Shown here: positions 1 to 64,000 of the stretch, piece by piece
Numbering within the stretch: position 1 is the first letter of the stretch
How the letters are laid out: each line of letters starts with the position of its first letter
DNA from: Malacoraja senta
Taxonomy: Eukaryota
Length of the DNA: 64,000 nucleotides
Assembly: GCA_038087875.1 (NCBI GenBank)
Contig: CM075992.1
Coordinates: forward strand, 8,682,001-8,746,000
Reading direction: 5' to 3'
Program-made: the position numbers and the translations under genes
The notes under the pieces: generated by a model
The model's input: the letters and a program-made list of their open reading frames with translations, nothing else
The model's database searches: none
Told to the model about the DNA's origin: nothing

Positions 1-841
1 AGGACAGTTAAAAGCCCATAACTTTCTTAAAAATTAAGAGAACTGAAAGACATTTTCAGTTATTATAGATTGAAGCATTCTGAAACAAATATGAAACAAT
101 CTTACTTAGATGACATGAAATTAAAGCATATAATTAGTTAGTTACCTAATTGTAGCTAATTACAAAATTCAATTACTATATCTAAACATCTATCAATTTC
201 TTAAGAATCGATTAACATTTTTAAATAGCCTAAGTGTCCAAATAACATTCACACAAGAATTCACAATATAACATAATTTTAAAATCTCATTGTCATGGAT
301 TTACAGGCCAAATGGAAGGAATTGAATGTTTAATACCTGTAAATTAATGGGCATCTAAATCATTTTGCGAGTGAGGTTTTCTGGAACGCGATCATATGGA
401 ACGTTCATTTGCGGTGAATTTAACCCCGTATCGGCATGAAAAATTCTGCCATTAGTTCGGGGAATAAAATTACCGTTTCGCATGAAAAAATGTGAATTAA
501 AGGCTTCTTAAGAAGCACTTTTATACATTAAAATAAACCACTTTCGTTTACCTGTCCCGTACGTGAAATCCGTCCCCGTTGTCGGCGTTGACGGCTTTAG
601 GAGCTGCTTTTAAAATGACTCCAGCGCTGACATTGTCGATTTAATAAAAATAAAAAATACACAAAACGCCCCTAGGAACGATTTTTCAGCAAACGCTTGT
701 ACTCCAACGAAATATAATACAGGACAAGGTAGGAGAAACCCGCGTTTTAACCCCGCCCCCCCCCTCAAAGGCGTTTAAATCGCGCACACGGCCAGTGACA
801 GAATTACAGCACCACTGAGGGTAAGTATTGTAACATACCTA
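1..841. mobile_element. Probable end of a non-autonomous DNA transposon (Academ-like terminus), cut by the window edge
   Basis: AT-rich but CpG-containing block that ends in ...GTAACATACCTA (TAGG on the - strand), the same TAGG terminus as the 42578-44180 element. The partner TIR is not in the window. Confidence 0.3.
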
Positions 842-1169
842 CGTACAGGTGAAGAGGTGGCATACCTCCATAGGACATCTGCGTGGAAAGTCCAGGGTCA
901 CCTGTCGGGAGGTGGTGTTCGAGATCTACAAGGCAGGGAGGTGCAGTGCGAGGAGAGGACAGTTGTTCTGTGTAGTTCACGGGGAATGTTGTGCAGAAGG
1001 GGGGCTCCTCTGAGGGAAGGAGTGGTTTGTGAACCTTGAACTTACGATCTCGTCATGGCCTGCGAGGCCAGGGTTTATTGCCAATCCCCAATTACAAGGG
1101 GCCGTGAACTGCCCACCCAAACCACCCTGACCCTCTGGTGAAGGTGTTTCACCAGAGGGTCACCAGAGG

Positions 1170-1437
1170 AACATAGAACAAACATAGATCATAGAACAGA
1201 ACATAGAACATAGAACATAGAACATAGAATATGGAACATGGAACATGGAACATGGAACATGGAACATAGAACATGGAATGTGGAACATGGAACATAGAAC
1301 ATGGAACATAGAACATGGAACATGGAACATAGAACATGGAACATGGAACATGGAACATAGAACATGGAACATGGAACATGGAACATGGAACATGGAACGT
1401 GGAACATGGAACATGGAACATAGAACATAGAACATAG
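1170..1437. repeat. 7-bp minisatellite (GGAACAT/AGAACAT)n
   Basis: Direct reading; explains the spurious MFHVPCS ORFs. Confidence 0.95.
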
Positions 1438-1469
1438 TTTCTGTTTCAGATTAGTTTATAGAAGGAACA

Positions 1470-1745
1470 TAGATATAGACCATAGTACATAGACCATAGT
1501 ACTTAGACCATAGTACATAGACCATAGTACATAGAGCATAATACATAGACCATAGTACATAGACCATAGTACATAGACCATAGTACATAGACCATAGTAC
1601 ATAGACCATAGTACATAGACTATAGTACATAGACCATAGTACATAGACCATAGTACATGGACCATAGTACATAGACTATAGTACATGGACCATGGTACAT
1701 AGACCATAGAACATGGACAGACCATAGAACATAGCCCATAGAACA
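1470..1745. repeat. 14-bp minisatellite (ACATAGACCATAGT)n
   Basis: Direct reading. Confidence 0.95.
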
Positions 1746-1754
1746 ACATTTTAC

Positions 1755-1928
1755 TGAAGCCAATTAGCCTACAAACCTGCACGTCTTTGGAGTGTGGGAG
1801 AAATCCGGAGCACCCGGAGAAAACCCACGCAGTCACGAGGAGAACATACAAACTCCGTACAGACAGGATTGAACCCGGGTCTCCGACGCTGTGAGGCAGC
1901 AACTCTACTGCTGCGCCACCGTGTCGCC
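1755..1928 (-). mobile_element. tRNA-derived V-SINE (HE1-like) fragment
   Basis: tRNA-like head GGCGACACGGTGGCGCAGCAGTAGAG...GGTTCAATCC followed by the V-domain ctgtacggagtttgtatgttctcc. Confidence 0.85.
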
Positions 1929-2050
1929 CGACAAAAGTTTTTTTAATGAAAATCTCCGCTGGATCACTCCGTGAGGACAGTTGTCCTTGAGTTGGGCCAC
2001 TTGTATCTCCAGTCACATTATCACCACGTGTCCAGTTACCCCACGAGCCC

Positions 2051-2068
2051 TACTGCCCCCTGGTGGGG
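2051..2068 (-). promoter_or_regulatory. CTCF consensus motif
   Basis: TGCCCCCTGGTGG (CCACCAGGGGGCAG on the - strand) lies in unique sequence. Motif match only. Confidence 0.4.
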
Positions 2069-3334
2069 AAGAGCGTAAATGGCACAGGTGCCCAGCAATG
2101 GCGGGATAGATACCTCAGGCAGCACGTTCCAGGCCCCCACCACCCTCTGTCTTAAAAATATTGCCCCGCACCCCTCCTTTCAACTTTGCCCCTCTCATCC
2201 TTAAAGCTCTGCCCTCTAGATTTTGACTTTACCATCCTGGGGGAAAAAAAAGGTTGTGACTGTCTATCCTCTCTGTGCCTCTCATAATGTTATAAACGTC
2301 TATCAGATCTCTCAATTTCTGGCATTCCAAAGAAAACAATCCAAGTCCGTTCAACTTCAGAAGAATTGTCTAGTTTCCGCCCCCCCCTCCCGAAGAAGGG
2401 TCCTAACCCATAACTGAGGGTGGTGAATCTGTGGAATTCATTGCCACAGACGGCTGTGGCAATGAATTAAAGCGGAGATAGACACAAATTGCTGGAGTAA
2501 CTCAGCGGGCCAGGCAGCATCTCTGGAGAGAAGGGTCTCAACCCAAAACATCACCTATTTACTTTCTCCAGAGATGCTGCCTGTTACTCCAGCACTTTGC
2601 GTCTATCTCCGGTGTAAACCAGCATCTGCAGTTCCCCCCTACACATTTAAATTGGAGATTGACAGATTTGTGATTAGTGCGGGTGTCAGGGGTTATGGGG
2701 AGAAGGCAGGTGAATGGGGTTAGGAGGGAGAGATAGATCAGCCATGATTGAATGGCGGAGTAGACTTGATGGGCCGAATGGCCTAATTCTGCTCATATGT
2801 CCGATGAACTTATGAAAGTTCACCTATCCATGTTCTGCGGAGATGCTGCCTGACCCGCTGAGTTACTCCAGCACTCATAGAGTGATACAGCATTGGAAAC
2901 AGGCCCTTCGGCCCAACGCCCACACCAGCCAACATGTCCCAGCTACACTAGTCCCACCTGCCCACGTTTGGCCCATATCCCTCCAAACCTGTCCTATCCA
3001 TGTACCTGTCAAACTGTTTCTTAAATATCGGGATAGTCCCAGCCTCAACTACCTCCTCTGGCAGCTCTGTGTCTTCTTCAGTCCAACCTCTCCCTGTAGC
3101 TGAAACCTCTCCGTGAAAAATGCAACCAGCCTGATCTCCCGCTGTTGAAGCCAAGTGTATATAGGCTTTGTAAACAGAATATTGTGGAGTGGCGCTGGTG
3201 TGGAGCGGGATGGGCAGGATGGTGGCTCGGCCCACGGACCGGCTACTGTGTCCATCCCAGCAGAGAGAGCGAGTGAATGGCGGGAACGTTGTCCGGCCAA
3301 GTGTACCGGGGCACAGGGAGGAATGGCACGGGAA

Positions 3335-3665
3335 CAGATGGGATGTAATGGGAAGGGATGGGAAAGGTCGAGGTGGGATTGGAAAGGTTGGGATTGGAAA
3401 GGTTTAAATGGGAAGGGATGGGATGGGAAGGGATGGGATAGGATGGGAAGGGATGGGAAGAGTTGGGATGGGAAGGGATGGAACGGGAAGGGATGGGATG
3501 GGATAGGATGGGAAGGGATGGGAAGAGTTGGGATGGGAAGGGATAGAACGGGAAGCAATGGGAAAGTTTGGGATGGGAACGGTTGGGACGGGAAGGGATG
3601 GAACAGGAGGGGATGGAAAAGGTTGGGATGGGAAGGGATGGGTTGTGATGGGAAGGGATGGGACA
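3335..3665. repeat. 5-bp purine-rich satellite (GGGAT/GGGAA)n
   Basis: Direct reading. Confidence 0.9.
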
Positions 3666-3804
3666 GGAGGTATTGGGTCTTGGTCAGCTCCCACCTCAAT
3701 CATTGCCCCTCTCTCCGCAGGCTGGGCTGAAGAAGGGTTCCAACGTCACCCATTCATTCTCTCCAGGGATGCTGCCTGTCCCACTGAGTTACTCCAGCAT
3801 TTTA

Positions 3805-4082
3805 GTTTGGTTTAGAGATACAGCGCGGAAACAGGCCCTTCAACCCACGTATTCTTCCCGACCAGCGATCCCCGCTCATTAACACTATCCTGCACACACT
3901 AGTTCATGCCAAGCCAATTAACCTACAAATCTGCACGTCGTGGGGTGTGGGAGGAAACCGGAACGCCCGGAGAAAACCCATGCGGTCACGGGGAGAACGT
4001 ACAAACTCCGTACAGACAGCGCCCGTAGTCAAGGTGGAAGCCGGGTCTGTGGCGCTGTGAGGCAGCAACTCTACCGCTGCTG
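3805..4082 (-). mobile_element. V-SINE (HE1-like)
   Basis: Head, V-domain and the CR1-shared tail are present. Confidence 0.85.
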
Positions 4083-4223
4083 CCCCCTTGTGTATCTTTG
4101 GTGTAAACCAGCATCAGTGGTTCCTTCCTCCACACTCCTGCCCCTCACCACTGGTCAGCCAGACCCTGGGGCTAAGGGGATGTGGAGCCGCAGACGCTGA
4201 CCCCTCCCTCTCTTGTGTTTCAG

Positions 4224-4375
4224 AGTCCGGGCCGGCAGCCGCGACTGGCCGGAGCGGCGGCGTCACCACAGCCAGAGAGCCCGAGCCCAGGCTGCCCAGC
4301 GGGGGGCCCAGCACCGCCCCGGACCCCCGAACCAGCACCGCCCAGCACCGCCAGCTGACCACTGCCCATCACCGG
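4224..4375 (+). CDS. ADGRE: ADGRE-like adhesion GPCR, Ser/Thr/Pro-rich stalk exon (phase 1 to 0)
   Basis: ttgtgtttcag acceptor and gtaacg donor; GC-rich open frame ESGPAAATG...TTAHHR; phase fits the next exon. Confidence 0.6.
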
Positions 4376-4578
4376 GTAACGTCCAGGGGCATTGGGCACA
4401 CTCTCACTAGGGGTGGGCAAGGGGGAGGGGAGGAGAGGGGGAAGGTGGGGGGGAGGGAGAGGGGAAGGGGAGGGGGTAGGGGAGAGAGGTATGAGAGGGG
4501 TGGGAAAGAGGAGATGGTGTGGGGTGGGGACAGTTGGGGAGAGCGGTGAGGGGTGGGGAAGGGAGGGCTGGGGAGGTG

Positions 4579-4850
4579 TAGACAATAGACAATAGACAAT
4601 AGGTGCAGGAGTAGGCCATTCGGCCCTTCGAGCCAGCACCGCCATTCAATGTGATCCTGGCTGATCATCCCCAATCAGTACCCCGTTCCTGCCTTCTCCC
4701 CATATCCCCTGACTCCGCTATCTTCAAGAGCCCTATCTAGCTCTCTCTTGAAAGCATCCAGAGAACCTGCCTCCACAGACAGAGAATTCCACAGACTCAC
4801 CACTCTCTGTGAGAAAAAGTGTTTCCTTGTCTCCGTTCAAAATGGCTTAC
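4579..4850 (-). mobile_element. CR1 LINE 3' tail
   Basis: Same 3' end as 9770-10378, with the (CTATTGT)n tail. Confidence 0.85.
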
Positions 4851-5131
4851 TCAAATGGCTAAATGGGAGAGGGGCGAGGGGTGGGGACAGGTGGGTTTAG
4901 GGGTGGGTGAGGGGTAAGGACAGTTGGGGTGAGGGGTGGTCGACACTGTTGGGTCTTGCGCCAGGCATTGTGGAGCATCATGCCCACCAGAGGCCAGGCA
5001 GTGGTTGGGGAGGAGTGAGCGAGGGGCGGTAGTGCCGGGCAATGCCCACAGAGGGCACCAGTGAGCTGCGCCGACTCCCCCTTCCCCCTCACACAAGGGG
5101 GTATGTAACCCACCCGCTTGTATATCTCCAG

Positions 5132-5230
5132 CCACACGCACTCTGGGAGGAGATCTGTGCCAGGGCCTCCAACACCAGCCGGCTGTTTGACGGGTTGTGC
5201 CAGGGAGCGGGCACTGGATTACCACCAGAG
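5132..5230 (+). CDS. ADGRE: ADGRE-like exon, start of GAIN region (PHALWEEICARASNTSRLFDGLCQGAGTGLPPE)
   Basis: ctccag acceptor and gtgagc donor; 99 bp, phase 0-0. Confidence 0.7.
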
Positions 5231-5444
5231 GTGAGCACTCATCACCCTGAGACCATGCAGATGCTTCCATCCTGAGCACTGATCATGGCCGATCTATCTC
5301 TCCCTCCTAACCCCATTCTCCCGCCTTCTCCCCATAACCCCTGACACCCGCACTAATCAAGAATCTATCTATCTCTGCCTCAACAATAAACCCTCCACAG
5401 CCTTCTGTAGCAATGAATTCCACAGATTCACCACCCTCTGACTA

Positions 5445-5752
5445 GGGTGGCACGGTGGTGCAGCGGTAGAGTTGCTGCCCCACAGTGCCAGAGACCCGGG
5501 TTCCATCCCGACTAGGGGTGCTATCTGTACGGAGTTTGCACGTTCTCCCCGTGACCTGCGTGGGTTTTCTCCGAGATCTTCGGTTTCCTCCCACACTCCA
5601 AAGACGTGCAGGTTTGTAGGTTAATTGGCTTGGTGTAAATGTAAATTGTCCCTAGTGTGTGTAGGGTAGTGTTAATGTGCGGGGATCGCTGGTCAGTGCG
5701 GTCTCAGCGGGCCGAAGGGCCTGTTTCCGCGCTGTATCTCTGAACTAAACTA
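5445..5752 (+). mobile_element. Full-length V-SINE (HE1-like)
   Basis: tRNA A/B boxes, V-domain, gggccgaagggcctgtttcc tail and (CTAAA)n end. Confidence 0.9.
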
Positions 5753-5849
5753 AAGAAATCCCTCCTCATCTTCTTTCTAAAGGTACGTCCGTTTATTCTG
5801 AAGCTATGGCCTCTGGTCCTGGACTCTCCCACGAGTGGAAACATCCTCT

Positions 5850-6176
5850 GGGCCTGGCCAAGTTGGCCATCCGCGAGTCACGGCGCCAGGCGGAAGAGGG
5901 CTCTGCCCAAGCCGGATACCTGCCCCTTTTCCGGGGTTACGTCCGCGCCCGGGTGGTGTTAGAGAGGGACTACACGCTGTCCACGAGCACCCTGGGGGAT
6001 TTCCGAGACCGCTGGGCACCGCGGGGGGTGGAATGTGTCCTTAATAAGGATGGTGATATAGTTGTTTCACAATATTTCTACTATTTGTTCTATGGCGGTG
6101 GGTTTGTTTTGAGTAATTTCATTTGTAAATAATATTGTAAATGCTGGAATAAATCTATTTTTGGTTTAAAAAGAAA
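5850..6176 (+). mobile_element. Tx1-like LINE 3' end inserted in a CR1 fragment
   Basis: LGLAKLAIRESRRQ...FRDRWAPRGVECVL ORF2 C-terminus, AATAAA and A-rich tail. The flanking duplication agtggaaacatcctct lies at 5834-5849 and 6177-6192. Confidence 0.7.
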
Positions 6177-6260
6177 AGTGGAAACATCCTCTCCACATCC
6201 TAGACTTGAGGAGGAGAGGGGTGGGTCACAGCACTGATGGATGGGGTTGTTGTACTGCAG

Positions 6261-6438
6261 GATGTGATTGCGTTTTCGAGCGGGCTGTTGGCCGGCCGCT
6301 CCGAGTGGAAGGAGACGCCGTGGGAGGAGAGGATCGAGTCTGCCTCCCGCCTACTGACGGGCGTGGAGGAGGCTGCCCTCTCCTGGGGCAGCATCGGCCC
6401 CGCAGACAGGCCCAGGACCATCGCCAACGAGGAGATGG
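6261..6438 (+). CDS. ADGRE: ADGRE-like GAIN exon (DVIAFSSGLL...RTIANEEM)
   Basis: tactgcag acceptor and gtaaac donor, phase 0 to 1; helix SRLLTGVEEAAL resembles ADGRE GAIN subdomain A. Confidence 0.8.
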
Positions 6439-6480
6439 GTAAACCCACCGCGGAGCGGCACGGGGGAGAGAGGGGTGGCA

Positions 6481-6780
6481 GCCCAGCTCAGCCCAGCTTA
6501 GCCCAGCTCAGCCCAGCCCAGCTCAGCCCAGCTTAGCCCAGCTCAGCCCAGCTCAGCTCATCTCAGCTCAGCCCAGCTCGGCCCAGCTCAGCTCAGCTCA
6601 GCTCATCTCAGCTCAGCCCAGCCCAGCTCAGCCCAGCTCAGCTCAGCTCAGCTCAGCCCAGCTCAGCCCAGCTCAGCCCAGCTCGGCCCAGCTCAGCTCA
6701 GCTCAGCTCATCTCAGCTCAGCCCAGCCCAGCTCAGCCCAGCTCAGCTCAGCCCAGCTCAGCTCAGCTCAGCTCAGCTTA
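6481..6780. repeat. 5-bp satellite (GCTCA/GCCCA)n
   Basis: Direct reading; reads (TGAGC/TGGGC)n on the - strand. Confidence 0.95.
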
Positions 6781-7250
6781 GGTCGCGTTGCTGGACCCCA
6801 CACCCCCATCGGTCACCGGTCACCCCTGAGCCGGGCCCGAGGGTCACCTCACCTACAGCCGAGAGCTGGCATGGGAGCGATGGGCTGAAGGGTCTCCCAC
6901 CCTAGGGTGGGGAGGGGGAAGGGGACAATCACAGAGGAAGCTCAGCCTGAACCAGCTCACTGCAGCGGGTGGAGTGGAATGGAGTGGAGTGGAGTGGAGT
7001 GGAGTGGAGTGGAGTGGAGTGGAGTGTGGACCCAAGTGTGAAGTGGGTGTAGACCAAAGATAGACCAGGTGGATGCAGGTGATGGAGGAGGGGGGGTAGA
7101 TGGAGGGGGGGGAGAGGGGGGTGGAGGGATGGTGGTATGGGATGTAGAGGGGGTAATGCCAGGGATGGAGGGGACGATGCTGATGGTGGAGGGCCTGACC
7201 TCTCTGACCCTCTCTGACCTCTGCTCTCTGACCTCCGTCCTGTCTCCCAG

Positions 7251-7358
7251 ACCTACAGGTGGTCCGTGTGGAGGGCGCCCCCGGAGGCGACCGCGTGCGG
7301 CTACAGGCCGGCGGCAACATGGCGGAGGTGGGCTGGAGGACGGAGACCAACACCTCGG
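7251..7358 (+). CDS. ADGRE: ADGRE-like GAIN exon (DLQVVRV...VRLQAGGNMAEVGWRTETNTS)
   Basis: tgtctcccag acceptor and gtaaac donor; 108 bp, phase 1-1. Confidence 0.8.
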
Positions 7359-7494
7359 GTAAACGCACTAACCCCTCGCCCAGAGACACCCACACTCACC
7401 CCCGTCCCACACCCACCTCACCATCCCCTCACCCAGAGACACCCCCCCCCCCCCACTGCCCCTCCCACACAACCCCCACCTCACATACACATAG

Positions 7495-8020
7495 TCAGTT
7501 CTGGGCACCATGTTATAGGAAAGATGTTGTCAAGCTTGAAAGGGTTCAGAAAAATTTACGAGGATGTTGCCAGGACTAGTGTGTGAGCTACAGGGAGAGG
7601 TTGAGCAGGCTGGGTCTCAACTCCTTGGAGCGCAGGAGGATGAGGGGTGATCTTATAGAGGTGTCCAAAATCATGAGGGGAATAGATTGGGTGGATGCAC
7701 AGAGTCTCTTGCCCAGAGTAGGTGAATCGAGGACCAGAGGACATAGGTTCAAGGTGAAGGGGAAAAGATTTAATAGGAATCTGAAGGGTAACTTTCGCAC
7801 ACAAAGGGTGGCGGGTGTATGGAACCAGCTGTCAGAGGAGGTAGTTGAGGCTGGGACTATCCCATTGTTTAAGAAACAGTTAGACAGATACATGGATAGG
7901 ACAGGTTTGGAGGGATATGGACCAAGCGCAGGCAGGAGGGACTAGTGTGGCTGGGACATTGTTGGCCGGTGTGGGCAAGTTGGGCCGAAGGGCCTGTTTC
8001 CACACTATATCACTCTATGA
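7495..8020 (+). mobile_element. CR1 LINE 3' fragment
   Basis: QFWAPCYRKDVVKLERVQ and SYRERLSRLGL.SLERRRMRGDLIEV motifs. Confidence 0.9.
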
Positions 8021-8579
8021 CATACACTTCATGTCCCCCCCCCCCCCCTCCCAACCAGTCCCACTGTGGGAGGTGGTCAGAGTGCCCCCCACCCTGGCAG
8101 ACCACACCTTGCCCCCACCACCCTTGTAACACATCCACTGAATCCTCTTGACTTTATTCTTCAGAGGTACACACAGAAGATGGACAGAAAAAGCTGGAGT
8201 AACTCAGCGGGTCAGGCAGCATCTCTGGAGGAAAGGAATAGGTGACGTTTCAGGTCGGGACCCTTTTACAGACTTATTTTCTCCAGAGATAGCACGCAAC
8301 AAAAGCTTTTCACTGTACCTCGGTACATGTGACAACAATAAGCTGATCTAAACTAGATGCTGCCTGGCCCGCTGAGCAAGATCTACAGATAACTGGCATT
8401 GATCATAAGATCATATCATATGATAGGAGCAGAATTAGGCCATTCGGCCCATCAAGTCTACTCCACCATTCAATCATGGCTGATCTATCTCTCCCTCCTA
8501 ACCCCATTCTCCTGCCTTCTCCACATAACCCCTGACACCTGCACTGATCAAGAATCAGTCAGGAGACTGAGGGCAGAGG

Positions 8580-9110
8580 TTGGGACATTACGTTATGGTT
8601 GTACAAAGTGTTGGTGAGCCCGCACTCGGACTATTGTGTTCAGTTTTGTTCACCCTCCGACTGGAAGGATGCCACTAAGCTGGAACGAACGAAGAGAAAA
8701 TCTACGAGGATGTTGCCAGGATTCGAGGGCCTGCGCTACAGGGAGCGGTTGGGCAGGCTAGGACTATTCCTTGGAGCACAGGAGGCTGAGGGGTGATCTT
8801 ATAGAGGTGTATAAAATCATGAGGGGAACAGAAGGAGAATGCACAGAGTGTTTTACCCAGAGTAGGGGAATCAAGAACCAGAGGACACAGGTTTACGGTG
8901 AGGGGAAAGATTTAATAGGAATCTGAGGGGGAATTTTTTCACACAGAGGGTGGTGGGTAGATGGAATAAGCTGCCAGAGGAGGTAGTCGAGGCAGGGACT
9001 ATAACAGCATTTAAAAGACAGGTACATGGATAGGACAGGTTTGGAGGGGTATGGGCCAAACGCGGGCAGGTGGGACTAGTGTAGCTGGGGCATGTTGGTC
9101 GGCGTGGGCA
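8580..9110 (+). mobile_element. CR1 LINE 3' fragment (degenerate)
   Basis: YKVLVSPHSDYCVQF, CR1 ORF2 C-terminus. Confidence 0.85.
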
Positions 9111-9769
9111 AGCTGTAAGAGTCTACGATGCCCTGTCCAGCAGTCTAATGCCAGTGCACCAATGATCAGCAAGTGTGTGGGAAGGAACTGCAGATGCTGG
9201 TTTAAACTGAAGATAGACACAAAAAGCTGGAGTAACTCAGCGGGTCACTGGAGTTTAGAAGAATGAGGGGGAACTTCATTGAAACATATAGAATATTGAA
9301 AGGCCTGGATAGAGTGGATGTGGAGAGGATGTTTCCACTAGTGGGAGAGTCCAGGACTAGAGGTCACAGCCTCAGAATTAAAGGACGTTCCTTTAGGAAG
9401 TAGATTAGGAGAAATGTCTTCAGTCAGCGGGTGGTGAATCTGTGGAATTCTTTGCCGCAGAAGGCTGTGGAGGCCAAGTCAGTGAATATTTTTAAGGCAG
9501 AGACAGATAGATTCTTGATTAGTGCGGGTGTCAGGAGTTATGGGGAGAAGGCGGGAGAATGGGGTTAGGAGGGAGAGATAGATCAGCCATGATTGAATGG
9601 CGGAGTGGTCTTGATGGGCCGAATGGCCTAATTCTACTCCTGTTCCTTATGACCTTATGACAGCATCTCTGGAGAGAAGGAATAGGTGACGTTTCGGGTC
9701 GAGGCCCTTCTTCAGACTGACAGTCAGGGGAAATGGAAACAAGAGATTTAAACGGTGATGTAGAGAGAT

Positions 9770-10378
9770 AGACAATAGACAATAGGTGCAGGAGTAGGCC
9801 ATTCGGCCCTTCGAGCCAGCACCGCCATTCAATGTGATCATGGCTGATCATCCCCAATCAGTACCCCGTTCCTGCCTTCTCCCCATATCCCCTGACTCAG
9901 CTATTTTCAAGAGCCCTATCTAGCTCTCTCTTGAAAGCATCCAGAGAACCGGCCTCCACCGCCCTCTGAGGCAGAGAATTCCACAGACTCACAACTCTCT
10001 GTGAGAAAAAGTGTTTCCTCGTCTCCGTTCTAAATGGCTTACTCCTTATTCTTAAACTGTGGCCCCTGGTTCTGGACTCCCCCAACATCGGGAACATGTT
10101 TCCTGTCTCTAGTGTGTCCAAGCCCTTAACAATCTTATATGTTTCAATGAGATACCCTCTCATCGTTCTAAACTCCAGAGTGTACAATCCCAGCTGCTCC
10201 ATTCTCTCAACATATGACAGTCCCACCATCCAGGGAATTAACCTTGTAAACTTACGCTGCACTCCCTCAATAGCAAGAATGTCCTTCCTCAAATTAGGGG
10301 ACCAAAACTGCACACAATACTCCTGGTGTGGTCTCACTGGGGCTCTGTACAACTGCAGAAGGACCTCTTTGTTCCTAT
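9770..10378 (-). mobile_element. CR1 LINE 3' fragment
   Basis: ORF 9897-10391: EVLLQLYRAPVRPHQEYCVQFWSP... Confidence 0.9.
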
Positions 10379-10553
10379 AGATGTAGAACAAATGAATGAA
10401 AGATCTGCAAAAAAGTAAGGATGATAAAGGAATTGGGTCATGGTTAGCTGTGGGCTAGGTAAAAGCGAGTCACAGACAATGAGACTCAACAAGGCGACTT
10501 TGAAGCTGCATGGCTGGTGGTTTTTGCTCATCTCCCTCTCCCCACTCTCACAG

Positions 10554-10747
10554 GTTCTGCCATCGTTGCCTTCATTGTCTACGGCAACATGGAGTCCATG
10601 CTGCAGGGGGCGCTCTACAGTAACGAGGAGAGCGGCCGTCGTCACAGAGGCTTCCAACTCCAGTCCAAGGTGATATCGGCCGCACTGCGACTCTCGGGGA
10701 ACTCCAGCGCCTCCGTGGCCGTCGAGCTCGTCCTGAAGCATCAACAG
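10554..10747 (+). CDS. ADGRE: ADGRE-like GAIN exon (SAIVAFIVYGNMESML...LQSKVISAAL...VELVLKHQQ)
   Basis: ctcacag acceptor and gtgcgt donor, phase 1 to 0; typical GAIN VAF.Y, L.S.V.SA and L.H motifs. Confidence 0.9.
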
Positions 10748-10956
10748 GTGCGTCTGGTGAACCCGTGTGGGAAGGAACTGCAGACGCTGGTTTAAACCGA
10801 AGATAGACACAAAAAACTCGGCGGGACATGCAGCATCTCTGGAGAGGAGGAATGGGCAACGTTTCTGGTCGAGAACTATCTGAAAGATCCTGCTGGGGTC
10901 GGGGAGTGTTGAACATAAACAAACGTCACTGGACAGTCGGCAAACAACTGCCACTG

Positions 10957-11276
10957 TTTAGACTTTACAGATACAGCGCAGAAACAGGCCCTTCGACCCA
11001 CCGAGTCCGTGCTGACCAGCGATCCCCACACACTAACACTATCCTACACACACACACACACACACTAGGGACAATTTACAATTTTACCAAAGCCCATTAA
11101 CCTACAAACCTGTACGTCTTTGGAGTGTGGGAGGAAACAGGAGCACCTGGAAAAAACCCACGCAGGCCACGGGGAGAACGTACAAACTCCATACAGGCAG
11201 CACCCATGGTCAGGATCGAACCCGGGTCTCTGGCGCTGTGAGGCAGCAACTCTACCGCTGCGCCACCGTGCCGCCC
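10957..11276 (-). mobile_element. V-SINE (HE1-like)
   Basis: Full head-to-tail copy. Confidence 0.9.
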
Positions 11277-11575
11277 AATGTGTGGATGTGATCAGTATCT
11301 TGGTCACACACGTACGGGTTTTAAGATGCAAAGTAAATTGGGAATAGACACAAAATGCCTCCGTTCCTTCCCAGGTTTTGTAGGATCATTGGCCTTCTGT
11401 AAATTGTCCCTAACGTGTAGGATCGAACTAATGTGAACGGGTGATCACGGGTCAGCACGGACTCGGTGGGCCGAAGGGAAGTATCTCTAAACTAAACTAA
11501 ATGGCCAAAGACAGACACAAAAAGCTGGAGTAACTCATCCAGGTCAGGCAGCATCTCTGGAGAGAAGGAATAGTT

Positions 11576-11603
11576 GACGTTTCGGGTTGGAACCCTTCAT
11601 CAG
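11576..11603 (-). ncRNA. Minimal type-I hammerhead ribozyme motif in a Penelope-derived repeat
   Basis: The - strand reads CTGATGA-A-GGGTT-CC-AACCC-GAAA-CGTC: hammerhead core, stem II and palindromic stem III. Activity untested. Confidence 0.65.
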
Positions 11604-12289
11604 ACTGGAGAAGGGACTCAACCCGAAACGTCACCTATTCCTTCTCTCCAGAGATGCTGCCTGACCCGCTGAGTTACTCCAGCTTTCTGTGTTTAACCGT
11701 TTCTTAAACGTTGGGATAGTCCCAGCCTCAACTACCTCCTCTGGCAGCTTGTTCCATACGCCCACCATCCTCTGTGTGAAAAAGTTATCTCTCAGATTCC
11801 TCTTAAATCTTTTCCCCTTCACCTTGAACCTATTTCCTCTGGTCCTCGAAAATTGAATTGAAATAGAATTGAATTGTGTTTGTTGATGTTATGGCACGGT
11901 GCCCGGGCAGAGATCTAACATTCTGAAGAAGGGTTTCGGCCGAAACGTTGCCTATTTCCTTCACTTCCTGCCCTACTTCCCCACAGCCATCAGGCTATTA
12001 AACCTGGCTCGGACAAAACGCTGATCTTTATTAGCCAATTAACTGTCATTTGCACTTTATCAGTATATTGATTCATGTGTGTGTATATCTATAGAATGCC
12101 TTGTAGTCAATGCCTACTATGTTCTGTTGTGCTGAAGCAAAGCAAGAATTTCATTGTCCTATCAGGGACAATAAACTCACTTGACTTGACTTGACCCGCT
12201 GAGTTTCTCCAGCATTTTTGTGTACCTTCGATTTTCCAGCATCTGCAGTTCCTTCTTAAACATCTAACATGTCGCCTCGTGTTCTTCAG

Positions 12290-12392
12290 GCACCGACCAC
12301 AAAGGGGAGACTATCGTGTGTTTACTGGAGTCAGGCTGCAGCCTGGCATGGCTGGTCGACCAGGGGATGTGTCTTAGTGCAGTCCAACAGAG
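12290..12392 (+). CDS. ADGRE: ADGRE-like GPS exon, only the 5' half present (APTTKGRLSCVYW...WSTRGCVLVQSNR)
   Basis: ttcttcag acceptor; CVYW...WS..GC GPS signature; probable gtttgt donor. The CxCxHL|T/S-FAxLM half was not found. Confidence 0.8.
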
Positions 12393-12481
12393 GTTTGTGC
12401 TCATCCCTTCCTGCCGTTCCGTGTATTGTCACGTGTACCGAGGTACAGTGAAAAGCTTTTGTTGCATGCTAACCAGCCAGC

Positions 12482-13245
12482 GGAAGGGACCAGTGGAACG
12501 TCCCTTGCGGCCAGGGTCCGGGGGGCAAGGAGCACCGCCACTCCACCTAGGGTCCGTAGGGTGGGGAGTGGCTCTGCTGTCAGCGACCGGAGGACTGGTG
12601 ACGGGATCTAGGGAGTGGGCAGGGCTGAAGATGTCCTGGTTGGGGTTGCTCCTAGGCCTGGCCAAGCTGGCCATCCACGAGTCACGGTGCCAGGCGGAAG
12701 AGGGCTTTGCCCGAGCCAGATGCTTGGCCCCTTTACCGGGGTTACGTCCGCGCCCGGGTGGTACTAGAGAGGGACATAGTTGTATATTTGTAAGGATTGT
12801 AACCTGGTTGTTTGAAAATTTTGATAATTTAATGATTTTGGCCGTTGTGTTAAAGTCCTGTCTCACGGTACGAGTTCATTCCAAGAGCTCTCCCGAGTTT
12901 AAAAAAAATCAAACTCGTGGTAAGCACGGAGAATGAACGTAGCGGGTACGTCGGAGCTCGGGGACGTCTCTTAGCGCTAACGGCAGGTACTCGGGAAGAC
13001 TCGCTAATGGCAGGTAAGCACGGGAAGACTCGTGAAGATTTTTCAACATGATGAAAAATGTCCACGAGAGCCCCGAGTACCGACGAGCGGCCATTACCGT
13101 CAATCTCCGAGTTCGAATCAGGGCAAACTCGGGAGAACTCTTGGAATGAACTCGTACCGTGGGACAGGGGTTTTACCACAGTTTTTTTTTGGTTTTTGTA
13201 TCGTGATCATATTTAAATCAATTATTTTTTGATACAAGATATAAA
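12482..13245 (+). mobile_element. Tx1-like LINE 3' fragment with TSD aaccagccagc
   Basis: LGLAKLAIHESRCQAEEG matches 5850-6010; the duplication lies at 12471-12481 and 13246-13256. Confidence 0.65.
12853..13172. mobile_element. PIF/Harbinger-type MITE
   Basis: About 48-bp TIRs (aagtcctgtctcacggtacgagttcattccaagag... / ...ctcttggaatgaactcgtaccgtgggacaggggtt); TTA TSD at 12850-12852 and 13173-13175. Confidence 0.85.
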
Positions 13246-14231
13246 ACCAGCCAGCAGAAAGACAATACATGATTACAGTCGAGCCGTTTACAGTGCAAGC
13301 TAAAGAGCACAGCTCCAACACTTCGGCAGGGTGGGGCAGTGGGTAGAGCCGCTGCCTCACAGCTCCAACACTCCGGGTTCAATCCTGACCTCGGGTGCTG
13401 TCTGTGTGGAGTTTGCACGTTCTCCTTGTGATCACGTGGGGTTTCTCCGGGTGCTCCGGTTTCCTCCCACATCCCAAAGACGTGCGGGTTTGTAGGTAAA
13501 TTGCCCTCTAGTGTGTAGGGAGCGGGTGAGAAAGTGGGATAACGTAGAACTAGTGTGGACGGGTGATCGATGGTTGGCGTGGATTCGATGGGCTGAAGGG
13601 CCTGCTTCCATGCTGTAAAAGTAAACTAAACCATTCCTTTCCCCACTCGTACTCCCTTTCTCTGCACTTAGTTCAGTTTAGAGATACAACGCGGACACAG
13701 GCCCTTCAGCCCACCGAGTCCGTGCTAACCAGCGATCTCCGCACACTACCACTAACAAGTTCAAGCTACGTTTATTATCACATGCACCAATTGGTACAGT
13801 GAGATTTGAGTTACATACAGCCATACAATAAAAAGAACACAATACACGATAGAATTTTAACATGAACATCCCCACACAACGGAATCAATGTTTCCCACTG
13901 TGAGGGAAGGCAATAACGTTCAGTCCTCTTCCTCATTGTTCACCCGTGGTCGGGGCCTTCTAGGGACAATTTACAATTTTACCAAAGTCAATTAATCTAC
14001 AATCCTGTACGTCTTTGGAGTGTGGGAGGAAACCGAAGATCTCGGAGAAAACCCAAACAGGTCACGGGGAGAACGTACAAACTCCGTACAGACAGCACCC
14101 GCAGTCGGGACGGAACCCGGGTCTCTGGCGCTGTAAGGGCGCAACTCTACCGCTGCGCCACCGTGCCATCTTATCCTAACCCCTAATCTCAGTGATTTTC
14201 AGACCTAACCCCTGCCTTGTGTTCCACTCAG

Positions 14232-14438
14232 CTGCAGAGTCATCGGCACGATGCCCTCTCCGTGATATCCTTCATCGGGATCCCGGTGTCGCTGGCGTGC
14301 CTCCTGCTTGCCCTCGCCACCTTCACCTTCTGCCCGCAGGCCAGGAACTCGGTCAGCGCCACCCACACCCAGCTCTGCCTCAGCCTCTTCCTCGCCGAGC
14401 TCCTCTTCATCGTGGCCATCAAGAGAACGGCCAACCGG
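14232..14438 (+). CDS. ADGRE: ADGRE-like TM1-TM2 exon (alternative acceptors at 14203 and 14238)
   Basis: LSVISFIGIPVSLACLLLALATF...HTQLCLSLFLAELLFIVAI; gtgagg donor. Confidence 0.95.
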
Positions 14439-14771
14439 GTGAGGAACTGGGGAGGGAGGGAGGGGGAGACGCCCACCATGTCCGATCTCGCCGCCTCTCG
14501 GTCTCTCCACCTCACGTCGTTCCACTGACAAGTTACAAGTCACTGAGACGTTCCATAAGAAAGGCGATGAGGATGCCTGCAAAAAGTGGAAAGCTTGGAT
14601 AAAGTGGATAGTCATAGTCAAAGAGTAATACAGTGCGGAAACAGGTCCCTCGGCCCAACTCGTCAACACGGGCCAACAATGTCCCAGCTACCCTAGTCCC
14701 ACTTGCCTGCACTTGGTCCATAACCCTCCAAACCCGTCCTATCCATGTATTCAGTATTCAAGGGAGAGTTA

Positions 14772-15155
14772 GACAACAGACAATAGACAATAGGTGCAGG
14801 AGTAGGCCATTTGGCCCTTCGAGCCAGCACCACCATTCAATGTGATCATGGCTGATCATCCCCAATCAGTACCCCGTTCCTGCCTTTTCCCCATATCCCC
14901 TGACTCCACTATTTTTAAGAGCCCTATCTAGCTCTCTCTTGAAAGCATCCAGAGAACCTGCCTCCACCGCCCTCTGAGGCAGAGAATTCCACAGACTCAC
15001 CACTCTCTGTGAGAAAAAGTGTTTCCTCGTCTCTGTTCTAAATGGCTTACTCCTTATTCTTAAACTGTGGCCCCTGGTTCTGGACTCCCCCAACATCGGG
15101 AACATGTTTCCTGCCTCTAGTGTGTCCAAGCCCTTAACAATCTTATATGTTTCAA
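14772..15155 (-). mobile_element. CR1 LINE 3' fragment
   Basis: ETYKIVKGLDTLEAGNMFP... followed by the 3' tail. Confidence 0.9.
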
Positions 15156-16145
15156 AGGAGGGAAGGAACAAGTGGTGTTTGGGGTCGAGACTCTTCTTCG
15201 GACAATTATAAGGAGGATGTCACTGAGCGGGAAAGAAATCAGAGATTTCCATGGATGTTGTGAGTTGTTGAAGACCTGAGCTATAGGGAGAGGTTGGGCA
15301 GGGTTGGACTTTATTCCTTGGAGCGCAGAAGGATATGGGGCGATCTTACGCATCTGCAGAAGATCATGAGGGAATAGATAGGTCTTTTACCCAGAGTAGG
15401 GGAATCGAGAACCAGAGAACATGGGTTTAAGGAGAGGGGAAAGATGCAATGGGAATCTGAGGGGCAACCTTTTCACGCATAGGGTGGTGGGTATATGGAA
15501 AGAGCTGCCCGAGGCTGTAACTGAGACAGGTACAATAAAAAGATTTAAAAGACATTTGCAAGGGTGGATGGATAGGAAACATTTAGAGGGATATGGGCCA
15601 AACACAGGCAAATGAGACAAGCGGCATCTTGGCTGGCAAGGATGGGTTGGGCCGAAAAGCCTGATTCCATGCTGTATGTCTATGACTCTCCAAAACGTTA
15701 GTGATTGTGAAACTTAATAATACAATTAATAGCCTTTATTATTAATATTAATCAATTACTTGTTATTATTATATTATTATTATTACCAGTAATTTTTTAA
15801 ATATTTGGCTACCAACATTGCAGAGAAAAAAACATGCAAACTCCACACAGACAGTGCCCAGAGTCGGGATCGAAGCAGCATCTCTGGAGAGAAGGAATAG
15901 GTGACGTTTCCGGTATTCCTTCTCTCCAGAGATGCTGCCTGTCCCACTGAGTTACTCCAGCTTTGTGTATCATCTTTGGTTTAAACCAGCATCTGCAGTT
16001 CCTTCCCACACAAACTAAATAACTTCATCTCATCAGTGAGACATGTGGACTGGAGATACTGCGGCTTCACAGAGGGTACGAGTGATTGTTGGTCGGTGGG
16101 GACTCGGTGGGCTGAAGGGCCTGTTTCCACGCGGTATCTCTAAAC

Positions 16146-16659
16146 TAGGGTTGCCAACTGTCCCATATTAGCCGGGACATCCCGTATATTGGGTTAAATT
16201 GGTTTGTCCCGTACGGGACCGCCCTTGTCCCGTATTTGACTGCTACTACTTGGGTCGAGGGGACAGTCGGGTCGGAGCACCGCGTCCGGCCCCGCCTCAC
16301 CCGTCCCGACGTAGTGCAGCCCATGGAGTGCAGCAGCAGCTCCTCGTCCGTGGCCCCGTCGGTCGGCAGCCCCGGCCAGCTGTCCGACCTTCGGACCTTC
16401 GCTTACCGCCGACACCACCACCCCTCCTTCTCATGGCCGATCATCGGTTCGTGAGTTGGATGGGGTGCTGGACTTTGCGCGCCCGGGACAAAACTCCTCA
16501 GCTGGCCCGCCGGCTGGGCTTTGTGTGCAGTCCAGCACCCGGGGCCAACTCATCATTCACCCAGCCACGGCCGAGTCGGTCAAGGAATTGCCGTCGGGAA
16601 TTTGTCCCGTATTTTGACCTCTTGTCCCTTATTTGGGAGTGAGAAAGTTGGCAACCCTA
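16146..16659. mobile_element. hAT non-autonomous transposon (514 bp)
   Basis: TIRs TAGGGTTGCCAACT / AGTTGGCAACCCTA; 8-bp TSD CTCTAAAC at 16138-16145 and 16660-16667; repeated TGTCCCGTA subterminal motifs. Confidence 0.9.
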
Positions 16660-16955
16660 CTCTAAACTAAACTTATACAAGAAAAGTCTCAACCCGAAAC
16701 GTCACCCATTCCTTCTCTCCAGAGATGCTGCCTGTCCCGCTGAGTTACTCCAGCATTTTGTGTCTGTTCCAAAGTGTCTTAAGCGTTACTAAAATATCTG
16801 CCTCCACCACTACCTTCCCTGCCAAGAGAATGAAACCATAGAGGTCAAAGTGGGAGCAACAGGTCACCACAGGTGAATGGACTGAGCCAAGGGGCTGGAT
16901 GGTCACCCCTGTCCCACCTTGCTTGTGATCTTGTTGTGTTTCTTTGGTCTTTCAG

Positions 16956-17188
16956 ATCGTGTGCGGGGTGGTGGCGGGATGCCTGCATTATCTGTTCCTG
17001 GCCGCCTTCGCCTGGATGAGTTTGGAGTCCTTTCAGCTCTACGTCATGGTCAAAAACCTGAAGAAGATGCGGGTGTCCAGTTCCGGCCACACGGGCAAGC
17101 TTGTCTACGCCGTGGGATACGGGTGCCCCGCGCTGGTGGTCACCCTCTCCGCACTGATATACCCCAACGGATACGGCTCGCAGCGCAA
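16956..17188 (+). CDS. ADGRE: ADGRE-like TM3-TM4 exon
   Basis: IVCGVVAGCLHYLFLAAFAWMSLESFQLY...YAVGYGCPALVV...YG; ttcag acceptor and gtgaat donor, phase 0 to 2. Confidence 0.95.
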
Positions 17189-17692
17189 GTGAATATCATA
17201 CCTTGATGCAGGGGGGACTTATCCTGATAGTCTCTTTTTCACACAGAGGGTGGTGGGTGTATGGAACGAGCTGCCAGAGGAGGTAGTTGAGGCTGGGACC
17301 ATAACAACATGTAAAAGACATTTAGACAGGTACATGGATAGGACAGGTTTGGAGGGATATGGACCAAATGCAGGCAGGTGGGACTAGTGTAGCTGAGAAA
17401 TGTTGGCCGGTGTGGGCAAGTTGGGCTTAGGGCCTGTTTCCACTCTATGACAGGGCAGCAGCCCTAACCTCAGGAGGAACTTTGCTCTCATCTCCCGTTG
17501 AGCCGTTCCGGGGATGAGGAGGTCCCCAGGGTAGGACAGAGTGTTGGGGAATCTTATACAGCTTTTCACTCTGAATGTGAGGGGTGTGGGCTTCCCCGAT
17601 CGGGAGCTCCCCCTTCTCCTGCTCCCCACCTAGTCAATATTAACCAGTGAGTTCTAACACCTTGCCACAATGTGTTTCCCTTTGGGTTTCAG

Positions 17693-17759
17693 CTGCTGGT
17701 TACAGGTGGAGAATGGCTTCATTTGGAGCTTCCTCGGACCAGTTTACTTCATCATTTTG
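17693..17759 (+). CDS. ADGRE: ADGRE-like ECL2/TM5 exon (67 bp)
   Basis: CWLQVENGFIWSFLGPVYFIIL; tttcag acceptor and gtaatt donor. Confidence 0.95.
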
Positions 17760-17761
17760 GT

Positions 17762-17960
17762 AATTATTATATATATATTTTTTAATTATTATTATTGTTC
17801 TTCTTATTGTTGTTATTATAATTATTGCTATTATTACTATTATGATTGTTATTATTTCTATTATGATTGCTATTATTATTGTTGTTATTATTATTTTTAT
17901 TGCTATTATTATTATTTTTATTGCTATTATGATTGTTATTATTGTCATTATTATTATCAT
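17762..17960. repeat. (TAT/TGT)n microsatellite
   Basis: Direct reading. Confidence 0.9.
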
Positions 17961-17966
17961 CTATCA

Positions 17967-17989
17967 TATCTATCTATCTACCTATTAAA

Positions 17990-18030
<41 letters not shown>

Positions 18031-18821
18031 TTTAGCCTTTGAAATGTATCTCCTCGAAAACCAGATGCCGAAACGGGGACATTTTTACATATTTCAGTAG
18101 AGACTTTCCTTGTGATTTTAGAATGTACATTTGGTACATTATTTCCCTGACTTTTTAATTAAAATTGTTGACCAATCTGACCTTTAAAAAAAAAATCTGA
18201 CCGCTGCCCAGCTGCTGACGTTACAATAGCAGTGACATTTTTACATCTTCTGGTAGAAATTTTACTTATGATTTCAAAAATCCAATCCTCTATAAATTTG
18301 ATCAATTATTTCCCGAGATATTTACTAAAATTTATATCCAATCTGACATTTAAAAAAAATATTAAGGTTGCCCAGCTGCTGACCTCACAATGCCTTTGCA
18401 CCTGGCCCAACTGCCTCCTGGCGTCGCCCGGCCCCGCACCCCCCAGCCTGCCAGGTTGTTGATTCCATTGTTTTTCATTGAATTGAATTTAATTATTTCT
18501 CACTTAACATCACTCATTCTTAACATTAACTTTTAATTTCAAAGACAGTTAAAAAAAAAAAAAAATTGTTGTCTTCATTGACAGCTTAGATCGGACTCGC
18601 TGTGTGTATGTGTTGTGTGTTTGTGTGGAGGGGGGTGTGGTTAGTGGTGTGTGACACGGCAGGCTCCTCCCCTGGATTCCATAGAGCTGCCGACAGCTTT
18701 CGTGCATGAGACGCTTCATTTCCAGAACATCCTGAACGCATGATGCATGGTTGCATTTTGCTCTCTCTGTCTCTCCCCCTCTCTCTCTCTCCCCCATCTC
18801 TCTCTCTCCCCATCTCTCTCT

Positions 18822-18867
<46 letters not shown>

Positions 18868-19440
18868 CCTCTCTCTCCCCCCTCTCTCTCTCTCCCCTCT
18901 CTCTCTCCCCCTTCCTCTCCCCCACCCCCCTGCCCAACCCCACCCTCCCTCCCCTAAACCCCCTCCCCATCACCCCTCCCCTACTCCCTCCCCTCCACCC
19001 CTCCCCTACCCCCTTCCCTCCACCCCATCCTCTCCCCACTCTCTCTCCCCCTCCCTTCCTCACCCTCGCTCCCCCCCTCCCCTCCCTTCCCCACCACCTC
19101 TCCCCCTCCCTTCCCTCCCTCCCTTCCCCCCCCTCTCAGCCCCCCTCTCTCCCTCTCTCTCCCCCTCTCTTCCCCTCTCTCTCTCCTCTCATCTCTCTCA
19201 CCCCTCCTCCTCCACCTCATGATGTCGAAAATCGCCTCATCTGAAAATTTGATTTGTTATTTCCTGAGTTTTTTACTAAAATTGTTCACCAATGTGGGAT
19301 TTCTTTAAAATATAACGTGCTGAAGTGAGCTGGATGACGTCACAATGTCTTTGCTCCTCGCGGCAAACTGCGTAGAGTTTTCGACGCGCTGCCTGCTGGG
19401 CACTGTTTTCCAGGAGTGACTCCCCCCCTCTCCCCCTCCC
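17967..19440 (+). mobile_element. Possible non-autonomous Helitron fragment containing (GT)n and (CT)/C-rich tracts
   Basis: Begins with a.TCTATCTATCTACCTATTAAAA, resembling a Helitron 5' end, and has internal repeats of cagctgctgacNtcacaat. No CTAG 3' end was identified. Confidence 0.35.
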
Positions 19441-19597
19441 CCCTTCCCCCCCTCCTGATCTATCTCTCCCGCCTAACCCCATTTTCCTGCTTTCTCCCCG
19501 TAACCCCTGACACCATGTACTCATTTTTTACTCAATTAATACTCAATAGTATAACTCAATTTTTATCGAGCATTTAAACCATGTCACAACCCAACAG

Positions 19598-19689
19598 ATC
19601 AACACCTTCCTGTTCACCACGTCTCTCTACACGTTGAACGAAGAACTTTCTAATCGTGACATGAAAGTCTCGAAGATCAAAGACACAAG
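19598..19689 (+). CDS. ADGRE: ADGRE-like TM5/ICL3 exon (92 bp; INTFLFTTSLYTLNEELSNRDMKVSKIKDTR)
   Basis: caacag acceptor and gtaagc donor, phase 0 to 2. Too short to appear in the ORF track. Confidence 0.9.
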
Positions 19690-19929
19690 GTAAGCTTGCT
19701 AAGATGAGTCCAAAGAGCAGAGAGGAACCGTGACATGATGGCCCCTACAAGATGCCGCCGTTGCTCGGCAACAAGATGGCCCCTATAAGATGGCGTCGTT
19801 GCTAAGCAACAAGATGGCCACTACAAGATGGCGCTGGTGCTAGGCGACTCTATGCATGTTCTTCCTAGAAAGATTTCCTAGCACTTTAAACCTCTTTTCT
19901 ACGTGCAAATTTAGCACCATTTTCTTTAA

Positions 19930-20234
19930 TTTAGCTTAGAGATACAGCGAGGAAACAGGCCGTTCGGCCCACCGAGTCCACGCTGACCAGCGATCCCCGC
20001 ACACTAACATTATCCTACACAGGCCAGTGACAATATTACATGTGCACCAAGCCAAATAACCGACAAACCTGTACGTCTTTGGAGTGTGGGAGGAAACGAA
20101 GGTCTCAGGGGAAACGCACGCAGGTCACGGGGAGAACGTGCAAACTCCGTGCAGACAACACCCGTAGTCAGGATAGAACCCGGGTCTCTGGCGCTGTAAG
20201 GCAGTAACTCTACCGCTGTGCCACTGTGCCGCCC
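19930..20234 (-). mobile_element. V-SINE (HE1-like)
   Basis: Full copy. Confidence 0.9.
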
Positions 20235-20557
20235 TTTTTATATCTTTCATTTCTAAACGGTCTAATGACATTTGACCTCATTGCAGACATTGGACTTTGT
20301 CTTCAGTATGTGGGCTCCACCTTTCCTTGGTCATCGGTGCCGGCTCTTTGTTCTGAACCTTTACATACCTCTAGTTTCCCTCAACCCCCCCCTCCCCCCC
20401 GACTCTCAGTCTCGAGAAGGGTCTCGACCCGAAACATCACCTATTCCTTTACTCCAGAGATGCTGCCTGACCCGCTGAGTTACTCCAGCATGTTGTGTCT
20501 ATCTTTGGTGTAAACCAGCATCTGCAGTTCCTTCCCACACATTTTGTCTGTGGAACT

Positions 20558-21004
20558 AGATAAAAATGCTGGAGAAACTCAGCGAGTGAGGCAGCATCGC
20601 TGGAGAGACGGAATGAGCGACATTTCAGGTCGAGACCCTTCTTCAGACTGATGTCGGGGGGGGGGCGGGAAAAAGAAAGGAAGAGGCAGAGACAGTGGGC
20701 TGTGGGAGAGCTGGGAAGGGGAGGGGAAGGAGGGAGAAAGCAAGGACTACCTGAAATTGGAGAAGTCAATGTTCATACTGCTGGGGTGTAAACTACCCAA
20801 GCGAAATATGAGGTGCTGCTCCTCCAATTTGCGGTGGGCCTCACTCTGGCAATGGAGGAGGCCCAGGACAGAAAGGTCGGATTTGGAATGGGAGGGGGAG
20901 TTGAAGTGCTGAGTCACCGGGAGATCAGGATGGTTAGTGCAAATTGAGCGGAGGTGTTGGGCGAAGCGATCGCCGAAACTGCACTTGGTCTCACCGAAGT
21001 AGAG
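20558..21004 (-). mobile_element. Penelope-like element 3' end: GIY-YIG endonuclease C-terminus plus terminal repeat with hammerhead motif
   Basis: 21004-20747 (-) translates LYFGETKCSFGDRFAQHLRSI...PVTQHFNSPSHS...RKLEEQHLIFRLGSLHPSSMNIDFSNFR*. It is followed by CTGAAGAAGGGTCTCGACCTGAAATGTC at about 20646-20619. Confidence 0.85.
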
Positions 21005-21799
21005 AAGTTGTCAGTGGAACTGATGCGCTACAATGCTGAGAACTATATTCTGCACTCTGTATCTTCCCCTTTGCTCTACCTATTGTGTTTGAGTTTGGCT
21101 TGATTGTATTTATGTGTGGTATTATCTGACCTGTTTGGATAGCTTGCAAAACAAACCTTTTGACTGTACCTCGATACAAGTGTTAATAATAAACCTAAAT
21201 CCACTGGTGGGCCTTTCATCTGACAAGGTTAGCAGACTGCTTATTACATGTGACAACACAATGCTATTTCGTATTTCCGACTTTGCTGAACATATGCCAG
21301 AGGACATAGGTTTAAGGTGAGAGGGGAAAGATTGAATAAGAACGTTAGGGGCAACTTTTTCACTCAGAGAGTGGTGGGTTAATGGGACGAGCTGCCAGAG
21401 GAGGTGCAGTAGTTGGGGCAGGTATTGTAACAACATTTAAAATGCATTTGAACAGGTACATGGATAGGATACGTTTGGAGGGACATGGGCTAAATGCAGG
21501 CAGATGGAATTAGTGTAGATGGGGCATGTTGGTCGGTGTGGGCAAGGTGGGCCGAAGGAAGGGCCTGTTTCCATGCTGTATCACTCCACTACTCTATGAG
21601 ATGGCCAGAGATACAGGCTCCATTACTGATCATCCAAAACCTTCCCCAGAGGCCACTTCTGTCTCCAGCTGTATGACTCTCCATAGAAACCAGTTTAGTT
21701 TAGAGATACAGCCTGGAAACAGGCCCTTCGGCCTGGGCCGACCCGCAATCCCTGCACATTAACACTACCTGACACAGGCTAGTTCAGTTCAGTTTAGTT

Positions 21800-22218
21800 T
21801 TATTTGTCATATGTCGGTTAACACAGGGTCAGCGTGACAATGACATGTGTTTGACAAGACAACGGGTCACCTCAGCAATGATATTACAAGGATAAAATTA
21901 AGGTAAAAAAAGATAAGATAAGTGACATTGGTGGGTAAAAGACAATAATGAATAAAATAATCAACCATATATGATGTGTTTATGAGTTCAGAAGCCTGAT
22001 GGCATGATGATAAAAACTGATCTTAAGTCTGGTGGTACGTGCAGCCATGCTCCTGTATCGTCTGCCTGGCGGTAACAAGGAGTACACTCTACGTGCTGGG
22101 TGGCTGTGGTCCTTGATGATGCCGTGTGCCTTCCGCAGGCACCGCTGGTGGAAAATGTCCTGAATGGCCGGGAGGCAGTTGCCAGTGATGTGCTGTGCTG
22201 CCTTCACCACTCTCTGTG
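21800..22218 (-). mobile_element. Rex1/Babar-type LINE 3' fragment
   Basis: VKAAQHITG..LP.IQDI...RC..KA..IIKD.SHP....SLLP.GRRYRS...RT.RL..SF...AIRLLN. Confidence 0.8.
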
Positions 22219-22517
22219 AATTTAACCAATTCCAATTTAACCAAATGGGGCAATTTAACCAAAGCCATTTAACCTACAAACCTGTACGTCATTGTAGTGT
22301 GGGAGGAAACCGGAGCATCCGGAGAAAACCCACACGGTCACAGGGAGAAGGTACAAGCTCCGTACAGACAGCACCCGTAGTAAGGATGGAACCCGGGTCT
22401 CTGGCGCTGTGAGGCAGCAACTCTACCGCTGCGCCACCGTTGTCCAGCCCAGGGTGTGGGTTGCCAGTCGTAAGTGTGGTTGTCCACGTGTCTGACGGTG
22501 GTTTGTCTTCACTGCAG

Positions 22518-22686
22518 GATGCTGATGTTCAAAGCCATCGCCCAGGTCTTCATCCTGGGCTGTACCTGGATCCTGGGCCTGTTCCACTTCCAGGAGGAGA
22601 CGCTGGTGATGGCCTACCTGTTCACCATCGTCAACAGCTTCCAGGGGACCTTCATCTTCATCATCCTCTGCATCCTCAACCCCAAG
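22518..22686 (+). CDS. ADGRE: ADGRE-like TM6-TM7 exon (169 bp, apparent GC donor)
   Basis: RMLMFKAIAQVFILGCTWILGLF...AYLFTIVNSFQGTFIFIILCILNPK; the FKAIAQ.FILGCTW motif is typical of ADGRE/EMR receptors. Confidence 0.95.
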
Positions 22687-23027
22687 GCACGTAGCCGTCC
22701 AGTTGTGAACACAAGCAACCGCAGGCGCTGGTCGACAAAACAAAGACACAGAGTGCTGGAGTAAAGTGTAGGAAGGAACAGCAGATGCTGGTGTAAACCG
22801 AAGTTAGACAAAAAAAAGCTGGAGTAACTCTGGCAGCATCTCTGGAGAGAAGGAAAGGGTGACGTTTCGGGTCGAGACCCTTCTTCTACAGTGCTGGAGT
22901 AAGGCAGGGACTAAAGATTGTACCAATAAATGGATGTATAAATCACAGCAATAGGGAAATAGATAAGAGTTTGGGCAGGAAAAGGATTAAGGATATGGCA
23001 GGTATAAACACGTGGTGGTTTACAAAA

Positions 23028-23337
23028 GGGCGGCACAGTGGCGCAGCGGTAGAGTTGCTGCCTTGCAGCACCGGAGACTCGGGTTCCATCCCGATGGTGG
23101 GTGCTGTCTGTACGGAGTTTTACATTCTACCCGTGACCTGCGTGGGCTTTCTCCAAGAATTTCGGTTTCCTCCCACACTCTAAAAGGTTTCTAGATTAAT
23201 TGGCTTGGCATGAATGTATAATTGTAAATTGTCCCCACTGTGTGTAGGATAGTGTTAATGTGCGGAGATCGCTGGTCAGTGAGGACTCGGTGGGCCGAAG
23301 GGCCTGTTTCCATGCTGTATCTCTAAACTAAACTAAA
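23028..23337 (+). mobile_element. V-SINE (HE1-like)
   Basis: Full copy. Confidence 0.9.
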
Positions 23338-23828
23338 GGCTGTGGGGGCCAAGTCAATGGACATGGCAGAGATAGATAGATTCTTGATTAGGACGGGTGT
23401 CAGGGGTTATACAATACAATACACAATAGGTGCAGGAGTAGGCCATTTGGCCCTTCGAGCCAGCACCGCCATTCAATGTGATCATGGCTGATCATCCCCA
23501 ATCAGTACCCCGTTCCTACGCTGCACTCCCTCAATAGCAAGAACGTCCTTCCTCAAATTAGGGGACCAAAACTGCACACAATACTCCAGGTGTGGTCTCA
23601 CTAGGGCCCTGTACAACTGCAGAAGGAACTGCAGAAGATTATGGGGAGAAGTCAGGAGAATGGAGTTAGGAAGGAGCCAAGATTGAATGGTGGAATAAAC
23701 CTGATGGGCCGAATGGCCTAATTCTAGTCCTATCACTTATGACCTTTATCCCACCCTATCCCTGTTTTGGCTTTCTGCCGCACACCTCCCACCTCCACCT
23801 AAAATCAATGAATAAGGGTCCCGACCCC

Positions 23829-24220
23829 GAAACGTCACCTTTCCCTATTCTCCAGAGATGCTGCCTGACCCCCTGAGTTACTCCAGCACTCTGTGAAACA
23901 TTACCTATCCATGTTCTCCACAGATGCTGCCTGACCCGCTGAGTTACTCCAGCACTCTGTGAAACATCACCTATCCAAGTTCTCCACAGATGCTGCCTGA
24001 CCCCCTGAGTTACTCCAGCACTCTGTGAAACGTCACCTATCCATGTTCTCCACAGATGCTGCCTGACCCCGAGTTACTCCAGCACTCTGTGAAACGTCAC
24101 CTATCCATGTTCTCCACAGATGCTGCCTGACCCCGAGTTACTCCAGCACTCTGTGAAACGTCACCTATCCAAGTTCTCCACAGATGCTGCCTGACCCGCT
24201 GAGTTACTCCAGCACTCTGT
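23829..24220 (+). repeat. Six tandem 64-66 bp units of the Penelope terminal repeat
   Basis: Units start at 23829, 23895, 23961, 24027, 24091 and 24155. Confidence 0.9.
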
Positions 24221-24356
24221 GTCTTTCCTCAATCTCGTTTACTGGATCATATATGTAGCCATAATTAATGAATGAGCCCACCAATAGTGGTTTAAATGAT
24301 CGCAGGTTATCTTGTTCAACGTTTGATCCATTTGCTCTGTCGTAACTTCTCTTTAG

Positions 24357-24455
24357 ATAAGGGCTGAGTACCAGAAGAGGATTTTCGCCATTTCTCAGAC
24401 CAAGAGGATCTTCTTTGAGTCTGAATCCACGAAAACACCGTTGTCAGTCACGTTG
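24357..24455 (+). CDS. ADGRE: ADGRE-like cytoplasmic tail exon (IRAEYQKRIFAISQTKRIFFESESTKTPLSVTL)
   Basis: ctctttag acceptor and gtaagt donor; 99 bp; the (V/I)R.EY helix-8 motif. Confidence 0.85.
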
Positions 24456-24804
24456 GTAAGTGTGTTTGTGTCCTTGACAGCAACCTACAGTCTCTCAGGG
24501 CGACACGGTGGCGCAGCGGTAGAGACGCTGCCTCACAGCGCCAGAGACCCGGGTTCCATGCAAACTCCACACAAACAGCACCCAAGGTCAGGATGGAGCC
24601 CAGGTCTCTGTCGTTGTGAGGCAGCAGCTCTACCAGCTGCTCTGCAGGAAATACGATATACATATGAAAGGACGTTCCTTTAGAAAGAGGAGGAATTTCT
24701 TTACTCAGAGCGTGGTGAATCTGTGGAATTCATTGCCACAGATGGCTTTGGAGGCCATCAATGGATATTTTTTAAGACAGAGACAGATACATTCTTGATT
24801 AGTA

Positions 24805-25260
24805 ACCTGTCTTATCCATGTAGCTGTCCAACTGTCTTTTAAATGTTGTTAAGATCCTCAACTACCTCCTCTGGCAGCTTATTCCATCTACCCACCACCC
24901 TCTGTGTGAAAAAAATCCCCCTCAGTTTCCTATTAAATCTTTCCCCTCACCGTAAACCTCTGTCCTCTGGTTCTCGATTCCCCTACTCTGGGTAAAACAC
25001 TCTGTGCATTCACCCTATCTGTTCCCCTCATTATCTTATACACCTCTATAAGATCACCCCTCAGCCTTCTGCGCTCCAAGGAATAGTCCTAGCCTGCCCA
25101 ACCGCTCCCTGTAGCGCAGGCCCTTGAATCCTGGCAACTTCCTCGTCGATTTTCTCTTCGTTCGTTCCAGCTTAATGGCATCCTTCTAGTCGGAGGGTGA
25201 ACAAAACTGAACACAATAGTCCGAGTGCGGGCTCACCAACACTTTGTACAACCAATAACG
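24805..25260 (-). mobile_element. CR1 LINE fragment (inverted near-copy of 8580-9035)
   Basis: Shares private sequence with the 8.6-kb copy. Confidence 0.85.
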
Positions 25261-26365
25261 TAATGTCCCAAACTCTGCCCTCAGACTTCTGACTGATTGT
25301 TGATCAGTGCGGGTGTCAGGGGTTATGGGAAGAAGGCAGGAGAACGGGGTTAGGAGGGAGAGATAGATCAGCCATGATTGAATGGGGGAGTAGACTTGAT
25401 GGGCCGAATGGCCTAATGGCCTAATTCTGCTCCTATCACTTATGAACTTTCCCAGTTAGGTTCAACTTCCCCACATGCTCCCTGGGTCAGGTTGCAATGG
25501 GGAGATGTGTTGTCCCGTAGACCACTGGTGTGGAAACCACATCCAGAAATGCCCACACTTCCAAAAGTTTGTATACTCTGGAGTTTAGAAGGATGAGGGG
25601 CTATCTTACTGAAACATATGATTATTAAGGGTTTGGACACGTTAGAGGCAGGAAACATGTTCTCGATGTTGGGGGAGTCCAGAACCAGGGGCCACAGTTT
25701 AAAAATAAGGGCTAAGCCATATAGAACCGAGTCTGTGGAATTCTCTGCCTCAGTGGTGGTGGCCGGTTCTCTGGATACTTTCAAGAGAGAGGGCTCTTAA
25801 AAATAGCGGAGTCAGGGGATATGGGGAGAAGGCAGGAACGGGGTACTGATTGGGGATGATCAGCCATGATCACATTGAATGGCGGTGCTGGCTCGAAGGG
25901 CCAAATGGCCTACTCCTGCACCTATTGTCTTTTGTCAAAAGAGCTTAAAAATGACCCAAAAATGGTCATCGCCCAAACACCACTTCCAGTTGCATAACAG
26001 TGGGAGCTAAAGCAGGATTTTACAAACCAAAGACGTGGGGGTTTGTAGGTTAATTGGCCTCTGTAAATGTCTCCCTAGTGTGTAGGGGGTGGATGAGACA
26101 ATAGCATAACATGAACGAGTGTGAGCGGGTTCAGTTTACTGTCACGTGTACCGAGGTACAGCAAAAAGCTTCATTGTTGTGTGCTATCCAGTCAGCGGAA
26201 AGACAATGGAAGATTACAATCGAGCGTAGACACAAAATGCTGGAGTAACTCAGCGGGACAGGCAGCATCTCCGGAGAGAAGGAATGGGCGACGTTTCAGG
26301 TCGAGACCATTCTTCAGAGCCGTCCACAGATACAGGATAAATGGAATAATGTTTTGTGCAAGATA

Positions 26366-26789
26366 CTCTTTGGCCCCCCCTCGGTCATGGCTGACCATGG
26401 GTGTCTCCAGGGTTGGAGGACGCCTGTGCGTGACTTTGTTTAACGTGGGGAGACTGGTGCACAGACAGCCACGGTCCTTGACAGATCTGGGTCAGGATCC
26501 AGTGGCATGGAGTCCAAGACGACCGGAGACCCTTTTCTGCTGCAGCCTTCATCCGCCTTCCCAGCCGTTGTGACGCTCCACTAAGGTCAGCCATCGTCCT
26601 CCGCCTGTTCCACCGTTGAGGTCTTGGTTGGATTGCTCTTTGTCAGAGACCTCCCCCTCGACCTTACCGCCATGGATGGCCCTACCAGGAGCATAGCTCC
26701 AGACGGCATCGCTCTCAGGATCTCAGGTCCACACAAGCTTCCCCACCACGACAAGGTGACAACCCACGGAAATAATGTGCAGTGATAAA
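26366..26789 (-). mobile_element. RTE-derived short non-autonomous retroelement
   Basis: The - strand 5' end caccttgtcgtggtgggg...gtagggccatccat...ctgacaaagagc resembles the conserved RTE/BovB/Rex3 5' UTR. An imperfect ~30-bp flanking duplication lies at 26335-26365 and 26790-26820. Confidence 0.6.
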
Positions 26790-27378
26790 GGATAATGGTA
26801 ATAATGTTTAGTGCAAGATAAAGTCCGATTAAAGTTTGGTGGGCTGAAGGGCCTGTTTCCATGCTGTATCTTTAAAACTAAAAAACTAAGTTGCCTCTTT
26901 CAGTAAATGTGCTTAGGATGTTTCTCTGAATATGGTCAGATTCAATGTTTTAAATTTTCTTTGAACACTTTGTATAAAATCATGAGAGGAATAGATTGGG
27001 TAGATGCACGGAATCTCTTGCCCAGAGAAGGGGAATCGAGGACCAGAGGACGTAGGTTCAAGGTGAAGGGGAATAAGATTTAATAGGAATAGGAATATTT
27101 AATAGGGGTAACTTTTTCACACAAAGGGTGGTGGGTGTACGGAATGAGCTGCCGGAGGAGGTAGTTGAGGCCGGGAGTATCCCGACGTTTAAGAAACAAT
27201 TAGACAGGTGCATGGATAGGACAGGTTTGGAGGGATGTGGACCAAGCGCAGGCAGGTGGGACTAGTGTGGGTAGGACATGTTGGTCAGTGTGGGCGTTGG
27301 GCCGAAGGGCCTGTTTCCACGCTGGATCACTCTATGACTCTTCCAAACTTCAGACTAAGGTTGTATTTTTCTCTGCAG

Positions 27379-27390
27379 GAGACAGTGTGA
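27379..27390 (+). CDS. ADGRE: ADGRE-like candidate terminal coding exon (ETV*)
   Basis: Strong ttgtatttttctctgcag acceptor, phase 0, then GAG ACA GTG TGA followed by unique sequence. Confidence 0.6.
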   Translation, partial: ETV

Positions 27391-28206
27391 CCAGATCGCT
27401 ACCCAACATGCATCAAAGCCCACTTCAAGAAACTGCGGGCACTCAACTCCCTGAACTGCCACCCGTCTCCTATATCTGTTCATTCACCAGACCAGCGTAC
27501 AGATGTTTCTGACCTGTGACACAGCTGGATGACTTGGAGAGGCCAAGAACAACTTGGTGTGTGGAAAGGAACTGCAGATGCTGGTTTACACCAGAGATAG
27601 ACACAAAAAGCTGGAGTAACTCAGCGGGACAGGCAGCATCTCTGGAGAGAAGGAATCGGTGATGTTTCGGGTCGAGACCCCTCTTCAGATTGAGATTCAG
27701 AGGAGAGGGTTCAGACTGACTCTGAGTCTGAAGAAGGGTCTCGACCCGAAAAGGCACCTATTCCTTTTCTCCGGAGATGATGTCTGACCCGTTGAGCTTT
27801 TTGTGACCAACTTCTCCAAGTCCAACCAGATGACCTTTGTTGGAGGAGTATTTCATGGTTCCAATCTTTTACTATCCCTACCCCTTTTATGAATGAAAAG
27901 TTAAAAAACTGAATTTCCTACTGATAACTTTGAAGAGCCACAGTTTAATCCCAGCGGATTGTGCTGCATAAGGCAGAATATTTCAAAGGATTCAGTGCGC
28001 AGTGCTATCTAGTAGATGGTTTGTTAATCGTGCATCAATTTACATTTGAGATAATATCAAGATCAGGGTGGCACGGTGGCGCAGCGGTAGAGTTGCTGCC
28101 TCACAGCGCCAGAGACCCGGGTTCTATCCTGACTACGGGCACTGTCTGTACGGAGTTTGTACGTTCTCCCCGTGACCGTGTGGGTTTTCCCCGGGTGCAC
28201 CGGTTT

Positions 28207-28627
28207 CATAGAAACATAGAAAATAGGTGCAGGAGGAGGCCATTCAGCCCTTCGAGCCAGCACCGCCATTCATTGTGATCATGGCTGATCGTTCCCTATC
28301 AATAACCCGTGCCTGCCTTCTCCCCATATCCCTTGACTCCACTAGCCCCTAGAGCTATATCTAACTCTCTCGTAAATCCATCCAGTGACTTGGCCTCCAC
28401 TGCCCTCTGTGACAGGGAATTCCACAAATTCACAACTCTCTGGGTAAAAAAGTTTTTTCTCACCTCAGTCTTAAATGACCTCCCCTTTATTCTAAGACTG
28501 TGGCCCCTGGTTCTGGACTCGCCCCACATTGGGAAATTTTTTCCTGCATCTAGCTTGTCCAGTCCTTTTATAATTTTATATGTTTCTATAAGATTCCCCC
28601 TCATCCTTCTAAACTCCAGTGAATACA
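28207..28627 (-). mobile_element. CR1 LINE 3' fragment inserted into a V-SINE (28065-28790)
   Basis: YSLEFRRMRGNLIETYKI...; SINE halves lie on both sides. Confidence 0.85.
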
Positions 28628-29434
28628 GCGTAGTCTTTCCTCCCACACTCCAAAGATGTAGAGGTTTGGAAGTTAATTGTCTTCTATAAATTGTCCCTAT
28701 TTTGCATAGGACATAGATATAGTAGACGATTGTTGGTCAACGTGGACTCGGTGGGCCGAAGGGCCTGTTTCCACGTTGTGTCTCTGAAGTCGAAATTCAC
28801 AATCCTTCACTTTTTTTCTACCCCCTTTATGAATGGAAAGATATAAGCGTAATTTTCCACTGATAACTTTAAAGAGCCAGTTTAATCACTATGGATTGTG
28901 CAGAAGACGACAGTCTTTCAGAAGAATCAGTGATCAATGTTATCCAGAACATGGTTTGTTTATCATGCATCCCTTTATGTAGAAGAAGGAACTGCAGATG
29001 CTGGTAAAACCAAAGGTAGATAAAAATGCTGGAGAAACTCAGCGGGTGAGGCAGCATCTATGGAGACGCGAAAAATCACCTTTTCCTTCGCTCCATAGAT
29101 GCTGCCTCACCCGCTGAGTTTCTCCAGCATTTTTATCTACCTTCCCTTTATTTAGAAGACATTTCAAGAACAGATATAACCTATGCATCTGTTATTAGAT
29201 ATTTGGCCATTTCTTGCAACATCTGGGCTTGGAGCCAGAGTGAGAAACTGCAACTTCATTGTAATCGCTTACAAATGGCTATATGCACATGCAACTTAAA
29301 GTCTAACACATTGATAAAATTATGGAACTAACTCCAAGTCGAGTCTTCTCTATTTGCTGTTCTACTCGGGATCCTTGTGAGGTTAACGCTTCCATTCCAG
29401 TTTTACATACAAAAACTGTGGTGTGGAGCTTCTG

Positions 29435-30705
29435 TCATACAGTGTGGAAACAGCCCCCTCGGCCCAACTTGCCCACACCGGCCAACAATGTCCCAGCTAC
29501 ACTAGTCCCACCTGCCTGCGTTTGGTCCATATCCCTCCAAACCTGTCCTGCCCATGTACCTGTCTAACTGTTTCTTAAACATTGGGCTAGTCCCTGCCTC
29601 AACTACCTCCTCTGGCAGCTTGTTCCATACACCCACCACCCTTTGTGTGATAAAGTTACCCCTCAGATTCCCATTAAATCTTCACCTTGAACCTATGTCC
29701 TCTGGTCCTCGATTCCCCTACTCTGGGCAAGAGACTCTGTGCATCTACCCGATCTATTCCTTTCATGATTTTGTACACCTCTATAAAATCACCCCTCATC
29801 CTCCTGCGCTCCAAGGAATAGAGACCCAGCCTACTCAACCTCTCCCTATAGCTCACACCCTCTAGTCCTGGCAACATCCTCATAAATCTTGTCTGAACCC
29901 TTTCAAGCTTGACAATATCTTTCCTATAACATGGTGCCCAGAACTGGACACAATATTTTAGATGTGATCTCACCAATGTTTTATACAACTGCAACATGAC
30001 CTCCCAACTTCTATATTCAATACGCTGACTGATGAAGGCCAATGTGCCAAAATTCTTTTTGACCACCTTATCTACCTGCGACTCCACCTTCAAGGAACCA
30101 TGCACCTGTACTCCTAGATCCCTCTGCTCTACAACACTCCCCAGAGGCCTACCATTCACTGTGTAGGTCCTGCCCTTGTTTGATGTCCCAAATTGCAACA
30201 CCTCACATTTCTCTGTATTAAATTCCATCAACCATTCCTCCGCCCACCTGGCCAATCGATCCAGATCCTGCTGCAATCGTTCACAACCATCTTCACGATT
30301 TGCAAAACCACCCACTTTTGTATCATCAGCAAACTTGCTAATCTTGCCCTGTATGTTCTCATCCAAATCATTGATGTAGATGACAAACAGTAACGGGCCC
30401 AGCACTGAACCCTGAGGCACACCACTAGTCACAGGCCTCCAGTCTGAGAAGCAACCTTCCACCATCACCCTCTGCTTCCTTCCATGGAGCCACTTTGCTA
30501 TCCATTCAGCTATCTCTCCTTGGATCCCATGCGATCTAACCTTCCAGAGCAGCCTACCATGTGGGACCTTGTCGAACGCCTTACTGAAGTCCATGTACAT
30601 AACATCTACAGCTCTGCCCTCATCGACCTTTTTGGACACGTCTTAAAAAAACTCAGATTTGTGAGACATGACCTCCCACGTCCAAAACCATGCTGACTAT
30701 CCTTC
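29435..30705 (-). mobile_element. CR1 LINE, 5'-truncated, RT domain to 3' end
   Basis: ORF 29674-30639: YMDFSKAFDKVPH, GVPQGSVLGP, FADDTK. Confidence 0.95.
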
Positions 30706-30990
30706 AGTAGATGTTTGTCTACTCAGTAGGCCTGGATAGAGAGGGTGTGGCGAATGCTAGCATTTATTTAAAGAAGGCTAGAATACAAAATGTAATGTAA
30801 TGTTGAGGCTCTATAAGGCGCTGGACACTGTATCTGAGGAAGGATGTGCTGGCTCTAAAGAGGGTCCATAGGAGGTTTACAAGAATGATCCCAGGAACGA
30901 GTGGGTTAACCTATGATGAGTGCTTGATGGCACTGGGCCTCTATTTGCTGGAGTTCAGAAGAATGAGGGGACATCATTGAAAATTACCGA

Positions 30991-33900
30991 CCCAACTGGG
31001 ATGACAGCTCATTTATAACTAAATTTTTTACATCTCTCCCAAATATTGAAAATCACCATGTCATTGTGGGTGGAGATTTTAATCTGGTCCAAGATCCTAT
31101 ACTGGATAGATCTTCGAATAAAGCCTCTACTTTAACTAAAAGACTCTGCATGTTCTTGCCAAACAACTGGGGCTCACAGATCCATGGAGATTTATATTCC
31201 CCACGACTAAATTATTTTTATTTTTCTCCCACGTACATCGTATGTTTACCCGTATAGACTTCTTTCTCTTAGATAATAGATTGCTTTCCAAAATCAAATC
31301 CAGTGAGTACCATAGCATCGTAATATCAGATCATGCTGCGACCTCCCTTGATCTTCATTTTCGTAAACGAACTAACCCCTTTAAGTGGAGGTTCAACTCC
31401 TCATTATTAGCAGAGGCTCACTACATGCAATTCTTGTACTCCCAAATGACCCTATATTTTGAGCTGAATGACTCGCCGGACATAGAAAGATGTATACTTT
31501 GGGAAGCTTCAAAAGCCTATATTAGGGGCCAACTCATTTCCTTTATCTCCAACCTGAAAAGAACCGAGACGTTCCAAACGGCAGATCGGTTACAAAAAAT
31601 AAAGGACATTGATGACAAATATGCATCTGACCCAAACCCTAATCTCTATAGAGAACGCCTTAGGCTACAAACAGACTTTGACCCCATATCCATTAATAAA
31701 GCCAAACTACGACTGCTTAAATCTAGGCAACACTTTTTTGAATCTGGGGATAAAGCTGGAAAGCTTTTGGCCCATCAGGCCAGAACAGAGACGACTTCAC
31801 GGCTAATTCCAGCCATTAGATCCAGCTCAGGGGAGATTCATACTGATCCTCTCAGAATTAATGAAGCATTTGCTAAATTCTACACTGAACTATACACTTC
31901 CGACTGTCCCCCCACTGCAGGTGACATGTTCAGCAGTATGATGCTTCCTCGAATTGACGAAGAAGCCATGAGAGACTTGGGTGGTCCCATAACTGTAGCT
32001 GAGGTCCAAGCAGCCATCACATCGCTGCAAAGCAGAAAGTCACCCGGCCCTGACGGCTTCTCTGTAGAATATTACAAAGCTTTCTCTGACCTCCTCGCAC
32101 CAGTCCTGAGAGATATGTACAATGAGGCGTTTTTACATCGTCGCCTACCGCCCACCTTGTCGTGGGCTACCATCTCCCTAATTCTTAAAAAGGAGAAAGA
32201 TCCCCTGCGTTGTGGTAGCTATAGACCAATCTCACTCCTGAATGCGGACCTCAAAATCCTTTCTAAAGCCCTTGCGCTTCGTCTTCAGCGAGTGATGCCC
32301 TCTATTATCTCGTTGGATCAAACAGGGTTTTATACCTGGCCGACAGTCTTCCCATAATAATAGGCGTCTCCTTAACATCATTCACTCTTCGAGTAATGAG
32401 ACCCCGGAGATGGTGGTCTCCCTCGACGCCGAAAAGGCCTTCGACAGGGTCGAGTGGAGGTACCTATATGAAGCGATGGATAGGTTTGGCCTCGGTAACA
32501 GTTTTATTCTCTGGGTGAGCCTATTATATTCGTCCCCGGTGGCCTCAGTACAAACAAACGACATACTGTCGCCCCACTTCACACTTCAGAGAGGTACCAG
32601 ACAGGGTTGCCCGTTATCTCCACTCTTGTTTGATGTCGCGATAGAACCCCTGGCGGTCTGGTTACGCGCAGACAAGGGCTTGAAAGGTATTACACGGTTT
32701 GACACAACTCATAAAGTCTCATTGTATGCGGATGACCTGCTCCTGTACATCTCGAACCCAGTCAGTTCTCTCCCTGTGATTATGAATATTTTAGAACGGT
32801 TTGGTGCATATTCTGGTTATAAACATAACTACCAAAAGAGTGAGCTATTACCGATTAACTTACCGGCTAAGCAGCTCCCACGCTCTTTAACCTCATTCAA
32901 AAGGGCAGAGGATGGGTTCCGCTATCTCGGCGTTTTTATCACAATACCCTTATCTGATATGTTCCGCACAAACTTTTTGCCTCTGGTTGAGAAAGCCGAA
33001 AAAGATTTTGATCGCTGGTCAGTCTTACCGCTATCCCTCGTGGGCCGGATAAATCTGGTTAAGATGGTTGTCCTACCCAAATTCCTGTATCTTTTCCAGC
33101 ATGTCCCCATACTTATCACCAAATCTTTTTTTGACAAATTAGAAAGGACAATATCTAAGTTCTTATGGGGTAGCAAACCGGTCAGAATCCGAAAGGCGAT
33201 ACTGCAGTCGCCTAAGAGTGATGGCGGTTTGGCCCTTCCTGATTTTAGGCGATACTACTGGGCAGCTAACTTGCAAAAACTCCTGTATTGGATGAATGAT
33301 GATTGCGAGCACCCACCGATCTGGGTATATATGGAAAAGGCAAGTTCACGTCTCCCATTGCGGTCTGTCCTATGCTCCCAACTCCCCCTTTCTATAACAT
33401 CTGTGGGTGCAGGCCCAATTGTGTCCCTTTCGCTCAAGATATGGAGTCAATTTAGGAAAAACCTCAGTTTACAGGGTCCTTCCATCTTGACCCCACTGCT
33501 TAAAAATCACATTTTTAAACCTTCAAGTATAGACCACGCATTTAAAACCTGGCATAGTAATGGCAACAGTAGTATTAAAAACCTATATAAGGATGGTATC
33601 TTCTCATCTTTCGCGGAGCTCTCGTCTAACTACAACCTCCCAAACTCCCACCTTTTTCGGTTTTTCCAGATTCGGGATTTTGTGAAGAAGACATTTCCCT
33701 ACTTCCCAAATCGCCCTCCTGACACCCTGACTGATATCATCTTAGCTTTAGACCCCAATCGGAAGAAATGCATCTCTATTTTGTATAATTTGCTAGGGTC
33801 GGTTTTATTGAAACCTCATACCTCATTAAAAGCTGCGTGGGAGGGAGAGCTGAATACGCAATTAACAGACCAGCAATGGGACTCTGCCTTGGATTTGATC

Positions 33901-34785
33901 CACTCTTCTTCCATATGCGCTCGTCATGGCCTAATCCAATGCAAAGTCCTTTACAAAGTCCACTACACAAATGCAAGATTAGCTAGAATGTACCCAGCTG
34001 TCAATGACACCTGTAACAGATGTAGTCAATCTCCTGCCAACCATAGCCACATGTTTTGGTCTTGCCCTAAGCTAGCAGCCTTTTGGAGGAGTGCTTTTGA
34101 ATTGATAAGCAGAGCTTACGACCAGACTATTCTTCCAAATCCAATGTCAGCTATTTTCGGTACCCCTCCCAACACCAACCTCTCTATTGCGGTGAAACGG
34201 GTCCTAGCTTTTACAACCTTGTTAGCCCGGAGACTGATCTTGCTTAGTTGGAGGCTCACCTGTCCCCTGACACATGCCCGTTGGATTAAGGAGGTGCTTT
34301 ACAATCTGAAACTTGAAAAACTTAGGTTCTCTCTCAAAGGCTCTACCAAGACATTCCTAGATACATGGAACCCTTTCTTTGAACTGGTTAACTCTCTTAC
34401 TTTGTCCCCGGACTCGGAAGAGGACTGAGTGTTCTCCACCATTGTTTTGTTCTACAGCAGCTGCTTTCCCCTTAATCCCCCCCTCCCTACAATTGTTTAT
34501 TTAGATATATATGTATATATATATATATATTTTTATTTATTTTTTAATTTTTATATAGCACATTTTGTTTCGTCTATTCTACCATTTGTGTGTGGATGTG
34601 TACGTATGTGAGTGTTGTTTGTCCCCGTTTGGCTCCGACCTGACTTGGGTGGGTTGAAGGTGGGTAAGGGCAAGGGTTTTGAGGATCGCTTACATACTGT
34701 TGTACAATTATGCCTTGATTATTACTGTCTGTTATTATTGTATGTATGTAAATTGCCGTGAAATTCAAATAAAAAGATTAAATTC
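30991..34785 (+). mobile_element. L1-clade LINE, 5'-truncated within the APE domain, ORF2 frameshifted
   Basis: GGDFN, RIDF, SDH (APE); SPGPDG, YRPISLLN, DAEKAFD, GTRQGCPLSP, YADD (RT); C-terminal CCHC; 12-bp TSD GAAAATTACCGA at 30979-30990 and 34786-34797. Confidence 0.95.
31242..34428 (+). pseudogene. L1 ORF2 (endonuclease-RT) split by a frameshift near 32335
   Basis: ORFs 31242-32357 and 32410-34428; DQTGF continues in another frame as IPGRQ...NRRLLNIIH. Confidence 0.9.
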
Positions 34786-35679
34786 GAAAATTACCGAATC
34801 GCAAATAGCTTGATTCAGAGAGGATGTTTCTACTAGTGGGAGAGTCTTGGACAGGAGGTCATAGCCTCAGAATTAAAGGACATTCCTTCAGGAAGGGGAT
34901 GAGAAATTTCTTCAGTCAGAGGGCGGTGAATCTGTGGAACTCATTGCCACAGAGGGCGATGGAGGCCAAGTCAATCGATATTTTTAAGGCAGAGATAGAT
35001 AGATTCTTGATTAGTACGGGCGTCAGGGGTTATGGGGAGAAGGCAGGAGAATGGGGTTAGGAGGGAGAGATAGATCACCCACTATTGAATGGCGGTGTAG
35101 ACTAGATGGGCCGAATAGCTTAATTCTGCTCCTATCACTTATGAACATATATTTAAACCATCTTTGCTTTAGGTTTGTTATTTTCACCTGGTGTGCTATG
35201 TTTCGCATGCTTTCCAATCAGATCAGTTAATACTATAGATCAATATGAACAAGTCAAACGTGTTTAAGAAGGAACTGCAGATGCTGGAAAATCGAAGGTA
35301 GACAAAAATGCTGGAGAAACTCAGCGGGTGAGGCAGCATCTATGGAGAGAAGGAATAGGTGACGTTTCGGGTCGAGACCCTTCTTCAAACTTGTGTATAC
35401 TAGGTAGAGCATACAGAGTGCAGAATATAGTTCTCCACATTGTAGCGCAGCAGTTTCATAGACAAAGCCCAATGTCCGCAATGGGGTAAAGTAACTTGAA
35501 GCTCTCAAATTTGAGGGACATGATCCTCGAGGCACAAAACCATGCTGACTATCCAGAATCAAATCTGCCTTTCCAAATGTATGCCTATCTTATCCCTCAG
35601 AATTCATCCCAGTAACTTTCCTACCACAGATGTTAAGCATACGGATCTATCGTTCCCAGATTTTTCTTTGAAGCCCTTA

Positions 35680-36043
35680 AACAATAGACAATAGGTGCAG
35701 GAGTAGGCCATTCGCCCCTTCGAGCCAGCACCGCCATTCAATGTGATCATGGCTGATCATCCCCAATCAGTACCCCGTTCCTGCCTTCTCCCCATATCCC
35801 CTGACTCCGCTATCTTTAAGAGCCCTATCTAGCTCTCTCTTGAAAGTATCCAGAGAACTGACCTCCACTGCCCTGAGGCAGAGAATTCCACAGACTCACA
35901 ATTCTGTGAGAAGAAGTGTTTCCTCATCTTCGTTCTAAATGGCTTACCCCTTATTCTTAACTTGTGGCCCCTGGTTCTGGACTCCCCCAACATCGGGAAC
36001 ATGTTTCCTGCCTCTAGCGTGTCCAAACCCTTAATAATCTTAC
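35680..36043 (-). mobile_element. CR1 LINE 3' fragment
   Basis: KIIKGLDTLEAGNMFP... followed by the 3' tail. Confidence 0.85.
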
Positions 36044-36139
36044 AGAGGCACAACTTTGGCCATTGTTGCAAAACAAGTAGCAAAACCTTATTCTAGGTAG
36101 CTATTCTACATTTACCTTGATCAACAATGATCTCTCCAC

Positions 36140-39100
36140 ATTTTACTTCGGAGTCACGTGAGTGACTACGTGAAGAACCCTGCCAGTGCGCCTGCGCGTC
36201 ATTACGTCAGACGCCTTGACGCAAACGGACGTGAGGAGCAGAGCTCCTACAGTGGTTTGTAGTTTTTCAACTACAAGGTAAGTAAAAACTTTTTTCATGT
36301 TTTCCAGGTCCGTTTACTGTGGGTCTATGGGAATTTTTTCCACAGACGCCATGGAAAAAACGGACAGGGGGAAGAGGCGAGCGACACAGCCGACAGAAAG
36401 TCGGGAATCCGCGGTTAGAGACCAACCGTCTCTAAACCCCGGTACAGTCGCCAGCGGTGAGCATAGCGACTGTGGACCTGGGACTGGTGAAAACACTGTC
36501 AGCGCCTGTCGGGCAAAAGACAAAGTTTAAATCCCAACGGCCCACGGAGGGAGTCCCAGGCAATGGAAGGAGCTCCAGGGCTAGATACTGCTTTCGAGCG
36601 TATTGCCCAAATAGAAAGCCTTTTACACAGGCTGTTGGAGCAAAGTTCACTCAGGGAGGAGTGTACTGAAAGCCAAGCTGCTGGAAACAGCTCAAACAGC
36701 TCCTGGTACAGGGCTAGATACTGCTTTTGAGCGTATTGCCCAAATAGAAAGCCTTTTTCATATGCTGTTGGAGCAAAGTTCACTCAGGAAGGAGTGTACT
36801 GTAATCCAAGCTGCAGGAGCAGCTTAACAGCACCTGGCTCAGGGCTGATGGAATGCACCCTCAGGAATGAGGAGCGTGCTACGGGTCATGAGATTTCAGA
36901 CCCCGACTCTGACGGTGAGGCTGTACAAGGCGATAAACGGCAGCTGCCAGATGTTCCACCCCTAGCAGTAGGATTCGCTGCCCCGTCAGGGTCAGGAGAG
37001 CCATTAGGAGAAGAACTGGCCTCCTTAATAAATTACTTGGTTTATCATTAGCTGGAACAGCAGGACATGGATGAGACTGCAAGAAAGCAGGAGACCCCAA
37101 GTAACTGTGGGTTGCTGAAAGCAGCAGCAGTGAACCAAATTATCTGGAATCAGTTGCAGAGAATATTAAAGCTGCTGGGTTCTGGAATAACTGCTTTTAC
37201 CAGAATAGCAGGTAACAACCAAAAGATGACGAAGTTGCATCAGCAAGCACTGGGGTTGCTATGCAGCACCCACTTCGAGATCAATTATCTGAGGAAAGTG
37301 CTATACGGCCTACTATGAATCCGAAATTACCAGCACTCTGCAAACCAAGTAATATACAATTACCCAACTTACTCTTTGGAGAGGATCTCGGGAGACGTAT
37401 TAAAGAGTTGGAAGATGAAGCGAAAACAGGATTGATAAATACATCAATGGTTGCAAAAGAAGTATCCTTTCAGACGTCATACGGATCCTAGACCAGGACC
37501 AAGTCGCTCATCAACGCAGGGACGTAGCTGGCGGCCTGCAGCGGGAGTAAGGACCAGTGGTTGTGCTTCCGGGAGAATCCAGGGATCTCAGAATACTCAA
37601 ATGACTCAAGAGGTAGGTGGACCTGGTTCTCAGGGGAACATACTAACTGGATTAAGTCCAAAAGTTGGAGGCAGATTACGTCTCTTCTATAAACATTGGA
37701 AGAAGATTACTTCAGATGTGGTAATTCTGAATAATATACAAGGATTTTGAATTGAATTCAATCCAAATTATGATTTGCCTGTCCAGCATGTTCCTAGCAG
37801 AACTCTCCACTTTGCGAAGTAATGGAGGTTCAAGTTGCGCTTCAAAACCCTATATATAAAAGGTGTTATTAAAGAATCAGTCTACCAAATTCACCAATTT
37901 GGGTCAAATATATTCCCTCGATCAAAAAAGGATGGAGGATGTAGGATTATTATAGACTTGACAAGTCTGAATCCTTTTGTTCAGTGTTTGTTCACTTGCA
38001 AGATATGAAGTATTTTAAATTTACATGGATGAACCAATTAGGGCAGTTCAAAGCTCTGCCTAAAGGGTTAACGTTCCCTTCCAGAATATTTATAAAAATC
38101 AATTCTGGGGTTGCTGAGAGCCAGGGGCATGTACTAATGGCATAACTGGATGATGTCCTGATTATAGGAAGGACAAAACAGTCAACAGAAGCATCGGTTG
38201 CAGTAAAATCAAACTTTTGAAAGTTTGGGGGTTTCTAAATTCATCCAAAGAAATCAAGGTTAAAAACATGTACCTCGATTAATTATTTGGGGTTCACAAT
38301 TGATTTAGCCCAAATGCAAATTACTTTGCCCAGTGAAAAAAAAGGGTGGAGTTGATTAAAGATTGCAGTAATCTGTTAAATGAGCAAAAACCTCTAATCA
38401 GACAGGTGGCTCGAGTACTGGGAAAATTAGTAGATTCCCAACAGTCCAGTATGGACCATTGTATTATCAACAGCTGCAGAGAATTAAAGAACAGGCACTG
38501 AGAGTAAATGCAGGTCATTTTGATAGAACCATGCAAGTAACAACAAATGCTGTTCTAAGCTGCAGTAGTGGATTCTACATGTCTCAAGCAGTTCAGGCAA
38601 AGTGCTGATTGAACAACCTTCCATGATATTACAAACTGATGCCAGTGCACTAGGATGGGGTGCAACTGACTTAACATGGAGCTGCGGAGGCAGATGGAAT
38701 CAGGAAAAGTTAGTGTTACTGCAGACATGGGGAATTACCTATTTGGAGCTTTTAGGAGGTTTCTATGGACTCCAAGCTTATGGTTCTAACACAACTAAAA
38801 GGAAGGTTCAAGTTCAAATTAATAAACACAACAGTAGTTGCCTATATTAATGATATGGGTGGAATTAAGTCGGTGTCATGTGACAAAATGGTTAAATCAA
38901 CTTGGGTCTTGGTGTATTGAAAAGAACATTTGGTTTTCAGCTATCTATCTACCAGGTAGAATGAACACGATAGCAGACACCTGGTCACGAAAAGTTCCAT
39001 GATAATAAAGAATGGATGTTGAATCAAGAGGTATTCAATGATATAGTAATCAGATTTGGAATGACCGACATCGACTTGAATCATCAGCTATCGAGATATG

Positions 39101-41293
39101 TCTCATGGAAACCAGATCCAGGAGCAGTGGCGATTGATGCTTTCTCGCTACATTGGGGTGGTATGTTTCATATATATTTCCACCTTTCTGCCTCATAAGC
39201 CAATGTTTGCTTAAAATCAGGCAAGATGCTGCTTCAAGGGTATTGGTAGTACCAGATTGGCCTATACAGCCATGGTATCTGTTGATATTAGAATTAATAA
39301 CACAAATGTTGATGAAAGTCCCAAAAAGGAGTAATTTATTGCTGCACCCTGTACAGGGGAACAACATCCATTATATCATCGTTTGGATTTGTTGATTTGC
39401 AGGTTTTAAGAATGCCTTTTCTGGGACGAGGACTGTCTGAGCATACTGTGGACATGCTTACGGCAGCCGGGAGGAAGAGCACTCAAAAACAGTACCTTTC
39501 TTATATTAAGAAATGGGAAGTGTTCTGTGTACAAAAGAATGTGCAATAAAGTACTGCAGATATTTCAAATGTTTAGAATTTCTGTCAAAACTTTATTATG
39601 ATGAAGGTCTGAATTGTAGTGCAATTAATTCAGCCAGAAGTGCATTGTCCTCATATTTGGTTCTGGATTCAGAAAGAAACTCAATTGGGTCACACCCAAT
39701 TGTTTCCAGACTAATGAAAGGAATCTTTAATTCCAAACCACCTAAACCTAGGTACGTGACAATCTGGGATGTAAGTGTGGTACTGAAACAATCTGGGATG
39801 TAAGTGTGGTACTGGAACCTGACTAATGCTCGGGCTAAAAAATGGATGAAATGCTATATTCTGAAATGTACGAATATATCTCGAATGAAGTTTTTTATTT
39901 TAATAAATTTTTCCACTCTTCTTTAACTATCTTTCTCTTTTTTTTTTTTTGTTGTTGTTTTTTTTTTGTGTTTTTTTTTTTTCTCTTTTCTTCTTCTTTC
40001 TTTTCTTTCTTTACTTCATCTATCTTTTTAGTTCTATCTAGTTTAAAATTTAAAAAAAAGGTTAAAAGTATTGGAGACAATGTAATAATAATTGATAATA
40101 TTATCATTTTAAAAATGTAAGACTGTAATGATGTTAATAGGTTGTGTACTTATCTCCAATAAAAAATATTTTCAAAAAAAAAAAAAATGAAACTACTTCG
40201 TGAATGGTCATCAAGTGTGTCTTTACCTTTGGTCAAGCTCAGTATGAAAGTATTCATGCTTATGGCATGAGTGACAGCACAACGAGTGCAAACACTTGGA
40301 AAATTACAAATAGACAGTATGGAAGTAACTGAAGACAAGGTTACATTCTATATCTATGACCCACTAAAGTAAATTAGGCCAGGTGTGACAGGATTTAAAA
40401 TTATGCTAACAGCATATCCAAATGATCCATGTCTCTGTATTAAGACATATTTATTACAATACATGGAGGTCACAAAGAATTTGAGAATAAGGAAACTGGG
40501 TTGTTGATCACACACAAGAAACCACACAAGAGAGTTTCAATACAGACTATTTCCAGATGGATAAAAGAAGTCTTAACAGCTGCTGGTATTAACATTTATG
40601 TTTTTACGTCTCACTCGCGTAGGGCAGCAGAAACGTCGGCGGCCAGGGCAAAAGACGGCCCCGTCGACCATATCCTCGCAGCTGCCGGGTGGTCCAATGA
40701 GTTGATGTTTCAACATTTTTACCATCGGCCTATTGTTAATGCGGGGTTGTTTGCAGAAACTATTTTAAGTTCTGTGTAAATTCCTCTGGTTTAAAGGGGA
40801 TCTGATTCATTTCATTATTGAAATGAATTACTGCATTTGTGGTAGAAATGTTATTATGAATGCATGATTGATTATTCTCGTTCCGAGTCAATCTATGCAG
40901 TGAGAAGCCGGGATTGATCCACGGCATGAAATCACAAAGCTTTAAAATCTTCACGTAGTCACTCACGTGACTCCGAAGTAAAATAGTAAGATTAAACGAG
41001 AACTTACCTAAGTTTGAAGTTTGATCTTTATTTTATGAGGAGTTACGTAGGTGATTACGTGCCCACCAGGACCCTACCCTCTATCATAAAGGTCAGATGG
41101 AAGTTCTTGTATTACTCGTTTTATTATGAGACTATATTACTTCGGTTGTTGTTTTTTGGGATTTCACACCGCTGCTTTGAAGATTGACGCGCAGGCGCAC
41201 TGGCGGGGTTCTTCACGTAATCACCTACGTAACTCCTCATAAAATAAAGATCAAACTTCAAACTTAGGTAAGTTCTCGTTTAATCTTACTATT
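36140..41293 (+). mobile_element. DIRS1-type tyrosine-recombinase retrotransposon (structurally complete, ORFs decayed)
   Basis: Inverted termini; ICR 40949-41061; RT (VGGRL..F...W, KKDGG.R.IIDL, LDDVLI); RNase H (TDAS..GWG); methyltransferase-like (DAF, FPPF.LI); YR (HS.R.A..S, GWS...F..FY). Confidence 0.95.
39791..40187 (+). mobile_element. Poly(A)-tailed L1-type 3' UTR insertion in the DIRS YR ORF
   Basis: T-rich tract, AATAAA and A14 tail; flanked by tgaaac. Removing it restores WDVSVVLKLLREWS. Confidence 0.7.
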
Positions 41294-42577
41294 CTTCCTC
41301 GATCACCATTCCCTTTGCCCTGTTTTCACACCTTCCCAGGTCCTTATCTATCTCACTCCCTTACGATATCAGTCTGAAGAAGGGTTTCAACCCGAAACAT
41401 CACCTATTCCTTCTCTCCAGAGATGCTGCCCGTCCCGCTAAACTACTCCAGCATTTTGTGTCTATCTTTGGTTTAAACCAGCATCTGCAGCTCCTTAGAC
41501 ACAAAATGCTGGTGTTTTACATGCCGAGGTTCAGTGTAAAGCTTTTAGTTGCGTGCTAACCAGTCAGCGGAAAGACAATACATGATTACAATCGAGCCGT
41601 CCATAGTGTACAGATATCATAGCTAAAGTAAGAAATGTGGAGAGATTTTAAAGTGTGGAGTGATTGTAATATAGATCTACTTCTAGCATGCATGCAGTGG
41701 CCTTGGCTGGATGCCATCTTGGTGTATGAGACACTGCAAGAGCATACTTCGTCTGGCATAATACAAAGATGATAGATGAGATTCCAAGAGGTTTGTAATG
41801 AGTCCATGTGTTTAGAAGAACGAGGGGGGGGGGGACCTCAGTGAAACGTACAGAATAGTAAAAAGCTTGGATAGAGTGGATGTGGAGAGGATGCTTCCAC
41901 TCGTGGAACAGTCGAGGACCAGAGGTCATATTGTTAGAATTAAAGGACTTCCTTTAGGAAGGAGATGAGGACAAATGTCTTTAGTCAGAGGGTAGTGAAT
42001 TTTCTTGCCACAGAAGGCTGTGGAGGCCAAGTCAGTGGATAGTTGGATTGTCAGTGGATCAAAGCCACCACAGCCAGACATAAAACAACTTTTTTCCACG
42101 AGTAGTAGCTATACTCCTCAAATTGTGCTTCTGATTTTCTTTTTTGTGTTTTTGGAAGGAATTCTGTCCCTGATTTGTGTATTGGTCTTTATAACTTTTT
42201 TTTTTTAAATTCTGATTATAAGTTTCCTATAAATCTCTGTAAGGTGTCCTTGAGACCTCGGTATAAGGCGCCCGTAAATAAAATTCATTATTATTATTAT
42301 TATACTCAATAACCAAAAGTCTGTAGCCTCCTTTTGCTCTGCTGTTTTACTTCATTCACATGTTTAAACTGTAATGTTTTATTATTAATGTTTAATGTGT
42401 CATTCGTAATGGTTTACTGTTTGTCGTGTTGTTACTTGCGAGCGGAGCACCAAGGCAAATTCCTTGTATGTGTACATACTTGGCCAACTTATTCATTCAT
42501 TTATTCATACATTCATTTTTAAGGCAGAGATAGATTCTTGATTGTCAGAGGTTATGGGGAGAAGGTAGAATGGGGTT

Positions 42578-44180
<1,603 letters not shown>

Positions 44181-44384
44181 GTTAGGAGGGAGAGATCGAT
44201 CAGCCATGATTGAATGGTGGAGCAGACTTGATGGGCCAAATGGCCTAATTTTACTCCTATCCCTTATGACCAAGAGTTTGATTGGAGTGGTTTTTTGTTT
44301 AATTCATTCACTTTTCAGAATTCACAGACAAGCATTTATTGCCGTTGCGAAGTCCCACCTGAAATCTATGCTGTCCTTTGGATG

Positions 44385-44690
44385 TTTAGTTTGGAGATAC
44401 AGCGCGGAAACAGGCCCCTTAGGCCAACGGATCCGCGCCGACCAGCAATCCCCGCACATTAACACTATCCTACACACACTAGGGACAATTTACACCAACA
44501 CCAAGCCAATTAACCTACAAACCTGCACGTCTTTGGAATGTGGGAGGAAACCGAAGATCTTGGAGAAAACCCACGCAGGTCACGGGGAGAACGTACAAAC
44601 TCCGTACAGACAGCACCCGTAGTCTGGATGGAAGCCGGGTCTCCGGCGCTGCAAGCGCTGCAACTCTACCGCTGCGCCACCGTGCCGCCC
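44385..44690 (-). mobile_element. V-SINE (HE1-like)
   Basis: Full copy. Confidence 0.9.
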
Positions 44691-46254
44691 GGGTGAATAT
44701 GTTGTAGGGCTACACTTGTATTTGGCATCACTTAGCAGAGACTCGCTTTACCCACTGGGACTCTGCTGGCTCAGAACAGCAGCCACCCCCACCTGTTCAC
44801 CCGACCTCCACCCCCCCAGAATGAAAGATAGATCAGTCATGATTGAATGGCAGAGTAGACGTGATGGGCCGAATGGCCTAATTATGCTCCTATCACTTGT
44901 GGACTTCCATTCTTACACTCGGACATGCCCCATTAAAACTCCACCCCAGTCAACCATACACTTCTGGTCCTTTACAGCACACAACTAGTCCACCAAGCTG
45001 CACTGGGGCGCAAGACCTGGGGGAGGGGAACATGCAAGATCACCGGGAAAACGTGCAAACTCCGCAGGGAGCGAGGTCAGGATGGTGCCCGGCTCCCTGG
45101 AACACCGAGGAACCTGCAGCTCCAGGACACACTTCAGTCAGGGTGGTGGGAACTGGAAAGGAGCTGCTGCTGGTTGTTTCATAGAAACATAGACAATAGG
45201 TGCAGGAGGCGGCCATTCGAGCCAGTACCGCCATTCAATATGATCATGGCTGATCATCCAGAATTAGTACCCCATTCCTGCTTTCTCCCCATATCCCTGG
45301 CCCCAAGAGCTAAATCTAACACTCTTGTTGCTAGCCCCAGGCACTAACTGCAGTGCATTTTGTGTATGGTACACACTGCCGCCAGGGTACACCAATGGTC
45401 AGGGAATGAACAGTTAAGGCAGTGGATAATCTGGTCAACGGTGACACCAACTACCACGGAGATCACTGATGGGGACACTAATGGTAAAAACGACTCGACC
45501 CCATGAACTCCTTGGGCTGGGAGCATTGACCTGCAGAAGCTACAAGACCATTATTCTTCGTACACCCATTGGAGCGTTATCCTCTTGACGAGTCCTCGAT
45601 GCCACATTGCATTAGACGGTGCCTTGGTGTGAAGGTCAGACACTCTTGCCTCTGCACCTCACTCCCCTTGCCCAAGTGTGGACCAAGACACAATGTTGAG
45701 TGTGGTGGTCTTGCCAAAACACAAGCTGAGCAGCGATGAACAGGCGAGTGCTGTTTGACAGCTCCCTGAATTACACCTTTCAGTGACCATGGTGGCAGCG
45801 GTAGAGTTGCTGCCTCACAGCGCCAGAGACCCGGGTTCCATCACGACTACGGGTGCTGTCTGTACGGAGTTTGTACGTTCTCCCCGTGACCTGCGTGGGG
45901 TTTCTCCGAGATCTTCGGTTTCCGCCCACAGTCCAAAGACCTACAGGTTCGGTTTCCACCCACACTCCAAAGACCTACCGAAATAGGGTTTCGGTCCGAA
46001 ACGTTGCCTATTTCCTTCGCTCCATAGATGCTGCTGCACCCGCTGAGTTTCTCCAGCATTTTTGTGTACCTTCGATTTTCCAGCATCTGCAGTTCCTTCT
46101 TTAACAGGTTTGTAGGTTAATTGGCTTTGGTAAATGTAAAAAAAAAAGGTCCCCAGTGGATGTAGTATAGTGTTAATGTGCGGGGATTGCTGGTCGGCGC
46201 TGACCTGTTGGGGCCGAAGGGCCTGTTTCCGCTCTGTATCTCTAGTTTGTTGTA

Positions 46255-47478
46255 AAATGTATGTTTTAGTTTATCTTTCGTTTTGTACTATGGCGGGGGA
46301 AACTTTTTTTAAAAATCTCTTTCCGCGACGGATATGTGACTTTTTCGGTGTCGTATCACCGTCTGCACTGCGGCCTAAACATCGTGGAGATGGCGATCCC
46401 TTTGCCAGGGATCGTCCTCGGGGGCTCCAAACGCAGGAGCCTGCGGACTTTAACATCGCGGATCTCGCAGTCCCTGGTTTGGGATCGACTTTGGGAGCTC
46501 CAAGCCGCAGGAGCTTCGACCGCCCCGACGTGGGAGCTTCAATCACCAGCTGCGAGAGCTTCAATCGCCCCGACTGCGGATAGTTCGACTCCCCCGACTG
46601 TGGGAGAAAAGGAGGAAAGAAGATAAGACTTTACTGCCTTCCATCACAGTGGGGAACGTGGAGGAGCCACTGTGGTGGATGTTTATGTCAATTTTCTATG
46701 TAGTTGTGTGTCTTGTTGCTTTTTTGGTATGCCTGTATGGCAAACCAAATTCCTTGTATGTCGTAAAACATACTTTCAAAGGTTTCAAAGGTCGTTTATT
46801 GTCACGTAACAATTAAGGTACAGTGATATGCAAATTACCGTACAGCCAATAAGGGGGGGAAAAAAAAGCAACATAACTACATAAAAGTGAACATAAACAT
46901 CCACCACAGCGGATTCACCACTGTGATGGAAGGCAAAAAAGTTCCAACTTCTTCCTCTTTATTCTCCCACCTTCGGGGCAGTCGAACCATCCGCAGTCGG
47001 CGTGATCAAAGCTCCCGCAGACGGCGGCCGAAGCTCCCGCGTCGGGGCGATCGAAAATTCCCGCATCGGAGCGGTCGAAGCCCCCACAGCTTAGAATTCC
47101 CGGAGCCGGTCTCTGACCAGAGGCCACGGGCTCCATGATGTTAAGTCCACAAGCACCCACGGTTGGAGCTCAGAGGTCGACCCCTGGCAAAGGGACCGCG
47201 AGCTCCGCGATGTTATGTCCGCAGGCAACCGCGGTGGGGCTCCCAAAATCGGTCTCCAGCAAAGGCCGCTAATCCTCCATGTTAGGCCGCAGTACGGACA
47301 GAGCTAATATAAGGAAGAAAATAGCATCTCCGTCGAGGTAAGAGATTAGAAAGCCCCCCCCCCTCCCCCACATAAAACAAGCTAAAGAACACTAAAAACA
47401 TACATTGAACACATACAATTAAAACACAAAGGACAGACTGCTGGCGAGGCAGCCATTGATGGCGCCACCTCGCCACCC
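46255..47478. repeat. Two related CpG-rich interspersed repeats arranged tail-to-tail (46255-46775 +, about 46795-47478 -)
   Basis: Shared gcttcgaccgccccgac subrepeats and ccttccatcacagtgg...gtggtggatgtttatgt 3' region; another fragment lies at 13775-13960. Family not assigned. Confidence 0.6.
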
Positions 47479-47749
47479 ACCTTGGCTATCAAATTACAAT
47501 TATGATCCTATCACCAACTAGAGAGCTGTCCCGAGCTACTATCTACGTCACTGGTGATCCTCGGACTATCCTTGATCAGACTTTGCCAGCTTTACCTAGC
47601 ACTAAATGTTATTCCCTCATCATGTATCTGTACACTGTGGATGGCTCGATTGTATTTCCGCTGACTGGTTAGCACGCAACAAAAGCTTTTCACTGTACCT
47701 CGCTGCACGGGACAATAAACTGAACTGAAACTGAAACAAAAGGAGTTAT

Positions 47750-48225
47750 AGATGGAGCCCAGTCAATCACAGACACCAGCCTCCCCACCATAGATTCTAT
47801 CAAACACTTCACACTGCCTCAGAAAAGCAGCCAACATTATCAAAGTCTGATCTCGACCCTTATTCCTTCCTCTCCTTGCTCCTGTCTGGCAGAAGTTACA
47901 GAAGATTGAAAGCACACACCACCAGACTCAGGAACAGCTTCTTCCCCTCTGTTATCAGGCTTCTGAATGGTCCTTCCATAAGCTAGGGTACTGTCCCATT
48001 CACCTCTACCCCATTGCGGACATTGGACTTTGTCTGTGGAACTGATGCGCTACAATGCTGAGAACTATATTCTGCACTCTGTATCTTCCCCTTTGCTCTA
48101 CCTATTGGACTGGAGTTTGAATTGTTGTATTTACATATGATATTATATGATCTAACTGGATAGCGTGCAAAACAATGTTTTTCACTTCACCTGCAAACAT
48201 GAGACAATAACAAAACCAAAACCCA
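47750..48225 (+). mobile_element. Rex1/Babar-type LINE 3' end
   Basis: AQSIT...LP, CL.KAANIIK, SGR.YR.LKA.TTRL.NSFFP..IRLLN. Confidence 0.75.
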
Positions 48226-50268
48226 AAGATGGAAATGCTTCTCTCTTTACCCCCTTTGCCACGAACAAGGCCGGCCTGGACTCTTCAGTCCCTCACATGC
48301 TAGCTTTCAGCATGAGATGTTAAGCTGAGAATAGACGCGAAAAGCTGGGGCAACTCAGCTCTGAAGAAAAGGAATAGGTGACGTTTCGGGTCGAGAACCT
48401 TCTTCAGACTGAGCCAGGGGAAAGGGAAACAAGAGATATAGACAGATATAGAACAAATGAATGGATGATATGCAAAGATATAAGACGATAAAGGGAACGG
48501 GCCATTGTTAGCTGTGGCCTAAAGTGAGACCCTGTTTCCCCAAACTGGCTGAACCACCTCAGACCCGCTACGGGTGTCAGGGTTTATGGGGAGAAGGCAG
48601 GGGAATGGGGGTGAGAGGGAGAGATAGATCAGCCATGATTGAATGGCGGAGTGGACATGATGGGCCGAATGGCCTAATTCTTCTCTCACTTATGACCTTA
48701 TTAGAATATCTTTGCTCTAAAAAAATCTTTACATTCAGCCAACATCCAAACAATCTGTCCATTTATTTATTTATTTATTCGCAAGTGAGGCCTTGCTTTG
48801 TGCAATGGGCTCTCACGTGTTTGCATAATTTCTGTGACTACACGCCAAATGGTTACCGCTGATTGTTAAGCACCTTTGAACATGATCAAGGCGCCTAGAT
48901 AAACGCATCCTCTCCTCTATATGTTAATCACAAATGTAATATTTTTCAACTGAAGTTATATAATGTGCAAACATTTTACCACAATTAGAATCGCAACCTG
49001 GAGCAACGTTAAACAGCTAAAAACACAATGATCGGACACTTTGAGCAGAATTTGAAACAGAACGCGGCCTCATTAACGCAGAAAAACACAATGATGGCAC
49101 AGAATTTCCCCCAAGGTCTCGTCATAAAAGCAGTTCCCCACACTTATCAAAATGATAAACACAGACTCTAACATGTGGGGAGGGGACGTGTTGTCACAAC
49201 CCCCCTCCCATTGTATGGAAAATGGATATTGGTAACCAATAAAAAGAAAACTAATCATTGCAGATACAGCAATACTTAGTAAAATATGAAGGCAGCAATT
49301 CTCCAATGTACCGTGGACACCCAGAGCAGTTGTTGGTCCAGATATTCCGTCATTGGCAACAAGCATGGCAGAGTTTCGAGTGGAGACCACATTCGGGACA
49401 TGGCTGGTCCAATTCTCACCATCTCCTTGCCCTTTCCACACCCTTCCAAATATTCAACGGAACGCAAAGAGAGCTGGCAACTTGATCCAATTCTCTGCCC
49501 CTGGTCCTCAGTCCCAAGACTACACAAGGTCCGTGGCTTATGAATCGCGTGTGCCCCAGCAGTACGACACAGAGGAGCGGAAATTTCAAACAGGCTTGAA
49601 ATTTGCAATTGAAATGGATTAAAGTTCATGTCACCAGCAACGTACTGTATAATGAAACGTTTCTTGCATTTTCTTTGCCGAAGAGAATGCTCTTCCAAAC
49701 AGGGGGCTAAAAGACCAGCGCCTGCTTCTATTTCTCATGTGTGGGAAGGAACTGCAGATGCTGGTTTACACTGAAGATAGACACAAAATGCTGGAGTAAC
49801 TCAGCGGGACAGGCAGCATCTCTGGATGGAAGGAATTGCCGACGTTTTAGGTCGAAACCGTTCTTCAGGTCTCGACCCGAATCGTCAGCCATTCCTTCTA
49901 CCCAGAGACGCTGCCTGTCCCGCTGAGTGACTCCAGCATTTTGTGTCTATTTCTCGTGTGCTCAGTTGCTACTGCCAAGGAATCAAACATATAGCTCCCA
50001 CTTTGAGTGGTTAACTTGAGAGAGTGGTCACCGGGTTCCCAATTGTGACAATATTATTTAAGTCATCGGATCACCAAACCACCATGAATTGAGATGGATT
50101 TCATCCACCATCTGCACGTATGGAGATTAATCCCAAGTCTTACAGCAGAGAATCGTTTTGATGCAACCAGCAATGGCTCACAAGCTAAAACAGGCAAGCG
50201 TTATTGGTGAAAGATTTCAGCTTTAGGAATTTACGTGTTGATCAGGTTTAAAAATCCAGCGGTCCTTT

Positions 50269-50993
50269 TCATTTCCTGGGCTCCATGTCCTGCTGGAAGC
50301 AGCACCTGGGTGCGTCTCTGTTGTGGACGCGCTCATCCTGGGTGCCATCCGCCATCCCCCTGTCCACCAGCAGGTGGCAGCGCTTGTCTCTGTCTTCCTG
50401 CATTTCCTGCTGGGTGAACTGTCTCATGGCCTCCCAAATCCTGCACAACATGTCTTCCTTCTCGCCCTCGTTCTTCTGCTGCCGCCGGCTCTTGATCCCC
50501 TCCCAGTTCTTGCGCAGCCGCTTCTTGCGCTGCTCCTCGGTCTCCTGCTCCCGCCGCTTCTTGATGCCGTCCCAGTTCCTCTGCAGCCGGTGTTTCCGCT
50601 GCTTCTCGGTCTCCTCCAGCCGCCGGACTTTGGTCAGCTCCCAGTTCTTCCGCAGCCGATCCTGCCGCTGCTCCTGAGACTCCAGCTGCCGCCGGCTCTT
50701 GATCAGCTCCCGGTTCTTGCGCAGGCGCTCGTCCCGCTGCTCCTCGGACTCCATGTCGCGGTAGCGCTTCATCGCCTCGCGGTTCTTGCGAAGCCGGTCA
50801 TCATGCTGGTCGTCCGACTCCATCTGCCGGCGCATTCTCATCGCCTCCCTGTTCTTGCGCAGCCTGTCTCCTCTCTGCTCCTCCGTCTCTTCTTCCCGGT
50901 GCTTCTTCATCGCCTCCCTGTTCTTCTTCAGCTTCTCTTCTTTCTTCAAATCCACAGCCTGCTTCTCCGCTAATAGCTCCCCGATCACTGGAT
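50269..50993 (-). CDS. Terminal coding exon of an STPR-repeat (23-aa repeat) protein, probably DNA-binding
   Basis: ttttattttaag acceptor (phase 1), about 240 open codons, high GC3, six 23-aa E[ST]xEQRxxRLRKNxE units plus partial units. Confidence 0.85.
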
Positions 50994-51204
50994 CTTAAAA
51001 TAAAAGCCACAACAAATTGTGTTTAAAGTGGTGACAGTGGGTAGCTTTGAAAAAAACAACTTAGCTCTATTACAATGAGATTTGAATTTTAAAATAACTT
51101 GTTCTGATTTGGAAAGAGCTCTTAAGACGAATATAAGGGACAGGAATCAGACATATTTTAACAAGTGGGGGCACTGAAGCATGATTGTGGAAGCACGATT
51201 TACA

Positions 51205-51488
51205 GTTTAGTTTAGAGATACAACATGGAATCAGGCCCTTCGGCTCACCTAGTCCGTGCCGACCAGCGATCCCCGCACACTAGGGGCAATTGTACAATTT
51301 TTTTTTTTTACAGAACCTACAAACCTGAATGTCTTTGGAGTGTGGGAGGAAACCGCAGGTCCTGGAGAAAACCCACGCAGGTCACGGGGAGAATGTACAA
51401 ACTCCTTACAGACAAGCACCCGTAGTCAGGATGGAACATGGTTCTCTGGCGCTGTGAGGCAGCAACTCGGCCGCTGCGCCACCGTGCC
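51205..51488 (-). mobile_element. V-SINE (HE1-like)
   Basis: Near-full copy. Confidence 0.85.
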
Positions 51489-51526
51489 AATATAAAAAGG
51501 GTAATGTGCCCAAGTGCCCATGTCAT

Positions 51527-51856
51527 TATGTTCCCGATGTTGGGGGAGTCCAGAACCAGGGGCCACAGTTTGAGAATAAGGAGTAAGTCATTTAGAACGG
51601 AGACGAGGAAACACTTTTTCTCACAGAGAGTGGTGAGTCTGTGAAATTCTCTGCCTCAGAGGGCGGTGGAGGCCGGTTCTCTGGATACTTTGAAGAGAGA
51701 GCTAGATAGGGCTCTTAAAGATAGAGGAGTCAGGGGATATGGGGAGAAGGCAGGAACAGGGTAATGAATGGGGATGATCAGCCATGATCACATTGAATGG
51801 CGGTGCTGGCTCGAAGGGCCGAATGGCCTACTCCTGCACCTATTGTCTATTGTCTA
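51527..51856 (+). mobile_element. CR1 LINE 3' fragment
   Basis: MFPMLGESRTRGHSLRIR... followed by the 3' tail. Confidence 0.85.
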
Positions 51857-54800
51857 TTAATCAAGCTTGTCATTCAGATCAATCATAAACCATGCCACAG
51901 AGCGGCATACGAGGATTGGGAAAATTGCAGACATACTGTAAACACTGCTACATTAAAGGCATGCCTGAGTGCACCTGCAAACGCCTAGCCTCTAGGCTGC
52001 TCTGGATGAAATAAGATACCTGCAGCAAGCGACATGGCAAAGGCAGAGGGACTAGGAAAAAAGGAACATCTTATACACGACGAAAAGCAATACATTTCTG
52101 TCCACATTCCCATACTACACAGCCGAGGGTAATGGTTTGACTATCAGACTGTGTAACAGACTGGAGCTACTGAGCCCAACAGCACAGCTAAGATGTACTA
52201 TTAAACATCCAATTGAGTGTGACTGACATTAGTTTTGTCCAAGAAATAACTGCAGATGCTGGAAAAATCGAAGGTAGACAAAAATGCTGGAGAAACTCAG
52301 CGGGTGAGGCAGCATCTACGGAGTCGAGACCCGAAACGTCACCTTTTCCTTCGCTCCATAGATGCTGCCTCACCCGCTGAGTTTTTCCAGCATTTGACTA
52401 CCTTTAGTTTTGTCCATTCACCCTGCAGGTAAGAATTGTCCTCAGCCAGTTGAAAAATAATCATTCTGCGTTTAACGGTATTGTTTTCTATTTGTTGGTG
52501 ATTTATCAGTTTAGTTTAGTTTAGAGATACAGCGCGGAAACAGGGCCTTTGGCCCACCAGGTCCGCGCTGACCAGCGAGCACTAGCGCTCTCCTGATCGC
52601 CAGGGACAACCCTGGGTTGGCAACATAGTGACTTTAAATCCCTCTCGACGTTTTAGCAAAAATCCAAAATGTACTTCCTTCACCCTATGAACGTGGATTT
52701 GTATTTCTTGACCTCAACATAAAGAGATTAATTTTAACACAAGACATTTAAACAGATTTATGGATAGGATGGGTTGAGAGGATTATGGGACAAATGCAGG
52801 CAACTGAGGCATGCCCAGAATTTGGTCAGATTGGTGGGCCGAAGGGCCTGTTTCTGTGCTGAAGAATGGAAGGGTCCACATTTTTTAGTTTTAAAAGGGC
52901 GGCACAGTGGTGCAGCGGTAGAGTTGCTGTCTTACAGCACCAGAGACCCGGGTTCAATCCGGACTAAGGGTGCTGTCTGTACATTCTCCCAGGGACCATA
53001 TAGGTTTCCTCCGGGTGCTCCGGTTTCCTCCCACCCTCCAAAGACGTACAGGTTTGTAGGTTAATTGACTTTGGTTTAAAAAAAAAATTTAAATTGCCCC
53101 TAGTGTGTGTAGGATAGTGCTAGCGATCGCTGGTCGGCGTGGACTCGGTGGGCCGAAGGACAATAGACAATAGGTGCAGGAGTAGGCCATTTGGCCCTTC
53201 GAGCCAGCACCGCCATTCAATGCGATCATGGCTGATCATCCCCAATCAGTACCCCGTTCCCGCCTTCTCCCCATATCCCCTGACTCCGCTATATTTAAGA
53301 GCCCTATCTAGCTCTCTCTTGAAAGCATCCAGAGAACCTGCCTCCACCGCCCTCGGAGGCAGAGAATTCCACAGACTGTGGAATGTGGACTGTGGACACA
53401 AGGGCCTGTTTCCGCGCTGTATCTCTAAAGTCTAAAGACTTTCCCCCTTCTTACACCTCACAAGGTTTACTGTCAGTGTTTACCTAAACTCTAGGTATCG
53501 CTTATCTGTTCAAACTTCTACAAGATGTGGTGATGCCCACAAGATCAGGAACTAATGCTCCACTCTAATTAGGCTCGAGCTATCTGGTCTGTTTGTGACT
53601 GAGTGATTTCACATCAAAGTTACCACACGGTGTGGGTCTGAAGCAATCAATAAGCCCGACCCAGCAAAGACATCGGGCTTCATTTCTTGACGGGAAATTA
53701 ATGACTAGATGGCGTGTTCTAACAATTTGGTCATTTTAAAATCATCACTAATGCAACTTTCCCCCAGACAAGAAAACTGGTTTCATTTCCCTGGCTGTCG
53801 TGCTGAAATTTGAACTCTAGCATCCCAATTATCCATCCAAGATCCTGCGTTACTGACCAAGATTTATTGTGTGGGAAGGAACTGCAGATGCTGGTTGAAA
53901 CTGAAGATAGACACAAAAAGCTGGAGTAACTTGGCAGGTCAGGCAGCGTCTCTGGAGAAAAGGAATAGGTGACATTTTGGGTCAAAACCCCTCTGAAGAA
54001 GATCATAAGGGTCTGGCAGATCTGTTCCCATAACCAACTTTGTGGGCTGGTATCTGAGCGGGACAGGCAGCATCTCTGGAGAGAAGGAATGAGTGACTTT
54101 CGGCTCAGTCTGAAGAAGGGTCTCAACTTGAAACGTCACCCATTCCTTCTCTCCAGAGATGTTGCCTGTCCCACTGAGTTACTTCAGCAATTTGTGTCTA
54201 TCTTTCATTAGATTTCCAGATGTGCTCAGCAATCTAAAATTTTTTTTTCTGTGGTTCGGGATTGACATTTTTCCTGGTATGTTGCAAGGCAGCAAGCCCA
54301 AGATCGGGTGGGTCCACCAGTTAAAGATCACTGCCAGTCAATACAAAGCATCCGGGAGTCTGAAGAAGGGTTTCGGCCCGAAACGTTGCCTATTTCCTTC
54401 GCTCCATAGATGCTGCCGCACCCGCTGAGTTTCTCCAGCATTTTTGTCTACCTTCGATTTTCCAGCATCTGCAGTTCCTTCTTGAACAAAGCATTCCCAT
54501 GACACCTCCACAAGCCTGTTAGAGTGATCTTTGGCAGAGACCCAGTCACGTTTTCTCAAAGGCTGACTGGAAGATTTGCCACACGTTACCCATTTGTAGG
54601 CATTCTAGTTATTGCCAAGGCAACAACATCCATTTTGTGCTTCAGACCATTTTGCAGCACGAATCACCTTGACCAGATTGCTCTCATCACAATGTGAGAG
54701 AAGGAACTGCAGGTGCTGGTTTATACCGAAGATAGACACAAACTGCTGGAGTAACGCAGCGGGACAGGCAGCATCTCTGGAGAAAAGGAATAGACGACAT

Positions 54801-57204
54801 TTTGGGTCGAGACCCTTCATGTCTGATGATGATGGAGGGTCTCGACTCAAAACGTCGCCTATTCCTTTTCTCCAGAGATGCTGCATAACCCTGAGTTACT
54901 CCAGCATTTTCTGTCTAACTTCTTTGCGATCATCACAAAAGGTGTGTGTGTCCCCCGGGACCAATACAATCTGGCTAAACGAAAGCCTTCATCTCAGAGA
55001 GGCGACCCCAGGGTCGGACATGGGACTTGATACCAGTCAGGCAATCGGGTACAAGTTATTGCCTTCCCTCACATCGCAGAGCTGGGTAGAAAACAATACA
55101 AGGGGTTTGCAGGATGGACAAAACGTGCCCTTTATCATGACAACATTGCAAAGCAAGCAGGGCTGGAGAGTTCCAGCGTAGGATGAGCCGACTTACTTTC
55201 TAGCTTCAAGCTGAAAAGCAATATCTGTAGTAACTTGACGTCTAGTCCCCAACTTCAATCCCTTGATCTTTTCTCTACTTTGCTGCTGAATCTGAGCGTT
55301 TTGAGGCCTGATGCAGGTCTTCACTACACAACTATTAACACACCTACACAGAGAGGGTTGCAATTTATATTCCTTCTCAGGAGCAAACTCATCGGCTTAA
55401 ATTCATGGCGTCCTCCACCAAACAACAAATATAAATCTGCTTTACATTTCAATAACATTAAAGCACACAATTGTCGGTCTCTACTCGAGTAACGGCCCTC
55501 AGTGGCAAGAGTCCTGGCCCGGTGCGGAACAGGGAAAGGGGGAAGGAGCTAAAACGAAGAATAAGTCAGGGTTTCATGACGTGAAAATCATATAGAAACA
55601 GGCTCATGTTCAGCTGCAGTGCCCAACTTTAAATAGTCTGTCAGAGTTCCCTGCTCTCAGAGAATGACCAGTGGCACAGTACTGGAGAGGAATCTCGACT
55701 CCCAACCGAACACGGGTATGAGTCGGTGTTAATGAGTGGCCTAAGCTAAACGGTAAGGAAATTAGAAATAATTTGACATTCTTAGCCCGCAAGGTTTCAG
55801 CAAGTTTACAAACACACGCAGTGAGAATCGTGGCTGTTGAGTTGGTTTTTAGACGAGTGCTTTGCAACGTGCCTTGTGAATTTGACTGGGCCAGAAAGTT
55901 GGTAACAGATTTAAAACTGAAGAGCTGAGAACAGTTTGATACGGTTGCATAATTTGCTGGGCCAATTCCAAGGAGCACTGAGATCCAGCCAAAAATAATT
56001 TCATTACATGAAAGAGCATTAGCACAACTTTTAATTAAAAAAAAACACGCGATGGTGCACGGTCACCTGGCAGTTTAATTGGCGTAAATACTCACTTTTC
56101 ATCCCAGTTTTAAAATACCACCAGCAAATGGTGGGTCGGTGCCTCACTTAATCCAGACAAAATTACCAGAGCGCACTCGAAATCTCCCCTGGAAGTCCCC
56201 CCAAAAAATGTGGTCTTAGGTCAGGTGAGGCAGCCGACCTCGACCTCACCGGGACCTCCGCGGCCGATCAGCGGGTTGAATTTGTCTCCTGCAGCCGCGG
56301 CTCTGGTGCTCTGGCCAGACGGATATGTTCCCACGGCCATCCGGCAAAACAGATAAATGGAAAGGCTCAGGAACCGAGGGTGCTGTGAAAAACGGCGGTG
56401 GGCCTGTACTGAATTTAAATTTCCCCACCCTCATGGAGGCAATTAAACCTCTGCACCCTGACCAGTGGTGAAACCTCTAGATTACCACTAGTACCGAATA
56501 CTGTGACGTACCACTACTGTAATGCTATCCTAACCTGGCCATAATATATGCTGGTGGCTACTGTTGGTGTGTGTTTCATTTTGGATGAAGAGCCAATAGA
56601 TTATGAATTACAGGTTTTGTTCATTAACCATTAGATTTGGAAGCCAAATCGTCAGAATTAGAAAATATTTCTAAACAATGGCATTTTGTCGGATGCAAGT
56701 GTGGTCAAATAGGGTAAATATGATTGGGTCAGTGTAACTGGAAAGAGATTGCAGAGTAACTTAAGTATACGTTCAATGCCTTAAAGGACAAAGCATGAAC
56801 GGACCTTCAAAATGGAGATTTTGAATGGAATTTCTTTAGCCAGAGGATGGTGAATTTGTGGAATTCATTGCCACAGACAGCTGCGATGGACAAGACATTG
56901 GCTGTTTTTAAGGCAGGTTCCTGGTTAGGAAGCGAGTCAAAGGTTATGGGGAGAGGGCAGAAGAATAAGATTGAGAAGGAAAAATAGATCAGCGATCATT
57001 GAATGGCAGAGTAGACTCAATAGGCTAAATGACCCAATTCTGTTCCTGTGTCTTATGCTCTTGTCTTTTTGCACTATTATTGTTTGTTTGCTTTTCATGC
57101 GTGTGCTTGTGTGTGTACGCACTGAACTTTTTTTCCCAAAGTTTATTATATTGTTTACAGTTTACATGTTTAAGAAGGAACTGCAGATGCTGGAATATCG
57201 AAGG

Positions 57205-57413
57205 TGGACAAAAATGCTGGAGAAACTCAGCGGTTGAGGCAGCATCTATGGAGCGAAGGAAATAGGCAACGTTCCGGGTCGAAACCCTTCTTCAGACTGA
57301 TGTGTCTGAAGTCACACATCAGTCTGAAGAAGGGGTTCGACCCGAAACGTTGCCTATTTCCTTCGCTCCATAGATGCTGCCTCACCCGCTGAGTTTCTCC
57401 AGCATTTTTGTCT
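57205..57413. repeat. Inverted pair of Penelope terminal repeats forming a hairpin with ~100-bp arms and two hammerhead motifs
   Basis: Arms meet at gactgatgtgt-ctgaagtc-acacatcagtc; the + strand core CTGAAGA...GAAACGTT lies at 57324-57351. Confidence 0.85.
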
Positions 57414-57865
57414 ACAGTGTTTACATATTGTGTTGTGCTGCTGCAAGTAAGAATTTCATTGTCCTATCTGGGACAGATGACAATAAAACACTTATTATAG
57501 TCTAAGCAGAATGGGGCTGAATCGATCGTTTATTCTAAATGCCATCACAAACTAGCAATTGATCTCCTTCTGACAAGGAAGAAATTGGACATTGAGACGA
57601 AGTTGTGCTAGACAGAAGGTTCTCAGTCATGCTATGGTTAGCTGCAGTAGTGGTTTATCACAATGCAACAGGCCCAGAGAAGATCCAGCAGCACATTAGG
57701 AGTAAGAACAGCGTCAGCATTTTTACAAAATGTTATCAAATGAGCCAGGAGAGTGAGTGAGCTGAAAATATTAATTTAATTAATTTTAACGTACCGCATG
57801 TCACACAAATGATTTTTTTTTTAAATGATGACTTTTTAAGTGAAACATTGACATATAAAAGTTAC

Positions 57866-58107
57866 CTTGTAGAAGTGGAAGGCCTTTCAAAGAGAGCTCA
57901 GTCATAGTTCTCCTGAGTTGATCCCAATCTAAAGATTTTGAAATAGTGCACATTTAGTGAAAATACTTCAATGGTTGGCAAAGTGCTGGCAATATCTGAA
58001 GTTTCTGGTGAATCAGCATCGCTATAAAATGCTGTCACATCCTTGAAAGAAGTCTCAGTGTTTGGACCAGAATTCATGCAATAATTTCTTTCGGCTTTCA
58101 TACACAA
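57866..58107 (-). CDS. Candidate upstream exon of the STPR gene (ATG at 57953 or 57905; MTELSLKGLPLLQ)
   Basis: ctgtag acceptor and caag|gtaac donor; the phase-1 end matches the phase-1 acceptor at 50993. Confidence 0.5.
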
Positions 58108-58159
58108 CTACAGATAACAACTATGGTACAATATTGCAGTAGTTCCTAAGACTAACTTT

Positions 58160-58645
58160 GTTTACATTTCGGAAAAAATCAGGAGTGATATTGTTGAACC
58201 CTTGGTTAAATTTGATAAGACTTGGGGAAGATTTATTCAACATTTTCACACAACATAAATTGCTCCCTCTCCAACCGTTATAAAAATTATTTAACCTTTA
58301 TATGGTGGAACAGACTTGACGACAAACAGGGACTTAAATTGTTGAAATTCTCAGCTCAGATTCTGTTTTGCTTTCTTTGTTTTTCTAGTTTAGGGGGGTT
58401 TTGTTTCTTCCTTTTTTCTTTTTAACTTTTTTTTACATACATAAGTTTTCTTTTAAACATTTAACTATATTTACATAGAGGTCTAAATTCAATGTGTATT
58501 TTGACACTGGACTCATATTTAGGTTATACCTGTTATTAATGTAACCCTGATCCCTATATATCAATATCATTGTTATGTTTATCATTATTCTTTTTGTTTT
58601 GTTTTTTGCTTTTGGAGAAAAAATGAATAAAAAGATTTTAAAAGA
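58160..58645 (+). mobile_element. Short 5'-truncated L1 3' end
   Basis: EKIRSDIVEPLVKFDKTWGRFIQHF* ORF2 terminus, T-rich UTR, AATAAA; TSD AAGACTAACTTT at 58148-58159 and 58646-58657. Confidence 0.8.
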
Positions 58646-59274
58646 AAGACTAACTTTAAGGATGAGTTAGCAGTCAGCATATTAATTCTGTAGGAACACC
58701 TGATGCTGGTTTAAACCAAAGATAGACACAAAATGCTGGAGAAACTCAGGGGGGGTCAGACAGCATCTCTGGACAAAAGGAACTGGTGACGTTTTGGGTC
58801 GAGACCCTCTTCTGAAGAAGTCACCTATTCCTTTTCTCCATAGATGCTGTCTGACCCGTTGAATTACTCCAGCTTTTTGCGTCTATCTTTAGACTATTAA
58901 TAGTGCACCTTTAAGTTACAAGCATTTCAAAAATTACTTCTTAAAGTAGACAGAAGCTCAGTCTGAAGGGTCTCGACCCGTAATGTCACCCATTCCTTCT
59001 CTCCAGAGATGCTGCCTGTCCCGCTGAGTTACTCCAGCATTTTGTGTCTATCTTAACTCTTAGAAACTGTTTTTAATGGTCCATAACTCTTAGAATTACA
59101 AATTTGCAAAATGGATGACAGCAAGCCTTCCACTGCAAAGAAAAATGGAAAACCCACAATAATAGTGCATATTAATATCAGGAATCAAGCTTTATTTTCT
59201 TCCTCTGCTTACTAAATATTCCCGAGACTCTGCACCATAAAAATCTGGCTTGTTATTTTTTTAAAGTTTATTTT

Positions 59275-59583
59275 TAGTGTAGAGATATAGCGCGGAAACA
59301 GGCCCTTCGGCCCACCGGGTCCGCGCCGACCAGCGATCCCCGCACACTAACACTGTCCTACACCCACTAGAAACAATTTTTACATTTACCAAGCCAATTA
59401 ACCTACAAACCCGTACGTCTTTGGAGTGTGGAAGGAAACCGAAGATATCGGAGAAAACCCACGCAGGTCACGGGGAGAACGTACAAACTCCGTACAGACA
59501 GCGCCCGTAGTCGGGATCGAACCCGAGTCTCCGGCTGCATTCGCTGTAAGGCAGCAACTCTACCGCTGCGCCAATGTGACCGC
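59275..59583 (-). mobile_element. V-SINE (HE1-like)
   Basis: Full copy. Confidence 0.9.
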
Positions 59584-60194
59584 CCTTTTGCTTTACGAAA
59601 TGCAGAAGTCACCTGTGCCATCTTCCCAAGTCACCAGTGCACTCTTCACAACCATCTACCCATGCCCCAACACCAACCACATTCTGCTCCGGCACTCGGT
59701 GGGCGGTGGATGGCTCTGTAGTTGCTGGTCGCCCTCCAATACTCCACCCAAGCGCTACGATTTCTGGGGCATAAGCAGCACGTTTGGCTACGGGAAGCAT
59801 CACGGTTGTACCCAATTATGGCCAATCTGACGTTCCGTACCTTGGGTGAAGTACGGAAGGGCCACTGGCACTTGTGGAACCATACCCCAGCAGGTGGCAG
59901 CCCCTGCAGGAAAAGCAGGAAGAAAATTGACGGGGCACCAATAAAAAGTTTGAAAACACAGTCTCTATTGCTCAGCACCCTCACCCTCCAGATATCAATA
60001 ATTCCGACTGCTTCAAAACGTCAACAGCCAGAACAGATCGACAAAGTACATGGGGAATACACTTGGCGGGAGAAAAACAGGCAATATATGGTGGGATTCC
60101 ATGGCATGCAGATTAACAGATCAATCTTCGATTGTACAGCACAGATTCCCGAAGGTAACAAGATATTTAATTGAGTGAACCAGCATTCTGGATT

Positions 60195-60712
60195 CTCCAT
60201 TACCATGGGATAGAATACAAATGCAGGGAGATTATTCTTGAATTGTATAGATTATTGTTTAGGCTGCAGCTAGACACAATGCCGCTCTCAGTATCCTGTG
60301 CTCCAAGGAATAAAGTCCAAGTCTGCCCAACCTCTCTCCGGCCTTCATGTCTTGGTAATATCCTCATAAATCTTCTCTGTACTCTTTCCAGCTTAATGGG
60401 TTCTTGCCTATAGCAGGGGGACCAAAACTGAACACAATACCCCAAATGCAGCCTCACTAACATCATGCACAACTGTATCACGATGCCTCAAATTCGGTAC
60501 TCAATACCACGACGAATGAAGGGCAACGTGCCTAAAGCCATCTTCACGACCCAATCTGTGACGCCACTTTCATCGACACGTGATGGTTCTGCCCTGATTT
60601 GACTTATCTCGTATTTATCTGCATTCAACTCCATCAGCCATTCTTCAGACCACTTGCCCAACTGATCAAGATGCCACTGCAATTCTTGACAACCGTCCGC
60701 ACTATCTACCAC
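60195..60712 (-). mobile_element. Old CR1 LINE fragment
   Basis: LQ..LD.L.KW.EEWLM.LN..K and LVR.HL.YCVQFWSP motifs. Confidence 0.8.
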
Positions 60713-61380
60713 CTACTTGTGAAAAGTTTATTCTTATTTGTATTGATTGTGGCTCTAAATGATTAGTAGAATCAAACATCCATTATTGCATCAAATATTC
60801 TGCTTGCATTTGGTCAACCGCTCTTATTCTGATTCTATACACTAGGATGAAAAATTGATTCATAGAAAGTTAAAGGACGCAGCTGTTACAAATGCTGCCC
60901 AGAGACCTGGGTTCAATCTTGACCTCAGGTGTTGCCTGTGTGGAGTTTGCATGATGCTCCTGTGTCCAGGAGTGCCCTGGTTTCCTCCCACTTTTCGAAG
61001 ATGTGTGGATTTGTAGGTTAATTGGCCTCTATAAAATGTCGCTAATGTCGGGAGTGGATGCAAAAAGAGAATAACATAGAACTAGTGTGAACGGGTGATT
61101 GATGGGCGGCGTGGGTTTGGTTGGTCAAAGTGCCTGTTTCCATGCTGTATCTTTCAATCAATCACTGTTTAAGTTTCTGAAGTTCTTGTAATTGTTGCAG
61201 AGATAGATAGATTCTTGATTAGTATGGGTGTCGAAGGTTATGGGGAGAAGGCAGGAGAATGGGGTTAGGAGGGAGAGATAGATCAGCCATGATTAAATGG
61301 TGGAGTAGACTTGATGAGCCAAATGGCCTAATTCTACTCCGATCAGTTATAAATCACTTAGAACATTTGAAACCTTGTTT

Positions 61381-62060
61381 ATCAGTCAATTAAAGTAAGC
61401 ATGCAGGTACAGCAGGCAGTGAAGAAAGCGAATGGCATGTTGGCGTTCATAACAACAGGAGTTGAGTATAGGAGCAAAGAGGTCCTTCTGCAGTTGTATT
61501 GGGCCCTCGTGAGACCACACCTGGAGTATTGTGTGCAGTTTTGGTCCCTTAATTTGAGGAAGGACATTATTGCTATTGAGGGAGTGCAGCGTAGGTTTAC
61601 AAGGTTAATTCCCGGGATGGCAGGACTGTCATGTGCTGAGAGAACGGAGCGGCTCGGCCTGTATACGCTGGAGTTTAGAAGGATGAGAGGGAATCTTATT
61701 GAAACATATAAGATTATTAAGGGTTTGGACACACTAGAGGCAGGAAACATGTTCCCGATGTTGGGGGAGTCCAGAACCAGGGGCCACGGTTTCATAATAA
61801 GGGGTAAGCCATTTAGAACGGAGATGAGGAAACACTTTTTCACACAGAGAGTTGTGAGTGTGTGGAATTCTCTGCCTCAGAGGGCTGTGGAGGCTGGTTC
61901 TCTGGATACATTCAAGAGAGAGCTAGGTAGGGCTCTTAAAGATAGCAGTCAGGGGATATGGGGAGAAGGCAGGAACGGGGTACTGATTGGGGACGATCAG
62001 CCATGATCACATTGAATGGCGTTGCTGGCTCGAAGGGCCTACTCCTGCACCTATTGTCTG
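61381..62060 (+). mobile_element. CR1 LINE 3' fragment
   Basis: ORF 61401-62006: KKANGMLAFI...EYRSKEVLLQLY. Confidence 0.9.
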
Positions 62061-62188
62061 TAACAATATAGGAACCAAATAGGATGGAGCTTTCAACATT
62101 CTTTATTCTTTACTGGAATAGGTGGAATGAGATAGAACATTTGAAACCAGCTCCCTTTGCGCACTGCAGTCCGTGCGATACCATAGCT

Positions 62189-62406
62189 CAAGGGTTCCCA
62201 ATCTGGGGGGGGAGGTAAATTTTGCCTTCGCAGGGGGTAAATTTATTGATTGTGGATTTGTACAAATTTTTTCTCATTGACTGACTGTGTTTGGTTCTGG
62301 TATACCGGTATCCGTTCATCATTAGTTGTTCATAAAGAAGTGAAATAACTTCTCGTGCTATTAAAGTTGCCAGGAGTAAATGGGATGAAAAAGGTTGGGA
62401 ACGCTG
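62189..62406. mobile_element. hAT (Charlie-like) MITE
   Basis: CAAGGGTTCCCAA / TTGGGAACGCTG TIRs; 8-bp TSD CCATAGCT at 62181-62188 and 62407-62414. Confidence 0.8.
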
Positions 62407-63116
62407 CCATAGCTGGACAGCATTCGATTAGAATCCAGTTGACTCATTTCCCAAGCACTATCGTACAATTTCCAGGAAGTCAGAAAGAGGCATCCCCATG
62501 GCTTCCTCGATCTTCTTCCCATCCTCTTTCATTAAAGGCAGTGGTACATAATGACTTTCAAAGTAGGAAATGCAGATCTATTGAAAGAGTCTTTCTAATC
62601 AGTGTGAAGTGACCTGTACATCAGGATCAAGGCATATTTTGCCTTGCACATGCTATGTTTTAGAATGGTTTCCTATGGAAGCCACAGTCAAACTCTCTCC
62701 TCTCCTCCCCCCACCCCCCCCTACACCTCCCATCTCCATGCACCCAAAAGAATATTAATAGAGATAGATTGTACAAAACACAGGTATTCACATTGTTCCA
62801 TTGCGCAGTGGATTTGTCTTAGTATCTAGACATTGTTAGAGATGTTAAAGGTCTTACCACAAAGAAAAGGATGTCCATTTGAAGACAGCTCATTCATACT
62901 TCTTCAGGGAGAATCCTGTTTCTACAAAGAAAAGCGCTGAAATATTACTTCTTACAATGCAAATGGCCACCTGAACTAATTTTAAATCGCGACAAAAACA
63001 TGGATTTCAACAAAAGGTGTAGCATCGCAAAAGGGCCTGCTCCACAATGTGACTTTCAACACTTGGTTAAGTAATTGACCGGATAACATAGTCCAGAGTA
63101 GACACAGGGACACACG

Positions 63117-63395
63117 TCACAGTGGCGCTGTGGTAGAGTTGCTGCCTTACAGTGCCAGAGACTCCGATTCCATCCTGACTACAGGTGCCATCTATACGGA
63201 GTTTGTTCGCTCTCCCCGTGAGTTCTCTCCGGTGTCCTCCCACACTCCAAAGACGTACAGGTTTGTAGGTTAATTGGCTTGATATAACTGTAAATTGTCC
63301 GTTGTGTGTGTAGGATAGTGTTAGTGTGTGGTGATCACTGGTCGGTGCGGACTTGGTGGGCCAAAGGGCCAGACTCCATGCCGTATCTCTGAGAC
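63117..63395 (+). mobile_element. V-SINE (HE1-like)
   Basis: Head, V-domain and tail are present. Confidence 0.8.
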
Positions 63396-63726
63396 TAAAA
63401 CAGCAGATGCTGGTTTACACACAAAAAAAAAAGTATTTGAGAACTCAGCAGGTAATATAGTATCTCTGGGGGACATGGATAGGTGACGTTTCCCTTCTGA
63501 GGGTATGAAGACGGATCTCGACCTGAAACACCGCTTATCCGTGTTCTCCAGAGTTGCCGCCTCACCTGCTGAGTTCTCCAGCACTGTGTTTTTTACACAA
63601 GACAGTTAACAGTAACTACTCTTCAAAGAGACATCGTTGGTTGCAAACCTTTCAAGGGCACGTACAAAATTAAAAATAGCCCTCAATATAAATGCAAGTT
63701 TTTAAAAATATCATATTGCAGTGTTA

Positions 63727-64000
63727 TAGTCCTGTCCCACGGTGCGAGTTCATTCCAAGAGCTCTCCCGAGTTTTAAAAAAATCAAACTCGTGGTAAGCA
63801 CGGAGAATGAACGTAGCTGGTACGTCGGAGCTCGGGGACGTCTCTTAGCGCTAACGGCAGGTACTCGGGAAGACTCGCTAACGGCAGGTAAGCACGGGAA
63901 GACTCGTAAAGATTTTTCAACATGTTGAAAAATGTCCACGAGAGCCCCGAGTACCGACGAGTGGCCATTCCCGTAAATCTCCGAGTTCGAATCAGGGCAA
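63727..64000. mobile_element. Second copy of the Harbinger-type MITE, cut by the window edge
   Basis: Near-identical to 12853-13126 and preceded by TTA. Confidence 0.9.

Follow-up and report, generated by a model that had tools for sequence, protein, structure and literature searches.

A spliced, conserved gene of rays and skates encodes a zinc-finger-less array of STPR units

STPR proteins are defined by basic-rich units that each carry Glu1, Thr/Ser2 and Arg9 (PMC4856987), and the fold has one solved example, Bombyx mori (silkworm) FMBP-1 (PDB 5d23, 5d2q and 5d2s), a small protein in which a tandem STPR array is the sole recognised domain and whose four units are near-identical (60–80%; PMC4856987). 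ZNF821, the only human STPR gene named in the literature searched, combines two C2H2 fingers with four almost invariant units. STPR arrays are also found in Helitron-like proteins of the RepHel and DUF6570 types (represented here by P0082, P0062, P0005 and P0041), with four to nine units in one frame, and PMC11417382 describes STPRs as a stably captured Helitron domain.

In the window (i.e. the whole 64-kb stretch of Malacoraja senta DNA that was analysed), a minus-strand locus was shown to be a genuine gene of rays and skates, spliced and conserved yet previously unstudied; no paper on the gene itself was found in the literature searched, mostly papers available without subscription. Its product resembles FMBP-1 in being small and in having a tandem STPR array, present as a single copy within the window, as its sole recognised domain. 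The features of the locus are as follows.

62858..62921, minus strand: exon A, the first to be coding, 64 nt long, with AG/GTAAG sites
59841..59903, minus strand: exon X, a cassette of 63 nt (phase 1-1) that preserves the frame and is mostly skipped
57866..57928, minus strand: exon B, the second coding exon, 63 nt long (phase 1-1), with a second in-frame ATG at 57905
55197..55343, minus strand: exon Y, a candidate poison exon of 147 nt that would break the frame, with AG/GTAAGT sites
50269..50993, minus strand: terminal coding exon C, which runs from a short spacer through U0 (degenerate), the six canonical STPR units and U7–U8 (degenerate) to a disordered tail and the stop codon
50476..50889, minus strand: STPR array U1–U6, residues 70–207 of the 275-aa form
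48771..50268, minus strand: 3′ UTR of ~1.5 kb, its end close to the AATAAA sequences at 48779 and 48771

The coding sequence is composed of exons 62921–62858, 57928–57866 and 50993–50269 (minus strand), with an optional 63-nt cassette at 59903–59841, and specifies 275 aa without the cassette or 296 aa with it. A preliminary description had delimited the gene at 50269..58107; the terminal exon was retained, while the gene bounds were replaced, since the gene runs on to the cassette and to the start exon at 62921–62858. Expression was assessed using contigs from four runs of related organisms (X4, X6, X16 and X17), whose RNA status is guessed, X4 being flagged as probably DNA. Exon A carries its ATG at 62897, an in-frame stop three codons 5′ of that ATG, 13 codons and a phase-1 donor, and its bin depth in run X6 (1.93) equals 16.1 × 64/534. 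The 13 N-terminal residues that it encodes are identical in the Narcine (P0001) and Rhinoraja (P0098) proteins. The mapped exons leave 68–144 nt of the contigs without a match, and an additional non-coding exon must be located upstream of exon A.

Similarly, all 21 residues encoded by exon B match both Narcine and Rhinoraja. By sequence, exon B is a duplicate of exon A, with 40/63 nt identical in an ungapped comparison, a value matched by none of 20000 shuffles. It had previously been drawn as a 242-nt exon (58107–57866), of which the donor at 57866 is correct and the extent is not: upstream of the ATG at 57905, the longer version contains four in-frame stops as well as five other ATGs, and the observed depths of 1.9 (X6) and 1.64 (X16) correspond to those predicted for 63 nt (1.90 and 1.64) and not for 242 nt (7.3 and 6.3), the orthologues likewise fitting 63 nt. 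A reading of exon X as a third copy of exons A and B was not supported (16/63 and 19/63 identities ungapped, the gapped X–B score being reached by 12 of 1000 shuffles). It matches Rhinoraja P0098 at 20/24 residues in the same frame, the Narcine X1 model reads a matching stretch in a different frame, and its bin depth was 0 in X6 and X16 and 0.94 in X17. Exon Y, a candidate poison exon on the basis of its predicted splicing, would when joined to exon B introduce a stop 127 nt ahead of the last junction; the RefSeq X1 model of Rhinoraja includes it (80% identity across 60 aligned positions) and its bin depth is low in three of the four runs of relatives' contigs.

Exon C has an open frame of 241 aa (50994–50269) with 84% identity to Narcine over its whole length. 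The splice acceptor proposed at 50993 proved correct: contigs of X6, X16 and X17, three of the four probable RNA runs, stop aligning exactly at this position with 210, 271 and 195 letters more, respectively. The B–C joint (57866–50993) was absent among the 15 joints listed of more than 6700, a table dominated by repeats. Contig depth fits exons A and B, and the gene is spliced and expressed, as looked for in a domesticated gene, in relatives' contigs guessed to be RNA. The 3′ UTR, which includes a high-copy repeat within bin 49603–50136, was reached by contigs extending to 48787 (X4 and X6) and 48814 (X17), and the AATAAA sequences at 48779 and 48771 are the sole polyA signals within 2.2 kb of the stop.

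In agreement with the earlier proposal of a spliced host gene, orthologues sharing the start exon, exon B and the terminal exon were identified in Narcine bancroftii (XP_069783257.1, ‘trichohyalin-like isoform X1’, 84% identical) and Rhinoraja longicauda (LOC144610609 X1, XP_078285555.1, ‘uncharacterized’). Both RefSeq labels are automatic. Both models begin at the exon A ATG; the Narcine model differs from the window gene in an internal segment, and in the Rhinoraja X1 model, which contains two extra exons, the terminal exon is translated in a shifted frame, whereby the STPR domain is lost (0 Pfam hits). The gene, as suspected uncharacterised and lineage-specific, was found in rays and skates alone among the proteins searched, a set with uncontrolled cartilaginous-fish coverage that does not imply absence from sharks or bony fish; it is possibly spread across all cartilaginous fish. 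No longer form was found among 1.84 billion representatives, no shorter homologue among 1390 candidates and no relative among 592 pattern matches in metagenome contigs.

Comparison with Rhinoraja is indicative of purifying selection on the STPR frame, as 34 of 56 classifiable differences are synonymous, compared with an expectation of 25–35% (p from 1e-8 to 7e-5; omega-like ratio 0.21–0.35), an indirect estimate obtained from the Rhinoraja exon as translated in a shifted frame, 7/63 differences being unclassified. Dual coding of exon C, considered on account of the open shifted frame in P0098, was rejected: that frame contains three stops in the window, and the changes are biased towards synonymous ones when read in the STPR frame.

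The six gapless 23-aa units previously described were recovered letter for letter at 50889–50476 on the minus strand, in the same register in Narcine, and Tandem Repeats Finder (TRF) reported a period of 69 nt with 5.9 copies. The proposed HMM search assigned exon C to Pfam STPRs (PF21107) with E=3.3e-19 and 69.5 bits, well above the cut-off of 27, the Narcine protein scoring 51.5 bits, and the only PDB sequence retrieved by phmmer at E up to 1 was silkworm FMBP-1 (5d23_A, E=2.7e-4). Glu1, Thr/Ser2 and Arg9 are each present in 6/6 units, with 7–9 K+R per unit, and the protein is on this sequence evidence assigned to the STPR-domain proteins (PF21107). Q5, L10, N13 and R21 are also present in 6/6 units and R6 and R20 in 5/6, while mean identity between units is 12.8/23.

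Positions E1, T/S2, Q5, R6, R9, L10 and R20 are common to FMBP-1 and the window gene, which differs from FMBP-1 in having six canonical plus degenerate units and in the replacement of Met13, Ser14, Tyr16, Ala17 and Leu21, the residues that in FMBP-1 make thymine-methyl contacts at AT-rich sites. In their place are N13, R/W14 (Trp in the rear units), A/L/G16, M/I/T17 and R21, such that positions 13–17 shift stepwise along the array (NREAM, NRELI, NWELT, NWDGI and NWEGI) in an order kept between the electric ray and the window's species. DNA-contact positions are kept in 51/54 cases compared with 48/66 for others (p=0.0014, from one species pair with non-independent units).

The 275-aa product contains 74 K+R and 60 D+E, units 1–4 being weakly basic and unit 2 having a net charge of zero. 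An AlphaFold model computed without DNA (pTM 0.31) placed all three helix breaks at unit starts (residues 35–37, 82–83 and 151–152), the other units being fused. Foldseek with this model yielded zero matches, and a VIA-align fold search returned generic long helices and coiled coils alone (best Z 7.5). In the ESM Atlas, a cluster with 53 STPR proteins (257 aa, Chordata being commonest) scored 0.91 with a TM of 0.81 and may be the protein's own cluster; the N-terminal 56 aa had zero Atlas matches.

Taken together, the locus is a bona fide host gene for a zinc-finger-less STPR protein that probably works in the manner of FMBP-1 and of the STPR portion of ZNF821, and binding of the array to DNA is, by analogy, most likely. 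The protein consists of 34 aa from two duplicated micro-exons, approximately eight 23-aa units in register, six of them canonical, and a disordered tail, and would enter the nucleus by means of its basic array. Once bound, each unit would form a 2-residue linker and a 21-residue helix lying in the major groove, with R6, R9 and R20 contacting phosphates and positions 13, 14, 16 and 17 facing bases. Because each unit would cover 4 bp, six or seven units may span ~24–28 bp of DNA. The stepwise change of the base-facing positions, together with their conservation between species, points to a preferred site that is long and non-uniform. The short N-terminus, which has one SUMO-type LKKE motif, would recruit partners or be modified, and a regulatory role may be envisaged.

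The automatic RefSeq label would instead imply that the protein has ceased to bind DNA and serves as a trichohyalin-like spacer or scaffold made of a charged single alpha-helix. The abundance of K+R and D+E residues, the long helices predicted by AlphaFold, the coiled coils returned by the fold search and the replaced FMBP-1 base-contact residues are consistent with such a role, but a spacer requires neither the strict 23-aa register, with E1, T2, R9 and the phosphate-binding arginines kept, nor a groove bias in which DNA-facing positions are conserved more than outward ones, and this reading is improbable. Far less probable still is that the locus is orthologous to ZNF821 and has diverged, or that it is the end of a longer gene with domains beyond the window. 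The 5′ non-coding sequence outside the mapped exons would be compatible with a longer gene, whereas the in-frame stop ahead of the exon A ATG, the start of both RefSeq models at that ATG and the search of 1.84 billion representatives argue against it. The preliminary description had seen no resemblance to ZNF821, and the gene is almost certainly not its orthologue: the two C2H2 fingers preceding the STPR array of ZNF821 are absent from the window gene and Narcine P0001, and ZNF821 blocks from lungfish, two teleosts and a rodent-type cluster share 59–67/69 positions mutually, compared with 20–29/69 with the window gene. The reported lack of zinc finger, Rep and helicase was likewise upheld, as Pfam detected STPRs alone in exon C and in full-length P0001.

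With respect to origin, capture from a Helitron-type element and descent from an older, independent STPR gene are equally possible, and duplication of ZNF821 is only slightly less so. Helitron ancestry is plausible: exon C may be the domesticated N-terminal STPR array of a Helitron/Helentron RepHel protein, captured behind host micro-exons with loss of Rep and helicase, a history compatible with a DNA-binding function. The complete array is contained in one intronless exon, and 12 of 109 phmmer hits are Helitron-type STPR proteins carrying Helitron_like_N, PIF1, Pif1_2B or DUF6570, in keeping with the occurrence of similar repeats at the N-terminus of animal Helitron RepHel proteins. N13, present in the window gene, is common in Helitron-like arrays, and P0041 shares N-x-E-A-M; among 107 proteins, the N-x-E-A-[MKVL] pattern of U0–U2 occurs elsewhere only in P0041 and P0109, and in 0/16 ZNF821 units. 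A maximum-likelihood (ML) tree joins the window and Narcine sequences with P0041 (DUF6570), P0109 (UCH) and P0037 at 93/95, and P0082 (RepHel) ranks third of 107 against U1–U3. However, the sister branches are long (0.9–1.2), two of the three are odd in composition, and the fork is unstarred and drawn from 69 columns; nesting in a transposon family amounts to a weak sister link to one DUF6570 protein. The remaining 11 Helitron-type proteins rank 28–104 of 107, many STPR hits are in host-like proteins (THAP, zf-AD, MBD and C2H2), and tblastn with seven Helitron-type proteins gave no match in the 64 kb outside repeats. The window gene further differs from Helitron-like elements in having no Rep, PIF1 or DUF6570, and in its splicing, conserved micro-exons and purifying selection. 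Words of the CTRR type recur too often to be informative about Helitron ends.

A duplicate of the STPR-bearing 3′ part of ZNF821 would have lost its fingers, expanded from four to approximately eight units and gained new micro-exons. Both are vertebrate STPR proteins, ZNF821 being the sole human one named, and E-A-[MK] at positions 15–17, present in the front units of the window gene, occurs in 12/16 ZNF821 units compared with 8/593 others. The 16 units derive from four orthologues and therefore represent ~3 independent observations. REA[MK] had been taken as a ZNF821-specific signature (12/16 compared with 0/55 Helitron units under a strict pattern), a claim weakened because that pattern had missed P0041; a loose pattern is present in 5/91 Helitron-type units. 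The best BLASTP alignment, with 41% identity over 86 aa, is colinear and pairs U0–U3 with the ZNF821 units, all four of them; a second pairs an EK-x-DM motif past the last unit, and the ZNF821 grouping is not rejected by the AU test (p=0.39). Conversely, ZNF821 blocks rank 17–60 of 107, position 13 is D or E in ZNF821 and N in the window gene, and no similarity is present outside the repeats. Of the suggested Helitron co-option, the presence of STPRs in Helitron-type proteins is supported; as to the ancestry of the window gene, the block scores lean towards neither ZNF821 nor the Helitron-type proteins. Improbable as a whole is the scenario in which cartilaginous fish domesticated a RepHel array to give a free-standing transcription factor, with units diverged at base-facing positions in fixed order, that would act as a modular reader (one helix per 4 bp) of a 24–28 bp target, perhaps in a transposon or satellite.

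As it stands, the locus is a solid uncharacterised lineage gene and no new kind of system. The best reading is that of a second, separate vertebrate STPR gene beside ZNF821, hidden under ‘trichohyalin-like’ and ‘uncharacterized’ labels, with one RefSeq model in the wrong frame. As its units differ at base-facing positions in a conserved order, it offers a ready test of a 4-bp-per-module code. If Helitron ancestry were true, the gene would add a route of vertebrate domestication absent from the accessible text of the review PMC7786948, and would provide a protein-coding vertebrate case together with a testable STPR recognition code, whose logic would be akin to that of zinc-finger or TALE arrays.

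The terminal exon of the gene was found to comprise a single 241-codon open frame on the minus strand (50994-50269), in which the six gapless 23-residue units announced by the preliminary description are present exactly as quoted, flanked by one degenerate unit before and two after. TRF resolved 5.9 copies with a period of 69 nt (72% matches), a profile check bore out the STPR identity (Pfam STPRs PF21107, 69.5 bits, E=3.3e-19, cut-off 27), and silkworm FMBP-1 (E=2.7e-4) was the sole hit among PDB sequences within an E limit of 1. Since units, period, Pfam and FMBP-1 all match, the repeats are real and correctly named.

Exons were placed by mapping two homologues back onto the window, namely Narcine bancroftii 'trichohyalin-like X1' (333 aa, 84% identical), the single one of 1363 candidates in a near-length homologue search, and Rhinoraja longicauda LOC144610609 X1, found by phmmer scan. 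Judging by this pair, the window probably derives from a ray or skate. All four exons have AG/GT ends.

62921-62858, minus strand: exon A, with ATG at 62897 and an in-frame stop three codons upstream
59903-59841, minus strand: exon X, from homologue mapping
57928-57866, minus strand: exon B, from homologue mapping
50993-50269, minus strand: exon C, from homologue mapping

Joined as A-B-C or A-X-B-C, these encode 275 or 296 aa, respectively, neither with internal stops. The exon initially proposed at 58107-57866 was not sustained, as four in-frame stops and five other ATGs precede the ATG at 57905. Judged from their sequences, the N-terminal coding micro-exons A and B are old internal duplicates (40 of 63 nt identical ungapped; 0 of 20000 shuffles). 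Exon A carries a stop before its ATG; in exon B the corresponding ATG is retained and may provide an alternative start for a 254-aa form, close in length to the 257-aa ESM Atlas representative of an STPR cluster. Two minus-strand segments that are intronic here (55343-55197 and ~56800-56744) are treated as exonic by the X1 model of Rhinoraja; the former, with good splice sites and a stop that would fall 127 nt before the last junction, is a candidate poison exon.

Four sequencing runs of related organisms, from four studies, were examined as contigs (18 of the 24 listed runs were guessed to be RNA, none being recorded as such). Contig alignments end exactly at 50993 in runs X6, X16 and X17, with 210, 271 and 195 letters beyond, respectively; among the contigs listed for X4, flagged as probably DNA, none breaks there. 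In X6 (contig depth 16.1), the bins of B and A were predicted at 1.90 and 1.93 and observed at 1.9 and 1.93, with depth 0 in the bin of exon X. In X16, bin B was 1.64 both predicted and observed and bin A 2.08 against a predicted 1.67, while in X17 both bins exceeded the prediction from the single contig listed. The 242-nt exon size first suggested would predict bin depths of 7.3 (X6) and 6.3 (X16); the observed values fit 63 nt. Based on these breaks and depths, in contigs of related organisms rather than reads of the window species, A-B-C is likely the main transcript in relatives and exon X likely a minor cassette. Contigs extend to 48787-48814, adjoining the sole AATAAA signals found (48779 and 48771).

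The RefSeq X1 model of Rhinoraja (XP_078285555.1) reads the terminal exon in a shifted Gly/Ala-rich frame, thereby hiding the STPR domain, and Rhinoraja changes were classified via this reading. Over 240 codons, 177 were the same as in the window, 34 synonymous, 22 non-synonymous (STPR frame) and 7 unclassifiable, compared with a synonymous share by chance of 25-35% (p 1e-8 to 7e-5; omega-like ratio 0.21-0.35). The shifted frame contains three stops in the window, which rules it out as a second conserved protein. Between Narcine and the window, positions corresponding to FMBP-1 DNA contacts (6, 9, 10, 13, 14, 16, 17, 20 and 21) were identical in 51 of 54 cells, compared with 48 of 66 at other non-structural positions (p=0.0014; one species pair, units non-independent). 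An ESM Atlas cluster of 53 STPR proteins, most commonly from Chordata with phylum the finest rank given (score 0.91, TM 0.81), may be the protein's own.

Comparison with four ZNF821 proteins from the same phmmer scan (lungfish, two teleosts and a cluster with a rodent member) upheld the view that the window gene is not ZNF821: three-unit blocks share 59-67 of 69 residues among ZNF821s and 20-29 of 69 with the window gene. As previously proposed, zinc fingers were found neither in exon C nor in the full-length Narcine protein.

A Helitron origin had also been raised. Helitron_like_N, PIF1, Pif1_2B or DUF6570 occur in 12 of 109 phmmer matches, in agreement with STPR as a captured Helitron domain, as stated in PMC11417382. 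Seven Helitron-type proteins searched against the window gave no match outside the STPR repeats. The best block-score matches, among 107 ranked, were mostly unannotated STPR-only proteins, with ZNF821 at ranks 17-60 and Helitron-type proteins at 3-106. In an ML tree of 41 of the 109 blocks (69 columns; the two orthologues, every ZNF821 and Helitron-type row, P0109 and the 22 highest-ranking of the rest), the window gene joins P0041 (DUF6570), P0109 (UCH) and P0037 at 93/95, at an unstarred fork with long branches, two of which were flagged for composition; a topology uniting it with ZNF821 was retained by the AU test (p=0.39). Motif evidence is likewise divided: E-A-[MK] occurs in 12 of 16 ZNF821 units, compared with 8 of 593 other units, while N-x-E-A-[MKVL] occurs outside the window gene in P0041 and P0109 only. 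On these comparisons, Helitron domestication is one possible origin.

Several other STPR proteins were encountered in the scan. P0011, P0014, P0019, P0031 and P0100, from Logan and ENA assemblies, form an unnamed short STPR-only family with K-N-A-E-R units, which ranks among the top block matches yet is not sister to the window gene in the tree. P0082 is a 1502-aa Helitron RepHel with STPR-like units, labelled at source 'flagellar biosynthesis GTPase FlhF'. STPR-type arrays are fused to MBD, RING, zf-AD, THAP and UCH (P0015, P0038, P0059, P0066, P0102 and P0109), indicative of an often shuffled module.

The window additionally contains the following features:

10400-23000 (approximate), plus strand: secretin-family seven-transmembrane receptor gene, present as exons (14196-14525 matches Pfam 7tm_2, E=8e-12), presumably an adhesion GPCR of ADGRE type; oriented towards the STPR gene, it serves as a synteny marker
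29674-30642, minus strand: reverse transcriptase fragment, 322 aa
31140-34428, plus strand: apparently young LINE whose two long frames, of 405 and 710 aa, overlap; one frameshift, RVT_1 and zf-RVT
36700-40780, plus strand: decayed element, which we take to be DIRS-like, with a tyrosine-recombinase fragment (40444-40779; Phage_integrase, E=1e-4)

As described in PMC4856987, each FMBP-1 unit places a 21-residue helix, preceded by a two-residue linker, over 4 bp of major groove; E1, T/S2 and R9 stabilise the unit, R6, R9 and R20 bind phosphates, and positions 13, 14, 16, 17 and 21 touch bases. The window protein keeps E1, T/S2, Q5, R9 and L10 in six of six units and R6 and R20 in five, whereas the base-facing residues differ from those of FMBP-1; they also vary from unit to unit, the rear ones carrying Trp14, which is rare in other STPR proteins (3 of 609 units). 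An AlphaFold model (pTM 0.31) interrupts the helices at three unit starts only. STPR contributes to nuclear localisation of FMBP-1 and ZNF821 (PMC4821344), and the ZNF821 STPR binds double-stranded DNA (PMC13362889). By analogy with both proteins, the window protein would be nuclear and read ~24-28 bp, with a predicted preference unlike the AT-rich one of FMBP-1. That it instead acts as a spacer is improbable, and retains some weight because DNA binding is predicted from FMBP-1 and ZNF821 and units 1-4 are only weakly basic.

RefSeq already contains a prediction of this gene, with a precomputed Pfam STPR match. Its description as uncharacterised stands, RefSeq names being uninformative and a literature search, with most subscription journals outside its reach, finding no paper on it; in the accessible part of a review of transposon-derived vertebrate genes (PMC7786948), Helitrons appear in background and references only. 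The window gene is a real, conserved and uncharacterised member of the STPR family, representing a second vertebrate STPR locus besides ZNF821.
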